IMG/VR virus record: IMGVR_UViG_3300043496_000175
Coordinates: 1-64,000 of that record
Length of the DNA stretch: 64,000 nt
Strand: one strand, 5' to 3'
Source of the DNA: a virus
In this document: positions 1-64,000 of the stretch, in pieces
How positions within the stretch are numbered: position 1 is the first letter of the stretch
Layout of the letters: each line of letters starts with the position of its first letter
Made by a program: the position numbers and the translations under genes
The notes under the pieces: model-generated
Told to the model about the DNA's origin: nothing
Database searches by the model: none
The model's input: the letters and a program-made list of their open reading frames with translations, nothing else

Positions 1-256
1 CCGGCCGGACAAGCTCGCCTGTCTCGGTCTCGATGACGTGGCCCGGGGCGTAGGCCAGGTTCGGCCAGGACGGGTGGGAGTTGGACGGGCGGAACGTCCA
101 GCCCAGGTACTCGGCCTCATTCCGGGTGAAGTACATGGCGTTGTGCGCTGAGTCGCCGTGAGACATCACGGACTCGGCGCAGGCCTCTTTCTCGGTCACG
201 CCGGGGAACTGGGCGCAGTCGCAGGTGATGCGGGCGGCGGAGAAGTTGAAGTACAT
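1..256 (-). CDS. hypothetical Cys-containing phage protein (partial, runs off left edge)
   Basis: ATG at 256 preceded by CCGAGCAAAGGA RBS motif and promoter; reads MYFNFSAARITCDCAQFPG...LGWTFRP with no stop before the edge. Confidence 0.7.
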   Translation of the reverse strand, partial: MYFNFSAARITCDCAQFPGVTEKEACAESVMSHGDSAHNAMYFTRNEAEYLGWTFRPSNSHPSWPNLAYAPGHVIETETGELVRP

Positions 257-291
257 GGCGGGGGTCCTTTGCTCGGTGGGCTGTTGGATTG

Positions 292-321
292 ATTGTAGCG
301 GATAGTGCGGGAGAGTGTCTA
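292..321 (-). promoter_or_regulatory. SigA-like promoter TAGACA-N18-TACAAT
   Basis: Read on minus strand upstream of ORF at 256; member of repeated promoter family. Confidence 0.7.
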
Positions 322-441
322 GTCCTCGTACTGGAAGCATTTGCAGATTCGGCGGCTCCACCAGAACCAGCGGCGCAGGCCGGTGTGGTTGGCGTGGCCG
401 CAGGCAAGGCAGGCGTTGGGGTGTGGGTAGTCGCCCTTCAC
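319..441 (-). CDS. small Cys-rich hypothetical protein
   Basis: GTG start overlapping upstream stop (GTGA); CLACGH motif. Confidence 0.45.
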   Translation of the reverse strand: MKGDYPHPNACLACGHANHTGLRRWFWWSRRICKCFQYED

Positions 442-647
442 GGCAGGATGACACCCTTGGCTATGGCGTCGGCAATCGCTGCCTCGTCTCTGTTGGTGCG
501 GCACTCACGGGACGCACAGTGGCCGGGCAACGGCAGGCGGGCTCCGCCTGCCTCTGAGCACACAATGGCGTAGCCGCCCGGGGTGAGGACGGTGCCGCAA
601 TGCGGGCACGTCGGGGAGACCTGGATGGGTGCGGGGCGGTTCGGCAT
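438..647 (-). CDS. Zn-finger-like hypothetical protein
   Basis: CPHCG and CASREC motifs; GAGG RBS. Confidence 0.6.
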   Translation of the reverse strand: MPNRPAPIQVSPTCPHCGTVLTPGGYAIVCSEAGGARLPLPGHCASRECRTNRDEAAIADAIAKGVILP

Positions 648-657
648 GGCGGTCCTC

Positions 658-873
658 TCAGCGGTTGCGGTGCGGGTCTTGGGGGTACGCCCAGTCCTTG
701 CAGTCCCGGCACACCGGGAAGCGGAGCGGGTCCGGAATACCCGGCAGCCACACCTGGGCGGTGGACGGGATGGCTTGCCCGCAGAGGGTGCGGGCGGTGT
801 TGGGGAAGGACAAGTGCATGGCGGTGGTCGGTGTGCCGGTGCGGGTGTACGCGGTGTAGCTGCGGCGGGGCAT
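658..873 (-). CDS. hypothetical Zn-binding protein
   Basis: TGATG-coupled start; H..TLCG..CRDC pattern. Confidence 0.6.
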   Translation of the reverse strand: MPRRSYTAYTRTGTPTTAMHLSFPNTARTLCGQAIPSTAQVWLPGIPDPLRFPVCRDCKDWAYPQDPHRNR

Positions 874-1145
874 CAGCGGGCCTGCTGTGCATAGCGCAGG
901 CGGCAGCCGTGCGGGTGTTTGCGGTTGGTGTTGGCGTTGCACTCAGCGCAGTAGCTCTGCCCGTCGCTGGTGTAGGTCAGCTCGGCCGGACGCGGGGTGG
1001 CGATGCTGCAGCGGTCACACAGGAGATCGGTCATCTTCCAGACCGTGAAGCGGTGGCCCAGCGGACCGCAGATCAACCGGCCGCGCAACCGGTCCGGCCA
1101 CAGGTCCCGCTCGGTCCAGAACAGTGTCCAGCGGAGGCGGGGCAT
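873..1145 (-). CDS. hypothetical Cys-rich protein
   Basis: Coupled ORF in minus-strand operon; CDRC and CAEC. Confidence 0.55.
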   Translation of the reverse strand: MPRLRWTLFWTERDLWPDRLRGRLICGPLGHRFTVWKMTDLLCDRCSIATPRPAELTYTSDGQSYCAECNANTNRKHPHGCRLRYAQQAR

Positions 1146-1405
1146 CAGGGGCCTACCGGCACAACAACGTCCAGCGGCACCACAGACGGCACAGCGCCGT
1201 TGCCGGTGTAGATGATGGCCCGGTCCGGGTACTGGCTCAGGATGTGGTCGAGGTACCCGCCGGACGGGGACGCGGCGGTGGACACGGATTCAACCTCGGC
1301 GTACTCGGTCAGCCAGATTGGGGCGTTGGCGTCCTCGGCGTCGATGCCCTCCAGATCAACCGCCATGCCGGGGGTGAGCTGTTCTACGGGCAGTCCTGCG
1401 GACAT
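1145..1405 (-). CDS. hypothetical protein
   Basis: Preceded by CCGAGCAAAGGA motif (1413-1424). Confidence 0.7.
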   Translation of the reverse strand: MSAGLPVEQLTPGMAVDLEGIDAEDANAPIWLTEYAEVESVSTAASPSGGYLDHILSQYPDRAIIYTGNGAVPSVVPLDVVVPVGP

Positions 1406-1442
1406 TGTGGGTTCCTTTGCTCGGGGTGGCGGGGTTGTTGTG

Positions 1443-1476
1443 TTGAGTGTAGCAGGTGCCCCGGTAGTCTGTCTAC
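1443..1476 (-). promoter_or_regulatory. repeated promoter GTAGACAGACTACCG-N6-CTGCTACACTCAA (copy 1)
   Basis: -35 TAGACA, 18-nt spacer, extended -10 TGcTACACT; near-identical copy at 1694-1727. Confidence 0.75.
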
Positions 1477-1491
1477 TCCCGGGGCCCTTGC

Positions 1492-1662
1492 TCAGTGCCG
1501 GGCCAACTGGTGCGCGGCGTCCCAGTCATCAGCCTCACGGAACGCACGGGAGAAGTCCCCGTGATCTTCGAGCGTGGCCGTGTGGCTCGCACCGCAGGAG
1601 CACGTAGCGGTCACGGTGAAGTCGTCCCCGTGGCCGGAGTGGGTGGTTGTGGTCTCCGTCAT
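1492..1662 (-). CDS. small hypothetical protein (CSCG, W..H)
   Basis: ATG at 1662 preceded by CCGAGCAAAGGA (1669-1680). Confidence 0.7.
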   Translation of the reverse strand: MTETTTTHSGHGDDFTVTATCSCGASHTATLEDHGDFSRAFREADDWDAAHQLARH

Positions 1663-1693
1663 GGCGTTTCCTTTGCTCGGGGCGGGTGTTGTA

Positions 1694-1727
1694 TTGAGTG
1701 TAGCAGACCGGGCGGTAGTCTGTCTAC
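1694..1727 (-). promoter_or_regulatory. repeated promoter (copy 2)
   Basis: Direct repeat of 1443-1476. Confidence 0.75.
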
Positions 1728-2011
1728 AGGTTGTGCAGGTACTCCGGTCCGGCGTACCGGGCGGCGTTGGTACGGACGCGGTCCAGGTCACGCAGTGCGT
1801 CCTTGTAGGTCTGCAGCGCGTCCTGGAGAGCCTTGGCGGCCCTCCGGACGGACAACTGCGCAGCCGGTACGTTGCTATCGTTCCACGGGGTGTGCAGCAG
1901 GGTGAGGTGTTCGTCCAGGCGCAGGGTCTGGTCCCGCCACAGCGCTACCTGCAACGGGTCCTCGTCGCGCGGGTAGTCGCGGACCTCCTGGAGTTCGGTG
2001 GTCGTGCTCAT
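1724..2011 (-). CDS. hypothetical protein
   Basis: ATGA-coupled to upstream ORF; GAGG RBS. Confidence 0.7.
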   Translation of the reverse strand: MSTTTELQEVRDYPRDEDPLQVALWRDQTLRLDEHLTLLHTPWNDSNVPAAQLSVRRAAKALQDALQTYKDALRDLDRVRTNAARYAGPEYLHNL

Positions 2012-2346
2012 GCCGGGACCTCTTCGCCCTTGTGGAAGCGCTTGGTGGACTGGGCGGAGACGGTGTGGCCCGCCAGGATGTCGGAGAGCACCTTGCGGGC
2101 GAGCTGGTTCATCGCATCGGACTGCGGGTCCTCGGTGATGTGGAGGCGGTGGGAGCCGTTGCGCAGAACGGAGACAGCGGACGGCAGGATGTACCGCACG
2201 GAGTTGATGAAGTCGCCGTCCGGCGTGCGGGCCTCGGTGTACAGGTCCACCGCTCCCTCCCGGAGTTCTCCGGGCTCAAACGCCTGCACCGTGTAGGTGG
2301 CGTGGGCGGAGTCGGGGCCGGTGGTGGAGACGGTGATCTCGTGCAT
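2008..2346 (-). CDS. hypothetical protein
   Basis: ATG at 2346 with CCGAGCAAGGGA motif; promoter TTGCAC-N17-TACTGT at 2384-2412. Confidence 0.7.
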   Translation of the reverse strand: MHEITVSTTGPDSAHATYTVQAFEPGELREGAVDLYTEARTPDGDFINSVRYILPSAVSVLRNGSHRLHITEDPQSDAMNQLARKVLSDILAGHTVSAQSTKRFHKGEEVPA

Positions 2347-2575
2347 GGCGTGTGTGCTCCCTTGCTCGGTGGGTGTTAGAAGTACAGTAGCAGGGGTGGC
2401 GGTAGAGTGCAAGTAGGTTGCGGCTAGAAACTTGTCGGAGATTCTTGGCCGTAGCTGTTGCGTAGTAGCGGAGGGTGCGGTAGAGTGATGGAAGAACAGA
2501 ACAGAGGGAACGCCCGCAGGGTCTCTACGCCGGAGACTTGGCCCCTAAGCCGGGGGTGCGGGCGGTCCGTCTGGT

Positions 2576-3223
2576 TCACCAGCAGGGCGTGACGTAGTCC
2601 AGGTCGATGCCCTGGCGGTTGTAGAGCGGAGCCTCGGTCAAGATCGCTTCCTTCTCGGCAGCGGAGGCTGCTTCGCAGGAGTCGAACCATTCCGTGGTGG
2701 AACGGGTCGCCTCGGAGAACCACGCGGAGTGCTTGGCGTGCTCCTTGCGTCGGCCCTCCAGATCCTCGCGGGAGGTGAAGCCGACGTACAGCAGCAGCTT
2801 GTGGTTGAAGTACCGGTACACCGCTGCGCGGCCAGTGCGGCGCGCGGTCGGCAATCGGCGGCGCGGAGGCAGGTCGGGCGTCCACCGTGGCGCTGGTGGA
2901 GCGGGCGGGGCTTCCAGCACCAGGCGGGGCCCTGGTGGCGGCTCGGGCGGCAGTGGCTCCCTCATAGGACTGGAGCCTGGCCCTATCGGGCAGTAAGTCT
3001 CCCGGGGTGCCAGAGACGCGCGGTACTCGGCGTGCTCGGTGGTCACCTTCATCAGTCGCGGCAGGTCGTAACACACCTGGTGTTTGCCGTTCCGGTAAAT
3101 GTCGGCCCGCCAGGTGCCGGGCTGGTAACGGTTCCACCGCCACAATTCCCCGGTGACGTCGGAGAGCACCACGTAATCACCCCGGCGCAGCGCGCCTAGC
3201 CACGCTTCAAGCTCCGGCGGCAT
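2576..3223 (-). CDS. GIY-YIG nuclease domain protein
   Basis: C-terminal VYRYF..LLYVGFT..R..H..AEKEAI..E.PLYN matches the GIY-YIG pattern; Pro-rich linker. Confidence 0.75.
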   Translation of the reverse strand: MPPELEAWLGALRRGDYVVLSDVTGELWRWNRYQPGTWRADIYRNGKHQVCYDLPRLMKVTTEHAEYRASLAPRETYCPIGPGSSPMREPLPPEPPPGPRLVLEAPPAPPAPRWTPDLPPRRRLPTARRTGRAAVYRYFNHKLLLYVGFTSREDLEGRRKEHAKHSAWFSEATRSTTEWFDSCEAASAAEKEAILTEAPLYNRQGIDLDYVTPCW

Positions 3224-3488
3224 CGGTGGCGTCCTTCTTGCTGAGTTGATACCGGCGCGCGGACACGCTGGCAACGCTGCGGCCCGTGCGGCGGGCAATG
3301 CTGCGCGGGGAGTTCTTAGGGTTGCGTAACAGTTCCAGTTCCTCGGGCGTCCACCGTCTGCGGTCGGCAGCGGCCGGGATCGGTGGCTGCGCCAGTAGTT
3401 CGTCCAGCGTGTCCTCCAGACCCTGGCCGGTTGCGGCAGCGTGCTCGATCAGCCGTTGCTGCTGGGTGGGAGTGAGTTGGATGGTCAC
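3207..3488 (-). CDS. DNA-binding protein (RHH-like N-terminus plus Myb/HTH-like C-terminus)
   Basis: WTPEELELL...IARRTGRSVASVSARR; GTGA-coupled start. Confidence 0.65.
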   Translation of the reverse strand: MTIQLTPTQQQRLIEHAAATGQGLEDTLDELLAQPPIPAAADRRRWTPEELELLRNPKNSPRSIARRTGRSVASVSARRYQLSKKDATDAAGA

Positions 3489-3949
3489 CACGATGCGTCC
3501 AGGTACCCGGCCTTGTGCATGTGCACGCAGGCGTCGTAGATGCTGGTGAACGTCTGCCGCATCGGGATCGCTCCCGGCAGGTAGAACCGGAACACTCTGC
3601 GGCCTCCTTCGTCGGTGGTGTTCATCTGGTACAGGTACGCAAACGCCGGGGTCTTCTGGGGATTCTCGACGCACACCCGCAGGGACGTCGCGGTGGTGCG
3701 TGGGACCTTCGGGGCGGACAGGCGCGGGGAGCGTCGGCGGGTGCCCTTGGGGTAGAGGGATTGGCGCTCGAAGTGCACCCGCTGGCGCTGTTCCTTGCGG
3801 ATCAGTTGCGCAGGTGTCAGCGGGACTTTGTTGAGGTTGTGCGTGGGCTCGGGCTCGTCGTCCTCCCATTCCCCGGTCTCGAAGTTGAGGACCTGGGGCG
3901 GTTTGTCCGGTTCGTCGTCGTCGGGCGTGGGCAGCGGGTCAGCGGTCAT
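3485..3949 (-). CDS. hypothetical protein
   Basis: Leaderless-type start: TAAACT-N7-ATG. Confidence 0.65.
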   Translation of the reverse strand: MTADPLPTPDDDEPDKPPQVLNFETGEWEDDEPEPTHNLNKVPLTPAQLIRKEQRQRVHFERQSLYPKGTRRRSPRLSAPKVPRTTATSLRVCVENPQKTPAFAYLYQMNTTDEGGRRVFRFYLPGAIPMRQTFTSIYDACVHMHKAGYLDASW

Positions 3950-4896
3950 GGTTGATAGTTTACACAGTGTTGGTAGCTGGGTCTATGGTGCCTGACCTGG
4001 GGGAACGGGTAAGATATTGGGGCTGGACAACTGAACAGAGGATCGCGGACAAGGTCTGCGGAGCGCTATCGGAACCAACGTTTGCGCCGCAGATCAGCCG
4101 GACAGCTCTTGTGAGCGCTTCCGGACCCCCTGGGGTTGCGGTGCAGGTCGTGGCCGTAGCTTCACCGTTCGTGGGGGGACCCCGCCGGGTAGACAGGTTG
4201 AGGGATGAAACTATCGTTGGATGTGTATTGATAGATAGATAGTTAGAAACACATCTAGTAGAGAGAAATTGAGTCACACTGTCATCCGTGGAATATGCCG
4301 GAGGCTTGGCTGGTCGTGCAGGTGGTTCCGAGAACAGCACGGGGAGCTAGGTGCGTGACCTGCGGAAACGTGGAGATATTCAACGGACGTTCCTAGTAAG
4401 GGGCAGACACTCTTCGCGCCGGTTAGGCTGAACGGGTGGTGTTGAGAGACCGCAGGACCGCTCAGATGGTCGCCCGGGACAGGGTCGGCCGGTTCCCCGG
4501 GCGCGGTGGGCGGGTGGCCGGTCGTGCTGCGGCTCTCGGATCACGGGACGGACAACACGCGCTGCAGGTCTGGGACTCTGAGCGGCTACGGGTCGCGGGT
4601 ATCGCCGGAAAGTTGGAGCGGGTAGCCGGGAGAGTGGGCCTGGCCGGGGCGGTGGATCTGGAGTTTCTCGTCGGCCTCGGGCGGCACGCGGTGCAGTGTC
4701 GGCGGGCAGACTGTGCCGGTTGGCTTGCCTGGGCGGTAGGCAGGCGGCCGGAGTTGGCGCAGGTCTTCGGCGCGCTGGGCGGAGAGTGGACCGGAGTTCC
4801 CCCGGGGTACGGCCAGGCGGTACGGCGGCTAGCGGCCCTGAGAGCCACGGAGAGCACCGCAGCCGGTCCCGGAGGGTAACGGGACCGGCCCGGGGC

Positions 4897-5358
4897 TTAC
4901 AGGGCGGCAGGCGCAGCCTGGGAGGCCGTAGCGGGCACCGTAGGAGCGGGGTCCCAGGCGGCACGGACACGGAACGTGTACCGGGCACCCGTCCAGGTGG
5001 CAGTGCTCACCGGGGTCACGTCCACCAGGCGGAGCAGGTGGGAATCGGTGGAGAGTTCAACGGCGGCAACCTCGGCGGCCTCGCCGGTAGCGTCCGGGGA
5101 CTGCGGCCCGAACAGGTAGACAACCGTGGCCGGGGATGTCAGCGGCCGGATGGTGGCGGAGTTGCGCAGGCGGGCGGCGACGAGCTCGTTGACCTCGGCC
5201 AGCAACGCGCGGATCTGCTCAGCGTCCACCGGGAGATTCAGCAGGACGTGGGCGCGGTTGGCCAGGTCCGCGCGGTCAAGGGTGCGGGCGGTGGCACGGA
5301 GCTGGGTCAGCGTGTTGTAGGCCTCGCGGTTGGACATGCGGCCGGTGTGGACGGACAT
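4897..5358 (-). CDS. hypothetical protein
   Basis: AAAGGA RBS, GC3-biased codons. Confidence 0.7.
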   Translation of the reverse strand: MSVHTGRMSNREAYNTLTQLRATARTLDRADLANRAHVLLNLPVDAEQIRALLAEVNELVAARLRNSATIRPLTSPATVVYLFGPQSPDATGEAAEVAAVELSTDSHLLRLVDVTPVSTATWTGARYTFRVRAAWDPAPTVPATASQAAPAAL

Positions 5359-5391
5359 GGCGGGGTTCCTTTGCGGTAGGGGACTGGGGGA

Positions 5392-5778
5392 TCAGCGCAG
5401 GCGCAGGCGGTCGGTGTTGCCGGTAATGCGGGCGGGGTCCACACCCTCTGCGGTGACTTTGGTGCCGGAATATGGGATGTGCAGATCCGTGGTGGCGCGG
5501 GCGTCCGGGTCAACCGTGAGGACGTTCCCCCAGTGCGAGGACAACTCAACCCTGACATTGCCGGACAAGACCCGCAGGGACGGGATACCGGACGTCACCT
5601 GGATGGTCAGGAGAGAGCCGGGGGAGGTCGGCCCGGTCACCGGGTATTCCCGGTCGGAGTGGTCCCGCTTGTGCACGGCAGAGGTCAGGGTCACCGTGCG
5701 CGTGGGCGCATCGGTCCGGGTCTGGCGCAACGCACGGACAGCGGTGGAGTAGTTCTGCGGGCATGGGTTGGCGGGCAT
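5392..5778 (-). CDS. hypothetical protein
   Basis: GCAAAGGA RBS. Confidence 0.65.
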   Translation of the reverse strand: MPANPCPQNYSTAVRALRQTRTDAPTRTVTLTSAVHKRDHSDREYPVTGPTSPGSLLTIQVTSGIPSLRVLSGNVRVELSSHWGNVLTVDPDARATTDLHIPYSGTKVTAEGVDPARITGNTDRLRLR

Positions 5779-5912
5779 GGGAGGAATCCTTTGCTACGGG
5801 CCCTGAGCGGGCCGCTGGCGGGTGTTTGGCTGGGGGCGGGGGTGATGCCCTCACCGCGCGCCCTCAGAGGCTTAGGCGGGCTCTGAGGGCGGCGGAGATG
5901 GGGATCACCTCC

Positions 5913-6128
5913 CTAGACGGCGGCCTCGGCCGGGGTGGCGACCAGCAGCAGGTTCAGCGCCGTGATCGTGGCGTGCACCCCAGCCTGGACAGACGACACC
6001 ATCAGGTAGTGCGGGTCGTCGGTGAAGCTCCCGCCGTGCACGTCAGCGATGCGCATGGACTCGGCGTGCAAGGTGCTGGCCAGGGTGTACTGCTCGGACA
6101 GGATGGCGTGGATCTCGGCGGCGTTCAT
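5913..6128 (-). CDS. hypothetical protein
   Basis: AAAGGA RBS. Confidence 0.65.
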   Translation of the reverse strand: MNAAEIHAILSEQYTLASTLHAESMRIADVHGGSFTDDPHYLMVSSVQAGVHATITALNLLLVATPAEAAV

Positions 6129-6191
6129 GTGGGTTCCTTTACGGCTGTGGTGCTGGGGCCCTCCCGGCGGGTGCCGGGAGGGTAAAGCGGC

Positions 6192-6506
6192 CTAGACAGC
6201 AGGCGTTGGGACGGGGTCAGCGAGAGCGGCGGTACGGGCGGCGTAGCGGCGGCCCGCGACCAGCGTGTGGCCGGAGGAGACCCACACAAGGCTGGGCTGC
6301 GCGTCCGTGAGGATGCCTGCGGTGCGGATCAGGGCCTCCGCGTAGCCCTCGGCGCTCAGAGCGGTGGGGAAGTCCTTGGCCGGGACGGCGATCCGGGGGA
6401 ACGTGGGGTGCAGGGTCGCGGAGTTGCGGACCCGCACGGAGATCTGCGGGTTGCCGTCCTCGGCCACGGCGATCTGCGCTACGTAGGTGCTCAGCGGGTA
6501 GGACAT
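6192..6506 (-). CDS. hypothetical protein
   Basis: AAAGGAG RBS. Confidence 0.7.
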   Translation of the reverse strand: MSYPLSTYVAQIAVAEDGNPQISVRVRNSATLHPTFPRIAVPAKDFPTALSAEGYAEALIRTAGILTDAQPSLVWVSSGHTLVAGRRYAARTAALADPVPTPAV

Positions 6507-6573
6507 GGTGCGCTCCTTTGGTGGGCGGTGCTGGTGGGCCCCGGGGCGGTTGCCCCGGGGCGTGGGGCGGGGT

Positions 6574-6759
6574 TCAGACAGCGGCGAGGACGCCAGCAGC
6601 CACCAGGTTGCGGATGGCGGAACGGGTGGTCACCGCGTGCCGGGGCGGCCAGTCCGCTGCGCCGAACTCATAGCGGACGCGGTCCGCGTTGCCGGTGCTG
6701 ACCACGCGGCAGAGCCCCTGCGTCGGGTGGTTGAAACGGAACCCTGGTTCGATGTTCAT
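6574..6759 (-). CDS. hypothetical protein
   Basis: CCGAGCAAGGGA motif at 6766-6777. Confidence 0.65.
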   Translation of the reverse strand: MNIEPGFRFNHPTQGLCRVVSTGNADRVRYEFGAADWPPRHAVTTRSAIRNLVAAGVLAAV

Positions 6760-6793
6760 TACTGCTCCCTTGCTCGGCGGGGTGTGTCTGATC

Positions 6794-6823
6794 AGTATGA
6801 CGGATGGCGCGGCAGAGTGTCAA
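6794..6823 (-). promoter_or_regulatory. SigA-like promoter TTGACA-N18-CATACT
   Basis: Consensus -35; spacer begins CTCTGCCG as in sibling promoters. Confidence 0.75.
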
Positions 6824-6826
6824 GCG

Positions 6827-7006
6827 CTACCGGGAGAAACTTGCCAGGACATCCACGGCCGTGTCACCGGAGCAAATCGGCAGGTACCCGATACGGGTCC
6901 CGGCCTCGGTGCTGGTGACAATCGCCAGGGTGGCCCGGCGAGTGCAGTGGAAGCACTCCAGCTTGTGCGAGGGATGAGCAATCGGTTGCGTCCGGCGGGT
7001 GAGCAT
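6827..7006 (-). CDS. small Cys-containing hypothetical protein
   Basis: GAAAGGA RBS; CFHC motif. Confidence 0.55.
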   Translation of the reverse strand: MLTRRTQPIAHPSHKLECFHCTRRATLAIVTSTEAGTRIGYLPICSGDTAVDVLASFSR

Positions 7007-7049
7007 GGCGGGATCCTTTCTAGGGGCGTACAGGGCAACTGAGAGGGCA

Positions 7050-7256
7050 CTACGGGCGGGCGTCCAGCGTGACCAGGGACCGATGCGCGGCGTGGGTGGT
7101 GTTCCGGCTACCGCCGTTGCGGGTGGAGATCCGGTAGGTGACCAGGTACAGCCGGTCGTCCAACGGGTGCGGCAGCACCGACACGCGCCGGGCGGCCTTG
7201 CCCTTGAGCTTGAGCGTGCCGGTGGGGATCGGGGACGGGGATGCAGGTGCGTGCAT
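7050..7256 (-). CDS. hypothetical protein
   Basis: GAAAGGA RBS. Confidence 0.6.
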   Translation of the reverse strand: MHAPASPSPIPTGTLKLKGKAARRVSVLPHPLDDRLYLVTYRISTRNGGSRNTTHAAHRSLVTLDARP

Positions 7257-7311
7257 GGCAGGAGTCCTTTCAGGGGCGGAGCGTGGACGTGGGAGGCCTT
7301 GCCGGGGGTGT

Positions 7312-7488
7312 CTAGTCCTCGCGGCCCGCGCGGAACGCCTGCGCCTCGCGGCGGCGCTGCGTGCGCCGGAGCTTGCGGGCGGAGGAGATGTGCGCGGCCC
7401 GGGTGCAGCAGGGGCACGCGCGGCCGGTGCCGGGGAGTGGGCGAACGTGCGCCTCGCGCAGCGCCTGGGTGTTCATCATGGCGGCCAT
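7312..7488 (-). CDS. small basic protein (CPCC, Arg-rich)
   Basis: AAAGGAG RBS; own TTGCAC promoter upstream; translated by hand. Confidence 0.55.
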   Translation of the reverse strand: MAAMMNTQALREAHVRPLPGTGRACPCCTRAAHISSARKLRRTQRRREAQAFRAGRED

Positions 7489-7778
7489 GGGTGGCGGCTC
7501 CTTTGGTTGGGCCCCGGCGGGGCGTTGAGTGGATCTAGTTACATACTGCCGTACGGGGCGGCAGAGTGCAACACGTACGGGGAAGATTCCCAGATCAATT
7601 TTGCGGGCCCTAGCGCGGCCGTAGGCGGGCGTGGGAGCTCGGGAGGCAGGAACGGGCCCGGGAGCCGGTTACGGGCGGCAGAGAGGCGTACAGGCGGCGC
7701 TGCGGGCATCCTGCGCGCGGGGGCGGAACGCAAAACGCCCCCGCCGGGTGGGCGGGGGCGTTGCGGGGCGGGGGAGCG

Positions 7779-8453
7779 TCAGAACTTGGAAGCGCAGACC
7801 GGACCGATACCCCGGGCGACGGACTCGTCATCCGTGAGATGCCGCATGCAGACGCAGCACGTGCCGGTCGCCTTGCCGAACTCAGCGGCATCCTCGCGGG
7901 ACATCAGCACAGCCCCGGCGGGCATCCGGGTAGCTGCGCCGTAGTACTCGAACGCATCGGCGTCGGCGTCCCACAGCTTGACGCACAACACGCCACGCTG
8001 GGTCCGGTAGGCGTGGAAGACTCGCCCGTCCGGGGTGCGGTACGTCTGGCCATCCTGTACGTCCAGCGTGCCCGTAGGGGCGGCTGAGTTGCGCTGTGCG
8101 GCCTTACGCTCGCACTCCTGAGTGCGGGTACGCAGCGCGCGGTCAGAGGCCAGCCACGCGTCGATGGTGGCCCGTACCGGGGCCCGTTCGTTCAATGCCT
8201 GCTGAATCGCGGCCACCGTCACGGCCGGATCAGACAGCCGTGCGATTTCCGCGTCAATGTCCGCGCGGGTGATCGTGCCGACCGGCTCAACCGTGCGCAA
8301 CATGCGGACCTGATACTCGTGGGAGCGGGCCACGATGGCGGCCACCATGTCACGCTGTTTGGCGGACATGCCCTTACCTACCGGGCCCGTGTGGGGACGG
8401 GGTGCGTAGCGCTGGGATGCGTAAGCGGTGGTGGCGGTCCTGTCGATGGCCAT
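7779..8453 (-). CDS. DUF6011-like Zn-ribbon protein
   Basis: C-terminal CCVCMRHLTDDESVARGIGPVC; CCGAGCAAGGGA motif upstream. Confidence 0.8.
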   Translation of the reverse strand: MAIDRTATTAYASQRYAPRPHTGPVGKGMSAKQRDMVAAIVARSHEYQVRMLRTVEPVGTITRADIDAEIARLSDPAVTVAAIQQALNERAPVRATIDAWLASDRALRTRTQECERKAAQRNSAAPTGTLDVQDGQTYRTPDGRVFHAYRTQRGVLCVKLWDADADAFEYYGAATRMPAGAVLMSREDAAEFGKATGTCCVCMRHLTDDESVARGIGPVCASKF

Positions 8454-8635
8454 GGTGTGTTCTCCCTTGCTCGGGCCCCGGGGCGGGGCGGGTGTCCGTT
8501 CATTGTGCCGCATCACGCGGCAGACTGTCTATAGGCTTTCCCAGGGCTCAGCGGGCCCGTACGGGCCCGTGTGCCGGATCCGGTAGGAACGGGCCCGTGC
8601 CGGGTGTGCGTCCGGGAGCGGGCCCGTGAGAGGCC

Positions 8636-8902
8636 TTACCGGCCGTATTTCTCGGCCGCCCGGTAGGCCTCCCGGGTGTAGCCGTAGTCAAGCGCCAGAC
8701 CGACGCGCGGATCGTCTTCCTCACCCAGACATAGCCTCTCCAGCGCGCTGCCCGTGTAGTCCTGAGTTGCGTGCACATGATGCGCGGCAAGCTGACACGC
8801 GGTGACGGATGCGCGGCCGGACAGTTCCGCCGGGTGCGTGGCCACCATGGCAACGCACGCGGCGATCGTGAGGGCGGCTGTGGTGATGATGGTTCGGTTC
8901 AC
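8636..8902 (-). CDS. membrane/secreted hypothetical protein
   Basis: GTG start with GAGG RBS; hydrophobic N-terminus. Confidence 0.55.
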   Translation of the reverse strand: MNRTIITTAALTIAACVAMVATHPAELSGRASVTACQLAAHHVHATQDYTGSALERLCLGEEDDPRVGLALDYGYTREAYRAAEKYGR

Positions 8903-9008
8903 CGGTTGTCCTCTCGGGTCGCGGCGTAAGCATCGCCCGCGTGGGTAACAGGGTCGCGGTCTGCCACATCGAGCATTTCCAACACGCGGCGCGCGTGCTC
9001 CTGGCGTT

Positions 9009-9494
9009 CTAGGTCTTCTTGCGTCGGCATTGTCTGCACTCCCTATAGGTTTGCCCCGGGCGATTGCTGCCCCGGGTACGGATGGCTGTGTTCTCTGGCG
9101 TGTACTCGTGCCCTTGCGGGCAGTGTGTGCGGCGGCTGTAACCGTTTCTGCCGCGCGTATCTCGGTCGTTAGAGTTATCCCTACGCGTGCCATCGATTAG
9201 GTGCTTAGGATTGACGCAGGGTGGGTTATCGCACGTGTGGCGGACGATGGTCGGCCAGTAGCCGTGTGTGAGACGGAAGACCACGCGCGACACCAGTAGT
9301 GACCGCTGGTCAACGCTAATGGTCCCGTACTCTCCGGCATTGCGTGATCCTGTCCATAGGTGACAATCGGGCGTGACCTGTGTTTGCCTGTTCAGCTTGT
9401 GCCGTAAGGACTCTCCTGTCCTCGTGCTGCCACGATCGCCAGCAATCCATACCCGTTCGGTGTCAGGGTTGAGTATCTGCCACGTGTCAGCCAT
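9009..9494 (-). CDS. HNH homing endonuclease (HNH_3 type with C-terminal Zn finger)
   Basis: CHLWTG..YG..VRHTCDNPPCVNPKHL..GT..DN..D; THCPQGHEY..RECRQC; leaderless TACCAT-N6-ATG. Confidence 0.9.
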   Translation of the reverse strand: MADTWQILNPDTERVWIAGDRGSTRTGESLRHKLNRQTQVTPDCHLWTGSRNAGEYGTISVDQRSLLVSRVVFRLTHGYWPTIVRHTCDNPPCVNPKHLIDGTRRDNSNDRDTRGRNGYSRRTHCPQGHEYTPENTAIRTRGSNRPGQTYRECRQCRRKKT

Positions 9495-9509
9495 GCATCC
9501 ATGGTAACC

Positions 9510-10100
9510 CTAGTTGGCGCGTCCCCGGACCTGAATCCAAGTAACTGCCTGCATCATGCTGGGGGAGGTACCCGCAATCTCAGCGGCGCGAATATAGGCG
9601 TTCTCGATTGCTTCATAACGCCTGCCAGAAGGCGCAACCTCAACGCCATTCGCGTCACGCTTGACGTTGGCACCCTCTGCCGCGCGTGCCGCCCAGACAT
9701 CGACGGTCGCGCATGACATGTCCCCCAAGATGTTCCGGTAGAAACGCGCGATCTTCGGTCCCTTAAGGGCATCGGCAGGAGTCTGCTCACCCGTCGCGAT
9801 TGCCCACGCAATACGACGCATGGTCGTTGTGTGCACCGCCGGGCATTCCTGCCCGTACCGTGCCGCGTGCACTACGGCATACGCCCAACGGACGTTAGTG
9901 ATCCACTGGCAGCGGGGTGACAGTGCAGCGATCACGCCCGCCGCGATGTCCGGCCGTTCTGGCCATATCGCGGCGGCGGCATCCTGTGCTGCCGCGTACC
10001 ACGTTGACCCTGCGGCAAGGGTGGCGGGTGACGCGGAGCGGTAATGCTTCAGGATGCGGCGAACCTGCTGAGTGTCTGCGGTGACCGGCTTACGTGCCAT
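9510..10100 (-). CDS. DUF7178-like phage protein (possible HhH-GPD/glycosylase-like fold)
   Basis: WY..A, AALSPR..W..N, GPK..F..NI, TVDVWA, QAVTW motifs. Confidence 0.6.
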   Translation of the reverse strand: MARKPVTADTQQVRRILKHYRSASPATLAAGSTWYAAAQDAAAAIWPERPDIAAGVIAALSPRCQWITNVRWAYAVVHAARYGQECPAVHTTTMRRIAWAIATGEQTPADALKGPKIARFYRNILGDMSCATVDVWAARAAEGANVKRDANGVEVAPSGRRYEAIENAYIRAAEIAGTSPSMMQAVTWIQVRGRAN

Positions 10101-10196
10101 GGTGGCGGCTCCCTTGCTAGTGGTGAACGGGTGACTAGGTCCAAGCTAACGCATGGTTCGGCAGTGTGCAAGTCCTATCGTGCTGTGTGCCGCGCC

Positions 10197-10323
10197 ATGC
10201 GCGCGTTGCACGCGCGCACATGTGCGCGTGCACGGGCACCCGGGTGCACGCGCCCGGGTGCACCCGTGCGAGTGCGTGCCCGCTGGCGCGGGCACGCGCG
10301 AGCGAATGCGCGCACGCGCGCAT
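10197..10323. repeat. nested palindrome/hairpin cluster of alternating purine-pyrimidine sequence
   Basis: Outer 10-bp IR 10197-10206/10314-10323; internal palindromes 10213-10228, 10236-10247, 10255-10266; 10-bp hairpin 10274-10297. Confidence 0.85.
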
Positions 10324-10438
10324 CCTTATTGCACCGCGTCCTGTCAGATACACAGCCAAAATCCGTTTGACACACTACCCAAAAATCCGTCAGTTGATCT
10401 GCTTGCAATACACCCGCGCACCTGTCAGACTAGACAAC

Positions 10439-10798
10439 ATGTCCACACCCCAGGAAACAGACCCACTCACCGTCCAAGTCCAGGCGATCCGCAACCAGGC
10501 CCGTTACGAGCTGGAGGTAGCCCGCGACCAGTTGGCGCTGGCCCGCAGCTCGCTCGGCACGCCCACGCTCGCCGCCCAAACCCAGGAAGACCTCACCCGC
10601 GTTGCCCGCAACATCCACGCGGCCAAGGTCTTTACGGCCACCGAGATAGCCGAGATCCTGCACCTGTCCAGATCCCGCGTCTACCAGATCCTGGCTCCCG
10701 CAACCTTTACCGTGCGGGCCCCGGAGGACACATCACCGCCGCCGCCGCCGCCTGCTCCTTCTCCCGCCGAGACCCGCCTACCGGAAACGGACGTCTAA
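10439..10798 (+). CDS. HTH DNA-binding protein
   Basis: FTATEIAEILHLSRSRVYQIL HTH; leaderless promoter TTGCAA-N17-CAGACT-N7-ATG. Confidence 0.75.
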   Translation: MSTPQETDPLTVQVQAIRNQARYELEVARDQLALARSSLGTPTLAAQTQEDLTRVARNIHAAKVFTATEIAEILHLSRSRVYQILAPATFTVRAPEDTSPPPPPPAPSPAETRLPETDV

Positions 10799-10803
10799 CC
10801 CCT

Positions 10804-11019
10804 ATGACCGCTGTGCTGTGTTGCAATGCCGTTGTCTGGCCGCGCAACAACCGCTGCGAGGAGATCTTCCTCATCCTGCCCACCGAAACCCCCGCCGATG
10901 CCCGAGTCCGGGCGCATCAGAGGGGCTGGAGACAGCGGACCTCATCCGCGCAAACCCCACGTCTGCCGGTGCTGGACCGGTGCCCGCTCCACGCCGCCGC
11001 CCGTTTGAAGGAATCCTGA
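10804..11019 (+). CDS. small Zn-binding protein (C..C..GW..CP.H)
   Basis: LCCN...C...RGW...DRCPLH; coupled to next gene. Confidence 0.55.
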   Translation: MTAVLCCNAVVWPRNNRCEEIFLILPTETPADARVRAHQRGWRQRTSSAQTPRLPVLDRCPLHAAARLKES

Positions 11020-11237
11020 TGCCGAACCCATTCCTGCCCGCCTACCCCGGAGACCCCTCCTACACCGCTCAGGACACGGCGGACGCGATCAGCGCGCTGG
11101 CCTACGCCCAGGAAACCGCCAACCTGATTTCTCTGCTGCAGCTTGCGACTAACACCCACTCCACGCATGCACTGCCCAAGGACCAGATCCTCGCGATCAC
11201 CAAGGCCATCTCCGCAAGAGCCGAGGTGCAGTTCTGA
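11019..11237 (+). CDS. hypothetical protein
   Basis: TGATG coupling, AAGGA RBS. Confidence 0.6.
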   Translation: MPNPFLPAYPGDPSYTAQDTADAISALAYAQETANLISLLQLATNTHSTHALPKDQILAITKAISARAEVQF

Positions 11238-11464
11238 TGCCCGCCTCCACCAACCCACACGCCGCCAAAGCCCAGCACTCAAACCGCAGCACCAGCAACC
11301 CCCAGGAAGCTCTGCTGCAGGCCGTCCTGGCCGTTGCTTACGAGCTGCGCACCCAGAACCTTCTGAAGGCGGAAGAGATATGGGCCCGCCAGTATCACCC
11401 CGCCCTTGCCGAAGGCTTCTTCGACTCCATCCGCAAGATCCAGCAAGAAAGGCTCTCCGACTAA
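11237..11464 (+). CDS. hypothetical protein
   Basis: TGATG coupling, GAGG RBS. Confidence 0.6.
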   Translation: MPASTNPHAAKAQHSNRSTSNPQEALLQAVLAVAYELRTQNLLKAEEIWARQYHPALAEGFFDSIRKIQQERLSD

Positions 11465-11904
11465 TGCCCACCATCTCCCAGACCCCGTACACCTCCCCCT
11501 ACCCGGCCACGATCATCCAGCTCTCCCACGCAGAGCGTTTCCCGGCCCCCGGGAAACTCAACCGGGGCAAGACAATCACGACGATCACCATCACCCCGCC
11601 GTACTGGTCCCCACCCAGCCCCATCGACCAGCACCAGGACATCATCGAGCCCGCGTCCTTCCGGCTGCAGGGACACACCGCATCCGGCAGGCATTACGAG
11701 GACCCCGACATGTACCTGCTAGGCGATATCCCGCACGCCCTGCCGCCCCAGCTCCAAGGGCTTGTCTCCCAGCAGCTTGTCCGGTACATAGCGGAGCCGC
11801 CGCCCCGGCTGTCCCCGCACGCAGCGCACGGTCTTACGCCGCCGCCGCGCTCCCAGACGCTGCTGCAGCGGCTGCTCCCCTCAAAGAAAGCCCGAGGTCT
11901 CTGA
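11464..11904 (+). CDS. hypothetical protein
   Basis: TAATG coupling, GAAAGG RBS. Confidence 0.6.
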   Translation: MPTISQTPYTSPYPATIIQLSHAERFPAPGKLNRGKTITTITITPPYWSPPSPIDQHQDIIEPASFRLQGHTASGRHYEDPDMYLLGDIPHALPPQLQGLVSQQLVRYIAEPPPRLSPHAAHGLTPPPRSQTLLQRLLPSKKARGL

Positions 11905-11906
11905 CC

Positions 11907-12119
11907 ATGCCCACCGAAGCCGCCGACTACGGCCTGTACTTCCGGGACCTGACCGATCACTGGACGGGCAAACCCCTGTCCAAGGAGCGGCGGGAGGGGA
12001 TCCACTGGGGGTATTCCCTTACCGAAGCGTTGCAGCACGTCTCCGAGAGCCCGGACGTCCTGCTGTTCCGCAAGAGTCCCCAAGGACGGGTCTCACGGTC
12101 CTACCGGTGGCCGCGATGA
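11907..12119 (+). CDS. hypothetical protein
   Basis: GAGG RBS; operon context. Confidence 0.55.
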   Translation: MPTEAADYGLYFRDLTDHWTGKPLSKERREGIHWGYSLTEALQHVSESPDVLLFRKSPQGRVSRSYRWPR

Positions 12120-12400
12120 TCACGATCTCCGAAGCCATCCGCACGAGTCCCGATCAGCGGATGGAGACTATTGCTCCCGGACCTACCTGGTACCGGTGGG
12201 AGGGTTTCTACACCTTCCCGCCGGACGGGCAGGGAGCTATCTCCAGCACCGGGTTCATTGACCTTTCCGAGGCCGACGCGCAACTTGAACGCCTCCAGGA
12301 GGAGGAGCGTGCTGCACATCCTGACGTGGAGTTCCATTCCTGGACGTTGATCAAGTTGACGCCCGTGACGATCCTGACAATCGAAAGGCAGCAGCGGTGA
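12116..12400 (+). CDS. hypothetical protein
   Basis: ATGA coupling. Confidence 0.55.
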   Translation: MITISEAIRTSPDQRMETIAPGPTWYRWEGFYTFPPDGQGAISSTGFIDLSEADAQLERLQEEERAAHPDVEFHSWTLIKLTPVTILTIERQQR

Positions 12401-12795
12401 CCGCCGCCGAGAACATCCGCGCCTACCTCACGGCCCGCCGCAACGGCGGGATAACGGCACCGGTTGTTGCGTTTGTGACCGATCCGGCCAGCCCTGAGGA
12501 GCATCTCCGGTTTGTGGAGTTGCGGGAGGTGGACCTGGAGGTGGTGCTGCAGATCCTGGATCTGCTCGCCGGGGTAGGCGTCCGCGAGACACCGGCCGAG
12601 ATCACCACTCATGAGCAGGTCTTCGACCTCCCGGAGTACACGGTGCTGCAGGACAGCACCGGGCAGGTCTGGCAGCGGTACTCCGCAGACCCTGCAGAGG
12701 GCGGTCCGTGGGAGACCATGAACGATTCCCGCACCTTCTCTCATCACGCCATCCAACTACCCGCCCGAGAGCTAGTCCCCAGGGAGAACACATGA
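12397..12795 (+). CDS. hypothetical protein
   Basis: GTGA coupling, GAAAGG RBS. Confidence 0.6.
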   Translation: MTAAENIRAYLTARRNGGITAPVVAFVTDPASPEEHLRFVELREVDLEVVLQILDLLAGVGVRETPAEITTHEQVFDLPEYTVLQDSTGQVWQRYSADPAEGGPWETMNDSRTFSHHAIQLPARELVPRENT

Positions 12796-14435
12796 AAGCC
12801 GCCAAGCGGATCCGCGCCTATCTAGACGAGATGAATGCTGCAGGTGTTCTTGCACAGAAAGTGTGCGGGTGGCAGAACCCGATTACCCGCGATGACCTGG
12901 AGGCCGTCCTCGCCCGCCTTGACGGCATCAAGGATCTCCGTCGCCAGGTGCAGAAGACTCAGACCATGCGGACCGAGCTTGCCGCCGCTCTCCGCCATAC
13001 AACTCCCGCCCCGTTCATCCCCCGCTGGCGGGACCTGCTCGCCGCTGTCCGGGGCCTGCATTCCCAGTCCGAGCAGCACCGGACGGACGCCCGCACGGCG
13101 AACCACCTGTTAGAGCAGGAGCAGGCGGAACGTGCCCGCCTTGCCAGCCAGCTTGCCGCCGTCGAGCAGAAGCTGCAGCAGGAAAAGGAAGCGCATATCC
13201 GGACGTTGCAGGAGAACGGGCGGCTGAACGCAGCGTATGACGCGCAGCGCAAGCACGACACCCTGCGCCAGGCCCTGCGGGAGGTCACCGAAGCCGTCCT
13301 GCCCGCGTACAAGGGCTGGGGCCCGGGGCAGCAGTTGTCTGCGTTGCAGAGTGCGGTAGAAGTTGAGCGCGAGCAGAACCGGACCTTTGCGCGGATGCTG
13401 GACAGCACCTTTGCCGCGATCAAGAATCTGTACAGCGACATCGGGGGCAACAACCCCGGCATCTTGCCGATCAACGACGGACCGGGGCAGGTGCAGTGGC
13501 TGCAGGCCCGCGTCCGGGAATACGCCAGCGAGCAGGTTGCGGGTGCAAACGCTCAGGTGCGGAGCAGTCTGCAGGAGCTGGAGGCGGGCATTCGGAGCGT
13601 CTTTAACCAGCAGTTCCCGAACGGAACCGCGATTCTCGAACCGCGCCAGCAGCTCGAAGAGATCCGGGGTGCGTTGGGACGTATCCGGCTCAGCGGGTAC
13701 AACGCTGAGCTGGAGAAGTTGCGGGACCTGCAGACCAGAATCCGCCAGGGGTACTACAGCTATTTCGGGTACCCCGAGGATCAACCGGCCGCCGGGATGA
13801 AGGCCGACAACTCTCTCGCCATGCTGCAGGTGCTCATTACGAATCTGCTGCAAGCAGCGGACGGGCACCGGCAGCTCGACGCCGAGCTGGCCGCGCAGAA
13901 GAACGAGACCGCCAGCGCCCGCGCGCTTGCGCAGCGGCAGATCCGCCGGGCGGAGCGTGCTGAAGCGGGGCGGAGTGAGCTGCGGGGCAGGATCGCCGGG
14001 ATCTGCCAGCAGCATGCGGGCAGGTACCCGGACGGTAATGCTGCGGAGCAGCTTGACCGGATACAAACCTGGCTCAAGGAAGCACCCGCCAGTAGCGACA
14101 GCCCCGGCGTCCAGGAGATTTCCACCGCGCGGGAGTACCAGATGACTCACCATCCGGAGACCGCTACCGGTCTCACGGAGCGCCGGGAGCGGCGGGAGAA
14201 GTTGCAGTCTGCAGCTCTTGCTTTGCTCACCGGCGGGTACAACTTGTACCCGTTCGGGACGAGTTCCTGGAACGGGATTCACCGTAACGGTGGACGCCGG
14301 GCGCAGCTCGCGCATGCCGGTGCGTGCATCGCGGCGTTGCTGGACCTGATGCCGTCCGGGGTTGCGCCGCTGGACACCGAGGGAGCGGTGTACGGGGACG
14401 GTCCGGAGTTGCCTGAGTACCGGGACATGCAGTGA
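12792..14435 (+). CDS. large coiled-coil phage protein
   Basis: 547 aa, heptad-rich; C-terminal LQSAALALL..YPF..W..RRAQLAHAGACIAALLD resembles a common small phage domain. Confidence 0.75.
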   Translation: MKAAKRIRAYLDEMNAAGVLAQKVCGWQNPITRDDLEAVLARLDGIKDLRRQVQKTQTMRTELAAALRHTTPAPFIPRWRDLLAAVRGLHSQSEQHRTDARTANHLLEQEQAERARLASQLAAVEQKLQQEKEAHIRTLQENGRLNAAYDAQRKHDTLRQALREVTEAVLPAYKGWGPGQQLSALQSAVEVEREQNRTFARMLDSTFAAIKNLYSDIGGNNPGILPINDGPGQVQWLQARVREYASEQVAGANAQVRSSLQELEAGIRSVFNQQFPNGTAILEPRQQLEEIRGALGRIRLSGYNAELEKLRDLQTRIRQGYYSYFGYPEDQPAAGMKADNSLAMLQVLITNLLQAADGHRQLDAELAAQKNETASARALAQRQIRRAERAEAGRSELRGRIAGICQQHAGRYPDGNAAEQLDRIQTWLKEAPASSDSPGVQEISTAREYQMTHHPETATGLTERRERREKLQSAALALLTGGYNLYPFGTSSWNGIHRNGGRRAQLAHAGACIAALLDLMPSGVAPLDTEGAVYGDGPELPEYRDMQ

Positions 14436-14593
14436 GCAGCAAACCCCAGTGCCGGGCTAAGACCAGGTATCCGGACCGGGCTTCAGCGGAAGTAGCTGCG
14501 GCAGATACACGAGCCAAGGACCCCACCGTGACCGATGTTCAGGTGATCCAGTGCACCAAGTGCCCCCGGTTTCACTTGCGGGTGTCCCGGTGA
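14432..14593 (+). CDS. small Zn-finger protein (C..K.RY..A..CTKC..FHL)
   Basis: Translated by hand; GTGA overlaps at both ends. Confidence 0.6.
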   Translation: MSSKPQCRAKTRYPDRASAEVAAADTRAKDPTVTDVQVIQCTKCPRFHLRVSR

Positions 14594-15084
14594 AGCGCGC
14601 TGCTCTGCTCCTGCTGCTAGCACTCACCGCGTGCGGTGCTCCGCTGGCGGAAGAACAACCCGCGCCCGCTACGCCTACCTCCGCCGCTCTGGCCGGGAAG
14701 TCCGCTCCGGTTTTGAACGTGCACGACGGCGATACGTTCACCATCCCCGAGGGGCCCGTCCGTGTTTTGGGGATCAACACCCCGGAGATCTCCGGCCCGG
14801 CGGAGTGCTACGGGCAGGAGGCGACCGCCGCTGCGCGGGACCTGCTTACTGACTCCATGGTGATCCTCACCCCGGATCCCGAGCAGGGAGACAAGGACCG
14901 CTACGGACGCCTGCTCCGCTACACAACCACGGACAGCGGCGAAGACCTCGCCGCATACTTGCTCAGATACGGGTACGCCCGGGTCTACGAGGAATACCCG
15001 GTAGCCCGGACCCCCGAGTACCGGGAGATTCAAGCAAAGGCCCGCGCGGAGATGCGCGGCGGATGGAAGGACTGCTCATGGTGA
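14590..15084 (+). CDS. lipoprotein thermonuclease (staphylococcal nuclease family)
   Basis: Lipobox LTAC; VHDGDT, VRVLGINTPE, DKDRYGRLLRY, GYARVY motifs. Confidence 0.9.
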   Translation: MKRAALLLLLALTACGAPLAEEQPAPATPTSAALAGKSAPVLNVHDGDTFTIPEGPVRVLGINTPEISGPAECYGQEATAAARDLLTDSMVILTPDPEQGDKDRYGRLLRYTTTDSGEDLAAYLLRYGYARVYEEYPVARTPEYREIQAKARAEMRGGWKDCSW

Positions 15085-15374
15085 TCGCACTGCTGTTGCT
15101 GGCCGTTTACGTCGCGGTAGTTGTTGTCTCCGGGCGGTTGCACCGCATCCGTCTGGGGAAGGGCGGGTACATCCCGCTGATGCTCGCGCTCATGCTTGCG
15201 TCCTTTGTGTTGGGCGCGTTGAGCCCGCTGTTGTGGGCGGCGGCAAGCCTGGGTCTTCTTATCTTCGCGGGCATGGACCTGGCGGTGGAGTTGCGCCGCC
15301 GCAATGAGCAACTAGAGCGCGTGGGAGCACCCACGGGACCTAAGGGATGGAGGACGGATCATGCTGCTCCCTGA
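15078..15374 (+). CDS. membrane protein
   Basis: Three hydrophobic segments. Confidence 0.65.
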   Translation: MVIALLLLAVYVAVVVVSGRLHRIRLGKGGYIPLMLALMLASFVLGALSPLLWAAASLGLLIFAGMDLAVELRRRNEQLERVGAPTGPKGWRTDHAAP

Positions 15375-15612
15375 GTACCGGGACCTGTTGAACCGGGCCT
15401 TAGCTCTGCCCGCGCTGGAGGACGATCCGGAGACCGACGTCGTGCTTTTTACGACGGCGGCAGGCTACCCCGAGCAGGGATGGATCCGCTCTGATGTCCG
15501 CAGATTCCTCGGGGAACTGCGGTATCTGTGGGAGCTGGGAAGCGCCAAAGACCAGGAGCAGTTTGCGCGGTACGTCAGCAACATCGCGGCGGGCAGGCTC
15601 GCCGGTGATTGA
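15361..15612 (+). CDS. hypothetical protein
   Basis: GGAGG RBS. Confidence 0.6.
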   Translation: MLLPEYRDLLNRALALPALEDDPETDVVLFTTAAGYPEQGWIRSDVRRFLGELRYLWELGSAKDQEQFARYVSNIAAGRLAGD

Positions 15613-15739
15613 CGCCGAATGCCCCTGGTGCCGCGCCCAGGGACCGCACTCCGTGACCGATGACCACGAGACTTCCGTAGACGCGGTCTGCGATGACTGC
15701 GGGCAACCGTTCATTGTCCAGATAGGAGAAAGATGCTGA
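15605..15739 (+). CDS. Zn-ribbon protein
   Basis: CPWC...CDDC. Confidence 0.55.
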   Translation: MIDAECPWCRAQGPHSVTDDHETSVDAVCDDCGQPFIVQIGERC

Positions 15740-15960
15740 CGTCCCGAGAAGCCCAGACCATCCTGCCGGGGGACCTGCTGCCGTCCGTGCAGGACGCCCA
15801 GGACGTGCATTCCGGGCAGGTGCTCACCGCGCCGGAACGCACCAACAGCACTTACAACGAGGTCAGGTTCCTGCTGCGTTGCACCACGCACGCCGACGAC
15901 GAGGAGGAGGTGCGGGTGCCCGCGCACAAGCTGATAGCGGTGGAGCGGTTCATTGCCTAG
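15733..15960 (+). CDS. hypothetical protein
   Basis: AGGAG RBS. Confidence 0.55.
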   Translation: MLTSREAQTILPGDLLPSVQDAQDVHSGQVLTAPERTNSTYNEVRFLLRCTTHADDEEEVRVPAHKLIAVERFIA

Positions 15961-16135
15961 CCCGGTGCAACTGCTCAGCCGCCTAGCCAGTTTTGATCCG
16001 GAGGACGGCACCATGACCGTGCACTTCACGCTGCAGTGTGGCCCTGCTCTTGCACACCTGAGCATCCACCTTGACCCTGCGTTGCGGAGCGTTGAGTTCT
16101 GTCCGCCGATCTACTCCCTGGAGGACGAGCAGTGA
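15953..16135 (+). CDS. hypothetical protein
   Basis: Operon context. Confidence 0.45.
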   Translation: MPSPVQLLSRLASFDPEDGTMTVHFTLQCGPALAHLSIHLDPALRSVEFCPPIYSLEDEQ

Positions 16136-16497
16136 CGTATCAGAGCATGACCTCAAGCGACATCGATGAGGCCTGGCTTTGCAGCCAGGACGGTGTCCTG
16201 GTGTATGACCACGCACAGCACAGCGTGTGGCATGAATACCTGGAGAGCAGGTTGCAGGGCAAGCCTGCAGACCTGGAGGAGGACGTGGACATTGAGCGGG
16301 AGCTGGCCATCACGAGGCAAGAACTCTCCGATGCGGACGTCACCGCCCAGGGCGTCTCAGAGCGCGCAGCGGCGGCGGTCCGGTACGCGGAAGTGGCCAG
16401 AACCTACTTCAAGGACCTGGTTGTGTCCCCCGGGGAGCGGCAGGCGATGATGCTTGAACTCAAGGCAGCGTCCAGCTTGTGGGAGCGGGTTCGGTAG
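16132..16497 (+). CDS. hypothetical protein
   Basis: GGAGG RBS, GTGA coupling. Confidence 0.6.
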   Translation: MTYQSMTSSDIDEAWLCSQDGVLVYDHAQHSVWHEYLESRLQGKPADLEEDVDIERELAITRQELSDADVTAQGVSERAAAAVRYAEVARTYFKDLVVSPGERQAMMLELKAASSLWERVR

Positions 16498-16715
16498 TGG
16501 CGAGTAAGTACCTGTCCTACTTCCGGATGGTTGACCAGTACGGAGTGCTGCACCTGGCCCGAGCACAGGACTGGGCGGGCACGTATTTGTGCGGAGACAC
16601 ACCGGAAGGGAACCTCCCCACGGATGCAGCGGAACCGGTGTATGTGCCGGGGAAGTTGAACCCGGACTATGACCGGATCTGCCCTACCTGCAACCGGGTA
16701 GCGTTCCCGGAATAG
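16497..16715 (+). CDS. hypothetical Zn-binding protein
   Basis: H..YLCG..ICPTC pattern, similar in style to 658-873. Confidence 0.55.
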   Translation: MASKYLSYFRMVDQYGVLHLARAQDWAGTYLCGDTPEGNLPTDAAEPVYVPGKLNPDYDRICPTCNRVAFPE

Positions 16716-16716
16716 C

Positions 16717-16745
16717 AAAGGCCCCGCCTACCGGCGGGGCCTTTT
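16717..16745. terminator. bidirectional intrinsic terminator
   Basis: AAAGGCCCCGCC-TACC-GGCGGGGCCTTTT between convergent genes. Confidence 0.85.
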
Positions 16746-16764
16746 GCGTGCGGGAGGCGGCGAA

Positions 16765-16932
16765 CTACAGGCGCGTAGAACGGCCTCTCAGGATCTGCAG
16801 GCCCAGCAGGACAGCGGCGACCACGATGAGCACGATGCCCAACCACAGCAACCACGTAGCGGCGGTTCCGGCCACCCCGAAGGCGATCAGGATGATGGCA
16901 ACTACCGCGATGATCACGCCAAGAATTAGCAT
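16765..16932 (-). CDS. 55-aa two-TM membrane protein
   Basis: MLILGVIIAVVAIILIAFGVAGTAATWLLWLGIVLIVVAAVLLGLQILRGRSTRL; leaderless TAGAAT-N6-ATG; not in ORF track. Confidence 0.7.
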   Translation of the reverse strand: MLILGVIIAVVAIILIAFGVAGTAATWLLWLGIVLIVVAAVLLGLQILRGRSTRL

Positions 16933-16941
16933 GCGCCGATT

Positions 16942-17106
16942 CTACGTCTGCGCCGGAACGCGGACCAGTCCGAGCGCTTCCAGCTCATCGAGCAGAGCGG
17001 CCACGGCCCAGTGTTCCGGTTCCGGCTCGCCCATCTGAGCGGCTTCCACGAGGGCCTTTGCCTGGGCCCGGACCAGGTAGGTGATGAGTGCGTCACGGTT
17101 CTTCAT
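16942..17106 (-). CDS. hypothetical protein
   Basis: ATGA-coupled to HNH gene. Confidence 0.55.
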   Translation of the reverse strand: MKNRDALITYLVRAQAKALVEAAQMGEPEPEHWAVAALLDELEALGLVRVPAQT

Positions 17107-17405
17107 CTTGCCCCCAGCCAACGGTAGGTAGCTTGCCGAAGGGTACCCCGGAACGTGCGAGCGAAGCGGTGCACAGCCAGGTGACAATCCGAGCACAAAC
17201 ACATCAGATCCGCGTCCGGTTCCCGGCCGTGGAACGCCTGCGCGTATGAGAGGTGATGCGCGTGGTTGCGGCGGTCCTGCTTGCCGCATCCTGCGCAGAT
17301 CCAACCCCGGGACTCCCGGAAAGCGCGGCTGCGGGCGGCCCAGGTCTTCGTCCGGGCGTAGCGGTGAATCTTGCGCTGATACTTGCTTTTCTTCCGCAAC
17401 ACCAT
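17103..17405 (-). CDS. HNH endonuclease
   Basis: CAGCG..HAHHLSY..LMCLCSDCH..VH; GGAGG RBS. Confidence 0.8.
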   Translation of the reverse strand: MVLRKKSKYQRKIHRYARTKTWAARSRAFRESRGWICAGCGKQDRRNHAHHLSYAQAFHGREPDADLMCLCSDCHLAVHRFARTFRGTLRQATYRWLGAR

Positions 17406-17422
17406 GCCCTCCAGAAACACCA

Positions 17423-17460
17423 CAACCCCCGGACGCCATTCCGGGGGTTGCTTCCTGCCG
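17423..17460 (+). other. oriT: candidate oriT (inverted repeat plus MOBP-like nic motif)
   Basis: CAACCCCCGGA-CGCCAT-TCCGGGGGTTG immediately followed by CTTCCTGCCG; upstream of mobC. Confidence 0.5.
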
Positions 17461-17568
17461 CACGCGGCCAGGCCGAGGACCGAACCTCGGGGTGTGCGGG
17501 CCAGGTTACTACGAGGGGGTACAGCTGCGATATACCGATTGTGATGACGAACCTCTATACTATTGCGA

Positions 17569-17856
17569 ATGGTCAACAACGATCCCAAGCGCCACCGCCG
17601 GAAGAACGACCCCGGCGGCCGGTCCATCCTGTATCAAATCCGGTTGTCCGAATCAGAGCAGAAGGCCCTTCAGGCCAAGGCCAAGGAGGCAGGGATCACG
17701 GTCGCCGCGCTGCTGGTGACCAGCGCTTTGAAGGACAACCACGCGGTGGAACAGCAGATCCTCAGCTATGAAGCTGAAGCCTTGAGAAGGCAGTTGCAGC
17801 AGGGTAAATGGGAAGACGAGCTGGTGCTCGCCTTGTCTCGAAAGTTGAACCCGTGA
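17569..17856 (+). CDS. mobC: MobC-like ribbon-helix-helix relaxosome accessory protein
   Basis: RHRRKN..QIRLSESEQKALQAKAKEAGITVAALL; GTGA-coupled to relaxase; leaderless TATACT-N7-ATG. Confidence 0.8.
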   Translation: MVNNDPKRHRRKNDPGGRSILYQIRLSESEQKALQAKAKEAGITVAALLVTSALKDNHAVEQQILSYEAEALRRQLQQGKWEDELVLALSRKLNP

Positions 17857-19781
17857 TCATCAAGATCGGTGCTCGGAGTTCTGATCCAGGTGGCCTCATC
17901 CGGTACCTTGCGGACACCCAAGACAGCTCCAGGAAGCCGGGTCGGAACCAGCACACGGACCCTTATGTAGTGACCGGTTCGCTGGGTTACACCGGCCCGA
18001 TGGACCCCGGGATGGTGGCTACGTTGTCCGGCGATCTTCGGGTTCCGACGTTGAAGTTTCCTGACACCTTTCCGAAAGGAAATCAGATCTGGCATGCCGC
18101 GATCGTTTTGCAGCCGGAGGAAGGAAAACTTGACTCGGAGACATGGGAGCGGCTGGCTCAGGATTACATGACGGAGATGGGATTGAACGGTGGCGGGCAG
18201 GTTCCGTTGCGGTGGTTCGCAGTCAACCATGGGGTGAACTCAGCAGGATCCGATCACGTCCACATCGCTGCCAACTTGATCCGGGAGAACGGCATCCAGG
18301 CCAAGGTGTGGATGGACATGCCGCGTTCCCAGAAGGTGGCCATGCTGCTTGAAGAGCGGTATGACCTGAAGGTGGTGGCGTCCAGGTACATGGGTGTTTC
18401 CGCTCGTGGGTATGGCATGAATGATCTCAAACGGGCAGTGAATACCGGCGGGAAGGAGCCACGCCGGATTGAGCTGGAACGCAAGGTCCGGGTAGCTGCG
18501 GTGGGGTCCACTTCGGAAGAGTCGTTCGTGCAGAACTTGGAACAGCAAGGGCTGCGGTTCCGGGGCCGGAAGGACCACAACGGCACACTGACGGGTTATT
18601 CGGTAAACCTGCCTGAGACCACAACGGCGAAGGGGAATGAGCACTGGTGGGCGGGTGGCAAGTTGGCGAGGGATTTGTCTCTGCCACGCCTGCGTCTGGG
18701 ATGGGAGGACAAGACCAGCAACACCCCCAGCCACATCAAAGCGGTGGACGAGCTGGTCTCATTGCAGCGGAGCCTGCCGACCGCTTCCTTTGATCAGGTC
18801 GTTGACGCCTCACACCAGATGGCCGGTGCGCTGGCGGCGGTCTCCCAGGCAACCGAGGACCCTCCGGGCGAATTGGCGAGAGCTTCACACCACGCCGGAA
18901 AGTTCGCTCAGACCCGCACCTATGTGCAGAAACCAAAGCCTCCGGCACTATCCATTGGACTGCTGTTCCTGCAGTGCATGGACCCCGCAGGACCGGTAGG
19001 GAAAACTGTGATGCTGAAGCAGCTCATGGCCACCTACCGTGCACTACTCGATGCCCAGTACGCCCAACGCGGACTGGTAACTGCTAAGGGAGGGATCCCT
19101 GGAATGAGTGAAGCACCCGAAGAGGAACTGGTTCAGATCGGCGTCACCGCCGGTGTGACCGCTGGAGCCATGGTGATGGAACGCCATGCTCGGACCAAGG
19201 AGGCCCGTGCCAAGAATGAGAGAAAAGCTCTAGAGCCGTGGGACGCCAAGGCGATCCGGAAGATGCGGGTCGAGAACGAGTGGCTCCAGGCCACGCAGCG
19301 GGCTGCGCACCGGCCCATTCCGGGGCGGATGACCCAGGCTCAGGCTGACCGGATTCAGGCGCTGGCCGATGAGTTCGAGATGCCCGCGATGGTGGTCGGG
19401 ATTGACCGCTACACCGAGAAGGAGGCTGCTGCCTACATCGAATCCCTGGAGGCGCACAGCACCGGTTACGTGCCGGAAAAGGTGGCGCTGCCGCAGACGG
19501 CTCTGCAGGAATCTGACGCGGTGGAAGCCTTCATGGCTGACCTGGAGGCCAAGCACGGAGACAAGATTCCCGAGCAGGCACAGCCCAGTGAGCCGTCCAC
19601 GGTGGTGCAGCGCAAGTGGCTCACCTCCGTGGCCGGACTCAGCCCGGAGGACGCGGAGAAGATGACCAAGGAAGGTGCCGCCGCGTTCCGCACGCAGATG
19701 GAACAGCGGAACGCGCTGGCGGTTGGTTTGACGCCGGTCCAGACTGCTAAGAACGGTCCCGGGAAGGGGCGTAGCCTGTAA
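17853..19781 (+). CDS. MOBP-family relaxase
   Basis: GLIRYL (catalytic Tyr), IWHAAIVL..E, W..LAQDYM..MG, RWFAVNHG...DHVHIAAN (HUH), GGKLARDLSLPRLR. Confidence 0.9.
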   Translation: MIIKIGARSSDPGGLIRYLADTQDSSRKPGRNQHTDPYVVTGSLGYTGPMDPGMVATLSGDLRVPTLKFPDTFPKGNQIWHAAIVLQPEEGKLDSETWERLAQDYMTEMGLNGGGQVPLRWFAVNHGVNSAGSDHVHIAANLIRENGIQAKVWMDMPRSQKVAMLLEERYDLKVVASRYMGVSARGYGMNDLKRAVNTGGKEPRRIELERKVRVAAVGSTSEESFVQNLEQQGLRFRGRKDHNGTLTGYSVNLPETTTAKGNEHWWAGGKLARDLSLPRLRLGWEDKTSNTPSHIKAVDELVSLQRSLPTASFDQVVDASHQMAGALAAVSQATEDPPGELARASHHAGKFAQTRTYVQKPKPPALSIGLLFLQCMDPAGPVGKTVMLKQLMATYRALLDAQYAQRGLVTAKGGIPGMSEAPEEELVQIGVTAGVTAGAMVMERHARTKEARAKNERKALEPWDAKAIRKMRVENEWLQATQRAAHRPIPGRMTQAQADRIQALADEFEMPAMVVGIDRYTEKEAAAYIESLEAHSTGYVPEKVALPQTALQESDAVEAFMADLEAKHGDKIPEQAQPSEPSTVVQRKWLTSVAGLSPEDAEKMTKEGAAAFRTQMEQRNALAVGLTPVQTAKNGPGKGRSL

Positions 19782-19793
19782 GTACGGGACATG

Positions 19794-19824
19794 GAAAAGC
19801 CCCCGCCTGCGGCGGGGGCTTTTC
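19794..19824. terminator. bidirectional intrinsic terminator
   Basis: GAAAAGCCCCCGCC-TGC-GGCGGGGGCTTTTC between relaxase and tra operon. Confidence 0.85.
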
Positions 19825-20183
19825 TATGCCTGGAATCGGCCGAGAGGAATAACTCCGCCAGGGTCATGGTGCCCGGTTCGCCACTCACATCCGGCGAAGG
19901 TTCCGCCTTCCACACATAGCCGGTCGAACAGCAGCGGGTAGGCGAAGTCCCGTTTCCACACCACCAGATCATCTGGGGAATGCCGCATCGAAGCCAGCTC
20001 CCAGGTTTGCCACAACAGCTTCACCGTGTCAGCGGCTTCCTCATGTTCCTGCCATTTCACGCACCAGATGAGCCTGGTCGGCCTGGCGAACAGCGGAGCG
20101 AGCCGTAGATCGAAGAACTCCACCTCGTTGGAGTAGAGGGGTTCCGGATCCTGCTCCGGCGTGATGGCAAGAGGGCCGGTCAT
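19824..20183 (-). CDS. DUF4913 family protein (actinobacterial conjugative elements)
   Basis: WCVKWQEHEEA..LWQTWE..W..D..G.FAGC. Confidence 0.8.
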   Translation of the reverse strand: MTGPLAITPEQDPEPLYSNEVEFFDLRLAPLFARPTRLIWCVKWQEHEEAADTVKLLWQTWELASMRHSPDDLVVWKRDFAYPLLFDRLCVEGGTFAGCEWRTGHHDPGGVIPLGRFQA

Positions 20184-21892
20184 GCTGGCTCAAACTCTTC
20201 AATGGATGCAGCCACCAGGGGCTCCATCTCCGGGCGTTTGAACCATGGCACGGTGTTCGCCAGGAACGGTCGGCCGCCGGAGAAATGCACCAGGCACTCG
20301 CCCAGCTCGAACGCGGCGATGTCATCAGGTTCCAGCACCGATTCCAGCCGCTGGGAGCTGGACCGGGAGTACCCGTTCTTGCCCTTGCTGGAGGAGGTGC
20401 TGTACTCCGTGACGTAGTGGCGGCCCACCAGATCACTGATCGATTTGAGGAATGTGGGATCGGCTTGACCAGACCCCACGATGCGAATGTTGGAGGCATC
20501 CCACATCTGCTGCATCCCATCCCGGGACCACACCCGGCACCCCTGGGACCAGTTCTGCAGGATCGCCCACGGGCAGATACCACGCGAGCCGTAGTGGGAG
20601 TACAGGTCCGGCAGGTCCTTCAACCGGCACACGTTGGCGACCTCGTCCAGGATCGCCATCAGCGGGATCGGGAGACGTCCGTGGGGGTTCTCGTCCGCGA
20701 ACTCCTCCGCAGCGTCGAGCACCCAGATGGTGAGCGCCGCCGTGAGTGGGCCAGTGGATCCGATGCCCTCTTTGGACAGCGCGATCATCGTGTCCCGCTC
20801 CGAGCGCACGAACTGTTCCGGGGAGAAGCACGGACGCTTATCCAAGATGTCTCTGGGCTCCAGCCACTCCCGGACCCGGGAATTGTTCAGGAACGACACC
20901 ATCTCCGAAGCGGTCCCGAACACACCGGCCCTCTGCTCGTCCGGGGCGAAGTACACACCTTCCAGGGCAGCCGCTGGGAGGACGTACCCGGCCTCCTCCA
21001 GGATCTTGATCGGCCGCTTGTCCCGGGAGTTGGTGAGCCACCGGAACACCTGGGAGATCGGCTGGTCGGAGATGGAGCAGGCCAGCAGTAGACCGGCCAG
21101 CAGGTTCGGTCCGGCGCTGTCGAAGTAGGCGTCCCGTTTGGCGTCGGTAGGGCCGGAGGCGTCCATCCAGATTTTCGCCAGCTTGGTGGCTCGGACTTCG
21201 TCGGTGACGTAGTCGTTGAGATTCAGCCACCAGTCCGGCGTGTTCTTTCCGGTGATCCGCTGTGGGTCGAATACCCACCTCTTTCCGGGGCGGGCACCAC
21301 GGATAGCGTCCGGCAGATCCCGCTTGTTGGTAGTGGCGAACACCACTCCAGGAGCGTTCATGATCATGGGTATGGCGAAGCCTGTGGTCTTGCCTGATTC
21401 CGGTCCCATAATGATGGTGCCGGTCTTGCGGAAGTCGGTGTACCGGTCTTTCTTCCCGGTCATGGTGCGGACCAGCATCACGCCCTTGACATCACCAGTG
21501 GTGAGCCGAGATGCGTCGGACCGTTTGGTGACCGATTCCAGGCTCAGTTCCTCCCCCTTACCGAGGTGGCGGGCCGCCTTACCGGCGTCGGTGAGTTTCG
21601 GTTTGCGCTTCCACAGGTACAGCGCCAGGCCCAGCACCAGAATCGTGAGCGTTCCTACCAGGACGGCGGCGGTCAAGTGCTCCCCCGTCCAAGGGATCCG
21701 TCCCTGCACAACACCGAGGATCTCCCCAGTAGCGACCGTGGGAGGGAACCCTGGGACCCAGTTGCCGGTACGCAGGAACGACGTCAATTCCGTCCAGCCG
21801 TACAGCACCAGCACTGCGCCTACGGCGGCCCCGACCAGGTAGATGTTTCCCTGGCCGGGAGCCGCCGGACGGTTCCTTGTCTTGCCGTTCAT
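20180..21892 (-). CDS. virD4: type IV coupling protein (VirD4/TraG-like)
   Basis: Two N-terminal TMs, Walker A MGPESGKTT, TTNKRD, FDPQ, Walker B ILDEVANV, LYSHYGSRGI..ILQNWSQ. Confidence 0.92.
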   Translation of the reverse strand: MNGKTRNRPAAPGQGNIYLVGAAVGAVLVLYGWTELTSFLRTGNWVPGFPPTVATGEILGVVQGRIPWTGEHLTAAVLVGTLTILVLGLALYLWKRKPKLTDAGKAARHLGKGEELSLESVTKRSDASRLTTGDVKGVMLVRTMTGKKDRYTDFRKTGTIIMGPESGKTTGFAIPMIMNAPGVVFATTNKRDLPDAIRGARPGKRWVFDPQRITGKNTPDWWLNLNDYVTDEVRATKLAKIWMDASGPTDAKRDAYFDSAGPNLLAGLLLACSISDQPISQVFRWLTNSRDKRPIKILEEAGYVLPAAALEGVYFAPDEQRAGVFGTASEMVSFLNNSRVREWLEPRDILDKRPCFSPEQFVRSERDTMIALSKEGIGSTGPLTAALTIWVLDAAEEFADENPHGRLPIPLMAILDEVANVCRLKDLPDLYSHYGSRGICPWAILQNWSQGCRVWSRDGMQQMWDASNIRIVGSGQADPTFLKSISDLVGRHYVTEYSTSSSKGKNGYSRSSSQRLESVLEPDDIAAFELGECLVHFSGGRPFLANTVPWFKRPEMEPLVAASIEEFEPA

Positions 21893-23352
21893 GCCGCCCA
21901 CCGCTTACTGGTCAGGTTGTACTTCTTCTCCATGTCCACCAGCTCGATGTCCACCGCGATACCAGGATGGTTCGCGATCTTGATCAAGCACTTGCCCCGG
22001 CCGGGCGGTGGCCGTTTCTTCTTCGTCTTCTGCGACAAAGTTGGGGGTGTGGTCCAGGAGTTGAGGGTTTCCTTCTCCACGTTCGAGAGCTTCACCGCAC
22101 CGGACAGCCGGGGCATCTGGGAAGCCGGGAGACCGAACGCCACCACCATTCCGCAGCGCTCCACGATGCCGACCGCTTTGGCGCGGTCCTCCTCGGTGGG
22201 CAAAGCGTTCAGGTCTTCCATGGCGTGGCTGGCGTAGGTCACCGCAACGCCCTTGTCACGGTTCAGACGGGTCAGGCCGTCCGCACGGTCCACCAACCCC
22301 ATTCCGGCCCGCAGCGCCCGCCACAGCTCGTCCAGGATGACGTGCACGTTCTGCTGTGGCTCCAGACCGCAGTCCGCGAGGAAGTTGCCGATCGAGATCT
22401 GCCCGAAGCCGATCCCCCAGCACAACATCAGGGCAGCGGCCTGCAGCTTCTGATCGGTGTCATCGATGGAGGACACGTTGAACGCCACATGCTCACCACG
22501 CCGCATCTGCGTGGTGGTCTGCCGGGAGAAGATCTCCCCAATCCCATGCCCCTGGGACAGGGATTCCAGGTCCGCTTCCAGCGTCTCGGTGATCTCCTGA
22601 TAACGCTCCAGCGACCCCCGTGCCACCGCGACCTTCAGCATCTCCGGCGTCGGGTTCTTCACCACCTTCAACAGGTCAGCCAGGATAGGCATCCGGCGGG
22701 TGAAACGGGTGTCCAGGATCCGCAGCGCCTCCGACAGGATCGAGGATTCCCGGGAGGACGGGGCGATGGCCCGGTGAATGGTCAGCAACGTCTCCAGGGC
22801 CGATTGACGGCGGCCTTTGGCTTCTGCCAGCAACTGTTCAGCATCTGGAAGAAACCCGGCGCTGCGCAACCGGGCGCAGGCCTCGTACACGTCGCCCATG
22901 TCCAGGACGTTGATGTACCCACGGCCACGGCCGACCATGATCACCTGCCCGCCGAGTGCCTTGATCAGCTCGGTGTACTCACCCTTGAGGTCCCCCAGGA
23001 CCAGTGACTTCACCCCGAACAGGTCCAGACCCATGATCCAGCGCTTGATCAGGGTGCTCTTGCCCAGAGCGGGCAGACCCAGGATGAATGCGGACGGCTG
23101 GGAGATCAGTTGAGCCCGCTCGAACCAGGACACCGGATCACAGCAGATGACAGCGCCCTTGGACTGCTTGCGTTTCACCCGCCCGATCGGGACACCGATG
23201 GTGGGGGCACTGGAGCCCAGCACGAACGGGAACAGCCCAGCGACCTCATTGCTGGTGCCCCGGTGAAACACCGGGTTCTGCAGGTACTTCCACGCACCGC
23301 CACCGGGCCCGCGCGCTCCCCGGCTGCTGCTCTTACTGCGCGGCCGGAACAT
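21889..23352 (-). CDS. virB4: VirB4-like conjugation ATPase
   Basis: Walker A GLPALGKST, LGDLKGEY, Walker B ILDELWRAL, TRLNR.KG. Confidence 0.88.
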   Translation of the reverse strand: MFRPRSKSSSRGARGPGGGAWKYLQNPVFHRGTSNEVAGLFPFVLGSSAPTIGVPIGRVKRKQSKGAVICCDPVSWFERAQLISQPSAFILGLPALGKSTLIKRWIMGLDLFGVKSLVLGDLKGEYTELIKALGGQVIMVGRGRGYINVLDMGDVYEACARLRSAGFLPDAEQLLAEAKGRRQSALETLLTIHRAIAPSSRESSILSEALRILDTRFTRRMPILADLLKVVKNPTPEMLKVAVARGSLERYQEITETLEADLESLSQGHGIGEIFSRQTTTQMRRGEHVAFNVSSIDDTDQKLQAAALMLCWGIGFGQISIGNFLADCGLEPQQNVHVILDELWRALRAGMGLVDRADGLTRLNRDKGVAVTYASHAMEDLNALPTEEDRAKAVGIVERCGMVVAFGLPASQMPRLSGAVKLSNVEKETLNSWTTPPTLSQKTKKKRPPPGRGKCLIKIANHPGIAVDIELVDMEKKYNLTSKRWAA

Positions 23353-23569
23353 TGCGGGCCTTCCGGGCCGGGCTCGAATCCTTGTGCATCGGGCAGAGGA
23401 ACTCCTTGCCGTTCGGGGTGCGGCTCCAGCCGTTCTGCAGGGCGGTGGCGATGACCGCGTCCAGCTCCCCGAAGTCGGCGTCCGACGTCTGAGCGCAGGT
23501 CGGCTGGAACAGGTTGTTGGTCTTCGCGGAGCAAGAGATCCAGTGGTACTGAGCGGTGTGCGTGGGCAT
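23333..23569 (-). CDS. small phage-type Zn-binding protein inside tra operon
   Basis: GAAGGA RBS; ISCS..C..NGW..FLCPMH. Confidence 0.6.
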   Translation of the reverse strand: MPTHTAQYHWISCSAKTNNLFQPTCAQTSDADFGELDAVIATALQNGWSRTPNGKEFLCPMHKDSSPARKARNVPAAQ

Positions 23570-23570
23570 G

Positions 23571-25103
23571 TCAGATTCCTTCGGAGAGAGCGGTCGGGAT
23601 GTTGAGGTGCTGGCTGGTAACAAGACCCAGAGGACCAATCCCCTGAGCGAACGCCGAATCCTGAGACCCGTTCATCGGGCGCAGGATCAGCCGGGCCGCC
23701 GGGCCCTGGTGTTCCACCACCGCACGGGCTTTGGCGATGTTCTCCTTGCCCTTCACGGTGGCGGTGAGCAGGATCGCGAAGTTCACCAGCGCGGCACCAT
23801 GAGCCTCGTGGTGCCGGGCGGAATCCGCTTCGGTGACCTGCCGGTCCTGCCGGGCGGTGGGTTTCTTCGAGTTCCGCATCCGGCTTTCAGCCGTCCGGTG
23901 GTCATGCTCAGCAATGGTGCCCGCCGCTGCAGGGTCGATCGGCTTGTACAGGAACGTCAGCCGGGACACCGCGACATCCGGAGATGGTTCCAGCACCGGA
24001 CGCAGCACCTTGGAGATCACCCGGCTGGAGATGAACCCCACCACCTCCCAGGTCATGGAAATGGCATCCGAGTGCTGGTAGTAGTCCCAGAACGCTTGCC
24101 CGCCAGAAGGACCGACGCTGTCCCACAAGGTCACCGGTGGTGGTTCACCCTTGGACGCCAGTTCGTCATAGGCCTTGCGGTCCTCCGGGTTGTAGGCGCA
24201 GCGCACGGCTTCGATGACGTCATCGGTGGACATCGGGACCACGGTGCCCGCACCGGTTTCCGGGAGGGTGTCCATCAACTGGGGCAGGCGGTCAGCGATC
24301 AGACGGCCGATGACCTGAGCAGGGTCCTGTCCTTTGATCTTCTTGCCGTGCTCATCGGTCTCCGGTTTCGGGGCCCGGAACGACAAAGTGACGTAAGCAC
24401 GGACAGCAGTGGAGCCCTGCGGGTAGTTCTCCATCACCTCGGCCGCCCATTCCTTGCTCAGGGAGGACGCCTTGGGAGAGGTGTTGTTGGTCAATTCCAG
24501 GGTCAGGCCGGGACCGGAGTCCTGGGTGGTCTCGATCGTCACCGCCGCCTGCATCAGGTACACGGACTCGAACGCCAAGTCCGCCAACCATTCTCCGTAC
24601 TTGGCTACCTGCGCCTCCAAGTCTTCCGGGTCCACCAGGGTGGATCCGTCGGGGTCGGCGGAGATGTTCACCACGAACAGCCGTTCCTTCGGGTATTGCA
24701 GAATCGTGAACGGCTGTCCGTTCTTGTCTTCCCAGGCCTCCAGCGTGGACTCGGACAGAACCCCGGGGAGCTTGTGGCTGCCGAAATGCGTGAGGGTGCC
24801 GGAGAAAAACAGATTCGACCCTTCCCGGCGGGATGCGGCGAAGCCCATCCGGGCACCGACCTTGTCCAGGATCGATTGCTGATTGCGGTCCTTCAGGACC
24901 AGCAGAATCAGCACGCCAGCACCGACCACCGCCACGATCATCGCAGTGACGATGCCTGCGGAGGGGACCAGCAGGATCACGATGAAGGACAGGATCACCG
25001 CCAGGATGGTCCCGACCGGGCCGAAGATCCAGAACCCCCAGCCTTTGGGTTGGTGATAGCCGCCATAGGTTTTGACTTTGGATTCGGCAACAGCAGAAGA
25101 CAT
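23571..25103 (-). CDS. SCO6880-family (PrgI/VirB3-like) conjugation membrane protein
   Basis: TYGGY..P.G, N-terminal TMs, AVRCAYNP, W..GP, YYQHSDA.S.TW, GSQDSAFA. Confidence 0.85.
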   Translation of the reverse strand: MSSAVAESKVKTYGGYHQPKGWGFWIFGPVGTILAVILSFIVILLVPSAGIVTAMIVAVVGAGVLILLVLKDRNQQSILDKVGARMGFAASRREGSNLFFSGTLTHFGSHKLPGVLSESTLEAWEDKNGQPFTILQYPKERLFVVNISADPDGSTLVDPEDLEAQVAKYGEWLADLAFESVYLMQAAVTIETTQDSGPGLTLELTNNTSPKASSLSKEWAAEVMENYPQGSTAVRAYVTLSFRAPKPETDEHGKKIKGQDPAQVIGRLIADRLPQLMDTLPETGAGTVVPMSTDDVIEAVRCAYNPEDRKAYDELASKGEPPPVTLWDSVGPSGGQAFWDYYQHSDAISMTWEVVGFISSRVISKVLRPVLEPSPDVAVSRLTFLYKPIDPAAAGTIAEHDHRTAESRMRNSKKPTARQDRQVTEADSARHHEAHGAALVNFAILLTATVKGKENIAKARAVVEHQGPAARLILRPMNGSQDSAFAQGIGPLGLVTSQHLNIPTALSEGI

Positions 25104-25126
25104 CGGTACTCCTTGCTCGGAACGGG

Positions 25127-26098
25127 TTACTTACGGATTCCGGCCATGACGACCATCGGAGCGGCGCTGGTGACCATGCCGCCAGGCCCGCTGCCTCCGG
25201 AGGCGGGAGCGGTGGCCGGTGCGGTGAGACGCATGGTGGCGGGCAGCGCCAGTACAGCCATCGCGAGGATGGTGATCCCGTAAATGATCTGCAGCAGGCC
25301 ATTGCCAGCGGCGGAGGTGTCGGTCCCGAGGAACCGGAACCCCACGCCGTAGATGGCGGCGGCGATCATCTTGTAGAGGATCAGACCTGCGATCCAGCCA
25401 ATTTGCGTCTTGAACGCCTGTTTGCCACTTTCGGTGCCGGAGGATGCTGCGCCGAACACCAGCAGACCAGTGATGATGAACAGCGCGCCGCTGCGGCCCA
25501 TCATGAGGACCACCTGGAAACAGGCGACCAGCATCCCGATGAACAGCAGTATGAAGATCAAGATCCCGGAGGTGATTCCGGCGGCGTTGTCGAACAGGGA
25601 GAAGAAGTTGTCAGCGAAACTCGTTCCCTCCGTGCTCTTCTCCAGGATGGTGTTGGCGATGTAGTTGGTGACCAGCAGCCCGAACGCGATGGTCGGGACA
25701 GCCAGGGCCACGGTTGCCATGTAGGTGAAGACCATGGACGCGACCAGTTTGACCGGGCCGTTGTTCATTTCGATCATCATGCGGATGACCTGGATCGCCA
25801 TGATGAAGCACATCACCACCGCGCCGATCCAGAGGAGCTGGTTCTGCAGGAACGTGATGACGTCCGCTGTGACACCGTTCTGGTCTACGACAGCAGGATC
25901 AGGAACGTCCTGCCAGAAGGTGAACATCGTCTTGGTGGAGTCAGCGACGCCTCGTTTGGCGTCCTGCACCCATGGTTCGATGACCGAGTTCTCGATGACC
26001 TGCGTGGCGATGCTGTCCGGTTCTTCGCAGCCGGGCATCGTCCACGACGAGAACCAGCCGGTGTCTTCCCCACAGTTGATGGAATCTCCGGGAGCCAT
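25127..26098 (-). CDS. VirB6/TrbL-like polytopic membrane protein
   Basis: About six TMs, LILYK..AA.IY motif, Gly-rich tail; position in tra operon. Confidence 0.8.
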   Translation of the reverse strand: MAPGDSINCGEDTGWFSSWTMPGCEEPDSIATQVIENSVIEPWVQDAKRGVADSTKTMFTFWQDVPDPAVVDQNGVTADVITFLQNQLLWIGAVVMCFIMAIQVIRMMIEMNNGPVKLVASMVFTYMATVALAVPTIAFGLLVTNYIANTILEKSTEGTSFADNFFSLFDNAAGITSGILIFILLFIGMLVACFQVVLMMGRSGALFIITGLLVFGAASSGTESGKQAFKTQIGWIAGLILYKMIAAAIYGVGFRFLGTDTSAAGNGLLQIIYGITILAMAVLALPATMRLTAPATAPASGGSGPGGMVTSAAPMVVMAGIRK

Positions 26099-26919
26099 CA
26101 GGCTGCCCCTCCCCATGGAATGTATGTGCGGTCAGTTGAGTTGTTGACCACCTGATCGGACTTGCTCGGGATCACCATGCGCCAGTCGTTGTCCTCCCAG
26201 GACACGGTGTAGGTCAGGGCGGTGTTGCGTCCGGCGTCCGCCCCGGTGACCAAGGTGTACTGCATCTCGATGCTGGCCAGGGATGCCGAGTAGGAGTTCC
26301 AGCGGTAACCGGAGATCCTGACGGTGGGACGGTTTTCGACCGTCACACCGGTGGCTTCCATCAGGAAGGCGTCGTAGTTGCCTGTGTGCGAGGCGCGGGC
26401 GGTGATGAAGTCCGTTGCCTGCCCGGCGGCGGTGGCTGTCAGGATGCCAGTAGCAAAAGATGCTGTGGCATAGAGCGCACCTTCTGGTGTCCTGGAAAAG
26501 CAAGCCGGGTAAGGGGTTTCAAGGTCCGGACCGGCGGTGGCAGACGTCGGCCGGACCATGTCCCCATCCCTGACCCACACCGTCTCATAGGTGGCGTTGA
26601 CCACCTGTTCTGGTGTGACCTCTTCGGCCTTTTGTTCCTTGCACAGGGAAGGTTCTGCTGCTTCCGGAGCTGCAGAAGTCCCGAGAGTGGCGGACGCCGA
26701 GGGTTTTGCTGCAGCCGGAACCGCTGTGGGTTCCGGTGCAGACGGCGACAGGAAGTACATCGCCAGCAGCGCGATCAGCAGGACACCGATGAAGGTGGCC
26801 GAGATGACTTTGCTCTTCTGACTGACACCCTGCGGTGCCAGCCACCAGCGTGCGGTTCTGGTAGCTCTGTTGTTCTGTGCCACCGCGTTGTAATCAGTGA
26901 CACGGCGGCCCTTGCCCAT
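26098..26919 (-). CDS. VirB8-like bitopic conjugation protein
   Basis: Single TM, Pro/Ala linker, CFSRTPEGAL..ISGYR..VSWEDNDWR (NTF2-like C-terminus). Confidence 0.7.
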   Translation of the reverse strand: MGKGRRVTDYNAVAQNNRATRTARWWLAPQGVSQKSKVISATFIGVLLIALLAMYFLSPSAPEPTAVPAAAKPSASATLGTSAAPEAAEPSLCKEQKAEEVTPEQVVNATYETVWVRDGDMVRPTSATAGPDLETPYPACFSRTPEGALYATASFATGILTATAAGQATDFITARASHTGNYDAFLMEATGVTVENRPTVRISGYRWNSYSASLASIEMQYTLVTGADAGRNTALTYTVSWEDNDWRMVIPSKSDQVVNNSTDRTYIPWGGAA

Positions 26920-27209
26920 CAGGTACCGGTGACGGTTCCGACGAACCCGACGATGACGCCGAAGCCGAGGATCGCGCCGATGATCTTGGCGGCGTGGCCG
27001 ACCGCTTCGTTGCTGCCTCCGGAGCGTTCGTTCTTGAACGCCAGGAAGACGCAGCCTGCGAGCGCGAAGCAGGCAACCGCCGCGACGATCCAGCCGACGT
27101 TGCCCCAGATGGCACCTGTGGTGGTTTTGATCCCTTCGCTGGGGGCGGTCGGGTTGCCCGGGTCGAAAGGAACCGCCGCGAGGCTGTCGTAGTAGAGCTT
27201 GGTGAGCAT
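26919..27209 (-). CDS. VirB2/pilin-like two-TM protein
   Basis: First gene of tra operon; P..P..two hydrophobic helices; AGGAG RBS. Confidence 0.65.
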   Translation of the reverse strand: MLTKLYYDSLAAVPFDPGNPTAPSEGIKTTTGAIWGNVGWIVAAVACFALAGCVFLAFKNERSGGSNEAVGHAAKIIGAILGFGVIVGFVGTVTGT

Positions 27210-27250
27210 GGTGTCTCCTACTCGGTGGGTGGAACTTGTTGACGGAGCGA

Positions 27251-27280
27251 AGCATAGCCACATTGGCCAGATGGGTGCAA
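27251..27280 (-). promoter_or_regulatory. tra operon promoter TTGCAC-N18-TATGCT
   Basis: Divergent intergenic region upstream of pilin-like gene. Confidence 0.55.
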
Positions 27281-27298
27281 GTAGTGCATCATTTACCA

Positions 27299-27499
27299 AT
27301 GCACCCTGATGAACTCCTGCGGGATTGCCCGCCCAAACTCAGCATTGTTGATCTTGCTGCGCTGTTGGGCGTCCGCCGAAGAACGGTCAATAACTGGCTC
27401 AAGCGGAAGGAGAACCCGTTGCCCGGCATCAAGTTTCCCGGTGGATGGGTGATAGACACCGAAGAACTGAGGGCCTGGCTGCTCTCGCTCCACAACTAG
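27299..27499 (+). CDS. excisionase-like/MerR-type HTH (HTH_17) protein
   Basis: LSIVDLAALLGVRRRTVNNWLK..LPGIKFPGGWVIDTEELRAWL. Confidence 0.8.
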   Translation: MHPDELLRDCPPKLSIVDLAALLGVRRRTVNNWLKRKENPLPGIKFPGGWVIDTEELRAWLLSLHN

Positions 27500-27521
27500 C
27501 CTCACCGAGCAGGGGGAACCA

Positions 27522-28634
27522 ATGAGAATCGTCCGAGCACTGTGCGCTGTCCTTGTGCTGCTACTGGCCGGGTGCACTCTCGTGCCCACCGACTCTGGCA
27601 CAACTGGAGGGTCCGGTCCGGCGACGTGCACCGGTGCTCCCACCGGTCTGCGTCCCGAGCAGTTGCAGACCGCTCAAGCGATTGTCAGCGCCGCCTACGA
27701 AGTCGGATTATCCGAGACCGACGCCAAGAAGGCCGCACAGATCGCTATCACCGTCGCTATCACGGAGAGCACCCTGGGTGCGGGTATGCCCTTCGGTCAG
27801 TTCAACAAAGGTGACGTCTCCTCCAACGGTGTCCCCACCACGTCACGGGGGCCTTTCCAGCAGAAACAGGAGTGGGGGCCGATAGTCGATCGGCTCGATC
27901 CCAACAAGAGCGCCAAGATGTTCTTCACTGGTGGGCAAGCTGGGCAGAAGGGTCTGCTGGACGTAGCCGGATGGCAGAACATGGCACCAGAGATGGCCGC
28001 CGAGGCCGTGCAGGGCTCCCGGCAGGGCGGGGCGAACTTCGCCAGGAACCTTGCGCAAGGGACAGCGGTCGCGGACTCCATCACCTGCGTAGCTGGCGCT
28101 GCAGGCAGCGTGGTGGCCAACGGCGTCAGCGTGACCCTGCCGAACAATCAGTTCGTCGCTGAAGCCGTCAGAGGCAAGACCGTCACCGCACCGAACGCCG
28201 GGATAGCCAAAGGCTTGGCCGCTGGACTGAGTCACCTCGGCAAGCCGTATGTCTGGGGCGGGGGTGGGGACGGAGAAGGACCGAACAACGGCTGCGCGCG
28301 GGGTGGTGGGCAGCTCAACTCCTGTGGCTCCGAGATCGGGTTCGACTGCTCCGGTCTCACTGCCTACGTTCTCGTGCAAGGTGGATTTCCTAGTCCCGGA
28401 GGAAACTCCGGTGCTCAACGCGGTGGGGGTACCAGCGTCGCCTATGCTGCAGGCCTGGCGGGTGACATCGTTGGATTCCCAGGCCATGTGGCCTTGTTCC
28501 TCGGGGTTATCGACGGCACGCAGTACATCCTGGAGGCATCCACCGTCGGTGTCCCTGTGCATGTGGTTGCATTGACGAGATCCGATCGAGACCCCATGTT
28601 GCATCGTTACTGGTCCCAGGGAGCTGTTTCATGA
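27522..28634 (+). CDS. lipoprotein cell-wall hydrolase: lysozyme-like plus NlpC/P60 (conjugative VirB1 analogue)
   Basis: Lipobox LAGC; TES..SRGPFQQ..WG..DP; GKPYVWGGG, FDCSGLT, GHVALF. Confidence 0.88.
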   Translation: MRIVRALCAVLVLLLAGCTLVPTDSGTTGGSGPATCTGAPTGLRPEQLQTAQAIVSAAYEVGLSETDAKKAAQIAITVAITESTLGAGMPFGQFNKGDVSSNGVPTTSRGPFQQKQEWGPIVDRLDPNKSAKMFFTGGQAGQKGLLDVAGWQNMAPEMAAEAVQGSRQGGANFARNLAQGTAVADSITCVAGAAGSVVANGVSVTLPNNQFVAEAVRGKTVTAPNAGIAKGLAAGLSHLGKPYVWGGGGDGEGPNNGCARGGGQLNSCGSEIGFDCSGLTAYVLVQGGFPSPGGNSGAQRGGGTSVAYAAGLAGDIVGFPGHVALFLGVIDGTQYILEASTVGVPVHVVALTRSDRDPMLHRYWSQGAVS

Positions 28635-28852
28635 GTGCTGCCACCCGCAGGCCCTACCTCGGGGAGACCGTGCACGTACAAGGTGAGTCCGCGCAGCGAG
28701 GTAGGCAGTGCCGCCCCGCGTTCGTGACAGCTATGAAGGATGACTCGATCGAGCTGTGGGTGCTCGCTCGGCCGCAGCCTCGGTACGTCGATGACGCACC
28801 TCATGATGAGGCAGAGCGCATCAAAGGATCCTGGCACTTCGCCAGTCACTGA
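28631..28852 (+). CDS. small phage-type hypothetical protein
   Basis: ATGA overlap with NlpC/P60 gene; P.LGE.VH..C.PA.VT..GSWH pattern. Confidence 0.65.
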   Translation: MSAATRRPYLGETVHVQGESAQRGRQCRPAFVTAMKDDSIELWVLARPQPRYVDDAPHDEAERIKGSWHFASH

Positions 28853-28867
28853 CCGTATCCTTGCGCC

Positions 28868-29239
28868 ATGACGTCCCTGGAGCGCAAGAACTCCCCCGTG
28901 GAGAACATCCAGGCTGCCTGGAAGATTCTGGCCAACGGTGCCACCGTCGCCGCCAACACGCTGGTCGAGATCTCTCGGGACGGGGAAAGCGAAGCCGCCC
29001 GCAACCAGGCCTCCATGGCGATCCTGGACCGCGTAGGAATCTCTGCGAAGCCGGAGGTCACCGTGCGGGTGGTGCCTTCCGAGTACTCCGGAGAAGGTCT
29101 GGCTGAGGGCGGCATGACGCAGGGCGAAATCGTCCGTAAACGCCTGCTCGAACTGGCGGCGGCTACCGCTGCTGAAGCTGAACGTCAGCAGCAAGAAGCT
29201 GAGACCATCTACGACGCCGTGATCGTGGAGGAGAGTTAG
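28868..29239 (+). CDS. putative terminase small subunit
   Basis: A..L..A.NTLVE..E.AR.QAS.AILDRVG helical motif; upstream of TerL; leaderless TATCCT-N6-ATG. Confidence 0.5.
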   Translation: MTSLERKNSPVENIQAAWKILANGATVAANTLVEISRDGESEAARNQASMAILDRVGISAKPEVTVRVVPSEYSGEGLAEGGMTQGEIVRKRLLELAAATAAEAERQQQEAETIYDAVIVEES

Positions 29240-29532
29240 ACCTCCGGTGCGGCGTGTGCTCCCGGCTCATCGACCACCTGGACAGACTGTTCGAGCTGGT
29301 TCGGCCGCAGCAGCGCGATGATCGGGCTGCCAATCGCGGACAGCACGAAGGCACCGATGACGAAATAGCTCTTCACCTGCGTATCCAGGTCCGGGATCAG
29401 TGCCGGGATGCCCGCCAGAGCCGCCAGGATGCCGTTGTAGATCGCGACCGCGAGGGCCTTGCTGGTGGTGGTGGGAGGCGTGTCCGAACCGGCCGGGAGG
29501 ACGGTTCCGACAGCAAGAGGGGTGCCAGCCAT
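29236..29532 (-). CDS. two-TM holin-like membrane protein
   Basis: SKAL.V.., two TMs ending ..RPN; GAAGGAG RBS. Confidence 0.5.
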   Translation of the reverse strand: MAGTPLAVGTVLPAGSDTPPTTTSKALAVAIYNGILAALAGIPALIPDLDTQVKSYFVIGAFVLSAIGSPIIALLRPNQLEQSVQVVDEPGAHAAPEV

Positions 29533-29563
29533 GAGGGTCTCCTTCGTAGAAGTTGCCCGCAGC

Positions 29564-29779
29564 TTACTTCTTGAACAGCGGATTCCCCGAAGCCCGGAAC
29601 CGTTTGATGTGGTAAGCGAACCAGGCGTCCATCTCCAGGAAGGATCCCTTGGGGGAGTCTGTGATGTCCAGACGCTCCAGGTAAGTGGTGAACTGGTTCA
29701 TCTCGGTCCTGTCCAACCCGCTGACCTTCATCGCCGCGTACATCGCGAGGGCAGGGATTGGGATTTCAACGCCGGTCAT
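29564..29779 (-). CDS. hypothetical protein
   Basis: ATGA coupling. Confidence 0.55.
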   Translation of the reverse strand: MTGVEIPIPALAMYAAMKVSGLDRTEMNQFTTYLERLDITDSPKGSFLEMDAWFAYHIKRFRASGNPLFKK

Positions 29780-29937
29780 GTGTTCCGTTCTGGTAGGGCG
29801 CGCAGGCGCTGGACTTCTTCAAGCAGCCGGTGCCGATCATGGAAGACATCCGGATCGGGGGTGATGATGCCATCGGCGCTACGCAGATCACGCTCTATCA
29901 TCTGCTGTAGTTCACTATCGGTGAGCGACTCCGGCAT
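29776..29937 (-). CDS. hypothetical protein
   Basis: Leaderless TATACT-N6-ATG. Confidence 0.55.
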   Translation of the reverse strand: MPESLTDSELQQMIERDLRSADGIITPDPDVFHDRHRLLEEVQRLRALPERNT

Positions 29938-29979
29938 GGCGCGAGTATAGCCAGATCGGTCAACGAGAGGATGATGGAG

Positions 29980-30552
29980 ATGGCAACAGAAGCACGGTAC
30001 GGCTGGGAGCTTCCCGATCTCGCGGATGTGGCGGACGGTCCCGATGCGTTCCTGCAGTTCGCGAACGATGTCTCCGACACCATCTCCAACACCACCGTCC
30101 AGACTTACACCCCAAGCTGGACCAGCCTCACCAGTGGCGGAAACCCTTTCGGTGTAGCAACCCGCTCCGGGCATTACCGAATGCTGAACAAGGTTGTGGA
30201 CTTCGTTGCCCGGCTGACTTTCGGGTCCGGGACCAGTGGTGGACTCGGGGAGCTGATGGTGGGACTCCCTGTCCCGGCGAACTCCTCCACGCAATACGTT
30301 GTGAACTGCATTCTGTGGACCCCCTCATCCGGCGGAACCTGGCTGGGGTATGGGGCGATCGACCAGCAGTCCGGGTTCACCAATATGCGTCCCCAGTTTC
30401 CCATCAACAATGCCCGCTCTGACATGTCCGGCTGGGCATCTACCGGCGGAATCCTCGGTTTGAGCATTCCAACCGTGCCGAGTAACCCTGGTGGGTACTC
30501 CGTCATGAACGGTGGGTACTTCACTGCTCATGGGCGGTACTTCGCAGCGTGA
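29980..30552 (+). CDS. putative minor tail/virion protein
   Basis: RYGWELPD..D.P..F..A..D N-terminus, YTPSW..G.YR..V..LP beta-rich domain typical of actinophage tail-fibre proteins. Confidence 0.6.
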   Translation: MATEARYGWELPDLADVADGPDAFLQFANDVSDTISNTTVQTYTPSWTSLTSGGNPFGVATRSGHYRMLNKVVDFVARLTFGSGTSGGLGELMVGLPVPANSSTQYVVNCILWTPSSGGTWLGYGAIDQQSGFTNMRPQFPINNARSDMSGWASTGGILGLSIPTVPSNPGGYSVMNGGYFTAHGRYFAA

Positions 30553-32018
30553 CCGCTGATCTGTCCCTGGAGCATCAGGTTGCGCTACTTCCCAAGGATC
30601 AGCAGGAAGCCATCCTGGCTGACCTGGACATGGAAGCGCTCCCATATGACTGGACCTGGGGCGGGAGACCTAGTCAGCTCCTGCCGGTAGAGCCGGATGC
30701 TAGTTGGACGGTGGCGCTCGCTCTGGCCGGTCGTGGATTCGGTAAGACCCTGATGGGGTCTCAGTGGATCCGCATGCTCGATCAGCAATGGTCACACTTG
30801 CGGTGGGATACCGCACACATGCGGTTCGCGCTACTCGGGCGTACCGCCGCCGACGTCCGTGACGTCATGCTGGAAGGCCCCTCCGGGCTGCTTAACATCT
30901 ACCCGCCCTCATTGCAGGACCAGGTGATCTGGACTCCTACCCGCCGCAGAATTGAACTCCCCGGTGGTGCGGTAGGGTTAGTGAACTCAGCGGAAGAGCC
31001 AGATCAGTTGCGTGGCCCCGCTTTTCACATCGGGTGGTCAGATGAGACCGCCAGCTACAAACAAGTCCGGTCCATGGCTGAAGGCAACCTGACCGCCTGG
31101 GAGAACCTCCGGATCGCGGTCCGGCTCGGAACCCACCCGCAGATCCTGGCCACCACCACCCCCAAGCGGATCCCGCTACTCAAAGCGTTGCTGGCCGAAG
31201 CTCACGATCAGCCGGAAAAGTTCATTCTCCGACGGGGCAAGACCACCGACAACGTCAAGCTCTCCTCCGGCTACCTGGATACCCTGTTCGGCCTGTACGG
31301 CGGCACCCAGCTCGGTAAGCAGGAGCTGGAAGGGGAGATGCTGGATGACGTCGTCGGAGCCATGACGTCGGAAGCCATCATCGAGCAGTACCGCGTCACC
31401 GGCCTGCCGATCGGGATCCCTTGGATCAAGATCGTCGGAGTGGACCCCTCAGTCGCTGAAAAGCCGCACGATGAGTGCGGCATCGTGGTGGTCTACATCT
31501 CCAACACCTACCCCGTGCTCAAGCGACACGCCTTCATCGTGGAGGACCTGTCCCTGCGAGCCAGCCCCACCGTCTGGGGTGATGTGGTAGTCCGAGCAGC
31601 GCACGAACACGGTGCAACAGTGGTGGCCGAAACCAACCAGGGAGCCAACCTGGTCAAGCAGATGGTGCGGCAATCCGCTGCCGCAGCCAACCTGCAGAAC
31701 CCACAGATCCGGGAAGTCTGGTCCTCCAAGAGCAAGTCGGTCCGGTCCGAACCTGTCGGCGGTGCCTACGCCCGTGGACGCATCCACCACGTTAATTTCC
31801 TGCCCGAACTTGAAGACCAGATCGGGACCTGGGTCCCGGGAGAAAGTGGCTACTCCCCGGACCGGATGGACGCACTCGTGCATGCCTGCGCTGCCGGTAT
31901 GTTCCCCGAGGCATTGATCAACGGTGCACCGGGAAGTACTACCTTGCACTCGGTGGCCAATCAGCGGATCCCCCTGACTCACCAGGTGGCCTTGCCTGCA
32001 CGAAGAGGTGCGATGTGA
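30549..32018 (+). CDS. terL: terminase large subunit
   Basis: LAGRGFGKT Walker A, LRGP.F..GWSDE, TTTPK, QELEGE, VGVDP, SPDRMDAL. Confidence 0.95.
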   Translation: MTADLSLEHQVALLPKDQQEAILADLDMEALPYDWTWGGRPSQLLPVEPDASWTVALALAGRGFGKTLMGSQWIRMLDQQWSHLRWDTAHMRFALLGRTAADVRDVMLEGPSGLLNIYPPSLQDQVIWTPTRRRIELPGGAVGLVNSAEEPDQLRGPAFHIGWSDETASYKQVRSMAEGNLTAWENLRIAVRLGTHPQILATTTPKRIPLLKALLAEAHDQPEKFILRRGKTTDNVKLSSGYLDTLFGLYGGTQLGKQELEGEMLDDVVGAMTSEAIIEQYRVTGLPIGIPWIKIVGVDPSVAEKPHDECGIVVVYISNTYPVLKRHAFIVEDLSLRASPTVWGDVVVRAAHEHGATVVAETNQGANLVKQMVRQSAAAANLQNPQIREVWSSKSKSVRSEPVGGAYARGRIHHVNFLPELEDQIGTWVPGESGYSPDRMDALVHACAAGMFPEALINGAPGSTTLHSVANQRIPLTHQVALPARRGAM

Positions 32019-32653
32019 GTACTCCACAAGAGGAAGACGCGGGCAGCCTGATCCCGGCACTGCTGGCGATCTACACCAACTACCTGGCATTCCGCGCCGC
32101 GCAGGGCAATGTATCCACAGCGTGGACAACTGTTGTGGATCAAATCGGTCTGCAGGCGTTCATTGGAGACCAGTTGGCGATGATCGCGGCCCGCGCCCTG
32201 GCCCGCCAACGTGAAGGATTGGGTGCGGGAGCTGATGAGTTGTGGACCGCTGTTCCACAGGGTGTAGCGGCCGGAGTGAACGCCGGTTTACAGACTGTGG
32301 CCGAGGCGCTTATCTGGACCGACGAGCACGAGGATGTGCCTACCAAGGACGAGGATGGACTGATTCCCACACAGTCGGATCCGCCCGAGGAACTTGCCAT
32401 GGTCACCGCCCAAGCCGTTGCTTCAGCGGCGCAGGAAGCTACTGCGGAAGCTGCGGGATGGAGGTACAAGACGTGGGAAAGCATCGGAGACCGGCAGGTG
32501 AGGGAGACGCATCGGGCGCTGGCGGGGCAGAAGATCCGGCTCGCGGAAGCATTCACAACGATCGATGGAGACTCGCTGAGATACCCGGGGGATCCATTGG
32601 CCGAGGTCTCAAATCGCATCGGGTGCAGATGTACGCTGCGGACCTCTCGTTGA
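32015..32653 (+). CDS. MuF-like head morphogenesis protein
   Basis: KTW..GD..VRETH..GQ..F..LRYPGDP..IGCRC. Confidence 0.85.
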   Translation: MSTPQEEDAGSLIPALLAIYTNYLAFRAAQGNVSTAWTTVVDQIGLQAFIGDQLAMIAARALARQREGLGAGADELWTAVPQGVAAGVNAGLQTVAEALIWTDEHEDVPTKDEDGLIPTQSDPPEELAMVTAQAVASAAQEATAEAAGWRYKTWESIGDRQVRETHRALAGQKIRLAEAFTTIDGDSLRYPGDPLAEVSNRIGCRCTLRTSR

Positions 32654-32676
32654 TCGTTGTGTCTATACTCCAGAGC

Positions 32677-32898
32677 GTGAGTTTCATCCGCCGAGTCCGC
32701 TGGCTGCCGGTCCTGGTGCTGGGCATGAACCTCGCTGTGATCCTGCTGGCCATCCTCAATCCTGACCGCATCGGAACCTGCATCGCGCTGGCCATCTGTG
32801 CGCTCTCCCTGGCTGTCCTTGAAGGAGTCCGCCTTGTCGAATCCCGTGGTCCTGGCCCTGGCAACCCAGCGCCTGACACAGTTGGTCGTAGAGGATGA
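32677..32898 (+). CDS. small membrane protein
   Basis: Leaderless TATACT-N7-GTG; two TMs. Confidence 0.5.
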   Translation: MSFIRRVRWLPVLVLGMNLAVILLAILNPDRIGTCIALAICALSLAVLEGVRLVESRGPGPGNPAPDTVGRRG

Positions 32899-33133
32899 CA
32901 TCACTCGGCCGGTACGTGAGGCAGTCAGTAGATGGGCCGCAGGTCATGAGGAGTACAGCTTCCGGGAGCGTGTGGATTTCGCTCTCAACTGCGGAGCTTG
33001 CGCCAGTGTCTACGCCGGTGCAGCCATCCTGCTGGCAGATCGAGTACCGCCCGGAAGAGTCCTCATTCGTGTGCTCGCAGCCAGCGCCGCAGCGTTAGGC
33101 ATCAAAGCCGTTCTGGAAAAACTGGAGGACTGA
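32834..33133 (+). CDS. DUF1360-like membrane protein
   Basis: LATQRLTQLVVEDDIT.P.R..LNCGACASVYAG; TTG with AAGGAG RBS. Confidence 0.7.
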   Translation: MSNPVVLALATQRLTQLVVEDDITRPVREAVSRWAAGHEEYSFRERVDFALNCGACASVYAGAAILLADRVPPGRVLIRVLAASAAALGIKAVLEKLED

Positions 33134-33552
33134 TGACCGAGCCGATCTACTACAAGGGCGATGTAGTCGAGCTGCACGCCGACCTGTTCCCTGGGTTCGT
33201 CAAGCCACTGCCTGCGGGCGTACCTTCCAACGTCGCCAAGAAGCGCGTCGTGGTCACCGAACGATGCCTCACCATCGCTTGGTCCATCGCCGGAGTAGTG
33301 CAGCGCATCGACATCCCGATGACCAAAGAAGAGACCGCTGAGGTCACTTTCCGGGGCGGTCAGGTCGGGGAATACGAGGTCGGTCGGGACAGTGGATGCT
33401 CCACCTGCGGAGCCGGAGCGATCAAGAATTGGCGGCCCTGGCCGGGTGTCACGATGAAGCAGACACCCCGCCTGGACGTCGCCGCAGCCGCCGTCAAAGA
33501 CGATGCGAACTTCGGTCTGCCATCCGGGAGATACTCGCGCTCTCGCCCGTAA
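33133..33552 (+). CDS. hypothetical protein
   Basis: TGATG coupling; GCSTCG motif. Confidence 0.65.
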   Translation: MTEPIYYKGDVVELHADLFPGFVKPLPAGVPSNVAKKRVVVTERCLTIAWSIAGVVQRIDIPMTKEETAEVTFRGGQVGEYEVGRDSGCSTCGAGAIKNWRPWPGVTMKQTPRLDVAAAAVKDDANFGLPSGRYSRSRP

Positions 33553-33579
33553 GGGTTACTGCCAGCTACGCTCTTGCCC

Positions 33580-35166
33580 ATGGGTCTGTTCACGCGCGAG
33601 GTTTCACCGGCAGAAGTGCCCCCGGTTGCCGGTCGCCGCGCTCGCAGCGCGAGCTGGGGACAGCACCGCGCGATCACCGCTTCAGCGGAAAAGATCAACC
33701 TCAAAAACCCGCTGATGCTGCAGGTTACGCAGAATCAGGCCGAGTGGCAGACCGCAGCCTGGACCGGCTACAACCGCGTCGGGGAAATCCACTACGGCTT
33801 CGGTTTGCTGGCCAACCTGCTCTCCCGCGTCCGCATCTACGCCGCCGTGGTGAACGAGTCCAACGAGGCCCCCAGCGACCTGTCCCAGCTCGAAGACGAC
33901 GATCGCATCTCGGAGAATCTAGCCGAAGCAGCCACTGCCGCGATTGCCGAATTGACCCTCAAAGACTTCGCCAGTTTCGTCCGCAAGTTCAGCCTCAACA
34001 TGTCAGTACCGGGAGAGTGCTACCTGGTGCACATGCCGCCGGTCGAGGGCGGCGAGAAGGCCTGGATCGTCTGTTCCAAGTCCGAGCTGGTGATCCGGAC
34101 GGACAGCATCCAATACCTCCCACTTCGGGGCGGGCAACGCCGGGAACTCCCCAAGGACACCTACGTCGCCCGCATGTGGCGGCAGTCCCCGGAGTACACC
34201 ATGGAGGCAGACTCCTCCATGATCGGTGTGCAGGACAGCGTCGAAGAGCTGCTCCTCTGCCAGCGACTGACACGCGGAGCCGCCCGCTCCCGGATGAACG
34301 CCGGTGTGTTGTTCATCCCGGATGGCATCACCACCGCCCGGACCGGGGCCACTGCTGAAGCCGTCATCGAAGAACCCGACGACGACATCTCCGGTCTCAC
34401 AGCCATGGCTCAGCAGGACCCTCGCGGGGACATGGTCAACCAGTTGATGGACGCCATGGTCACCCCGATCGGTGATGAAGGCAGCGCCGCCGGTGTCGTG
34501 CCCCTGGTGCTGGTCGGGCCCACGGACCAGGGCATGGGAATCCGGCATGTGTCCTTCGAGCGGAACACCGACGAGTGGTTGGTGAAGCGCGGGGAGATCG
34601 CGCTCGACCGGATCCTGCAAGGCATCGACATCCCCAAGGAAGTCGTCACCGGCATGCAGGCGGTGAAGTACTCCAACGCAGTGGTGATTTCTGAGGATCT
34701 GTACAAGGCCAACGTCGAGCCCCTCGCACTGGTGCTTGCGGATTCCCTGACCACGGTCTATCTCCGGCCAGTGCTTAAAGCCGCTGGCTTTACCGATGAG
34801 CAGCTCAAAGAGATCGTGGTCTGGTACGACCCCAGTGAGATTGTCACCCGCCCGAACAGCTCCGAATCCGCCACTCAGGGCGTGGATCGGAATCTGCTTT
34901 CCCATAAGGCCTGGCGGCGGGAACATGGCTACGCCGAATCCGATGCGCCATCATTGGAGGAGATCGCCCTCTCCAAGCTGGCGGAGCTACCGGAGGCTGT
35001 GCAGCTTCAGGTGCTGGCCAAAGTGTTCAAGGGCTTTGTTGATGTTGATGAGGATCCGGAGCCCGCTCCGCAGGAGAGGGCTACCGCGCGTCCCTTGGCT
35101 GCGGTCAAGGACGACACCGAGAAAGACCCCCAACGAGTCGCGATTCAACAGGTAGGGATCAAGTAA
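33580..35166 (+). CDS. portal protein
   Basis: WQ..AW..Y..VGE.HY..SRVRIY, VPGECY, SR.NAGVLFIP, SAAGVVP; position after terminase/MuF. Confidence 0.85.
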   Translation: MGLFTREVSPAEVPPVAGRRARSASWGQHRAITASAEKINLKNPLMLQVTQNQAEWQTAAWTGYNRVGEIHYGFGLLANLLSRVRIYAAVVNESNEAPSDLSQLEDDDRISENLAEAATAAIAELTLKDFASFVRKFSLNMSVPGECYLVHMPPVEGGEKAWIVCSKSELVIRTDSIQYLPLRGGQRRELPKDTYVARMWRQSPEYTMEADSSMIGVQDSVEELLLCQRLTRGAARSRMNAGVLFIPDGITTARTGATAEAVIEEPDDDISGLTAMAQQDPRGDMVNQLMDAMVTPIGDEGSAAGVVPLVLVGPTDQGMGIRHVSFERNTDEWLVKRGEIALDRILQGIDIPKEVVTGMQAVKYSNAVVISEDLYKANVEPLALVLADSLTTVYLRPVLKAAGFTDEQLKEIVVWYDPSEIVTRPNSSESATQGVDRNLLSHKAWRREHGYAESDAPSLEEIALSKLAELPEAVQLQVLAKVFKGFVDVDEDPEPAPQERATARPLAAVKDDTEKDPQRVAIQQVGIK

Positions 35167-35170
35167 GCAG

Positions 35171-35797
35171 ATGCCGAACACAGGCGCACTGTTTGTGGCA
35201 ACACCTGCTGCTGACGACCCCTTCCACCAGTTGTCCGAAGAAGATTCCGCTCACTGCACCATGACCTACTTCGGTGAAGCTGAGGATCTACCGGAAGATC
35301 TGGTAGATGAACTGCACAGTGTGCTGGCTCAGGTGTCTCAGACAGTTGGGCCGTTCAGTGCGGACGTTGCCGGAACCGCTGTACTCGGACCGGACAAGGC
35401 CGCCGTCGTGCTGGTGGAATCCTTCGAGTTGGTGGAACTACGGAACGCCATGCTCGCGTCTCCCGCCGTGCAGGAAGCACAGGGTTTGGCAGAGCGGCAA
35501 TTCCCATCTTGGTTGCCTCATCTCACGGTTTCTTACACCGGCAAGGAGTTCGAGCCGCCAGAAAGCATCCAGATTGATGCTGTGGGGTTCTGGATCGCAG
35601 GGGAAAAGGAATCCGTACCGCTACGCAAGATGCCGGTACTGGATCTCACTGCCGCCCTGTCCATCCCGGTGATCTCCTGTGCGTCGGACCTGGCGCTTGG
35701 GTTCCGGTACGGAGAAGCCGTACCTGACTCCCGCTGGTACGTCGCCAAGCGCGCCCGTGCGCTGGGTGTTTCTGTTCCTGCTGGTTGGGGTGTGTGA
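35171..35797 (+). CDS. 2H phosphoesterase (2'-5' RNA ligase/Acb1-like)
   Basis: Two HxT motifs: SAHCTMTYFG and WLPHLTVSY. Confidence 0.8.
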   Translation: MPNTGALFVATPAADDPFHQLSEEDSAHCTMTYFGEAEDLPEDLVDELHSVLAQVSQTVGPFSADVAGTAVLGPDKAAVVLVESFELVELRNAMLASPAVQEAQGLAERQFPSWLPHLTVSYTGKEFEPPESIQIDAVGFWIAGEKESVPLRKMPVLDLTAALSIPVISCASDLALGFRYGEAVPDSRWYVAKRARALGVSVPAGWGV

Positions 35798-38067
35798 TGA
35801 CCGAACTACTGATGAGCGGACACGACCGCACCTACCAGCCGCCCCGCAGTCTTCGTCGCAAGGCGTCCGAAGTCGAGGACTCCGACCTACTCACCTCACG
35901 GGTGGCGGCCGGGCGTTGTGATGCCTGGGACCTGATGAAGCTCCAGGACCGTGAAGACACTGCTGACTGGGCGGCCACCACGTTGAACAGTGTGCTGGCC
36001 TCCATCGAAGCCGAAGCACAGGACGTCCTCGGCTGCACCGATTGTGAAGACACCGGGTTCTACGGGTTGCTGGCCGACGGCAATGAGGACATGGTGGTGG
36101 GACTGCTTCGGCGGGTAGGGGATGGGGAATACGAATCCCTGCAGGCCGACGGCATTTGGCAACCATGGGAGGCATCCAATGACGGAGCCGAGCTACTCAC
36201 TCTTGAGCTTGCTGAAGATGTGGCTGCTGCAATCACTGCAGGTGCTGTGGGACTCATTCGCAAATACAGTCAGCCCCTGGCGTTCCTTCCACCTGCAGAA
36301 TCTCTAGTCGCCAGCCCACTCGCGGATCACACCGAGACGGGCCTTTTCGCGGTTGTCGATGACGATGATCCCGGTGCGGTGATGCAGCTTGTCCGCGCCG
36401 GTGAAGAGTCGATGACCGAATGGATCGATGGGCAGTGGGAGCCGTGGGAAACGCCGGACTCTGACCTGCTGACGATCCCTCTGGATCAGGACACTTTCGA
36501 CTCCATCATCGCCACCGGCCTGGTCGCCTACACCAGCCCCGACCCCCGCGCCGAGAAGCTCCGGCGGTACTGGTCCACCGGACGTGGCGGAGCCAAGATT
36601 CGGTGGACCGCGCCCGGCAGTGGAGACTTCTACCGGTGCGTCAAGCATCTCCGGAAGTATCTAGGTCTGCGAGCTAAGGGGTACTGCGCCAACCTCCACA
36701 AGAGGAACACCGGTGTCTGGCCAGGGGATCGGCGCAATATCGGGCGTCGAGGCAGTGCTTCTCTCGAAGAGAATCTTGTAGCGTCACTGAAATCCGGATC
36801 ATGGTCCGGTGAACCGGAAAGGAACTCCGACATGCCCGAACTCACGGATGGGGTCTACTGCGAGGTGGACGATCACGACGCAGGACTGCTCCGGACGTTG
36901 GTGGCCGGGGGTTTCCCTGTCGCACCGCCGGATGACTGGTACACCAATCCTGCCTTCGAGGGCCCGACCCCGATGCAGGTCGATGACGACGGCCGGGTAC
37001 GCGGCCACATCGCCACCTGGGACGTCACCCACATCGGCATGGCCGGATCGGTGCACGCCCCAAAGAGCAAGTCCGGCTACGCCTACTTCCAGACTGGCCA
37101 GCTCAAGACCGCGTCCGGGAAGACGGTCAACGTCGGGCAGCTCACCCTGGCGGGTGGGCACGCCCCGATCCACGCCTCCGCCAAGGACGCCGTCAAGCAC
37201 TACGACGACACCAACAGCGCCGTAGCCGATGTCACGGTAGGGGAAGACGCATATGGCATCTGGGCAGCCGGATCCCTCCGCCCGAACATCACCCCGGAAC
37301 AGATCCGAACCTTCCGGGCGAGTCCTCTGTCAGGGGACTGGCGACCCATCGGCGGAAACCTCGAACTCGTTGCCGCATGCGCAGTTAACGTGCCGGGCTT
37401 CCCTATCGCCCAGGCACTGGCCGCAGGTGGGGCCATCGTCGCTCTCGTGGCAGCGGGGGCCCGGCCGTTGGCCCAACGACAGGCCGCTCTGACAGCGGAC
37501 GCCATCATCCTGGAGCGGTTGGATGCACTGGAGTCCCGGATTCCTGTGGCGGCAGAGCCGGAGCCGGTTGTAACGGAAACCGTTCCGGAGGTAACGCCGG
37601 AAGTTGTTCCGGAGACTGTCATCCCGGTGGATCCGGAACCGGTGGCTGAGCCGGAAGCTGTTGTGGTGGAAGAGCCGGAGCCGGTTGCGGCCAGCACCGC
37701 TGTTGCGGAAGCACCTGTTCTCGAAGAGCAGGTGGAGGAAGCTGTCGCAGCGGCGGAACAGAACACGCCAGAGGAAGTGCAGCCGGAGCCCACCGACAAA
37801 CTGGATCCGGATGAGGTGGCGCAGGCCCGCAAGGATGCCGCTGCTATCCGCCGGGATTGGATCCGCCGAGAAGTGCATGGAGAGGATGGCGTCACCGCAG
37901 CGCTGCCTCCGCAGTTCCTGGCCAAGGCCAAAGAGAAGGAAGCGTCCATCAAGGACGAGGCCAGTCTCAAGGCAGCGATCAAGTCCGCCAAGCCTTTTGA
38001 CCGGTCGCGCATCAAAGCGGCAGCGGCCAAGCTCAAGCTCTCGAACCTGATCCCCAAGGATTGGTGA
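35797..38067 (+). CDS. capsid maturation protease, multidomain with acidic scaffold-like tail
   Basis: GRVRGHIATW..HIG, GQLT..GHA, HYDDT..ADV.VGEDAYGIW, LSGDWR, LELVA..VNVPGF; central LRRYW..G.KIRW..GDF.RC domain. Confidence 0.8.
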   Translation: MTELLMSGHDRTYQPPRSLRRKASEVEDSDLLTSRVAAGRCDAWDLMKLQDREDTADWAATTLNSVLASIEAEAQDVLGCTDCEDTGFYGLLADGNEDMVVGLLRRVGDGEYESLQADGIWQPWEASNDGAELLTLELAEDVAAAITAGAVGLIRKYSQPLAFLPPAESLVASPLADHTETGLFAVVDDDDPGAVMQLVRAGEESMTEWIDGQWEPWETPDSDLLTIPLDQDTFDSIIATGLVAYTSPDPRAEKLRRYWSTGRGGAKIRWTAPGSGDFYRCVKHLRKYLGLRAKGYCANLHKRNTGVWPGDRRNIGRRGSASLEENLVASLKSGSWSGEPERNSDMPELTDGVYCEVDDHDAGLLRTLVAGGFPVAPPDDWYTNPAFEGPTPMQVDDDGRVRGHIATWDVTHIGMAGSVHAPKSKSGYAYFQTGQLKTASGKTVNVGQLTLAGGHAPIHASAKDAVKHYDDTNSAVADVTVGEDAYGIWAAGSLRPNITPEQIRTFRASPLSGDWRPIGGNLELVAACAVNVPGFPIAQALAAGGAIVALVAAGARPLAQRQAALTADAIILERLDALESRIPVAAEPEPVVTETVPEVTPEVVPETVIPVDPEPVAEPEAVVVEEPEPVAASTAVAEAPVLEEQVEEAVAAAEQNTPEEVQPEPTDKLDPDEVAQARKDAAAIRRDWIRREVHGEDGVTAALPPQFLAKAKEKEASIKDEASLKAAIKSAKPFDRSRIKAAAAKLKLSNLIPKDW

Positions 38068-38378
38068 TCGTGGCGCGTGAATGCGGCCCCGGCCGGTGGG
38101 TGGATTTCGAGCGCACCGACCGGGACTACGTGAAGTGGGGCAGCTCCGGACTCACCGGAGCTGCCACCGCGACCGTGGAGTTGGAAAGCAACGGTACGTT
38201 CCACAACCTGGCTATTGATACCGAAACCGGTGATCTCACAGCTCTTTTCGCCGGGCCTGACGTTGTTTCACCAGGGGGAGCGATCGTGGTGCCTGAAACT
38301 TCTCACATTGAGGTACACATCGTTGATGGCGTGATCACCCGCACTCTGGACGGCGGGTTCATCCGGCTGGTACCTTGA
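38061..38378 (+). CDS. hypothetical virion-module protein
   Basis: AAGGA RBS, overlap with protease stop. Confidence 0.6.
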   Translation: MVIVARECGPGRWVDFERTDRDYVKWGSSGLTGAATATVELESNGTFHNLAIDTETGDLTALFAGPDVVSPGGAIVVPETSHIEVHIVDGVITRTLDGGFIRLVP

Positions 38379-38399
38379 CCGGGTCCTGCTCGGACGGGT

Positions 38400-38437
38400 G
38401 AAGGCGGTCTCCTCGCGGAGGCCGCCTTCCTTTATTT
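38400..38437 (+). terminator. intrinsic terminator
   Basis: GAAGGCGGTCTCC-TCGC-GGAGGCCGCCTTC followed by CTTTATTT. Confidence 0.7.
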
Positions 38438-38543
38438 CTGGCATTGGTGTACTTTCGCGTTCGAGCGCTCGACACTCTCTGTGACCACACCAGATGAGGC
38501 CGGTACCTCTGGAAGGCAATGTTCCACTGTCTCTGGAGGACCC

Positions 38544-40160
38544 ATGACCCCCGAAGAACTCGCAGCCCTGACCAACTCGGAGCTGCACACGCTCGAAGAG
38601 AAGTTGATCTCTGACTTCGATGTCGCTGACAAGGCCGACGCCGACGCCGACATCATCCGCATCGCCAAGGAACTCAAGGCCGTCCGCGCCGACGTTTCCC
38701 GCCGCATCGCAGAGGCCCCCGTCCCGGAAGAGACCGAGACCGAGCAGCCCGCAGCGGACGAGGAGGCCGTCGTTGAGGCAGAAGCTCCCGCAGAACCAGC
38801 AGAGGTTGCCCCGGTCGCGGAGGCTGCCGAAACCACCACCGTCACTGCACAGGAAGGAACCCCAGTGGCCGCAAGCGCAACTGTCGCCGTCCCCCGTGGC
38901 TCCGAGCCCGTCGTGGCTTCGGCTGCTGCCTCTCGGGTCTACGCCGGAGCTGACCTCTCCGGCATCCACGTAGGAGCTGAGTTCTCCGACAAGCAGCAGC
39001 TTGCGGAAGCCTTCTCCAAGCGGATCCACGCGCTGAGCCGGGTCCACGGCGGCGACGGCGAGCAGGTGCTGGTTGCCAGCATCAAGCTCGATGACGTCGC
39101 CCCGGAGCGGACCTTGTCCCGGGATGACCCGTACGCCAACATGGACAAGATCGAGGCCGTCACCGACCCCGACGCCATCACCGCCGCCGGTGGCTGCTGC
39201 GCCCCGCTGGTCACCCGATATGACCTGTTCGACTGCGGCGGCGACACCTCCCGCCCGGTCCGGGACTCCCTGGCTTCCTTCCGCGCCGACCGTGGCGGGA
39301 TCCGGTTCTACCGTGGACCGGCCCTGGCCGACCTGCAGGGCGCGCTCGGGTTCTGGACCTGCCAGGACGACACCGACGCCGACATCGACACCCCGTCCAC
39401 CTGGAAGGTGTGCGCGCGGATCGAATGCCCGCCGGAGGAAACCGCCGAACTGCAGGCCATCACGATGTGTCTGACGTTCGGCGTACTGCAGTCCCGGATC
39501 TTCCCGGAGACCGTCACCGCCAACAACAAGCTGGCCCTGGTCGCCCAGGCCCGCTTGGCTGATTCCGCTCTGCTCGCACAGATCAAGGCCGGTTCGCTGG
39601 CCATCGCGGACTCTGGCTCCCCGCTCGGAGCGGTCCGTGACCTGCTCGACACCATCGGCCGCGCCGCGATCTACTTCCGCGACCGGTACCGGATCAAGAA
39701 TGTCCCGCTCCGCGCGATCATCCCTTCCTGGGTGGTCGAGGTGCTGCGCGGCGATCTGGTCAAGGGCGAGTTCGCCGGGCGGACCCCGTCGGAGTTCTTC
39801 GGAATCTCCGAGGACGAGGTCAAGTCCTTCTTCAGCCAGCGGAATATCAACGTCACCTGGGCCCTGGACTCCAGCGCCCCGGCCGCCCTGGGTGGCGGCT
39901 TCTACACCGCAGCCACCACGGCCATTCCGGCCTGGCCGACGTCGGTGCAGTGGGCGCTGTTCCCGGAAGGTACCTGGCTGCATCTGGACGGTGGCTCGCT
40001 GGATCTCGGCATCGTCCGGGATTCTTCGCTGATCCGGGTCAACGACTACATGCAGTTCAGCGAGACCTTCGAGTCGGTGGTCAACATCGGCTGCGAGTCC
40101 ATGTGGATCACGTCCACGATCGACGTCTCGGGCAAGTCCCAGGGCCCGATCGCAGGCTGA
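38544..40160 (+). CDS. major capsid (hexamer-type) protein with N-terminal scaffold region
   Basis: TAAGGCCAP..YD, RGGIRF, C..FG..FPE, P.W..LR.DL, GTW..LDGGSLDLGIVRDS..NDY..F.E.FE; GGAGG RBS; strong codon bias. Confidence 0.88.
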   Translation: MTPEELAALTNSELHTLEEKLISDFDVADKADADADIIRIAKELKAVRADVSRRIAEAPVPEETETEQPAADEEAVVEAEAPAEPAEVAPVAEAAETTTVTAQEGTPVAASATVAVPRGSEPVVASAAASRVYAGADLSGIHVGAEFSDKQQLAEAFSKRIHALSRVHGGDGEQVLVASIKLDDVAPERTLSRDDPYANMDKIEAVTDPDAITAAGGCCAPLVTRYDLFDCGGDTSRPVRDSLASFRADRGGIRFYRGPALADLQGALGFWTCQDDTDADIDTPSTWKVCARIECPPEETAELQAITMCLTFGVLQSRIFPETVTANNKLALVAQARLADSALLAQIKAGSLAIADSGSPLGAVRDLLDTIGRAAIYFRDRYRIKNVPLRAIIPSWVVEVLRGDLVKGEFAGRTPSEFFGISEDEVKSFFSQRNINVTWALDSSAPAALGGGFYTAATTAIPAWPTSVQWALFPEGTWLHLDGGSLDLGIVRDSSLIRVNDYMQFSETFESVVNIGCESMWITSTIDVSGKSQGPIAG

Positions 40161-40202
40161 CCGATTCCTTTACAAACTGACCAGTAGGAAAGGAATCGGA
40201 TC

Positions 40203-41351
40203 ATGGCTTACATTCAGGACAACGCCGCATCGGTCCGAGGTGTCGCGCTTCGCGCTACGCGCCTCGGGGCGGACGGTGCTCCTGTGGTCGGCACCGAGTG
40301 TGACGTCTACCTTTCCGGTGGGTTCATCAACTTCAGCTTCACCCCTGAGTACTCCGAGGGTGATGAGGTCGAGGTCAAGAACGCCGCCGGTGAGGTCTGC
40401 GTCTACTACAAGCTGCCGGACACGCTCAAGAACGTCACCACCAACCTGGAGATCTGTGATCCAGACCCGATTCTGACCCAGATGCTGGTCGGCGGTGCGG
40501 TGCTGGAGTCAGAGTTCAACTCCCCGCTGGCCCCGATCGGTGCCGAGTCCGGGGACACCGTGGCCTCCGGCTACGCCGCTGAGTTCATCGGCGTGGAAGC
40601 CAACCCCTACGGTGTGGCGATCGAAATCTGGGCGCAGGCGGTCGTCGGCGGCAAGGCGGCCAACACCGCCCCGTACTGGCACTACGTCTTCCCGTTCATG
40701 AAGTTCCGTCTCGACGGCGACCGTGTCGTGGAGAACGGTGCGCTGGCAACGGTGTTCGCCGGAACCGGCGGCGGCAACGCCGCCTTCGGTCGCGGTCCGA
40801 ACATGGACCTGGCCGACGTCTCCCCGGCTCCGGCCGACGGAGCGTTCGACTGGGGCTTCCCGTCCTACACCGAGCGTCCGTACCTGTACGCGCGGGCGAT
40901 GACCGGCCCGATCGGGCTGCGGGGCTGCTTCACCAACCTCGGTATCCCGGTCACCGCGATCACCGCTGGCTCCCCGGCCACCTACACCCCGGTGGACGCC
41001 ACTCGACCGGCCACGCTGGGAGCGCTCACCGATCTGGGGGCATTGGGCAACACCACGGCGTGGACCACGGGACAGTACGTTGTTCTTGCAGACGGCAGTG
41101 AGAGCTATTGGGATGGGAACTCGTGGGAATATGGGCGCAAGCCTGGCACCACGATTACCGCTACCAGTGCGGTGGCTGGCGATCCCGGCCATTACCTGCC
41201 CAGCGGTGCGGCGAACCCGGCGAACCTCGCGGGTCTGTCCAGCGTTACGGCTTCCCCGAGCACTGCGTGGACGACGGGGCAGTTCGTCAACGTGGCGGAC
41301 GGTACCAAGGCGCACTGGACTTCCAGCGCGTGGGCCGCAGGCGAAGCCTGA
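40203..41351 (+). CDS. major tail protein with duplicated C-terminal domain
   Basis: RATRL..G.P, EVEVKNAAGEVC, LEICDPDP, AIEIWA..YWHYVFP; two AWTTGQ.V..ADG..W repeats. Confidence 0.8.
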   Translation: MAYIQDNAASVRGVALRATRLGADGAPVVGTECDVYLSGGFINFSFTPEYSEGDEVEVKNAAGEVCVYYKLPDTLKNVTTNLEICDPDPILTQMLVGGAVLESEFNSPLAPIGAESGDTVASGYAAEFIGVEANPYGVAIEIWAQAVVGGKAANTAPYWHYVFPFMKFRLDGDRVVENGALATVFAGTGGGNAAFGRGPNMDLADVSPAPADGAFDWGFPSYTERPYLYARAMTGPIGLRGCFTNLGIPVTAITAGSPATYTPVDATRPATLGALTDLGALGNTTAWTTGQYVVLADGSESYWDGNSWEYGRKPGTTITATSAVAGDPGHYLPSGAANPANLAGLSSVTASPSTAWTTGQFVNVADGTKAHWTSSAWAAGEA

Positions 41352-41368
41352 TAGTGCACGACTGGCTG

Positions 41369-41409
41369 AGCGCCCTCCCCTCTCTGGAGGGGAGGGCGCT
41401 TTGCTTTCT
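41369..41409 (+). terminator. intrinsic terminator
   Basis: AGCGCCCTCCCCTC-TCTG-GAGGGGAGGGCGCT followed by TTGCTTTCT. Confidence 0.8.
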
Positions 41410-41429
41410 GCGATGGAGAGGTGCGCGGC

Positions 41430-42185
41430 ATGATTTGGCTCAACCCGCTGGATCCGGCAGTTCGGTCCGCTGTTGTCTCAGGAGGGTGGGGGAAGGCCCC
41501 TCACAGTGAAGATGGCCATCCTTTAGCCACCGAAGACGGCATGGACCTGATCACTGTCGCGCTGCAGGTGGCCAGTGAGCTGCTCACCCCTCTGGCTGCC
41601 TACACCGTGCATCCGGCCGGTATCGCCACCGAAGACTTCACCGCCACTCCTGTTCCACACCGGCTCTCGGTCAACTACACCCCGGTTCGCAGGGTGATCA
41701 GCATCGAGCGGGTGCTGGAGGATGAGCTGGTCGAACTGGACACCGTTTGGACTCTGACAGGCAATGACATCCGGTTCCCCCGAACCCGCAGCGTCATCGG
41801 GCTGCTTTGCGAGCCGAGCCGTTACGGTGAAACCCTTCGCGTGACCTACCAGTTCGGCTCCACTATCACCTACTCCGCACGCCGCGCCGTGATCACCCTG
41901 GCGCACCAGATCTGGCTGGAAGCCGCTGGCTGCGATGAATGCGGCGAGTGTGAGCTTCCGGGCCGCACCACCTCCGTGCAGCGTGAAGGCATCTCCTACA
42001 CAATTCTGGACCCCCAGGACTACCTCCGGGACGGCAAGACCGGACTGCCGTCAGTAGACCTTTGGATTTCCACAGCCAATCCCCGTCGGGCTCTTCGGCC
42101 TTCTGCCGTCTACACGCCTGACAGCCCTCCGCCGAGCAACGTCAGCGTCCAAACGGTCCGTCCGGTATGGGTAGCTGGTGTTTAG
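41430..42185 (+). CDS. head-to-tail adaptor
   Basis: CELPGRTTSVQREGISY..G.TGLP.VDLW..NP..VYTPD. Confidence 0.75.
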   Translation: MIWLNPLDPAVRSAVVSGGWGKAPHSEDGHPLATEDGMDLITVALQVASELLTPLAAYTVHPAGIATEDFTATPVPHRLSVNYTPVRRVISIERVLEDELVELDTVWTLTGNDIRFPRTRSVIGLLCEPSRYGETLRVTYQFGSTITYSARRAVITLAHQIWLEAAGCDECGECELPGRTTSVQREGISYTILDPQDYLRDGKTGLPSVDLWISTANPRRALRPSAVYTPDSPPPSNVSVQTVRPVWVAGV

Positions 42186-42278
42186 GATCAAGAACGGCCG
42201 GTCCTTATGTCGAGGCCCGGCTGGGCCCGGTGAGCACGACGGTGGGAGCCGGGCCACCTACGGTACGGAGGGACGATC

Positions 42279-42797
42279 ATGACTGAGGTCGTCTACTCCC
42301 GGGGCATCACGCCGGACTACACCATGTCCCTGGCTCCCTCACCTGAGATCACGCTCTACCAAATGGCGGAGCTGCTGCTGAATCGCACCCGCCAGGCGTT
42401 CGAGGAACGAGGCGTGCTGCTGCCGGGACGGCAGATCATCTACATGCCCCCAGCGGTAGTGGACTGTGAGCAGCTCGCGGTGCTAATCGGTGGCTACGCC
42501 CCGACCCCTCCGTGGGAAGAAACGATGACGTGTTCCTCCATCCGGTGGATGGGGAACTTCGACGTGGCGATCTCCAGGGCCACACCAGCCATGCCGAAGC
42601 GGGACAAGGCTCCGACACCCATCGAGATGGGAAAGGCCGCTCAGATCGCCTCAGACGATCTGGAGGGCCTGCTGCGCGTGGTGCAGGGTCTGGGTGAGAT
42701 CGGGCCGGAGTTCCAGCTCGACTCTGGAGCCCCCAACGGCGGCTTCCAGACCACCGTCCTGCATATCCAGCTTCCGTCCTTCGGCGGCCTGGACTGA
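42279..42797 (+). CDS. tail terminator/neck protein
   Basis: DCEQLAV..R..P..P.GG motif; synteny. Confidence 0.55.
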   Translation: MTEVVYSRGITPDYTMSLAPSPEITLYQMAELLLNRTRQAFEERGVLLPGRQIIYMPPAVVDCEQLAVLIGGYAPTPPWEETMTCSSIRWMGNFDVAISRATPAMPKRDKAPTPIEMGKAAQIASDDLEGLLRVVQGLGEIGPEFQLDSGAPNGGFQTTVLHIQLPSFGGLD

Positions 42798-42800
42798 CTC

Positions 42801-43244
42801 GTGGCCACCTACCGAGTGATCATCTACCGGCCGGTGGTGAACCAGTTCCGAGGATGGACCGGGCCCGTGGGTCAGAGCACGCTGCGGCTTGCGCGGATGG
42901 CTCGGAATCGGCAGGTCGCGCTGGTGGGCAAGAAGTCCGGCCGCCTGGCCGACTCGATCAGCGTCGGGGCCCGGACCTACTGGTCCCGAGGCATCCAGAC
43001 CACCGTGGGAGCCAACGCTGGGCAGCGCACCAGAGGCGGGTACGGCGGCTACGCGGTGATGAATGAGGAAGGCACCCTGCCGCACCGCATCACGCCGAAG
43101 AAGCCCGGTGGCCAGTTGATCTTCTACTGGGCCAAGGTCGGCCGAGTTGTACACCTGAACGGGGTGAATCATCCCGGGAACAGGGCATACCATTGGGCCA
43201 CGCGAGGCATGGCCGCAGCTATGGCCACATGGCGGCGGAGTTGA
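42801..43244 (+). CDS. HK97 gp10-like neck protein
   Basis: KSGRLADSI..YA..EGT.PH.I.P..V.HPG. Confidence 0.7.
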   Translation: MATYRVIIYRPVVNQFRGWTGPVGQSTLRLARMARNRQVALVGKKSGRLADSISVGARTYWSRGIQTTVGANAGQRTRGGYGGYAVMNEEGTLPHRITPKKPGGQLIFYWAKVGRVVHLNGVNHPGNRAYHWATRGMAAAMATWRRS

Positions 43245-43264
43245 TGAGATGAGATGGAGATCAG

Positions 43265-43726
43265 ATGGCGAGTAAGACGTTCCGCGTCGCAGTGCAGACG
43301 GAGAGAATCAGCTTCACGCTGGAGTACCTGCAGGGCGGCAAGCCCGCCAGCAAGGTGTTCAACTGCCGCCCCACCGTTCCGGTCGGGCTGATCCTGCAGT
43401 TCGCGGACATCGGCAGCATGAAGGACGAAGACGAATCGTCCGGTGCTGTGGCGATCGACATGATCAAGCAGCTCTACCAGGCCGCGATCGTGCCGGAAGA
43501 GTTCCCGGCGTTCGAGGCACTTCTCGATGATCCCGACGCGGGCATCACCGTAGACATGTACTCCGAGATCGCTGGGTGGTTGGCCGGTGAGTACACGGCC
43601 CGCCCTACTGGAGAGAACTCGGAAAGTTCGCGACCAGCTTCCTCGTCTGGGACCGACTCGACGGTTGGTGCCTCTCCCGTGGTATTGAGCTACTCGAAGT
43701 CGGTGCCAGTAGAGGCTTCGGCCTGA
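43265..43726 (+). CDS. tail assembly chaperone (gpG-like)
   Basis: Directly upstream of tape measure; WL..EY.ARPT followed by Ser-rich tail. Confidence 0.75.
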   Translation: MASKTFRVAVQTERISFTLEYLQGGKPASKVFNCRPTVPVGLILQFADIGSMKDEDESSGAVAIDMIKQLYQAAIVPEEFPAFEALLDDPDAGITVDMYSEIAGWLAGEYTARPTGENSESSRPASSSGTDSTVGASPVVLSYSKSVPVEASA

Positions 43727-43893
43727 TCGAATACTGGATGGAAGACACCGGTGCGATCAGCAAGGAAGAGCACGAAGCCAGGGAGAACTTCCGTACTTCT
43801 CTGGTGAGATTGGGTAAGCAGGTCACCGACCAGCAAGAGGGCAGGGGTCCAGACCTTTCGATGGTCCCACCGCATTTGGTGGGGAAGCGATAG
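43603..43893 (+). CDS. tail assembly chaperone frameshift extension (gpGT-like, -1 frame)
   Basis: -1 frame reads PYWRELGKF..WDRLDGWCLSRGIELL..YW..; open to TAG at 43891. Confidence 0.6.
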   Translation, partial: PYWRELGKFATSFLVWDRLDGWCLSRGIELLEVGASRGFGLIEYWMEDTGAISKEEHEARENFRTSLVRLGKQVTDQQEGRGPDLSMVPPHLVGKR

Positions 43894-43908
43894 ATCGGAG
43901 GCACTGCC

Positions 43909-46900
43909 ATGGTGGTCGTCGGAGAAGCGGTAGTTCGCCTTCGGGTGATCAGTGACCGCCTTGCCTCTGACATCCGCGAGGCCGTCAAAAAGGGCCTCTC
44001 CGACGCCAACGCCGACATCGATGCCGAAGGTGAAAAGGCCGGTGACTCCTTCGGTGAAGGCGTCAAGAAGGGCATCCGCAAGCAGACCAAGAAAATCGGC
44101 AAGGAGATCGAGCTTACGGCTCGACGCTTCACGGCCGACGCCAGCGGTGTCATCGATGATGAGGGTGACCGGCTGGGCCGCCAGTTCACCACCTCCATCA
44201 GCAAGGGCCTGTCTGATAGCGGTGGCTGGGCGGAAGTAGTTCGAGTCACCCAGGAGAACTTCGAGCGGGTCTCCGAGAATGTCCGGACCGTCGGGGAAGA
44301 CGCCGGGAAGTCCTACACCGACGGCGTCCGACGGCAGCTCACCGCCGGGATGAAGGAGATCGGTCCCGGCATTCAGGACGATGTTCGCCGCGCGTTCCAC
44401 ATGCGCCCCGGGGACATCGATGACGACGGCGAGATAGCCGCACAAGGCTTCGGGGACGGGATCGACAAGGGTCTCCGAAGCCGGTTCGCCAAGGTTCGGC
44501 AGTCCGTGGATGACATGGCCAATGACATGGCCTCGCGTCTCGGCAATAACTACAGGTCCTTCCAGGACTTCGGTTCAAAAGCTGCCACCAATGTCAGGGA
44601 CTCCTTCAGGAATCAAATGAAGGAAGTCCGGCAGTCCATCAAGGACGAGTTCACCGGCATTACTCGTAACCTCCGGTTGGGGCTTCCAGACTTCGATCGA
44701 GTTGGACGGGAAGCAGGGGAAGCAACTACCCGGGGTGTCCGCCGGGGCTTGCTGAGAGACCGCGCCACCATGTTCAAGGCCTTCTCCGGTCTTGGTGGCG
44801 ACTTCATGCGGCACTTCAACTTGGGTATCGGCGCGGCCCGTATGGGTCCGGCCATCATCTCCCTGGTCGCCCTCGCTGCCCCCTCGGTGCTGTCCGCCGC
44901 TGCCGGTCTGGCCACCGCGCTCGGTGCCCAGCTCGTCTCTGGTATCGCTGCTCTTGGTCCGGCAGTAGCAGGAGCCGGAGGTGTAGCGGCAGCAGGATTG
45001 GCCACTCTGGCATTGAACGTCGGCTTGGTGATGGCTGCATTCAAGGCCGGGAACCCTGAGATCGATGCGGCCACAGAGAAACTCAAAGGTCTTGGAAAAG
45101 TCCTGGGGACTCCGATCGCCAACGGCATGGCGAAGGGATTCACCTCCTTTGTCGATGATCTCGGATCCGTTCTTCCACAGATCAACGACCTGCTGGCCGA
45201 GACTGGCGCGGCGTTCGGCAGAGTCTTCACCAAACTCGGTGAGACGATCAAGAGCGGTGACAACCTGGATCGGATCAGAGGGATCCTGGCCACCAACAAC
45301 TCGTTCATCGACAAGTTCGGTGACGGTCTGGCTGGTCTCACCACTTCCTTCCTGATTCTGTGGGACGCGGCGAAGCCGTTTATCGATGCCATCGGCAACG
45401 CCATTGCACAGTTCGGGACCTGGGCTCAGGCCACGTTAGAGGCAAAGGAAGCCAACGGGGAACTGGCCTCCTTCATGGAGACCACCCTGGCCCGCTTCAA
45501 GGAGGTTGCCAGCTCCATCGGAGACGTGCTCGTCGGTCTCTACAACATCGGCAAAGCCGCTGAGCCGTTCGGCCGGTCCATGGGGGATCTCAGCGAAAAG
45601 TTCCGCGCCTGGACGGAGAGTGATACCGGTCAAGAGAAGATGACCAAGTTCTTCGAGAAGGCACACATCCTGGCCGGTGGCCTGGCAGACATGTTCTCCG
45701 GCATCGGCAGTGCATTCGCCAACGCCTTCATCAACATTGATCCCGGGCCGATCCTTGAAGTCTTCCGCATCATCGGGGACAAGATGGCCCCAGCACTGGC
45801 GGAGCTGTGGAACCAGGTGCAGTCCGGGGCTGGTCAGAACTTGGTCAAGATCTTCGATAACCTCGCCACCGCGCTGCAAAAGATCGCTGACAACGGCAGT
45901 TTCGAGATCATCGCCAAGTTCATCTCGGACATGCTGGTCAAGATCAGCGAGTTCATTGCCTCCGACTTTGGAGCCACCATCGCTGGCTGGCTGATCCCAC
46001 TGACGCTGTTTGGCGGGCTGTTCACCAGCCTCATCGGACCGATCACCACCGTGCTCGGACTGTTGTCTGGTCCGGCCTTGGCGGTGGCTGCCGTCATCGC
46101 TGCCATTGCCGGGTTCTTCGTGTTGGTGTGGACGCAGTCCGAAGCCTTCCGGACCTCGATCGAAGGACTGGTCACCACCCTCGGTGGCACCTTCTCCAGC
46201 ATCTGGGACGAGATATGGCCCAAGGTGCAGCGGCTGTGGGAAGTGGTTGTCAAGCTGGCGCAGGCGGTGGGTGATCGGCTCGGTCCAGTGATCGAGTTCC
46301 TGACCCCGATCATCGCTGCTGCGTTCGAGACCCTTGGCACCATCTTCGGTTTCATCATCGACCACGTCACCGAAGTGATCGACTTCGTCGCCAACATCCT
46401 CAATGGGGATTGGGCAGCAGCTTGGGACAACGTCGTCGCGATCGTGCAGAACGTCTGGGACCTGCTGGTGGACCTGTTCGGTGACATCATCGCCGGGATC
46501 GGTGAATGGTTCGGCAAGATCCCAGAGGTTCTCGGCGGGGTTTGGGAGCGGATCGAGGACGGGGCGGTCAAGGCTTGGGAAGACTTGTTGACTTGGCTTG
46601 AGGGGATCTGGAACGACATCGTTGCAGCAGCAACACAGATCTGGAGTAATATCACTGGCTTCTTCTCAGGCATCTGGAACGACATTGTTGTTGCAGCAGA
46701 ACAAGTTTGGACCAACATCACTGACTCCTTCTCCAAGGGCTGGGAAGGATTGAAGTCGTTCTTCTCCACTTTGGGGGGAGAGTTGCGGAAGATCTGGGAT
46801 GTGATCTGGGCATTCGCTGTATTGCCGTTGGAGATCACCTGGAACCTGATCATGCTGATCTGGAACGGGATCAAGGACGGCCTGTTCGAGGCGTGGAACT

Positions 46901-48243
46901 GGATCAAGACCAAGGCCGAAGAGATCTGGAACGGGATCAAGGACTTCTTCGGCGGCATCTGGAACGGTGTCTCTGAAGCAGCCACTGAGGCCTGGGACAT
47001 CATCACCACTGAGCTGTCCGAGAAGTGGGAGGGTGTCAAGACCAAGGCGTCGGAGATCTGGAATGGGATCACCGAGTTCTTCTCTGGTATCTGGGATGGC
47101 ATTGCCACCAAGGCATCTGAGGTGTGGGAGACCGTCTCCACCTTCCTGTCGGAGAAGTGGGAGAGTATCCGTCTCGCGGCCGAGACAGCCTGGAACACCA
47201 TCACCACGTTCTTCGCCGGTATCTGGGACGGTATCTCTGCCAAGGCCAGTGAGGTGTGGGACACGATCACCACCTTCCTCAGTGAGAAGTGGGAAGGGAT
47301 CAGGGTTGCCGCTGAAACGGTCTGGAACACTGTCTCAACCTTCTTCACCACCAAGTGGAACGAGATCTCAGCTACCTTCCATTCGATCGTTGATCCCCTG
47401 GTTGATTGGCTTGGGCAGCGGTGGAACGACATCAAGGCTGCAGCGGAGACAGTCTGGAACAACATTTCGTCGTTCTTCTCGACCAAGTGGACTGAGATCA
47501 CCAACATCTTCCACACTGCAGTGGAAGCGGTGAAACAATGGCTCTCTGATCGCTGGGAAGACATCAAGAGCGCTGCGCAGACGGCGTGGGACACTCTTTC
47601 TGGTCTTGCACGTACAGCCTGGGAGAACGTCAGTAAGGCCATTCATGAGGTTGTGGATCCGATTCTCGGATGGCTGTCCGAGCGTTGGGAAGACATCAAG
47701 AGCGCCGTCACCACAGCGTTCGATGCTCTTGCTGGCCCGGTACGTGCTGCGTGGGACGCGGTTTACAGTGCCATCGTGGAGCCAGTTGTCAACGCTTTCA
47801 CTACTTTGAACGGGTGGATCACTAGCATCAAGGAACTGATCCAAGGAGCTTGGGACTTCGTCACCGGCAAGGTGGACGACATCAACGCCAAGATCGGTGA
47901 GGCTGCCACAGCGCAAGCTGAGTTCAACGCTGCGCACCCCGGAGGAGACGCTGGTATCTTCGCACCAGCCGCTGCCGAAGGCGGCATCCTCCGCCCAACG
48001 CCGGGTGGACAGATGGTGCGCGTGGCGGAGGCCGGGCAGGCCGAACGTATCGAGCCACTGGATGCCACCGGCCTGTCGCAGCGTGACCACGCCATCATCG
48101 AGAAACTCAGCGGAGCTGTCGGCGGCGGCAACACCATCATCGTCAAGATCGGGGAGACCGAGCTGACTCAGATCGTTGACACCCGCGTCGTCCGAAACAA
48201 TGAGCGCACGGGCAGAAGCCTGCGGAACGGAGTGCGGGTCTGA
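43909..48243 (+). CDS. tape measure protein
   Basis: 1444 aa; VVGEAVVR start; long 11-residue Trp-periodic repeats (about 46400-47870); AEGG..VAEAG.AE.I.PL C-terminus. Confidence 0.95.
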   Translation: MVVVGEAVVRLRVISDRLASDIREAVKKGLSDANADIDAEGEKAGDSFGEGVKKGIRKQTKKIGKEIELTARRFTADASGVIDDEGDRLGRQFTTSISKGLSDSGGWAEVVRVTQENFERVSENVRTVGEDAGKSYTDGVRRQLTAGMKEIGPGIQDDVRRAFHMRPGDIDDDGEIAAQGFGDGIDKGLRSRFAKVRQSVDDMANDMASRLGNNYRSFQDFGSKAATNVRDSFRNQMKEVRQSIKDEFTGITRNLRLGLPDFDRVGREAGEATTRGVRRGLLRDRATMFKAFSGLGGDFMRHFNLGIGAARMGPAIISLVALAAPSVLSAAAGLATALGAQLVSGIAALGPAVAGAGGVAAAGLATLALNVGLVMAAFKAGNPEIDAATEKLKGLGKVLGTPIANGMAKGFTSFVDDLGSVLPQINDLLAETGAAFGRVFTKLGETIKSGDNLDRIRGILATNNSFIDKFGDGLAGLTTSFLILWDAAKPFIDAIGNAIAQFGTWAQATLEAKEANGELASFMETTLARFKEVASSIGDVLVGLYNIGKAAEPFGRSMGDLSEKFRAWTESDTGQEKMTKFFEKAHILAGGLADMFSGIGSAFANAFINIDPGPILEVFRIIGDKMAPALAELWNQVQSGAGQNLVKIFDNLATALQKIADNGSFEIIAKFISDMLVKISEFIASDFGATIAGWLIPLTLFGGLFTSLIGPITTVLGLLSGPALAVAAVIAAIAGFFVLVWTQSEAFRTSIEGLVTTLGGTFSSIWDEIWPKVQRLWEVVVKLAQAVGDRLGPVIEFLTPIIAAAFETLGTIFGFIIDHVTEVIDFVANILNGDWAAAWDNVVAIVQNVWDLLVDLFGDIIAGIGEWFGKIPEVLGGVWERIEDGAVKAWEDLLTWLEGIWNDIVAAATQIWSNITGFFSGIWNDIVVAAEQVWTNITDSFSKGWEGLKSFFSTLGGELRKIWDVIWAFAVLPLEITWNLIMLIWNGIKDGLFEAWNWIKTKAEEIWNGIKDFFGGIWNGVSEAATEAWDIITTELSEKWEGVKTKASEIWNGITEFFSGIWDGIATKASEVWETVSTFLSEKWESIRLAAETAWNTITTFFAGIWDGISAKASEVWDTITTFLSEKWEGIRVAAETVWNTVSTFFTTKWNEISATFHSIVDPLVDWLGQRWNDIKAAAETVWNNISSFFSTKWTEITNIFHTAVEAVKQWLSDRWEDIKSAAQTAWDTLSGLARTAWENVSKAIHEVVDPILGWLSERWEDIKSAVTTAFDALAGPVRAAWDAVYSAIVEPVVNAFTTLNGWITSIKELIQGAWDFVTGKVDDINAKIGEAATAQAEFNAAHPGGDAGIFAPAAAEGGILRPTPGGQMVRVAEAGQAERIEPLDATGLSQRDHAIIEKLSGAVGGGNTIIVKIGETELTQIVDTRVVRNNERTGRSLRNGVRV

Positions 48244-49793
48244 TGCTAAGGATTGACAAGACCGAGATCAGGGGTCTGGTACGGGTATCAGGCATCGTCC
48301 CCAACGGAACACTGCGCGTGGAACGTTCAGTTCCGGGATCGGCACCGTTCGTGCTGCGGAACGCCGGTTCGATCATCGTGACTGACCAGGGGTTCTCCCT
48401 GGAAGACAGTGAGGCACCCATAGGGGTGCCGGTCACCTACACAGCGTTTGACCGGCCCGGGGTGTGGCCAGGAGAGCACCTCGATGAGCGTCTGGTGCAA
48501 CGGAACTACGTTCTCACTCCGACGCTGTCTCATGGTCAGCAGAGCTGGACACCGGGAGCGGCCAGAACCTTCAGCATCAGTGGAGCCAACGGATTAATCG
48601 GAGCCAACGCCAGCGGCACCGGTATCAGTGGCCGGACAATCGCGGAAGTCGGTGTCGCGCAACTGAAATCAAACACCACTTACTTGGTAACCGGGTTGGT
48701 GAAGTTCAAGACACCTGATGTTTGGACCTGGCAGGACGTGAAGAGTTTCGGAACTTGGGCTGCGGTAAAAGCTGCCAAAGCCAACTGGCAGGCTGTCATG
48801 TCTTCGGTTCCCAGTGGCACATCCGGGACGGACCTGGCTCAGATGTCGATCAGCCTGTCCAACGGGACCACGGATTATGTGACTCCTGTTGTGGCGTACA
48901 CGATCCCCCTGTCCCGTAGTAACGAGTTTGTGCATGTTTCGATCATGTTCACCACCCCGTTCACCATCCCACCGAGTGCCCGGCTGCGGCTGCTCCATGG
49001 GACCAGCACCCGTGAGAAGTCGATGACGTGGGAGGTCACCCAGTTTTCCATCATGACCGCCGCTGATGCTGCCAAGGAGTGGCGTCTGGCATACATGGAC
49101 GGGGACACCCCGGTCCCGCCGCGAGCAGCGGATTACATCGTGCAGAACAATGATTGGGAAGACCGGAGCGGAGACGCTTACATCGTCTGGGATGGGGTGC
49201 CTGGTAACTCCGGTTCCAGATTCATGGGTCCGTCGTACATCTCAACTTCTGCTACTACGACGCTTTACCCTCCGACTGGTACCCCGTGCTCTCCGGTGCT
49301 GCTATCGGATCCGGTTAACAGTGCGCTGGCACTGTGGTTTGGGCTGGCCGCGATCGATGACCTCAACTATGCCGCCAGAGCTGCCATCTTGTCGGTGATC
49401 AATCGGCCGGACTACATCAACTCTTCCTCGGTGCGGCAGACCGCTGATGGCGGGATCCAGTTGTTCACCAACACGCTGAAGGAACGGAGCGTGGCGCTGA
49501 CCCTGTTCCGTCCTGGCCGAGTACTGCTGCTGCGGAACCCTGATCCGGCTTACCCCGAGAACATGTGGTACCTGGGGATCGGCAATGTCACCGAGAGCCG
49601 CACCATCGGTGATGATGCCCGGCGGCCAGAACGGACCTGGGACGTGCCATTCGCCGTGGTGGAACGGCCAACCGGTCTGATTGAAGCCAGTTCCGGAACT
49701 ACCTGGCAGCAGATCAAGAACTCGGGCAAGACCTGGGCAGATCTGCGAGTTGATCACGCTGACTGGCTGGCTGTTACTTTGGACGCTCCATGA
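48243..49793 (+). CDS. minor tail protein (distal tail-like with inserted carbohydrate-binding-like domain)
   Basis: D.EAPIGVPVTY N-terminus, LSDP..G.VLLLR..TW..; follows tape measure. Confidence 0.75.
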   Translation: MLRIDKTEIRGLVRVSGIVPNGTLRVERSVPGSAPFVLRNAGSIIVTDQGFSLEDSEAPIGVPVTYTAFDRPGVWPGEHLDERLVQRNYVLTPTLSHGQQSWTPGAARTFSISGANGLIGANASGTGISGRTIAEVGVAQLKSNTTYLVTGLVKFKTPDVWTWQDVKSFGTWAAVKAAKANWQAVMSSVPSGTSGTDLAQMSISLSNGTTDYVTPVVAYTIPLSRSNEFVHVSIMFTTPFTIPPSARLRLLHGTSTREKSMTWEVTQFSIMTAADAAKEWRLAYMDGDTPVPPRAADYIVQNNDWEDRSGDAYIVWDGVPGNSGSRFMGPSYISTSATTTLYPPTGTPCSPVLLSDPVNSALALWFGLAAIDDLNYAARAAILSVINRPDYINSSSVRQTADGGIQLFTNTLKERSVALTLFRPGRVLLLRNPDPAYPENMWYLGIGNVTESRTIGDDARRPERTWDVPFAVVERPTGLIEASSGTTWQQIKNSGKTWADLRVDHADWLAVTLDAP

Positions 49794-50896
49794 TCAAATG
49801 TTCTCAGCTTTTGAGAGACTCCGCTGCCTACTCGCAGACCACCAAGCTCGTGGTGGACATTCTGCAAGGCAACACGGTGGTGTTCCCGGACGTCCCGGTA
49901 CTACCTGGATCCTGCAAGATCTCCCAGGACCGAGGGTCCAAGACCAGGATGACGTGTGACGTCTCAGTGATCCTGGCCAACCGTCCAGATCTGAACATCA
50001 CCAACACTTCTCACCGATTCTCAGTGCGGCGGGGGTTCCAGAGCCTGGGAGTGGCGGAGACGATCAAGCACGGGATCTTCCGGATCGATGACATCAATTA
50101 CAACGACGACGGCACCATCGACATCGCCGGATCCGGCCTTGAGGCCTACGTTATCGATGCCCGATTCCCGACTCCACGCACTCCTCCCTACGGGCTGTCA
50201 ACGATCGAGTACATCAAGACGTTGATCACCGAAGTGCTTCCAGGGCAGATGATCTCGGTGGAATGCTCTAAAGACAAAATCATTCAAGCGCGGGCTCCTT
50301 GGAAGTTGGAGCGGTGGGACGCGATCGAATCCTTGGCGCAGAGCATCGAAGCTGAAGTCTTCGCTGACTACCGGGGTCTCTTCGTTATCCGGGACATTCC
50401 CACGGTTGCCCCTGATCGCCCAGCGGTCTACACCATCAGAGAAGGTGTAGGCGGCACGCTGATGGGACGGAAACGGAAGGTAAGCCGGGACAAGGTCTAC
50501 AACGCCATGGTGTGTTCCGGGCAGTCCTCGGATCAAAAGGTCCCGCCGGTGTGGGCGATGGCGATCGACAACGACCCCACCAGCCCAACCTATTACTACG
50601 GCCCGTTCGGTCAGGTGCCAAAGTTTTTCTCTTCACAGTTTTTCACTACCTACGACCAGTGCCTGGCATCAGCCAAGCGGCAACTGGTGGAAGCGCTCGG
50701 AGCTAACGAGCAGCTGTCAGTACAAGCGCTTCCGCTGACGTTCCTCGAACCGGGAGACCTGATCAACGTTGAAGTCACCAAAGGCGTGATGCTTCGCCGG
50801 ATCTTGGAGAAAATCTCGTTCGTGGCGGACTATGACGCAGCCGTGGACATCGACACGCTGTCACCCAAAGATCTCTCAGAGGTGGAGGAAGGATGA
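49790..50896 (+). CDS. minor tail protein (DUF5047-like hub)
   Basis: GIFRI, RWDAI..LA, VYN..G, SPTY..GPFG.VP.F.SS, LEPGD. Confidence 0.8.
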   Translation: MIKCSQLLRDSAAYSQTTKLVVDILQGNTVVFPDVPVLPGSCKISQDRGSKTRMTCDVSVILANRPDLNITNTSHRFSVRRGFQSLGVAETIKHGIFRIDDINYNDDGTIDIAGSGLEAYVIDARFPTPRTPPYGLSTIEYIKTLITEVLPGQMISVECSKDKIIQARAPWKLERWDAIESLAQSIEAEVFADYRGLFVIRDIPTVAPDRPAVYTIREGVGGTLMGRKRKVSRDKVYNAMVCSGQSSDQKVPPVWAMAIDNDPTSPTYYYGPFGQVPKFFSSQFFTTYDQCLASAKRQLVEALGANEQLSVQALPLTFLEPGDLINVEVTKGVMLRRILEKISFVADYDAAVDIDTLSPKDLSEVEEG

Positions 50897-51588
50897 GTCT
50901 TTACCTCACCCAACTCGCCGCCATGGGCGGTCCGAAGCTGGAATGGATCCAGGCCCGGGTCTTCTCCATCATCGGCGGGGACATCACGTTGACCTACGGC
51001 AACGGGCAAATTCGGTTCGCTGCTTGTCTGGCGTCCTACACGCCCGTGGCGGGTGACTACGTGCACTGCTTGAGTTTGGAAGGCCAAGGCGTACTGATCT
51101 TGGGGAAGGCCAGTGCTACCGGGTCCACGCCGCCGCCGGAAATTGCCCAGGCACCGGTGGTCTACACACCAGTGAGTCTGGCTACCTGGGATGCCACCTT
51201 CAATACGTGGGTACCCGATACGTTGCTGCAGGGACCCACCACCACGGGCATCTGGTTCTACTCCCCCACCACATTTGCCTCCATGGCAGGCAAGACCATT
51301 CAGAAGGCCGAACTGGAAGTCACGAGGACCTCCGGCGGTCCGTTGGAGATCACCCCACACCTGATCAGCAACACTACTGGCGGTCTTGTGCTGTCAGACG
51401 ATCCACCGATTCTGCCCACGGACCCTGCTGCCAACGTGGCCACCTGGGTCCCGATCCCCTTGGGCTGGGCAACTGACCTGGTCAATGGCACCATCAAGGG
51501 ATTCGCCATCACCGCTAGCTACGAACAGACCGGTGTTTACTCCGGCGGTGGCAGGGTGCGTTTGACGCCGCTATCTGTGACGATATGA
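50893..51588 (+). CDS. minor tail protein
   Basis: LASYTP.AGD.V..LILG (OB/spike-like), QG..G.WFY, IPLGWA..L..G. Confidence 0.7.
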   Translation: MSLYLTQLAAMGGPKLEWIQARVFSIIGGDITLTYGNGQIRFAACLASYTPVAGDYVHCLSLEGQGVLILGKASATGSTPPPEIAQAPVVYTPVSLATWDATFNTWVPDTLLQGPTTTGIWFYSPTTFASMAGKTIQKAELEVTRTSGGPLEITPHLISNTTGGLVLSDDPPILPTDPAANVATWVPIPLGWATDLVNGTIKGFAITASYEQTGVYSGGGRVRLTPLSVTI

Positions 51589-51609
51589 GTATTGACGGAA
51601 GGAACCACC

Positions 51610-52353
51610 ATGAAGCTGCTTGAGGCCGCGCAGGTCAACCAGGGGTCCGAGCGTTGGACCAGTGGGTACAACTCCACGGCGCGGGAGTGTGGTGTCAACC
51701 TGCGGCTCACCGATGCCTGCGAAGAGACCAGCGTTGACCTGGTGGGCACCGATGCATCCGAAGCCAGCGCGTACCACGTCAATCCGTTCTCCATCGAGGC
51801 CCAGCTCAACCGCAGCGTGCTGTGTGAGCGGCCGGATGACCAGGCATGGGTGGAGAAGGCACTGGAAGCCAACCTCGAATACCCGCTGAGTCGGGCCCTG
51901 GTGATCCAGCCGATCGCTGAGACGGATTCCTGGCTCAACCACGCCGACGTCCAAGAGGTTGCTCTGGCTGGGAACACCGCAGACAACTACCGGACAGCCG
52001 TGGTGGCCGCCCGCAAGCTCTGGTACGAATCAGTCCTGAGCCTGGAGGGCCAGCCGATCTTCCACGTCCCGCCGAGCATCGCGCCGATCCTGGTCACCGC
52101 CGGTGTCCTGCAGATCGACGGCGGAGGCAAGGCCGTCACCATCTGGGGTGAACCGGTGGTGATCTCCAACGGCTATGAGATGAGCACACCACGGGCGTTC
52201 TTCACCGGGCCGATCAAGATCGAGTACACCTCGGTGCAGAGCAACGACATCCTGCGGCACGCCCGGATGAACAATTCCTCCATCGTGGCCAACGTCCTGG
52301 CCATCGTGGACACACCGCCGTGCGCCATCGTCCGAATTGGTGACTACGCCTAA
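51610..52353 (+). CDS. putative capsid pentamer/second capsid-fold protein
   Basis: PFSIE..C, L...LE..L, P.FHVP, T.WG.PVV..GY..TGP pattern of the partner proteins of this capsid type; GAAGGA RBS. Confidence 0.5.
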   Translation: MKLLEAAQVNQGSERWTSGYNSTARECGVNLRLTDACEETSVDLVGTDASEASAYHVNPFSIEAQLNRSVLCERPDDQAWVEKALEANLEYPLSRALVIQPIAETDSWLNHADVQEVALAGNTADNYRTAVVAARKLWYESVLSLEGQPIFHVPPSIAPILVTAGVLQIDGGGKAVTIWGEPVVISNGYEMSTPRAFFTGPIKIEYTSVQSNDILRHARMNNSSIVANVLAIVDTPPCAIVRIGDYA

Positions 52354-52382
52354 CTGTTGATCGAAACCGCTATACTCCGAAC

Positions 52383-52640
52383 ATGTTGAAGGCCATCGCC
52401 CCTCGTGAGAAGCCCTTCAACAAGGGACCCAGGACGCCGGTGGATCACATGATCATCCAGGTGCTGACCGAGAACGGCCCATCCGAACCGCGCACCATCC
52501 GGGATCTGATTCCGGATTCGGACCTGCAGTACATCCATGCACGGTTACGGCGGATGGTCAGTCGCGGGGCGATCCAGCAGGTCAAGACTCCTGGTGGCCC
52601 GCGCCGGGGCCCGGGATCCAGTCTCTACCAGCTGCCATGA
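52383..52640 (+). CDS. winged-helix DNA-binding protein
   Basis: IIQVL..GP..I..L..I.ARLRRMV.RG.I..LYQL; leaderless TATACT-N6-ATG. Confidence 0.65.
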   Translation: MLKAIAPREKPFNKGPRTPVDHMIIQVLTENGPSEPRTIRDLIPDSDLQYIHARLRRMVSRGAIQQVKTPGGPRRGPGSSLYQLP

Positions 52641-53110
52641 TCCGCACCGTCAGGGACGGGGAGCGGATCCTGCGATTCGAGGCTGACGTTATCGCCACCG
52701 CCAGCTCACATCGGCCAGGTGCACCGCGCTGGAGTGAGCTGGTGGTGTACCGGCTGCCGAGCCAGCAGTACGTCATCTCGAAGATAGGCCGATCGGTACT
52801 CGCGCACCGGCCGGACTGTGTCCGTGTCACCGGAGAGATGCCTACCTGGCTGGAAGCCGGGGAAGAGGCTCGCGTGCATCGCGAGCCCTGCCTTGAGTGC
52901 ATGCCGGACGTCGGGGACGCCATGGACCCACAAACCGTGCTGGAAGCCACCAGGTCCAAAGTTCTTCAAGCCAGGGACCCAGAACACCTGTATCGCGCCC
53001 TGATGAACAACAGAACCGGACGCCCTGCTCCAATCGTGTCATCAGTCCTACGGCAGCTCCGTGATCATGACTCTGCGTTCGCAGATTGGTCCGCTGTAAC
53101 AAGCGTGTAG
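52637..53110 (+). CDS. hypothetical phage protein
   Basis: VRDG.R.L.F..SS..RWSEL.VYR..YV..GRS..H..C. Confidence 0.7.
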   Translation: MIRTVRDGERILRFEADVIATASSHRPGAPRWSELVVYRLPSQQYVISKIGRSVLAHRPDCVRVTGEMPTWLEAGEEARVHREPCLECMPDVGDAMDPQTVLEATRSKVLQARDPEHLYRALMNNRTGRPAPIVSSVLRQLRDHDSAFADWSAVTSV

Positions 53111-53168
53111 CTGCCAGTAATCAGGGATACTTCGGCTGAAGACTTGTTTCAATGTCGAAGGAGCGCCA

Positions 53169-53762
53169 ATGGGCCGCATACGACGCTTCATTTTCGGCCA
53201 GCCGGGGTGGTCCGACTACCTCTTCCAGATACCTCCTAAGCAACCGGACGCCAGAGCCGTTTACCTCGCCGGGACTGGTTTGATCACCGCGATCCGGGGT
53301 GCGCAGACGGTGTGGGGCCAACCACCGCAAGCCTGGCTGTTTGTAGAACTTGGCTCGGTGTTCGTGCTGTTCTGGGGATGGGTCTGGATTGCGGTAGGTG
53401 TCATCACTCTTTTGGTGGCTGCCACGGGGCACCGACACCCCGACTGGGATCGACTCAGTGCATTCAGCATGCTGATGCTCTGGTTCGTCTGGGGTCTGAT
53501 CTACCTAGTTAGCGCATGGTTGGCTCCAACGAGTGACCGAAGGCTCATTGACCTGTATGCCGGTCTCGGGTTAATTTTCACGGGAATCATTCTGTCAGCC
53601 GGTGTTATCCAGGGCCTACGGAAGACTCACGAGATCTACCTGCGAGAGCAGTCCGAGAAGGCCCGGCGGGATCTTGAAGTCACTCTCATCGAGGTGACCA
53701 AGGAGAACGAGAGGCTCCGCTTGGACTGTGAGCACCTACGCAGGCCGGAGGTCGAGCTGTGA
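53169..53762 (+). CDS. four-TM membrane protein (lysis region)
   Basis: Four hydrophobic helices plus coiled-coil tail; GAAGGAG RBS. Confidence 0.7.
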   Translation: MGRIRRFIFGQPGWSDYLFQIPPKQPDARAVYLAGTGLITAIRGAQTVWGQPPQAWLFVELGSVFVLFWGWVWIAVGVITLLVAATGHRHPDWDRLSAFSMLMLWFVWGLIYLVSAWLAPTSDRRLIDLYAGLGLIFTGIILSAGVIQGLRKTHEIYLREQSEKARRDLEVTLIEVTKENERLRLDCEHLRRPEVEL

Positions 53763-54232
53763 CCTTTGAACAGGCAATCGCGATCATCGTCGTCGCCATC
53801 ATCACGGCGGCGGGGAGTATCTACGCAGCACGGAAGTCAGCGAAAAACGACCAGAACCGGATCAACCAGGCCATGGTCACGGTGCTCGGGGTGGAGCGCG
53901 AAAAGATCGCGGCGGAACTGGATCGGGCAACCATCCGGACCAACGCTACGAATGAGCAGTTGGAAAAGGTGGGGACCGACTTGAGAGCTGCGAAAGAAGA
54001 GTTGACCGAAGTCAGGATCACTCACAGGGAAGCCATAGCCGAGAAGGACGCCACGATCAGGGAACGTGACGCTACGATCCGGGAGGTACAGGCTCGTACC
54101 ATCGAGCTGGAAGCCATGTTGAACGCCTGCCGAACCGAGCTGGGACAGGTGCGTGCAGAGCTGCAGAACGCCTTGACGTTGATCCACCAGCAGGCGCAGC
54201 AGCTTCAAACGCAAAGGAACGGCCAGTCCTAG
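53759..54232 (+). CDS. single-TM coiled-coil protein (holin-associated)
   Basis: N-terminal TM then heptads; upstream of lysin. Confidence 0.7.
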   Translation: MTFEQAIAIIVVAIITAAGSIYAARKSAKNDQNRINQAMVTVLGVEREKIAAELDRATIRTNATNEQLEKVGTDLRAAKEELTEVRITHREAIAEKDATIRERDATIREVQARTIELEAMLNACRTELGQVRAELQNALTLIHQQAQQLQTQRNGQS

Positions 54233-54247
54233 CCAGGAGGCTCCGTA

Positions 54248-55378
54248 GTGTCTCTCGACCAGTGGCCAGCAGCGTTCAAAGCTGCTGGCCTTTCCGTACA
54301 GCTACACAACGGGTTCCCCAACACATCCAAACCGCAGGGCTCACTGAACAGCCCGCTGATGTCCTTGTATGTCCACCATGACGCCACCCCGGCTGGGCCG
54401 ACGCCCGGCGCGTTGAACTGGATCATTGACTCCTACAATTCCGGTTCTCCCAGCGCCCAGCTTTGGCTGGACACCTCGGGTGTCTGGCACTTCTGCGGAG
54501 CTGGAGTGGCCTCCCACGCCGGGGTGGTCCGGGGTGGGCTCACCAACCGGAACTCGGTGGGTGTGGAGACGGATCACACCGTCAACGAGTTGTACCCAGC
54601 ACCCATGATGTCCAGCCTACTCAAAGGCTGTGCAGTGGCTTGCAAGGTGGAGAAGCGGCAGGCGGATTTCATCACCTTCCACAAGATCGAAGCGTCTCCG
54701 CGAGGCCGCAAGCAGGACCCATGGCTCACCCAGGCCAGCAACACCCAAGCCAACTGGGACAAGGAGCTGGCCGATTTCCGCGCCAAGGTTCAGATCCTGA
54801 TCAGTACCGGCGGCAACATAGACATTCCCACTGGCCCCAACATCCCATCTGAAGGAGATTGGTTCGACATGGCAACGGAAGCGGATCTGGAACGGGTCGT
54901 TGACAAAAAGCTCCAGCAGTATGCTGCGCACTACGGTCGTGAGTCAGTCAAGGCACTGATCAATCAGCAGACGAACGCTACTGGACAGCCGGATTACTAC
55001 CCCTACGGTGACACCGCGAAGACGCAGATCGCTGACACAGTGTGGAACAAGGGCATTAAGTCTTCCGTGGACGGACAGACCTATTCGGCGGCCGGATACC
55101 TGGCGTCGAGTGATTGGCGCATCCAGGATATTCAGTCGCGGATGAGCACATTGTCCCGGGCTGAGTTGAATGAGGTTGCTCGGTGGATCGTTGCAGAACT
55201 TGATGGCGATGCTTCCACCACTACCACTGCGACGTACACCGTCAAGTCCGGCGACACCTTCACCAGCATCGCCACAGCTCACGGCATCAGCGTGGACCAG
55301 CTCAAGGAGCTGAATCCGAAGGTCACCGACATCAACAACATCAACCCTGGGGATGTTTTGAACGTCCCAAAAGCGTAG
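54248..55378 (+). CDS. endolysin: N-acetylmuramoyl-L-alanine amidase plus LysM
   Basis: VHHDA, SHAG, N..SVGVE, FHK..RKQDP; C-terminal YTVKSGDT..IA..G..L..LNP..I.PG..LNVP. Confidence 0.9.
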   Translation: MSLDQWPAAFKAAGLSVQLHNGFPNTSKPQGSLNSPLMSLYVHHDATPAGPTPGALNWIIDSYNSGSPSAQLWLDTSGVWHFCGAGVASHAGVVRGGLTNRNSVGVETDHTVNELYPAPMMSSLLKGCAVACKVEKRQADFITFHKIEASPRGRKQDPWLTQASNTQANWDKELADFRAKVQILISTGGNIDIPTGPNIPSEGDWFDMATEADLERVVDKKLQQYAAHYGRESVKALINQQTNATGQPDYYPYGDTAKTQIADTVWNKGIKSSVDGQTYSAAGYLASSDWRIQDIQSRMSTLSRAELNEVARWIVAELDGDASTTTTATYTVKSGDTFTSIATAHGISVDQLKELNPKVTDINNINPGDVLNVPKA

Positions 55379-55896
55379 AGCCCGCGATCGACAAGCGGGA
55401 CAAGTACCGGGCGCAAGTTGATCAAGCAGTCGAGGACTTCGGAAACCTGCGTCCCACCAAGTGGGGACCTTTGCCCAGGGCCCGCGCCAAGCGGATCTCC
55501 TACCGCACGATCTTCGCAGAGACTGACTGGCGGAACCTGGCGAACGCATCGGTGCCGGAGAGTTTGAACTACCCCAACGATGGGCAAGGCAAGGACAAGG
55601 ACTCAGTCGGGCTCTACCAGCAGCGTGCTCGCTGGTGGGGGACCACGATGGGTTCGATGGATCCGTACATCGCCACCACGCGGTTCCTGGACCGGATGCT
55701 GCAGAACGCGCCGAGCTGGTTCACCACCGATGAAGCGGAGGTAGCTCAGATGGTGCAGGGCTCGCAGTACGACGGCGTTACGATTGATCCCGTCACCCGA
55801 AAGCCTTACCCTTTTGCTCAGAATTACCGCGATCGGGATGCTCAGACGGCGGCGATGGAGCGGGACCTGAGCTACTACGGAAACGGGGGCAAGTAG
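55372..55896 (+). CDS. lysozyme-like domain, probably a -1 frameshift extension of the endolysin
   Basis: AE..NLAN..VPESL.YP.DG.G.D.DSVGLYQQR..WG..MDP..F..AQ.VQGS; frame opens through CCCAAAA at end of lysin. Confidence 0.75.
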   Translation, partial: SVEPAIDKRDKYRAQVDQAVEDFGNLRPTKWGPLPRARAKRISYRTIFAETDWRNLANASVPESLNYPNDGQGKDKDSVGLYQQRARWWGTTMGSMDPYIATTRFLDRMLQNAPSWFTTDEAEVAQMVQGSQYDGVTIDPVTRKPYPFAQNYRDRDAQTAAMERDLSYYGNGGK

Positions 55897-56337
55897 GTGC
55901 CCGAGGAAGTACACATCCACGTTCACGTCCACACCGGTGGCACGAGCGAAGAACACACCCAGATCCTGGACGCCGTCCAGGAACTAACAGAAGGAGTCGC
56001 CAGCATGGCAGCAGATCTCTCCGGCCTCACCAATGAGGTATCGGAACAGGAAACCACCGTCGCCGGTGCGGTTGCACTGATCAACGGTTTCGGCGCTCAG
56101 CTCGATGAGCTGCTCCAGCAGGCGGAAGAGGGCCGCGTTGACGTGGCCGCCATCTCCGCTCTCAAGGACCGGCTCGACGCCTCCACCAACTCCCTGGCCG
56201 AGGCCGTTACGGCCAACACCCCGGAGTCCCCGGAGGAGCCGCCGGTTGAGGAACCGCCGGTGGAAGAGCCGCCCGTCGAGGAGCCTCCGGTTGACGAAGA
56301 GCCCGCGCCGCCGGTGGAGGGCAACGTCAACCCGTGA
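55897..56337 (+). CDS. coiled-coil protein with (EEPPV)n tail
   Basis: HIHVHVH N-terminus; tandem 15-nt EEPPV repeats about 56231-56300. Confidence 0.7.
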   Translation: MPEEVHIHVHVHTGGTSEEHTQILDAVQELTEGVASMAADLSGLTNEVSEQETTVAGAVALINGFGAQLDELLQQAEEGRVDVAAISALKDRLDASTNSLAEAVTANTPESPEEPPVEEPPVEEPPVEEPPVDEEPAPPVEGNVNP

Positions 56338-56574
56338 TCACAGCTTGGTGACTTCGGACGGCCGGTAGTAGTAGACCCGGCCACCAATCTCCACGCCGAC
56401 TTCGCCCATATTGTGATTGTCAACAACCCCCGTGCGGCCATTGAAGTGGCCGCCGGGGGTTGTCCCTATTTTGACCCTGGCACCCACCGGCAGCCCGGTG
56501 ATCCGTTCGTACGTCCGAACGTTCTCTTCCTTGGTGATCTTCGCCTTGGCGGCGGATTCCTTCGTTCCTACCAT
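56338..56574 (-). CDS. SH3/KOW-like small protein
   Basis: VGARVKI..GRTGVV..VGV..Y.PSEV; GAAGGA RBS. Confidence 0.6.
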   Translation of the reverse strand: MVGTKESAAKAKITKEENVRTYERITGLPVGARVKIGTTPGGHFNGRTGVVDNHNMGEVGVEIGGRVYYYRPSEVTKL

Positions 56575-56599
56575 CGGTCGTCCACGTCCTTCTCAGTTG

Positions 56600-57589
56600 T
56601 CATGCGCGCTGGCGTGAGCGAATCGCTCGCACCGTCTGGTTGCTTTGGGATGGACGCAAGCGCGGAATGTCCTGGTCCTTGGTGTTCAAGCTGGCGATCC
56701 TGCTCCGCACCTCGTGCTGTACCGCCGTCGTCACATCCGGCGTCGTCCCCTCCGGGGATTCGTGGGCAGACTGTAGTGAATGGGCTCCCCATTGGTACGC
56801 CTCCTGCGTCTTGGTGGCGACCCACTGGTTGTGGATCTCATCCCGGAAGCTGTGAGCCATCACGGTAGGGCTGGCCGTGGCTTCCAGGTGCTGGAGACCG
56901 TACTGCGTGCGATCTACGTTTCCAAGCGGTAGAGAGGAATCCCACTCCGTTGACCTGGCAATACGGGAGATCGGTAGCTGTCCGTGGAGGATTCCGGTCC
57001 GGGACTTGACCATCCCGGGGATGTTCTGGTCTTCGCCGCGCATGTAGGTCTCCACAGCGACAGCACTCGCACGGACCCCGTAACTCTCCAGGTGACCGAT
57101 CGCCTTGGCGATGTGCTGGTTCAGCGGCTGCTGGAACTCTTCGGGGTCCAGTGTCCTGAGCACCTCAGCGCCCTTCTGGCTGAACAAAGCAGTGGCGATG
57201 AGGGCTTTCTCGGCGGTGGGGTTCCCGATAGGCGTACCAGGCATTGAGGGTGCCAATGCTTGCCACTGGGCAGCACGAGCATCTTCTGCAGCACTCTGAA
57301 GTTCCTGAGCTGCAATCACCCGCTGGCGGTCTGCCACGATAGCTGCGTTACGGCGAGCCATCTCTTCCTTGCTCAGTTCCATTTCGGGTGCCTTCTCTCG
57401 GTGGAGCATCCTGTCCTTGAGCAGCGGCCCTGGGTTTTCCTTCTCCCAGTCGCGGGTCTCTTCTGCGTACCCGAGGCCGCCGTTGTCACGCTTGACTTCC
57501 CACGCAGCTCGATCAGCGCGGTGCTCCTGCACCCACAGACGGTGGGCGCAGGAGCTGGCGCAGGCTCTCATGCCTGGTGAGCAGGGCAT
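56600..57589 (-). CDS. DnaB helicase N-terminal-like domain protein
   Basis: AEKALIA.AL..L.PEEF..P..QHI..AI..L..V.V; no helicase ATPase domain. Confidence 0.6.
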   Translation of the reverse strand: MPCSPGMRACASSCAHRLWVQEHRADRAAWEVKRDNGGLGYAEETRDWEKENPGPLLKDRMLHREKAPEMELSKEEMARRNAAIVADRQRVIAAQELQSAAEDARAAQWQALAPSMPGTPIGNPTAEKALIATALFSQKGAEVLRTLDPEEFQQPLNQHIAKAIGHLESYGVRASAVAVETYMRGEDQNIPGMVKSRTGILHGQLPISRIARSTEWDSSLPLGNVDRTQYGLQHLEATASPTVMAHSFRDEIHNQWVATKTQEAYQWGAHSLQSAHESPEGTTPDVTTAVQHEVRSRIASLNTKDQDIPRLRPSQSNQTVRAIRSRQRA

Positions 57590-58068
57590 CAGGCCTCCAG
57601 TAGTTCTCTCAGGTTGAACTTCTTCCCGAGACAATCCTGGATGGTGACGTGAGCCCCTGAGAACCCGCGAAAGTGGTTGTCGTACAGCAGGCAGTGACTA
57701 GGCATGGTCACCTGTTGTCGGATGAACATCTCACCCTCCTTAGTCACTCTCCACCACCCAGCGCGTCCACCGTCTTCACGCTTCTCCTCGGCTTCTTCCA
57801 CCAAGCCCCAGTAGCGGAGTTTGCCCTCTTCACGGGTTCCGCCGAGACAGACCTTGGTGACATCCACGAACCATGTGGTGCCTCCCGCCTTGTACATCTG
57901 AATCAGTGAACGAGCCATCCCTGAGTTCAGTTTTCGGCGGTACTGCTTGGCGAGCTGGGTGCAGCAGGGGCATTTGGCTCCCTGTGCGTTGATGACCTGG
58001 TCACGGATCCAGGAGCGTGCTTCTCCCAGGGTGGCGTTCATGCCTCCGGGGAAGTCTGGGAGGTCCAT
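57589..58068 (-). CDS. hypothetical phage protein (CPCC plus winged helix)
   Basis: KCPCC.Q..K.YRRKL..KLRYWGL..G.W.VT..G. Confidence 0.7.
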   Translation of the reverse strand: MDLPDFPGGMNATLGEARSWIRDQVINAQGAKCPCCTQLAKQYRRKLNSGMARSLIQMYKAGGTTWFVDVTKVCLGGTREEGKLRYWGLVEEAEEKREDGGRAGWWRVTKEGEMFIRQQVTMPSHCLLYDNHFRGFSGAHVTIQDCLGKKFNLRELLEA

Positions 58069-58086
58069 TGCTCGGACGGGCCTTTC

Positions 58087-58881
58087 CTAGTTATGTGACG
58101 CGGCGGGACGCCGACGCCGGTGCGCTGCGTACAGGAGCAGTCCGCCAAGAGCGACAGTGGCGATCCCGATGTACAGCAACTGAACGGTGTTGAGCCCGGT
58201 GTAGGCCAACGACTCAACACTACCGGATGCTCCGGTATCAAGCAATACCGGGGCCGCCGCTACTGTTGAGGTGAGGTAGCTAGTGGTCGGTGCGCCGTTG
58301 ACGTAGTTCACGATCGGCTGGATCACGCGCTCCTGGACCTGCAGCACGGTTTCGTTGTCACCCTGCACGGTCTCGGTGGCGATGACCGTCTTGGTGACTT
58401 CATGCGTCACGTCGTTGACCGAGATGACTGTCTTCTCCGCCGTTACCGTAGCCGTGGAAACATCGATCGCCGTGGTGATCGCGGTTTCCGTGGCCGTTTC
58501 GGTGGCGGTCGTGGTGATGGTTCCCACCGTGACGGTGCTGGTGACAGTAGCACCGGTTTCGGTCACCGTTGTGGTACCGCCCGGTGCGGTAACTGTCGCC
58601 GTCTCGGTGACCGTGTCCCCTGGAAGCTGCTCAGTGACCGTTGCCGTCTGGTGATCGGTGACCGTGGTGTAGACGTCCTCGTAGACGGTCGTCGGGACCT
58701 CTTCGTAGACGGTGGTGGGGACGTCCACGTAGCAGGTAACCGTCACGGTGACGGTTGTCGGGGGTGGTGTGCACCCGTACTGGCAGCCACCGTGGTCACC
58801 GGTAGCGAGTGCGGCGGTTGCCGATAGCAGCATCAGACCGGCGGAGAGTCCACCGACTGTGAGAACGGAACGGAGGTTCAT
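58087..58881 (-). CDS. sortase-anchored (LAYTG) Thr/Val-rich surface protein
   Basis: Signal peptide ending ALA; TV-rich repeats; LAYTG plus TM plus HRRRR tail. Confidence 0.85.
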   Translation of the reverse strand: MNLRSVLTVGGLSAGLMLLSATAALATGDHGGCQYGCTPPPTTVTVTVTCYVDVPTTVYEEVPTTVYEDVYTTVTDHQTATVTEQLPGDTVTETATVTAPGGTTTVTETGATVTSTVTVGTITTTATETATETAITTAIDVSTATVTAEKTVISVNDVTHEVTKTVIATETVQGDNETVLQVQERVIQPIVNYVNGAPTTSYLTSTVAAAPVLLDTGASGSVESLAYTGLNTVQLLYIGIATVALGGLLLYAAHRRRRPAASHN

Positions 58882-58897
58882 GGGTGTCCTTTCAGGA

Positions 58898-59095
58898 CTA
58901 AGAGAGATCTCCAGGAGCGGCCGATGCCTGCTCCTGTGCCAGCACGAAGGCCGAGAGCTGATCCGGGTCTTCTACGTGCTGGTTGAACGTGGGCTCGGGC
59001 GGCGGATCAAGGAGATCGGCCGCCTCTCGTAGTTCGCGCGCGAGTGTTCCGCGTACATCGAACTTGAGCTTGACTTCGGCTTCGCCTAGATCCAT
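58898..59095 (-). CDS. hypothetical protein
   Basis: GAGG RBS. Confidence 0.55.
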   Translation of the reverse strand: MDLGEAEVKLKFDVRGTLARELREAADLLDPPPEPTFNQHVEDPDQLSAFVLAQEQASAAPGDLS

Positions 59096-59195
59096 CTGGT
59101 GCCTCTCGTTCGTGAAGTTGTCGCTCCGTCATCATGAGAATAGCATGAGTATTGTCAACCTTGTCAACAAGTTATCGGCGTGCTTCACTGGTCGG

Positions 59196-60179
59196 ATGCC
59201 GCTAGAACAGGTCTCTTACTCGTCCCTCAAACAGTGGTCAACGTGCCCCCGCCTCGGGTACTTCGGCCAATACCTCGGATTGGAGAAAAAGGAGCAGAAC
59301 CGCACGGGCGCAATGCCTTTCGGGTCACGGATCCACACCGCCCTGGAACTCTGGGGGCGCAGCGGATGGACCATCCCAGCCGCCACCATCTGGCAGAAGC
59401 TGATGGACCGGGAGTGGGAGATCGCAGAAGAGATGGCGTTCCCGCCAGAGGACCTGGACAAGGAATCCAAGATGGGCCAGATCATGCTCGAAGGCTTCGA
59501 GCAATGGCTGGAAGAGCAAGGTGTCTACGGCCACTGGAAGGTGGTGGGGATCGAAGTCAAGCTCTCCACCGTGCTGACCATCGAACTGGAGAGCGGGCAG
59601 CAGATCGACGTCTTGCTCAGAGGCAAGCTCGACGTCCTATCCCAGGACCAGCTCAGCGGTGATCTCTACGTGGAGGACTACAAGACGACGTCGTCCCTGA
59701 CCGAGGAGTCCAAGCTGGCGCTGCTCAACGAGAGCCAGGGTCCGATGTACGTGATCCTGGAGCGCCGCCAGGCCGGGCAGACCCAGCGGGTCTCCGGGTT
59801 CATCCTCACAATGCTCCGCAAGGTGATGCGCGGGCCGTCCAGCAAGCCGCCCTACTACAAGCGGTTGGTGGAGCCCTACACCGAGGACCGGCTCGCCGCC
59901 GCCGAGCAGAACGTCATCGCTCAGGTGGACCGGGTAGCCTCGATCGTCGGCAAGTTGGACGCCGGGGCAGACCATCGCAAGGTCGCGCCCTTCCAGACCA
60001 GTTGGCAGTGCAAGACCTGCCCTTACAAGCTCCCCTGCTACGAGATGCAGCAAGGTAACTTCTCCGGTGGAGAGCGAATGCTGCTGGACCTGTACGTCAA
60101 GGGAAACCCGTTGCAGCGCTACGAGGAAGACCCCGCCAACACCCTCACCGGACTTGGATTTCTTGACAAGGAGGTGTAG
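59196..60179 (+). CDS. PD-(D/E)XK Cas4/RecB-like exonuclease
   Basis: SYSSL..CPR, FGSRIH.ALE, E, GKLD, VEDYKT, Q..Y, C..CPY..C. Confidence 0.88.
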   Translation: MPLEQVSYSSLKQWSTCPRLGYFGQYLGLEKKEQNRTGAMPFGSRIHTALELWGRSGWTIPAATIWQKLMDREWEIAEEMAFPPEDLDKESKMGQIMLEGFEQWLEEQGVYGHWKVVGIEVKLSTVLTIELESGQQIDVLLRGKLDVLSQDQLSGDLYVEDYKTTSSLTEESKLALLNESQGPMYVILERRQAGQTQRVSGFILTMLRKVMRGPSSKPPYYKRLVEPYTEDRLAAAEQNVIAQVDRVASIVGKLDAGADHRKVAPFQTSWQCKTCPYKLPCYEMQQGNFSGGERMLLDLYVKGNPLQRYEEDPANTLTGLGFLDKEV

Positions 60180-60255
60180 TATTGCAGAGCTATCAACAAG
60201 CGGTGAGGAGGGAAGAGCAGCAGTCCGCAGTCACTGTCAGTGAAAGGATCGTCCT

Positions 60256-61116
60256 GTGGCCTCAGAGCCGCGCAAGCTCAATCACTCCCTTTCCGTACTG
60301 GTGTACGGAGAGAGCAAGGCGGGCAAAAGTCTGCTCGCCATCAGCGGCATGGCACCGCGCCTGTTGCTGGACTGCGAATCGGCGGCGCAGTTCCTCCCGA
60401 TCAACGCCATCGTCTGGGATCCCATCGGCCCGCCACCGGTGCACGATGGCACCTGGGACACCGCTGTCGTTCAGGTGACCAAGTTCGACCAGGCTGCCAA
60501 GGCCATCGACTGGCTACACCGGCAGCCACATCCCTTCAAGTCCATCTCCGTGGATTCCATCTCCGAGCTGCAGTACAAGTTCGTGGAGGCCAAGGGCGCA
60601 AAGATGGACTGGGATGGCTGGGGAGAGATCCTCCGGCTGCTCCGCAGCTTCTGCAACCGGCTGCGGGACATGACCCAGCACCCCACGTTCCCGGTGAACT
60701 CCGTGGTCGTCACCTCCATGGCCCGCAAGGACGCCAAGGACGGTATCTGGCGGCCATGGCTGCAGGGACAGATGGGCAACGTCCTTCCCTACCTGTTCGA
60801 CATCAACGGCTTCCTGGAGAAGAAGCAGATCGTCCAGGGCAACAACGCAGTACTGGTCAGGCACCTGCACACCGAAGAGACCTATCCCAAGACCTTCGTG
60901 GCAGGCGGCCGGATCTCCGGCCGGATCGCTTCACCGTTCGAGCTGAAAGTCGTGACCGGTGAGTCCATCGCGGAGATCAGCAAGAACAACACCACCGTGC
61001 GGCAGATGATCCACGCCGCATTCGCTATGAGGCTGGACACCATGTCCAAGCCTGTACCCGTCCCCGTCGCCGTCGGTGCGCCGGAGATTCAACCCGAGAA
61101 GGAGAGCACCAAATGA
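60256..61116 (+). CDS. AAA_24/Sak4-like ATPase (recombinase)
   Basis: VLVYGESKAGKS, LLDCE, SISVDSISELQ, WG, P.LQG. Confidence 0.85.
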   Translation: MASEPRKLNHSLSVLVYGESKAGKSLLAISGMAPRLLLDCESAAQFLPINAIVWDPIGPPPVHDGTWDTAVVQVTKFDQAAKAIDWLHRQPHPFKSISVDSISELQYKFVEAKGAKMDWDGWGEILRLLRSFCNRLRDMTQHPTFPVNSVVVTSMARKDAKDGIWRPWLQGQMGNVLPYLFDINGFLEKKQIVQGNNAVLVRHLHTEETYPKTFVAGGRISGRIASPFELKVVTGESIAEISKNNTTVRQMIHAAFAMRLDTMSKPVPVPVAVGAPEIQPEKESTK

Positions 61117-61703
61117 GCTACGACGACGAAGAGGACTTCGACCTCGCTGACGAACTGGCTGGGATGGACGACATCGCCACCGGCAGCAAGCTGCTGCCTG
61201 AGGAGGAGTACGTCTGGTCCGTGGTCGATGCCAAGTACAAGAAGGCGAAGACCGGGACCCAGGGCATCAACGTCACCCTGGAGATCGCGGATGGCCCGTA
61301 CCGGGGCTCGCGGGTCTTCGATGACATCTGGTACTCGGAGAAGGCCGTCACCATGTTCTGGGGCCGGATGAAGAAGTTCGGCATCACCAGCGAGTGGGCA
61401 CGGGAAACCGGCAACACCAAGCTCTCTCGCATGGCAGAGCTGATCAAGGGCACCACGATCGTGGCCTCGATCAAGCACGACGACTACAACGGCGATGAGC
61501 GGGCGAAGATCAACCGTTACATCAAGCTGATCGGTGAGAATCAGAACCTGGCCGGTGCTGCTTCCGGAGCGGTCACCGGCGTAGTCGCGCCTCCGGCCGC
61601 TGCCACCCTCCCGGACCTCCCCGAGGAACCGGCTGAGCAGATTCCGGTCGCGGCCGGTGCGATCTCCACGGACGATCCGTGGGGCGCAGCGGACGATTCC
61701 TGA
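61113..61703 (+). CDS. ssb: DUF669-family ssDNA-binding protein
   Basis: LP..Y..V..K.G..I..I.DGPY.G..FD..YNG.ER.KI; acidic tail DDPW. Confidence 0.75.
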   Translation: MSYDDEEDFDLADELAGMDDIATGSKLLPEEEYVWSVVDAKYKKAKTGTQGINVTLEIADGPYRGSRVFDDIWYSEKAVTMFWGRMKKFGITSEWARETGNTKLSRMAELIKGTTIVASIKHDDYNGDERAKINRYIKLIGENQNLAGAASGAVTGVVAPPAAATLPDLPEEPAEQIPVAAGAISTDDPWGAADDS

Positions 61704-61712
61704 TCCACCTCT

Positions 61713-61746
61713 GATGCCGGGTTCGGGTCTTCCCGGGCCCGGCATC
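61713..61746 (+). terminator. stem-loop after ssb
   Basis: GATGCCGGGTTCGGG-TCTT-CCCGGGCCCGGCATC; no U-tract. Confidence 0.5.
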
Positions 61747-61768
61747 GCTGTACCTACCAAAGGACACC

Positions 61769-63571
61769 ATGAACGCACCCACAGGTAAGGCCCGCGTCCT
61801 TACCAACCCGAGCAAGGTCGCTGACTTCTGGGACTGGCTCACACACCGCCCCCAAGGTTATGTCGCCTGCGACATCGAGTCGGGTTCCGATCCGGCAGGA
61901 TCTGAGCTGGACATCTTCAAGCCTGGGTTCCACGTCCGGATGATGCAGTTCGGTGATGCTGACGGCGGCTGGGCCATCCCGTTCCAGGAGTGGAAGGGCC
62001 TGGTCCGGGGTGCGTTCGACTGGATCTCGGAATCCCGCACTCAGCACGTCTGGCACAACGGCTTCGGGTTCGACGCTCAGGCGCTCCGCCAAGAGGGCAT
62101 CATCATTGATCCCTCGATCATGCAGGACACCCAGATCTGGGCCGGTCTGGGTGGATTCGCCGGTGAGAGCCGTGGCCTGAAGCAGTTGGCGCGCAAGGAA
62201 CTTGGCGACTTCGGAGCCAAGACCGCCATCGGTGCGGACAGGCTGCACAACGGCATGAAGCAAGCCGGGTGGACGTGGACCACTGTCCCCATGGGGTGGA
62301 AGCCCTACCCGCTGTACGGCGTCATGGACACCATGGCCACCGCCCGGCTGTATGAGAAGTGGGAGCCCTGGCGCAAGCAGTTCGCCTACCACCACGACAT
62401 GGAGATCGCCGTTTCGGTGATCACCAACCAGATGGCCCGGACCGGGATGGTGGTGGATGGTGAGTACATCGCCATCAAGGTCGATGAGCTGATGGAGGAG
62501 GAAGCCGAACTCGAAGCACAGTGCAACGCCGCTGGCTGGGGCAATCCCTCCAACCGGGCGGACGCGCTGCGGGTCCTCAAGGCTGCCGGGGTGCTGGACG
62601 AGACCAGACTGACTGATGGCGGCCAGGTCTCGATCGACAAGAAGCAGCTCCGCAACGTGGACCATCCGCTGGCTCGGCTCCGGCTGCAGTACATGAAGGT
62701 TCAACGGATGCGGAAGGACTACCTGGAAAAGCTCCTGCACATGATCGGCGGGGAGATGTCACCGCAGGTGATCCACCCCTCGATCTGGAGCATGGCCGCC
62801 AAGACCGGCCGCATGTCGGTGTCGAACCCGCCACTGCAGCAGCTCCCGGCTGGGGACACCACCGCACGGCGAGCGTTCCTTCCGGACAATCCGGATCATG
62901 TTCTCATCGGAGCAGATTTCGGACAAATAGAGATGAGGGCGTGGGCCATCCTCAACAATGACCCCATCCTCAAGCAGATGTTCAACCAGGCTGACGAGAC
63001 CGGGGATGACTTCTTCGTCCTGATGGGGCGAGACCTCTACGGGGAACCTGACTTTCAGAAGTCCGACCCACGCCGTTCCCCGATCAAGAACACCTCCTAC
63101 GCCACCATCTTCGCCGGGGGTATCAAGACCATCTCGGAGACCGCGAACCTACCGGAGTCTCAGGTGGAGCCGGTGCTGAACGCCCTCAAGAAGCGGTACC
63201 CCAGCTTCAAGGATCAGGGCGCTTCCATGGTGCACAAGAAGGACGGTGCCTATGAGATCTGGACGCCGAACGGACGTCGGTTCAAAGTGCGTGATCCCAA
63301 GGATGCTCGTGTGCTGCCGAACTGGGCCACGCAGGGTTGGGCCGCAACGATTCTCAAGGAGTCCGCATTGGGTTGCAAGGCAGCAGGACTAGGGGACAAC
63401 CTCCGTCTGGCCGTACACGACGAGCTGATCCTGTCTGTGCCACGCAGAGAGGCCAAGGACGCAGCGCACGAGATGGAAGAGATCATGAACGCGCAGATCG
63501 ATCCCGAGGAACACGGGGTCAGGATCTACGCCAAGGCCAACATCGGATCTAGCTGGGCGGAGCTGAAGTGA
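61769..63571 (+). CDS. polA: DNA polymerase family A with 3'-5' exonuclease
   Basis: Exo ACDIES, HNGFGFD, YGVMD; TGRMS..P.LQQLP; ADFGQIEMR; R..K..Y; VHDEL. Confidence 0.95.
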   Translation: MNAPTGKARVLTNPSKVADFWDWLTHRPQGYVACDIESGSDPAGSELDIFKPGFHVRMMQFGDADGGWAIPFQEWKGLVRGAFDWISESRTQHVWHNGFGFDAQALRQEGIIIDPSIMQDTQIWAGLGGFAGESRGLKQLARKELGDFGAKTAIGADRLHNGMKQAGWTWTTVPMGWKPYPLYGVMDTMATARLYEKWEPWRKQFAYHHDMEIAVSVITNQMARTGMVVDGEYIAIKVDELMEEEAELEAQCNAAGWGNPSNRADALRVLKAAGVLDETRLTDGGQVSIDKKQLRNVDHPLARLRLQYMKVQRMRKDYLEKLLHMIGGEMSPQVIHPSIWSMAAKTGRMSVSNPPLQQLPAGDTTARRAFLPDNPDHVLIGADFGQIEMRAWAILNNDPILKQMFNQADETGDDFFVLMGRDLYGEPDFQKSDPRRSPIKNTSYATIFAGGIKTISETANLPESQVEPVLNALKKRYPSFKDQGASMVHKKDGAYEIWTPNGRRFKVRDPKDARVLPNWATQGWAATILKESALGCKAAGLGDNLRLAVHDELILSVPRREAKDAAHEMEEIMNAQIDPEEHGVRIYAKANIGSSWAELK

Positions 63572-64000
63572 GCAAGTTGATAGCTGTTACCGGGTACAAG
63601 AACTCGGGCAAGAACGCGGTGTGTGATGTCCTCCGGGACACCTACGGGTTCGAGGTCACTGGCATGGCTGATGCACTCAAGGAGCGATTTCCAGAGATCC
63701 GGCGGCTCCTGCAGAAGGCTGGCACCGAGGGCGGGCGTGACATCTTCGGTCAGGAGATCTGGCCCAAGACCTGGTACAAAAGCGCAAAGGTCTTGCTGGA
63801 GCAGGGCTATGACGTCTGCGTCTCCGACCTCCGGTTCCTGAACGAGGCTGCGTTTGTGCGAGAACTCGGTGGAGAGGTGTGGCGGGTGTACCGGCCAGGC
63901 ACCGACGTCGGAGACAAGCACAAGAGCGAGACCGAGTTGGATTCCATCACGCCAGACCGGGTGATCCAGAACAACGGAAGTCTGGCTGATCTGCACGGAC
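63568..64000 (+). CDS. deoxynucleoside monophosphate kinase (partial at right edge)
   Basis: LIAVTGYKNSGK, ADALK, RRLLQ..GTE.GR, VSDLRF.NEA, H.SE, I.N.G. Confidence 0.85.
   Translation, partial: MSKLIAVTGYKNSGKNAVCDVLRDTYGFEVTGMADALKERFPEIRRLLQKAGTEGGRDIFGQEIWPKTWYKSAKVLLEQGYDVCVSDLRFLNEAAFVRELGGEVWRVYRPGTDVGDKHKSETELDSITPDRVIQNNGSLADLHG

Follow-up and report, generated by a model that had tools for sequence, protein, structure and literature searches.

Can a tailed phage that carries its own conjugation genes spread by mating as well as in virions? The question is raised by one IMG/VR viral contig, IMGVR_UViG_3300043496_000175 (G000 below; 107,206 bp), of which the first 64,000 nucleotides form the window analyzed here. 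At 17.4–28.6 kb of the window lies a mating gene set of about 11 kb, with all genes intact and tightly packed, between early/nuclease genes and the terminase, adjoining a complete terminase-to-tail module. We consider it probable, though well short of certain, that this relaxase-dependent module is inherited and fixed in the lineage of this phage, whose own genome is about 107 kb; spread by both mating and virions is inferred. The module contains the following features.

17403..17568, no strand: divergent intergenic region upstream of mobC, candidate oriT/promoter from reading the sequence
17569..17856, plus: MobC/NikA-like relaxosome accessory protein (PF21983 NikA-like, E 3.5e-8, above cut-off)
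17853..19781, plus: relaxase, MobA/VirD2 nuclease family, 642 aa (PF03432, 30.9 bits, cut-off 24.6 bits; NCBIfam MobB, E 1e-10)
19790..19828, no strand: hairpin with 18-bp arms where the relaxase and DUF4913 genes converge (inverted repeat I19, 94% complementary)
19824..20183, minus: DUF4913 protein (PF16259, E 1e-13)
20180..21901, minus: VirD4-type coupling protein (T4CP), 573 aa, one N-terminal TM segment (PF12696 TraG-D_C, E 5e-32; PF02534 T4SS-DNA_transf, E 7e-19; PF10412; NCBIfam CD1115)
21889..23352, minus: VirB4-type (DUF87-like) transfer ATPase, 487 aa (NCBIfam CD1110 VirB4-like, E 1.4e-11)
23333..23569, minus: small conserved protein of unknown role, 78 aa (51% identical copy at the equivalent place in L039)
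23571..25103, minus: SCO6880-family protein (NF042935, E 2e-105)
25127..26098, minus: polytopic membrane protein in the VirB6 position, five predicted TM segments (hydropathy)
26098..26919, minus: bitopic protein, one TM segment and NTF2-like domain, VirB8/TcpC-like architecture (structure model)
26919..27209, minus: 96-aa protein, two TM segments (hydropathy; 34% identical copy in L040)
27522..28634, plus: secreted lipoprotein wall hydrolase, C-terminal NlpC/P60 domain (PF00877; NCBIfam RipA/RipB-like)

The initial annotation had named this gene set, and Pfam and NCBIfam matches from MobC to NlpC/P60 confirm it. Its description of intact reading frames with tight junctions is borne out by spacings of -4, -13, -20, +1, +23, -1 and -1 nt. 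The catalytic motifs are likewise intact: an N-terminal Tyr and the His motif ...SDHVHI... (DHVH) in the relaxase, a Walker A (GLPALGKS) in the VirB4-type ATPase, and a catalytic Cys in the NlpC/P60 lipoprotein, which also has a lipobox (LAGC). The relaxase, for which MOBP and MOBQ are not discriminated, is 34% identical to those of two other contigs, G001 and G007; G001 also has a MobC/NikA-like homologue at the equivalent place. DUF4913, a usual partner of actinobacterial VirD4, adjoins the VirD4 gene in many metagenome loci as well as in G001 and G007. The hairpin at 19790..19828 looks like a bidirectional terminator.

Assignments within the mating channel vary in strength. The SCO6880-family protein is not PrgI-like, as had been proposed: its N-terminal transmembrane helices are followed by a VirB4-like fold without a Walker A motif, and its model (pLDDT 75) matches R388 TrwK/VirB4 (E 3e-10, probability 1.0). 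The label VirB6-like agrees with the position and hydropathy of the polytopic protein, which is conserved across T4SS loci, but has little behind it beyond hydropathy (a weak SCO6881 match, E 5e-4). For the VirB8-like protein, the model (pLDDT 75) gives top folds that are nearly all NTF2-like, including TcpC (3ub1); this supports the label only weakly, with E-values of 0.01–0.05. Hydropathy is the sole basis for calling the 26919..27209 product pilin-like, and it is VirB2/VirB3-like by size and topology only. The NlpC/P60 hydrolase may have a VirB1/CwlT-like role, assigned from its domain without functional data. We placed its start at 27522 because a start-associated motif lies at 27505.

Directly downstream, the reported ATGA overlap joining the NlpC/P60 gene to a phage-type ORF is real, and small phage-lineage genes link the module to the terminase.

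28631-28852, plus: small phage-lineage gene, overlapped by NlpC/P60
28868-29239, plus: small phage-lineage gene (homologue in G001)
29236-29532, minus: small phage-lineage gene
29564-29779, minus: small phage-lineage gene
29974-30552, plus: small phage-lineage gene
30549..32018, plus: large terminase, TerL (PF03237, PF17289, phrog_38)
33580..35166, plus: portal protein (phrog_776, E 2e-92)
38544..40160, plus: major capsid protein (phrog_777, E 6e-82)
40203-41351, plus: major tail protein (phrog_792)
43909-48243, plus: tape measure protein (tape-measure PHROGs)

The small genes at 28631..30552 keep an identical order in L121, L123 and L128. The phage order after the module is TerL, MuF, portal, MCP, MTP, TMP, with tail assembly genes within 40203..48243 (plus strand).

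We take G000 to be essentially complete because its ends carry a 326-bp near-identical direct repeat (96% identity between copies). It encodes its own lysis genes and a replication set of PolA, PD-(D/E)XK, AAA_24, DUF669, SNF2 and prim-pol. No Tyr/Ser recombinase (integrase, resolvase) was found across the whole 107-kb record. We read G000 as the genome of an uncultured siphovirus-type phage that does not integrate and whose host is a high-GC Gram-positive bacterium of actinobacterial type.

The inferred route is as follows. Inside a cell that is infected or carries the phage, an oriT close to mobC would be nicked by the relaxase, VirD4 would deliver the relaxase-ssDNA complex to the T4SS, and the entire phage genome would move into a touching cell, besides ordinary virion spread. 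The oriT is unverified: the candidate region is only a hairpin-bearing intergenic stretch (perfect 11-bp stem, 17423-17451), its fold z-score is only -1.69, and no motif common to it and its G001 equivalent was found.

It remains possible, if unlikely, that the phage keeps the module for something other than moving its own genome: protein/effector secretion or an envelope device, mobilization of other DNA, or a rolling-circle relaxase. Computed against L039 and L123 homologues, dN/dS is 0.29 for VirB4, 0.30 for SCO6880 and 0.23 for NlpC/P60 (TerL 0.15); by such sequence-based estimates the module genes are under purifying selection. A conserved, selected module without a verified oriT would suit these other roles, as would a phage that is already equipped with a replisome and a complete virion route of its own, and one preprint interprets the relaxases of some phage groups as proteins of replication (10.1101/2025.11.07.687105). 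However, the presence of MobC, relaxase, DUF4913 and VirD4 alongside a full mating-channel set is the hallmark of DNA conjugation, and the element that encodes a relaxase and a coupling protein in cis is normally the one on which they act. The identical set also occurs in ICE- and plasmid-type loci, in line with the actinobacterial relaxase-dependent T4SS first recognized here. T4SS-type actinobacterial ICEs are known (Ghinet/Bordeleau et al., PMC3218068, PMC3429521). ICE/plasmid loci of Microbacterium, Georgenia and Pseudoclavibacter (‘ATP/GTP-binding protein’, SCO6880 and VirD4) are 25–53% identical to G000 and have in common with it, in largely the same order, VirD4, the VirB4-type ATPase, SCO6880, polytopic/bitopic proteins and NlpC/P60, often with DUF4913 and a relaxase. 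G000 differs from them in lacking a plasmid backbone, an integrase and an att site, and in having its module inside a tailed-phage genome.

There is only a slim chance that G000 is mainly a conjugative plasmid or phage-plasmid with a long extrachromosomal life, of unknown maintenance type, and with phage genes as a second route. Many small genes of its early region are unannotated, leaving room for this. G007, an 87-kb phage-plasmid-like contig with T4SS and capsid, has a ParA-like gene adjoining its capsid gene; it is unrelated to G000 and gained a similar conjugation system independently. The Streptomyces plasmid-phage pZL12 is said to combine tra genes with a phage cycle, its transfer reportedly relying on Streptomyces Tra rather than on a relaxase/T4SS. 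It is cited in PMC4487206. Yet neither ParA nor ParB was found across the 107-kb record, no plasmid Rep, partition or lysogeny function was recognized in G000, its large replication set is typical of lytic phages, and no TerL relatives turned up in the 185,579 species genomes searched. Phage-plasmids (P1, N15 and SSU5 groups; Pfeifer et al. 2021, PMC7969092) similarly put virion and plasmid-type functions on one DNA molecule, whereas G000 lacks partition and plasmid-replication genes. Without lysogeny, partition or plasmid-replication functions, how a donor cell would outlive infection until mating is unexplained. Escherichia coli p1002-1, described as a conjugative plasmid fused to a phage-plasmid (10.1101/2025.03.14.643293), is a single fusion, whereas the G000 type is a lineage.

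That an ICE or plasmid lately inserted into, or cointegrated with, this single phage genome, leaving the module as a passenger, is highly improbable. The gene set is ordinary for actinobacterial ICEs and plasmids, and the module is missing from a more distant sister clade, with genomes of about 85 kb. Against this, relatives whose TerL is as little as 63% identical keep the module in position and order. In G001 (65 kb) the order is that of G000 (SNase, MobC, relaxase, DUF4913, VirD4, T4SS, NlpC/P60, terminase), with proteins 30–73% identical and the membrane block inverted; its NlpC/P60 homologue is followed by that of 28868-29239 and then TerL. In phage relatives NlpC/P60 is 54–74% identical and directly upstream of the terminase, including L121 and L123 (TerL 78%, NlpC/P60 66–74%), where the same small genes and TerL follow. 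The signs that would have refuted a built-in module, an integrase with att repeats or an empty site in close relatives, were looked for and not found, and the repeat search found no meaningful direct repeats flanking the module. A 116.8-kb contig with the closest full-length TerL (80%) shows no VirB4 among the 120 matches listed, all at least 51% identical.

The trees agree. The VirB4-type ATPase has 1569 homologues; one 35-row clade (SH-aLRT 96) includes G000 and every one of the three TerL-linked sequences but not a single sequence attributed by a source to an organism, and it is distinct from ICE/plasmid VirB4 and sister to the clade holding all organism-attributed cellular homologues. In the TerL tree every T4SS-linked row is in one 18-row clade, and the T4SS-less 85-kb genomes form a separate one. 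The G001 VirB4, only 40% identical to that of G000, has a very long branch and is unplaced, so module exchange within the lineage is not excluded.

Composition and codon usage do not distinguish module from phage: the tetranucleotide correlation with the rest of G000 is 0.966, and codon usage of conjugation and structural genes correlates at 0.955. At least 22 G000 starts, those of NlpC/P60 and SCO6880 among them, have the motif CCGAGCA(A)(A)GG at a distance of 16-21 nt upstream (17 nt for SCO6880). Phage-ICE tandems, which also join phage and conjugation genes physically for potential co-transfer, are two integrated elements formed by integrase-dependent, site-specific accretion, and not hybrid elements according to their authors (Huang et al., Sci Adv 2026, PMC13651849). 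G000 instead is one genome without integrases or att sites, with fixed synteny in diverged relatives and a start-associated motif shared by module and phage.

An assembly chimera of a phage and a plasmid/ICE from the same sample is scarcely credible even without read-level support at the junctions of this metagenome contig, since both junctions recur in G001 and G006 (two samples, 99.99% identical across the junction), the right one recurs in L121 and L123, a gene overlap spans the right border, GC and tetranucleotide composition show no break at the module, and five further contigs link VirB4 to phage genes, if only indirectly by equal bp totals and without direct confirmation (35,295 and 17,636 bp with TerL; 19,504 bp with TerL and portal; 32,464 and 92,805 bp with portal).

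Judged from synteny, the VirB4 clade, composition and the start motif, and still without read-level support, the module is neither a chimera nor a recent insert. The proposal of one phage replicon with built-in conjugation genes is thus supported, also by the single near-complete contig. Intact-looking mating genes are fixed in this phage lineage, and therefore dual spread by virions and from cell to cell may occur; there is no experiment and there are no expression data. A 2025 review states that the combination of virus-particle and conjugative spread has not been found so far; if dual spread is true, the G000 lineage would be that combination.

None of 50,697 GenBank phage records contains a homologue of the G000 VirD4, VirB4, SCO6880 or relaxase, apart from two Streptococcus records and some short faecal fragments that lack annotation. 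The phrog_777 capsid also occurs in large actinobacteriophages (Arthrobacter phage Atuin, Gordonia phages GMA2 and Sixama, Actinomycetia phage DSL-LC01), which have a similar siphovirus-type module in genomes of 100–190 kb, and the G000 capsid is 38–44% identical to those of phages of Arthrobacter, Microbacterium and Gordonia.

The initial annotation placed a conjugation gene set between 17.4 and 28.6 kb, beside virion genes, and profile matches and sequence motifs bear this out. Genes in the window were called with a codon-bias model, chosen because the DNA is high-GC. The module encodes a NikA-like MobC and a relaxase of the MobA/VirD2 family. The relaxase scores above the PF03432 cut-off and has Tyr18 and a DHVH motif, which satisfies the requirement for an HUH-type nuclease domain with a catalytic tyrosine; MOB class P versus Q is not resolved. 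A DUF4913 gene is present, and the VirD4 coupling protein is full-length, matching three Pfam T4CP families along its entire length (E down to 5e-32). The VirB4-type ATPase (487 aa) has the Walker A sequence GLPALGKS and matches NCBIfam VirB4-like models, and so qualifies as a VirB4-family member. Neither the relaxase nor VirB4 gave a useful match in PDB sequence searches.

The remaining products of the module are a SCO6880-family protein (window 23571–25103, family match E 2e-105), a 78-aa protein, several predicted membrane proteins and an NlpC/P60-domain lipoprotein. One membrane protein, in the VirB6 position, has five predicted TM segments and another, of 96 aa, has two; both are supported by hydropathy only. 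The structure model of a third, with one TM segment, matches mostly NTF2-like folds, including TcpC of pCW3, but the matches are weak (E 0.01–0.05). The lipoprotein meets the criterion for a wall hydrolase and is encoded on the strand opposite to the T4SS block. Spacing at the gene junctions ranges from −4 to +23 nt. The candidate oriT is a hairpin-bearing intergenic region whose fold is not significant. No motif shared with the equivalent region of G001, a 65-kb relative, was found there. A scan for consensus promoters and terminators gave only chance-level results. A small, divergent HNH endonuclease gene (window 17103–17402, minus strand) adjoins the candidate oriT/mobC region.

Downstream of the module lie genes for the terminase, a MuF-like protein, the portal, a phrog_777 capsid, the major tail protein, a 1444-aa tape measure protein, tail proteins and a LysM-domain protein. 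With terminase, portal, HK97-type capsid, tail, tape measure and lysis genes in one genome, the element meets the criterion for a tailed phage (Caudoviricetes, siphovirus-type). The window is the opening 64 kb of one IMG/VR virus record (G000; 107,206 bp), which that database classes as ‘linear’, with a CheckV completeness of 87%. Its ends carry a direct repeat of 326 bp (window 1–326 versus genome 106881–107206; 12 mismatches, 96.3% identity), and the likely explanation is that a circular or terminally redundant genome was assembled from strains in a slightly mixed population; the genome is therefore taken to be essentially complete. The rest encodes a family A DNA polymerase, PD-(D/E)XK nuclease, AAA_24, DUF669, a DnaB-N protein, dNMP kinase, SNF2 helicase, prim-pol, DUF3987, TROVE/Ro60, several glycanases and many small early genes. 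Near the TROVE/Ro60 gene are tRNA-Pro(TGG) and tRNA-Thr(TGT) (L002 8815–8888 and 11882–11952, that is, genome 86815–86888 and 89882–89952). A minus-strand block at genome 67–86 kb (L001, L002) encodes two GH16 proteins, one GH81, a 1204-aa fibre-like protein containing BppL_N and a DUF2807 adhesin-like protein.

On gene content, two known classes of composite element do not fit. An ICE or phage-ICE tandem requires an integrase or recombinase and bounding att repeats, and the initial annotation had reported neither an integrase nor flanking direct repeats. This holds: the 107-kb record has no match to the tyrosine (PF00589) or serine (PF00239) recombinase families, and repeats flanking the module occur only at chance level. 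A phage-plasmid would be expected to carry partition and/or plasmid replication genes and to persist as an extrachromosomal prophage; no ParA (PF13614, PF01656) or ParB was found in the whole record, and the gene content likewise fails this criterion.

Two other alternatives are a chimeric assembly and a recent insertion, and relatives bear on both. The 65-kb IMG/VR contig G001, whose capsid is 62% identical to that of G000, has the order SNase, MobC, relaxase, DUF4913, VirD4, T4SS block (inverted), NlpC/P60, g56, TerL, followed by tail and lysis genes. Its proteins are 30–73% identical to those of G000 throughout, without internal stops. An assembly from a different sample (G006) matches G001 at 99.99% identity across 21 kb covering both modules. 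The contigs of two closer relatives (L121 and L123; TerL 78%) begin with NlpC/P60 at 66–74% identity and continue with the same small genes and then TerL. TerL of several relatives (P0123, P0155, P0157, P0158, P0177, P0218, P0224) is 679–847 aa long with Hint, intein or LAGLIDADG domains; these genes are intein-invaded.

Further links between VirB4 and phage genes come from matching ‘longest contig’ values in three protein searches (VirB4, TerL and portal). This evidence is indirect, but exact coincidence of these values from the same sources is unlikely to arise by chance.

Contigs linked by the same ‘longest contig’ value, with protein identity to G000 (dash, no value)
35,295 bp: VirB4 71%, TerL 77%, portal –
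17,636 bp: VirB4 63%, TerL 65%, portal –
19,504 bp: VirB4 56%, TerL 64%, portal 47%
32,464 bp: VirB4 70%, TerL –, portal 66%
92,805 bp: VirB4 58%, TerL –, portal 50%

Three other searches found nothing: a VirB4 single-protein scan of viral contigs, a TerL scan of 185,579 species genomes and a first metagenome scan with NlpC/P60 patterns.

The closest VirB4 homologues (96% to 54% identity) are known from metagenomes only; those attributed by a source to an organism appear from about 52% identity downward. In the VirB4 tree, G000 and all three TerL-linked sequences fall in a 35-row clade (SH-aLRT 96) in which no sequence is attributed by a source to an organism. Its sister, a clade of 32 rows, holds every organism-attributed cellular homologue. 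VirB4 of G001, with its very long branch, is placed between the two, which is compatible with membership of the phage side. In the TerL tree, a single 18-row clade (SH-aLRT 89) takes in every T4SS-linked row; it includes contigs of 102–117 kb and is made up mostly of shorter fragments. TerL proteins of the ~85-kb genomes group in a clade of their own, and no T4SS genes were found upstream of the TerL gene in the 10 kb (L129, L130) or about 4 kb (L127) examined. Two 86-kb relatives (G002 and G003; CheckV 100%) have capsids 46–49% identical to that of G000 and no VirD4 or SCO6880 anywhere; TerL of G002 lies outside both TerL clades.

Within G000, the module shows no compositional break. Its tetranucleotide correlation with the rest of the phage is 0.966, and codon usage agrees more closely between conjugation and structural genes (correlation 0.955) than between early and structural genes. 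At least 22 start codons, the majority of them in the early arm, are preceded at 16–21 nt by the motif CCGAGCA(A)(A)GG(A); examples are at window 1424, 1680, 6777, 8474, 25120 and 27505 and genome 97893–107156. Two module genes, SCO6880 and NlpC/P60, also carry it, and it places the NlpC/P60 start at 27522. The motif was not seen in G001, whose contig lacks the early arm. Similar start-associated sequences occur in cluster K mycobacteriophages. Rough NG86 estimates of dN/dS are 0.29 for VirB4, 0.30 for SCO6880 and 0.23 for NlpC/P60, with 0.15 for TerL. Together, the shared synteny, linked contigs, trees, composition, motif and dN/dS speak strongly against both a chimeric assembly and a recent insertion.

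A second, independent phage-like element with a T4SS is G007 (IMGVR_UViG_3300025875_000590; L114, L199, also L200–L204), of 87.2 kb, CheckV 96% and 74.6% GC. Its phage genes include TerL, a portal-MuF fusion, a phrog_777 capsid (E 2e-158), a major tail protein, a tape measure protein, an endolysin and RecT. A ParA-like gene adjoins the capsid gene, and no tyrosine integrase was found. The conjugation genes (relaxase, DUF4913, VirD4, VirB4, SCO6880 and hydrolase) are placed between the portal and capsid regions, not where they are in G000, and VirB4 belongs to the ‘cellular’ clade.

Phages and conjugative elements are currently treated as two separate routes for self-transmissible DNA. The Streptomyces plasmid-phage pZL12 combines a phage cycle with tra genes that belong to the Streptomyces Tra type. 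Among Streptomyces plasmids carrying distant homologues of the capsid, one 41-kb region was examined and had no T4SS. In 50,697 GenBank phage records, homologues of VirD4, VirB4, SCO6880 and the relaxase were limited to short faecal fragments without annotation and to two Streptococcus records. Megablast of the module found nothing in phages and only ~85-bp VirB4 matches in plasmids. Phage-ICE tandems are integrase-driven accretions that their authors explicitly do not regard as hybrid elements (PMC13651849), and E. coli p1002-1 represents a single case of plasmid fusion (10.1101/2025.03.14.643293). What is new is a diversified phage lineage whose core genome retains an apparently full mating system, together with another lineage that gained one independently. 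The combination therefore appears evolutionarily stable rather than a mere accident.

Most likely, the phage's own T4SS gives its genome a second way out of the cell, as ssDNA led by the relaxase; transfer, oriT and expression timing are inferred. The record has its own replisome, and no integration or partition genes were found in it. With lysogeny and partition genes absent, the model requires either that the module be expressed early, in the latent period, or that there are maintenance functions as yet unknown. The first option is possible but doubtful: in a lineage of virulent type, relaxase and T4SS would be expressed early in infection, and during the latent period the infected cell would hand the whole phage genome directly to touching cells, an ‘infection by conjugation’. 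Such mating would bypass dependence on receptors and on free-virion dispersal in dense actinobacterial growth, and virions would serve long-range spread. Such a phage makes it possible to test the trade-off of lytic against contact-dependent transfer. Phage-encoded mating could account for phage genomes spreading past their receptor-defined host range, and binary virus/plasmid classifiers would mis-sort such elements.

The ordinary form of this T4SS can be seen in 80 metagenome loci with VirB4 homologues. Nearly all hold several of VirD4, VirB4, SCO6880, g51, g52 and NlpC/P60, and none has phage genes; these are the usual ICE- or plasmid-type loci. Since phage-free loci carry NlpC/P60, the hydrolase belongs with the T4SS set and not with the phage lysis genes. 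The SCO6880-family protein lacks a Walker A motif and is encoded next to a separate, active-looking ATPase. Its structure model (pLDDT 75, pTM 0.75) matches TrwK/VirB4 of the R388 T4SS over ~420 columns (E 3e-10). Judging from this predicted structure, the fold of the widespread actinobacterial SCO6880 family seems to be VirB4-like, which suggests a role for a family previously of unknown function.

Follow-up and report, generated by a model that had tools for sequence, protein, structure and literature searches.

A candidate −1 frameshift site joining an amidase-LysM endolysin gene to a GH184-type muramidase frame in a metagenomic phage

Endolysins attract close study for their modular build and for their use against bacteria, and their isoforms arise from internal starts or from separate genes. 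Two-isoform endolysins made by internal starts include Ms6 LysA, Lys170, and CD27L/CTP1L. As proposed for the locus described here, these systems give a long and a short form from one lysis locus that have a module in common, but their second in-frame start leads to a shorter C-terminal product, whereas recoding at the 3′ end would here add a domain. A literature search found no established case of frameshifting in lysins.

Among described frameshift systems, the major head and tail proteins of Lactobacillus phage A2 are alike in that a −1 slip near the end of a late gene leads to a C-terminal extension and to two products per gene. The A2 site reportedly reads C CCA AAA, as Garcia et al. are said to have described in 2004. 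The systems differ in what is added and where: A2 places an Ig-like domain on structural proteins, while a whole second enzyme would here be placed on a lysis enzyme. The A2 host is a low-GC Firmicute, whereas the host here is apparently a high-GC actinobacterium; the phage DNA is itself high in GC. Frameshifting of −1 in phage A2 is confirmed by a review, and in Escherichia coli, C_CCA_AAG is highly shift-prone, with AAA as the second slippery codon being less shift-prone than AAG (PMC5009743). E. coli dnaX and lambda gpG/gpGT resemble the lysin locus in having an X XXY YYZ motif and a nearby zero-frame stop, and in having a hairpin after a short spacer, which at the lysin locus is a putative stimulator. 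However, the dnaX shift yields a shorter product, gpGT is a chaperone fusion, and neither involves wall hydrolases. The stimulators of dnaX, an upstream Shine-Dalgarno (SD) sequence and a strong hairpin, are neither evident nor conserved at the lysin site.

The domain encoded in the shifted frame has its own relatives. The fungal enzymes KsGH184 and TtGH184 (8b2e and 8b2h; PMC10394673) match it in fold, in the motifs ES/ET... and GLYQQR, and in the catalytic Glu. In the GH184 structure, helix 2 ends with this Glu, and Glu41 was shown to be essential (PMC10394673). The fungal proteins differ in that they are secreted and have an N-terminal SH3-like wall-binding domain, whereas here a gene of the lysis cassette would borrow LysM through the fusion. 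Related domains inside the tape measure proteins of Gordonia and Mycobacterium phages have their fold and motifs in common with the muramidase studied here. By tblastn, a GH184-like domain was found in 508 actinophage records at 36 to 47% identity, and among the matches listed, all were annotated as tape measure.

The lysin gene and the −1 frame behind it

The window, meaning the whole 64-kb stretch of phage DNA that was analyzed, contains the following features at the lysin locus.

54248 to 55378, plus strand: endolysin gene of 376 aa (ORF call), with an Amidase_2/PGRP fold and LysM
55366 to 55372, plus strand: C CCA AAA, an X XXY YYZ heptamer in phase with the lysin frame and the proposed −1 shift site
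55376 to 55378, plus strand: lysin stop codon TAG, one codon past the heptamer
55372 to 55896, plus strand: translated −1-frame reading after the shift, 174 codons plus stop, with a GH184-type muramidase domain

The lysin gene starts at a GTG with an AGGAGG SD sequence (SD duplex, −10.3 kcal/mol). Its product has an Amidase_2/PGRP fold at approximately residues 1 to 190, a helical linker at residues 191 to 325 that is poorly modelled, and LysM at residues 330 to 374. Both domain calls of the initial annotation were borne out. The amidase is supported by a Foldseek similarity between the N-terminal domain and AmpD, LysC, PlyL, XlyA, and PGRPs (probability of 1.0; E values down to 9e-6), and LysM is supported by a Pfam match (PF01476; E = 2e-14; 53.7 bits against a cutoff of 20.9). 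PHROG endolysin families match the gene as well, and PF01510 is present in one of its homologues, whose lengths range from 256 to 380 aa. Five His residues (H43, H44, H90, H110, and H145), candidates for the zinc-binding triad, are invariant in the lysin alignment (A5).

The gene ends with GTC CCA AAA GCG TAG, and rereading the sequence confirmed both the position and the phase claimed earlier for the heptamer. Across the 64 ORFs of the window, in-phase X XXY YYZ motifs occur at a background of 0.0023 per codon, and the CCCAAAA at the lysin end is the sole in-phase heptamer located five codons or fewer from a gene end. The tail-chaperone overlap of the same phage (positions 43591 to 43726), sought as a control for heptamer type, has no in-phase X XXY YYZ motif. 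No stop interrupts the −1 frame between 55204 and its end at 55894 to 55896, and ATG, GTG, and TTG are absent from it between 55204 and 55470. Translation thereby upheld the claims of a −1 frame that is open to 55896 with no start before TTG 55471, of the junction peptide ..LNVPK/SVEPAIDK, and of a fusion length of 549 aa.

Three positions in the −1 frame are central to what follows.

55393 to 55446, plus strand: helix 1, residues 10 to 27 of the −1 reading, with the motif DKRDxYRxxVDxAV (model pLDDT of ∼97; conserved in the muramidase alignment, A1)
55471 to 55473, plus strand: TTG, the first canonical start of the −1 frame, with an SD-like GGGGA upstream (−6.5 kcal/mol) and a predicted 141-aa product without helix 1
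55519 to 55521, plus strand: GAG, codon 52 of the −1 reading, for the catalytic Glu that aligns with Glu41 of KsGH184

Judged by profile, fold, and the alignment of the catalytic Glu, the −1 ORF encodes a GH184-type muramidase of predicted activity, which sharpens the earlier call of a lysozyme-like domain. With hmmsearch against the PDB, the A1 profile matched 8b2e (E = 5.7e-20) and 8b2h (E = 7.1e-18), and the single muramidase sequence matched a GH184 PDB chain with an E value of 1.3e-13. The AF2 model (pLDDT of 93.8) resembles both structures in Foldseek (probability of 1.0; TMt of 0.84 to 0.86). There are 31 close homologues. E52 is invariant in 26 sequences of A1 and sits at the end of helix H35-53 of the model, and every family-invariant residue, catalytic Glu included, is kept in the −1 ORF. 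Sequence comparison supports a real muramidase ORF under purifying selection.

Where translation enters this ORF is less obvious. One reading is that it begins at TTG 55471 and that the conserved codons upstream are a recent relic. This start is the first canonical one, and its weak SD-like GGGGA lies 5 nt upstream. The public, automatic gene call on this contig (P0002) also begins there, and four homologues are likewise called short (P0006, the closest protein homologue at 71% identity, and P0011, P0017, and P0020). We nevertheless regard this start as very unlikely. The catalytic Glu lies at the end of helix 2 in GH184 and at the end of H35-53 here, and helix 1 therefore belongs to the core. 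The TTG product would be without this core helix and would begin in the loop before the catalytic-Glu helix. Helix 1 is conserved in 25 homologues of A1, although it is encoded upstream of TTG 55471. The 35 upstream codons are conserved as protein across the family, and in loci without a junction start, the upstream differences are mainly synonymous in the −1 frame only (26:15, versus 7:38 and 4:41 in the other two frames). In locus L003, no start follows the lysin stop until 37 codons beyond the motif, within helix 2, so that starting at the next NTG cannot be a general rule. As helix 1 lies upstream of TTG 55471 and is also conserved in stand-alone homologues of 170 to 177 aa, translation most probably enters before any canonical start.

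The junction in related loci

DNA comparison covered nine distinct loci including the window, all of them metagenomic. Whether viral contigs were scanned with single proteins or with a DNA pattern, the same six contigs came back, and a metagenome scan added at least two new loci and one duplicate (L011, the same as L002). A genome scan for the locus gave two distant matches only, and blastn against isolated phages gave no match to the locus.

These loci bear on whether the junction is genuine. The contig is a metagenome assembly, and a one-base assembly error might hide an in-frame fusion or start; alternatively, the muramidase might be decaying and unexpressed. We hold such an artifact or decay to be highly improbable. 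The same −1 relation between the lysin and muramidase genes is found in eight other independent assemblies, three of which also match in the heptamer and reach a stop no more than two codons later, and the ORF is intact over 176 codons, with the invariant residues and the catalytic Glu all retained.

The heptamer CCCAAAA is present in phase, at the same place and 7 to 10 nt before the lysin stop, in four loci (the window, L001, L006, and L013). The muramidases of these loci are 53 to 64% identical, and their identical residues use the same codon in 49 to 61% of cases, approximately as expected from codon bias alone; by this measure, synonymous sites in the four loci are otherwise saturated. 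In the genes of these loci, CCA makes up 4 to 17% of Pro codons and AAA makes up 6 to 33% of Lys codons, and the product of the per-locus CCA and AAA frequencies over the three loci other than the window is ∼1e-6. At the heptamer position, a Pro codon preceded by C is found in nine of nine loci, compared with a background of 0.32. On these codon comparisons, the heptamer is conserved in the four loci at the nucleotide level, beyond what the protein needs.

Dual coding was considered as a cause of the conserved CCA AAA and was rejected: canonical −1-frame starts upstream of the heptamer are absent from all four loci, and dual coding therefore cannot explain these rare codons. In another three loci, G GGC CCY occupies the heptamer position. 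Their use as independent proof was partly withdrawn, as L003 and L012 have a −1-frame ATG 27 codons upstream, formed across the Trp codon of LysM. L004 is the sole G GGC CCY locus without a canonical start that would give the full-length protein. A CTG is present there 27 codons upstream, and a GTG follows 8 codons after the motif; its region between the lysin stop and the motif has a coding signature.

Homologues elsewhere in the family are mostly separate genes. Of the 25 homologues in A1, approximately 17 are annotated as stand-alone proteins 170 to 181 aa long, with M, V, or L as the first residue 3 to 8 residues before DKRD; the N terminus of P0015 reads MAGPKSV. Because most homologues stand alone and have an ATG, GTG, or TTG for themselves at the junction, fusion is not obligatory in the family. 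An in-frame amidase-LysM-GH184 protein was not found in a search for longer proteins, among the lysin homologues, or among ten multidomain representatives. The search for longer GH184 proteins yielded one NlpC/P60 protein, and the ten representatives contained no amidase and no LysM. In distant relatives, the muramidase domain is C-terminal in longer proteins, which indicates that the fold can accommodate an N-terminal fusion; residues 1 to 9 of the muramidase model are unstructured.

Re-initiation and RNA structure downstream of the heptamer

Three further features lie downstream of the heptamer.

55387 to 55389, plus strand: ATC, a rival entry point (SD absent, −2.1 kcal/mol); no other −1-frame codon from the lysin stop to helix 1 is a near-cognate start
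55380 to 55412, plus strand: hairpin GCCCG (55380 to 55384)/CGGGC (55408 to 55412), beginning 7 nt past the heptamer
55381 to 55423, plus strand: proposed pseudoknot with complementary arms, stem 1 at 55381 to 55385/55395 to 55399 and stem 2 at 55386 to 55392/55417 to 55423

The muramidase could be made as a separate protein if ribosomes ending at TAG 55376 re-initiated on ATC 55387 by translational coupling, giving 169 aa, with the AAAA tract and the hairpin serving re-initiation. Several observations fit such coupling. Stand-alone homologues begin a few codons from the lysin stop, with the overlaps GTGA, TTGA, and TAGTG, and ATC 55387 is in frame just before helix 1. No locus has an SD sequence for the muramidase, as is often so in coupled genes. 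The start codon of L002 and L005 is covered or abutted by the conserved hairpin, consistent with unmasking by an upstream ribosome. L001 and L013 combine the heptamer with a GTG directly at the lysin stop, so that the heptamer could have another role, for instance, as an A-rich tract favouring coupled re-initiation. A near-cognate ATA or ATC directly follows the AAAA in L006, L001, and L013.

We still consider independent re-initiation unlikely. ATC is a very weak initiator in E. coli measurements. In L006, the only GTG is located 24 nt past the AAAA tract, a distance at which the tract could hardly work as an enhancer. Near-cognate codons are absent from L004 from the lysin stop to the motif, yet this stretch has the coding signature described above. 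Moreover, the two GTG codons of L001 are GAG and GCG in the window, a loss that is unexpected if independent initiation is needed.

The RNA downstream of the heptamer does not separate slippage from coupling. A helix resembling that at 55380 to 55384/55408 to 55412 is found in seven of the nine loci, with two compensatory pairs. It could be a frameshift stimulator or a coupling hairpin, and translational coupling explains it equally well. The initial annotation had instead proposed an H-type pseudoknot. Its arms are indeed complementary and in place (with one G-U pair in stem 2), stem 1 appears in the minimum-free-energy fold, and a crude, home-made two-stem score for the window beats 200 of 200 shuffles. 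However, the pseudoknot is not conserved, its L1 would be 0 nt, and the RNAfold energy of the 70 nt past the heptamer is ordinary (z = +0.63). No consensus structure common to the four CCCAAAA loci was obtained (−5.9 kcal/mol).

Proposed recoding and its implications

The reading that we favor, and consider somewhat probable from the sequence comparisons, is a −1 frameshift giving a 549-aa amidase-LysM-muramidase. Most ribosomes would terminate at TAG 55376, yielding the amidase-LysM protein of 376 aa. Some would slip back by one base on C CCA AAA (55366 to 55372), where the Pro and Lys tRNAs would re-pair with CCC and AAA, and would then continue via SVEPAIDK... to 55893, producing the 549-aa form. 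The hairpin 7 to 8 nt downstream, and also the nearby stop codon, may assist the slip. What we infer here is that the slip occurs, how efficient it is, and whether RNA structure contributes. Of the earlier proposal that −1 recoding yields two isoforms, what stands is a conserved muramidase without a start, a heptamer that has been kept, and candidate entry points that lack SD sequences such as the strong ones of the neighbouring lysis genes (−8.8 to −10.7 kcal/mol); fusion is not obligatory, and the fixed ratio between the isoforms that was proposed at the same time is pure conjecture.

It is doubtful, though conceivable, that a −1 slip on C CCN where the LysM lysin gene ends is a device of the whole family, operating also in relatives that have a junction start, with the hairpin 5 to 8 nt downstream setting the proportion of products. 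If so, two genes would give three proteins, namely, amidase-LysM, a free GH184 muramidase, and amidase-LysM-muramidase, and the fused muramidase would borrow the wall-binding module of the lysin.

The literature search gave no established case of recoding for making lysin isoforms. If the frameshift is real and attaches a second catalytic domain behind the wall-binding module, it would represent a new way of setting the proportion of a one-enzyme to a two-enzyme lysin. It would also explain start-less muramidase genes that annotation pipelines have shortened, here to 141 aa without the core helix. Finally, GH184, so far characterized in fungi only, would join the lysis enzymes of phages.

The lysin and the reading frame behind it

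In the virus record containing the window (G+C content, 63%), the lysis block is read rightward and lies 3′ of the tape measure and tail genes.

Genes of the lysis block and its terminator-like hairpin
53169-53762, plus strand, multi-pass membrane protein
53759-54232, plus strand, membrane-anchored coiled-coil protein
54248-55378, plus strand, lysin
to 55896, plus strand, -1 ORF, directly behind the lysin
55897-56337, plus strand, last gene of the block; GTG start, one base past the stop of the muramidase
56504-56521, terminator-like hairpin, after gene 55897-56337

The final gene ahead of the hairpin encodes 146 aa, with a coiled-coil-like N-terminal half and a tail of PVEEP repeats, and had no family match.

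The lysin ends in GTC CCA AAA GCG TAG, which places C CCA AAA (55366-55372) in X XXY YYZ phase. The -1 frame stays open between 55204 and 55896, and its first ATG, GTG, or TTG is TTG 55471. The initial annotation had proposed a -1 frameshift here, fusing an amidase-LysM lysin to a lysozyme-like domain; its coordinates, junction peptide, and product lengths (376 and 549 aa) were all correct when checked against the sequence. The amidase-LysM naming also stands, as the C terminus is a LysM domain (PF01476; E = 2e-14) and the N-terminal domain, to which sequence searches gave no name, has a fold match: in a model from 12 homologues, residues 1 to 190 form a well-predicted domain, which Foldseek paired with AmpD, PlyL, XlyA, LysC, and PGRPs at probability 1.0. 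The public lysin call P0034 (339 aa, 90% of the ORF) seems too short; GTG 54248 carries an AGGAGG Shine-Dalgarno (SD) sequence, and the alignment with homologues begins at residue 1.

The -1 ORF had no Pfam or NCBIfam match. The lysozyme-like assignment could be sharpened to a predicted GH184-type muramidase: a profile of the ORF with 25 homologues matched two solved GH184 muramidases (E = 5.7e-20 and 7.1e-18), and its structural model (pLDDT, 93.8) superposed on them with TM scores of 0.84 to 0.86. E52 (55519-55521), invariant across the family, aligns with Glu41 of the fungal muramidase KsGH184, which has been demonstrated to be essential (PMC10394673). The GH184-like domain (window 55366-55893) recurs at 36 to 47% identity in 508 actinophage records, mostly of Gordonia and Mycobacterium phages, and among the matches listed, it always lies within tape measure proteins. 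Its profile matches 2,695 cluster representatives, whose many architectures often place the domain at the C terminus of a longer protein; despite this number, no Pfam or NCBIfam model covers the domain.

Entry point of muramidase translation

In the muramidase model, helix 1 spans residues 10 to 27 (55393-55446; pLDDT, about 97) and a second helix spans residues 35 to 53, with the catalytic Glu at its end. Since this Glu is likewise at the end of helix 2 in KsGH184 (PMC10394673), helix 1 belongs to the core. As TTG 55471 encodes residue 36, initiation there would yield a product devoid of helix 1. The helix 1 motif DKRDxYRxxVDxAV is kept among homologues, the majority of which are stand-alone proteins of 170 to 181 aa whose first residue lies 3 to 8 positions ahead of it. 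In the loci without a junction start, the codon differences across 30 codons of the helix 1 region have a synonymous-to-nonsynonymous ratio of 26:15 in the -1 frame, against 7:38 and 4:41 in the other two frames. Translation of the -1 ORF must therefore enter upstream of its first canonical start, and a product beginning at TTG 55471 is very unlikely. Because helix 1 is core, its motif is conserved, and the codon pattern fits the -1 frame, the public call for this contig, P0002 (141 aa), is almost certainly too short.

The SD duplexes of the neighboring lysis genes are predicted at -8.8 to -10.7 kcal/mol, compared with -6.5 kcal/mol at TTG 55471 and -2.1 kcal/mol at ATC 55387, an in-frame codon just ahead of helix 1. 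In the relatives, no junction start has an SD sequence at a useful distance. As no candidate entry point has a good SD sequence, the muramidase relies on ribosomes that have translated the lysin and then slip or reinitiate.

Slipping or reinitiation at the junction

We compared nine distinct loci among the matches listed: the window, six IMG/VR contigs, and two metagenome contigs. In all nine, a LysM-ended lysin is followed by the muramidase in the -1 frame; that the junction is an artefact or a product of decay is hardly probable. C CCA AAA is present in the window, L001, L006, and L013, and the lysin stop follows it directly or after one codon. The four loci are far apart, as their muramidases are 53 to 64% identical and use the same codon at 49 to 61% of identical residues, the level expected from codon bias alone. 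In their own genes, CCA makes up 4 to 17% of Pro codons and AAA 6 to 33% of Lys codons; the product of the codon frequencies for L001, L006, and L013 (window excluded) is ∼1e-6. Overlapping coding was ruled out as a constraint on the heptamer, as no -1 frame start lies upstream of it in any of the four loci.

L003, L004, and L012 carry G GGC CCY at exactly the same position, while in L002 and L005 the lysin ends in ACC CCT and a stop, with GTG or TTG at the junction. In all nine loci, the final Pro codon of the lysin has a C before it (window background, 0.32), which, judging from the sequences, would let the Pro tRNA move back by one base and pair with CCC in each of them. Across the 64 ORFs of the window, the rate of in-phase heptamers is 0.0023 per codon, and only the one at 55366-55372 lies near a gene end. 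The presumed tail assembly chaperone pair (43253-43893), upstream of the 1,444-aa tape measure gene, consists of one ORF that stops at 43726 and another, in the -1 frame, that is open between 43591 and 43893. No in-phase heptamer was found in their overlap, where GGAAAG (43621-43626) is out of phase; a noncanonical site may serve the usual G/GT frameshift there, or the frame assignment may be wrong.

Of the nine loci, all but the window and L004 have at least one canonical start from which a full-length muramidase could be made. GTG overlaps or abuts the lysin stop in L001 and L013 and lies at the DKRD motif in L006, and L003 and L012 have a -1 frame ATG 27 codons upstream of that motif. This upstream NTG, made up of the final base of one codon and the conserved LysM Trp codon (TGG) that follows it, reads GTG in L002, reads CTG in both L004 and L005, and is absent in the window; it could act as another, deeply overlapping start of the muramidase in the subgroup of L002 to L005 and L012. 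The ATG of L003 and L012 arises via the rare codons GCA and CAA.

Roughly two in three protein homologues come with a start codon of their own, and the common state of the family is thus, as far as sequences tell, the free protein. No in-frame amidase-LysM-GH184 protein was found in searches of longer proteins, lysin homologues, and multidomain representatives. Coupled initiation on a noncanonical start after lysin termination agrees with this stand-alone majority, but it requires a different, mostly poor start codon at each locus and a separate reason for the AAAA tract, and we consider it rather unlikely. A -1 slip at C CCA AAA joining lysin and muramidase appears somewhat probable. This one mechanism would cover the missing start in the window and could account for the loss of both L001 GTG codons (GAG and GCG in the window), for a rare-codon heptamer in four saturated lineages, and for its position in L006, whose sole GTG is 24 nt off.

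RNA structure and novelty of the arrangement

Both stems of the H-type pseudoknot proposed by the initial annotation exist, and stem 1 (55381-55385/55395-55399) is part of the minimum-energy fold, but no nucleotide separates stem 1 from stem 2. Folding of the 70 nt that follow the heptamer was no more stable than that of shuffled sequences (z = +0.63). A crude two-stem score favors GCCCG (55380-55384) with CGGGC (55408-55412) plus the proposed stem 2, a pair that beats 200 of 200 dinucleotide shuffles; by the same score, a comparable pair exists in L013 (2 of 200) and none in L001 or L006. The 55380/55408 helix is the window version of a hairpin formed by the Gly/Thr-Pro-Val and Tyr-Arg-Ala/Gly codons at the muramidase start.

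Conserved hairpin
55378-55413 in the window; A2 columns 33-42 with 59-68; also in L002 to L005 and L012

This hairpin begins 5 to 8 nt past the slip position. It is strong in L002 to L005 and L012 (consensus, -21 kcal/mol; z, -0.6 to -4.0), with significance confined to L003, L004, and L012 (z, -1.8 to -4.0), and two of its pairs are compensatory in L005 by amino acid-changing substitutions on both sides. RNAalifold found no shared structure among the four C CCA AAA loci (-5.9 kcal/mol). The spacing fits a frameshift stimulator and equally a coupling hairpin hiding the junction starts of L002 and L005, leaving the hairpin neutral between slipping and reinitiation.

A review of recoding does not mention endolysin (PMC5009743). 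The PRFect paper counts lysins among genes "known to contain a frameshift," with reference to a lactococcal paper from 1994, and a Streptomyces phage announcement mentions predicted frameshifts near endolysins. The -1 frameshift mechanism itself is textbook; the novelty would be the GH184 muramidase appended behind the LysM domain of an amidase lysin, which, if true, would be a new use of -1 frameshifting.
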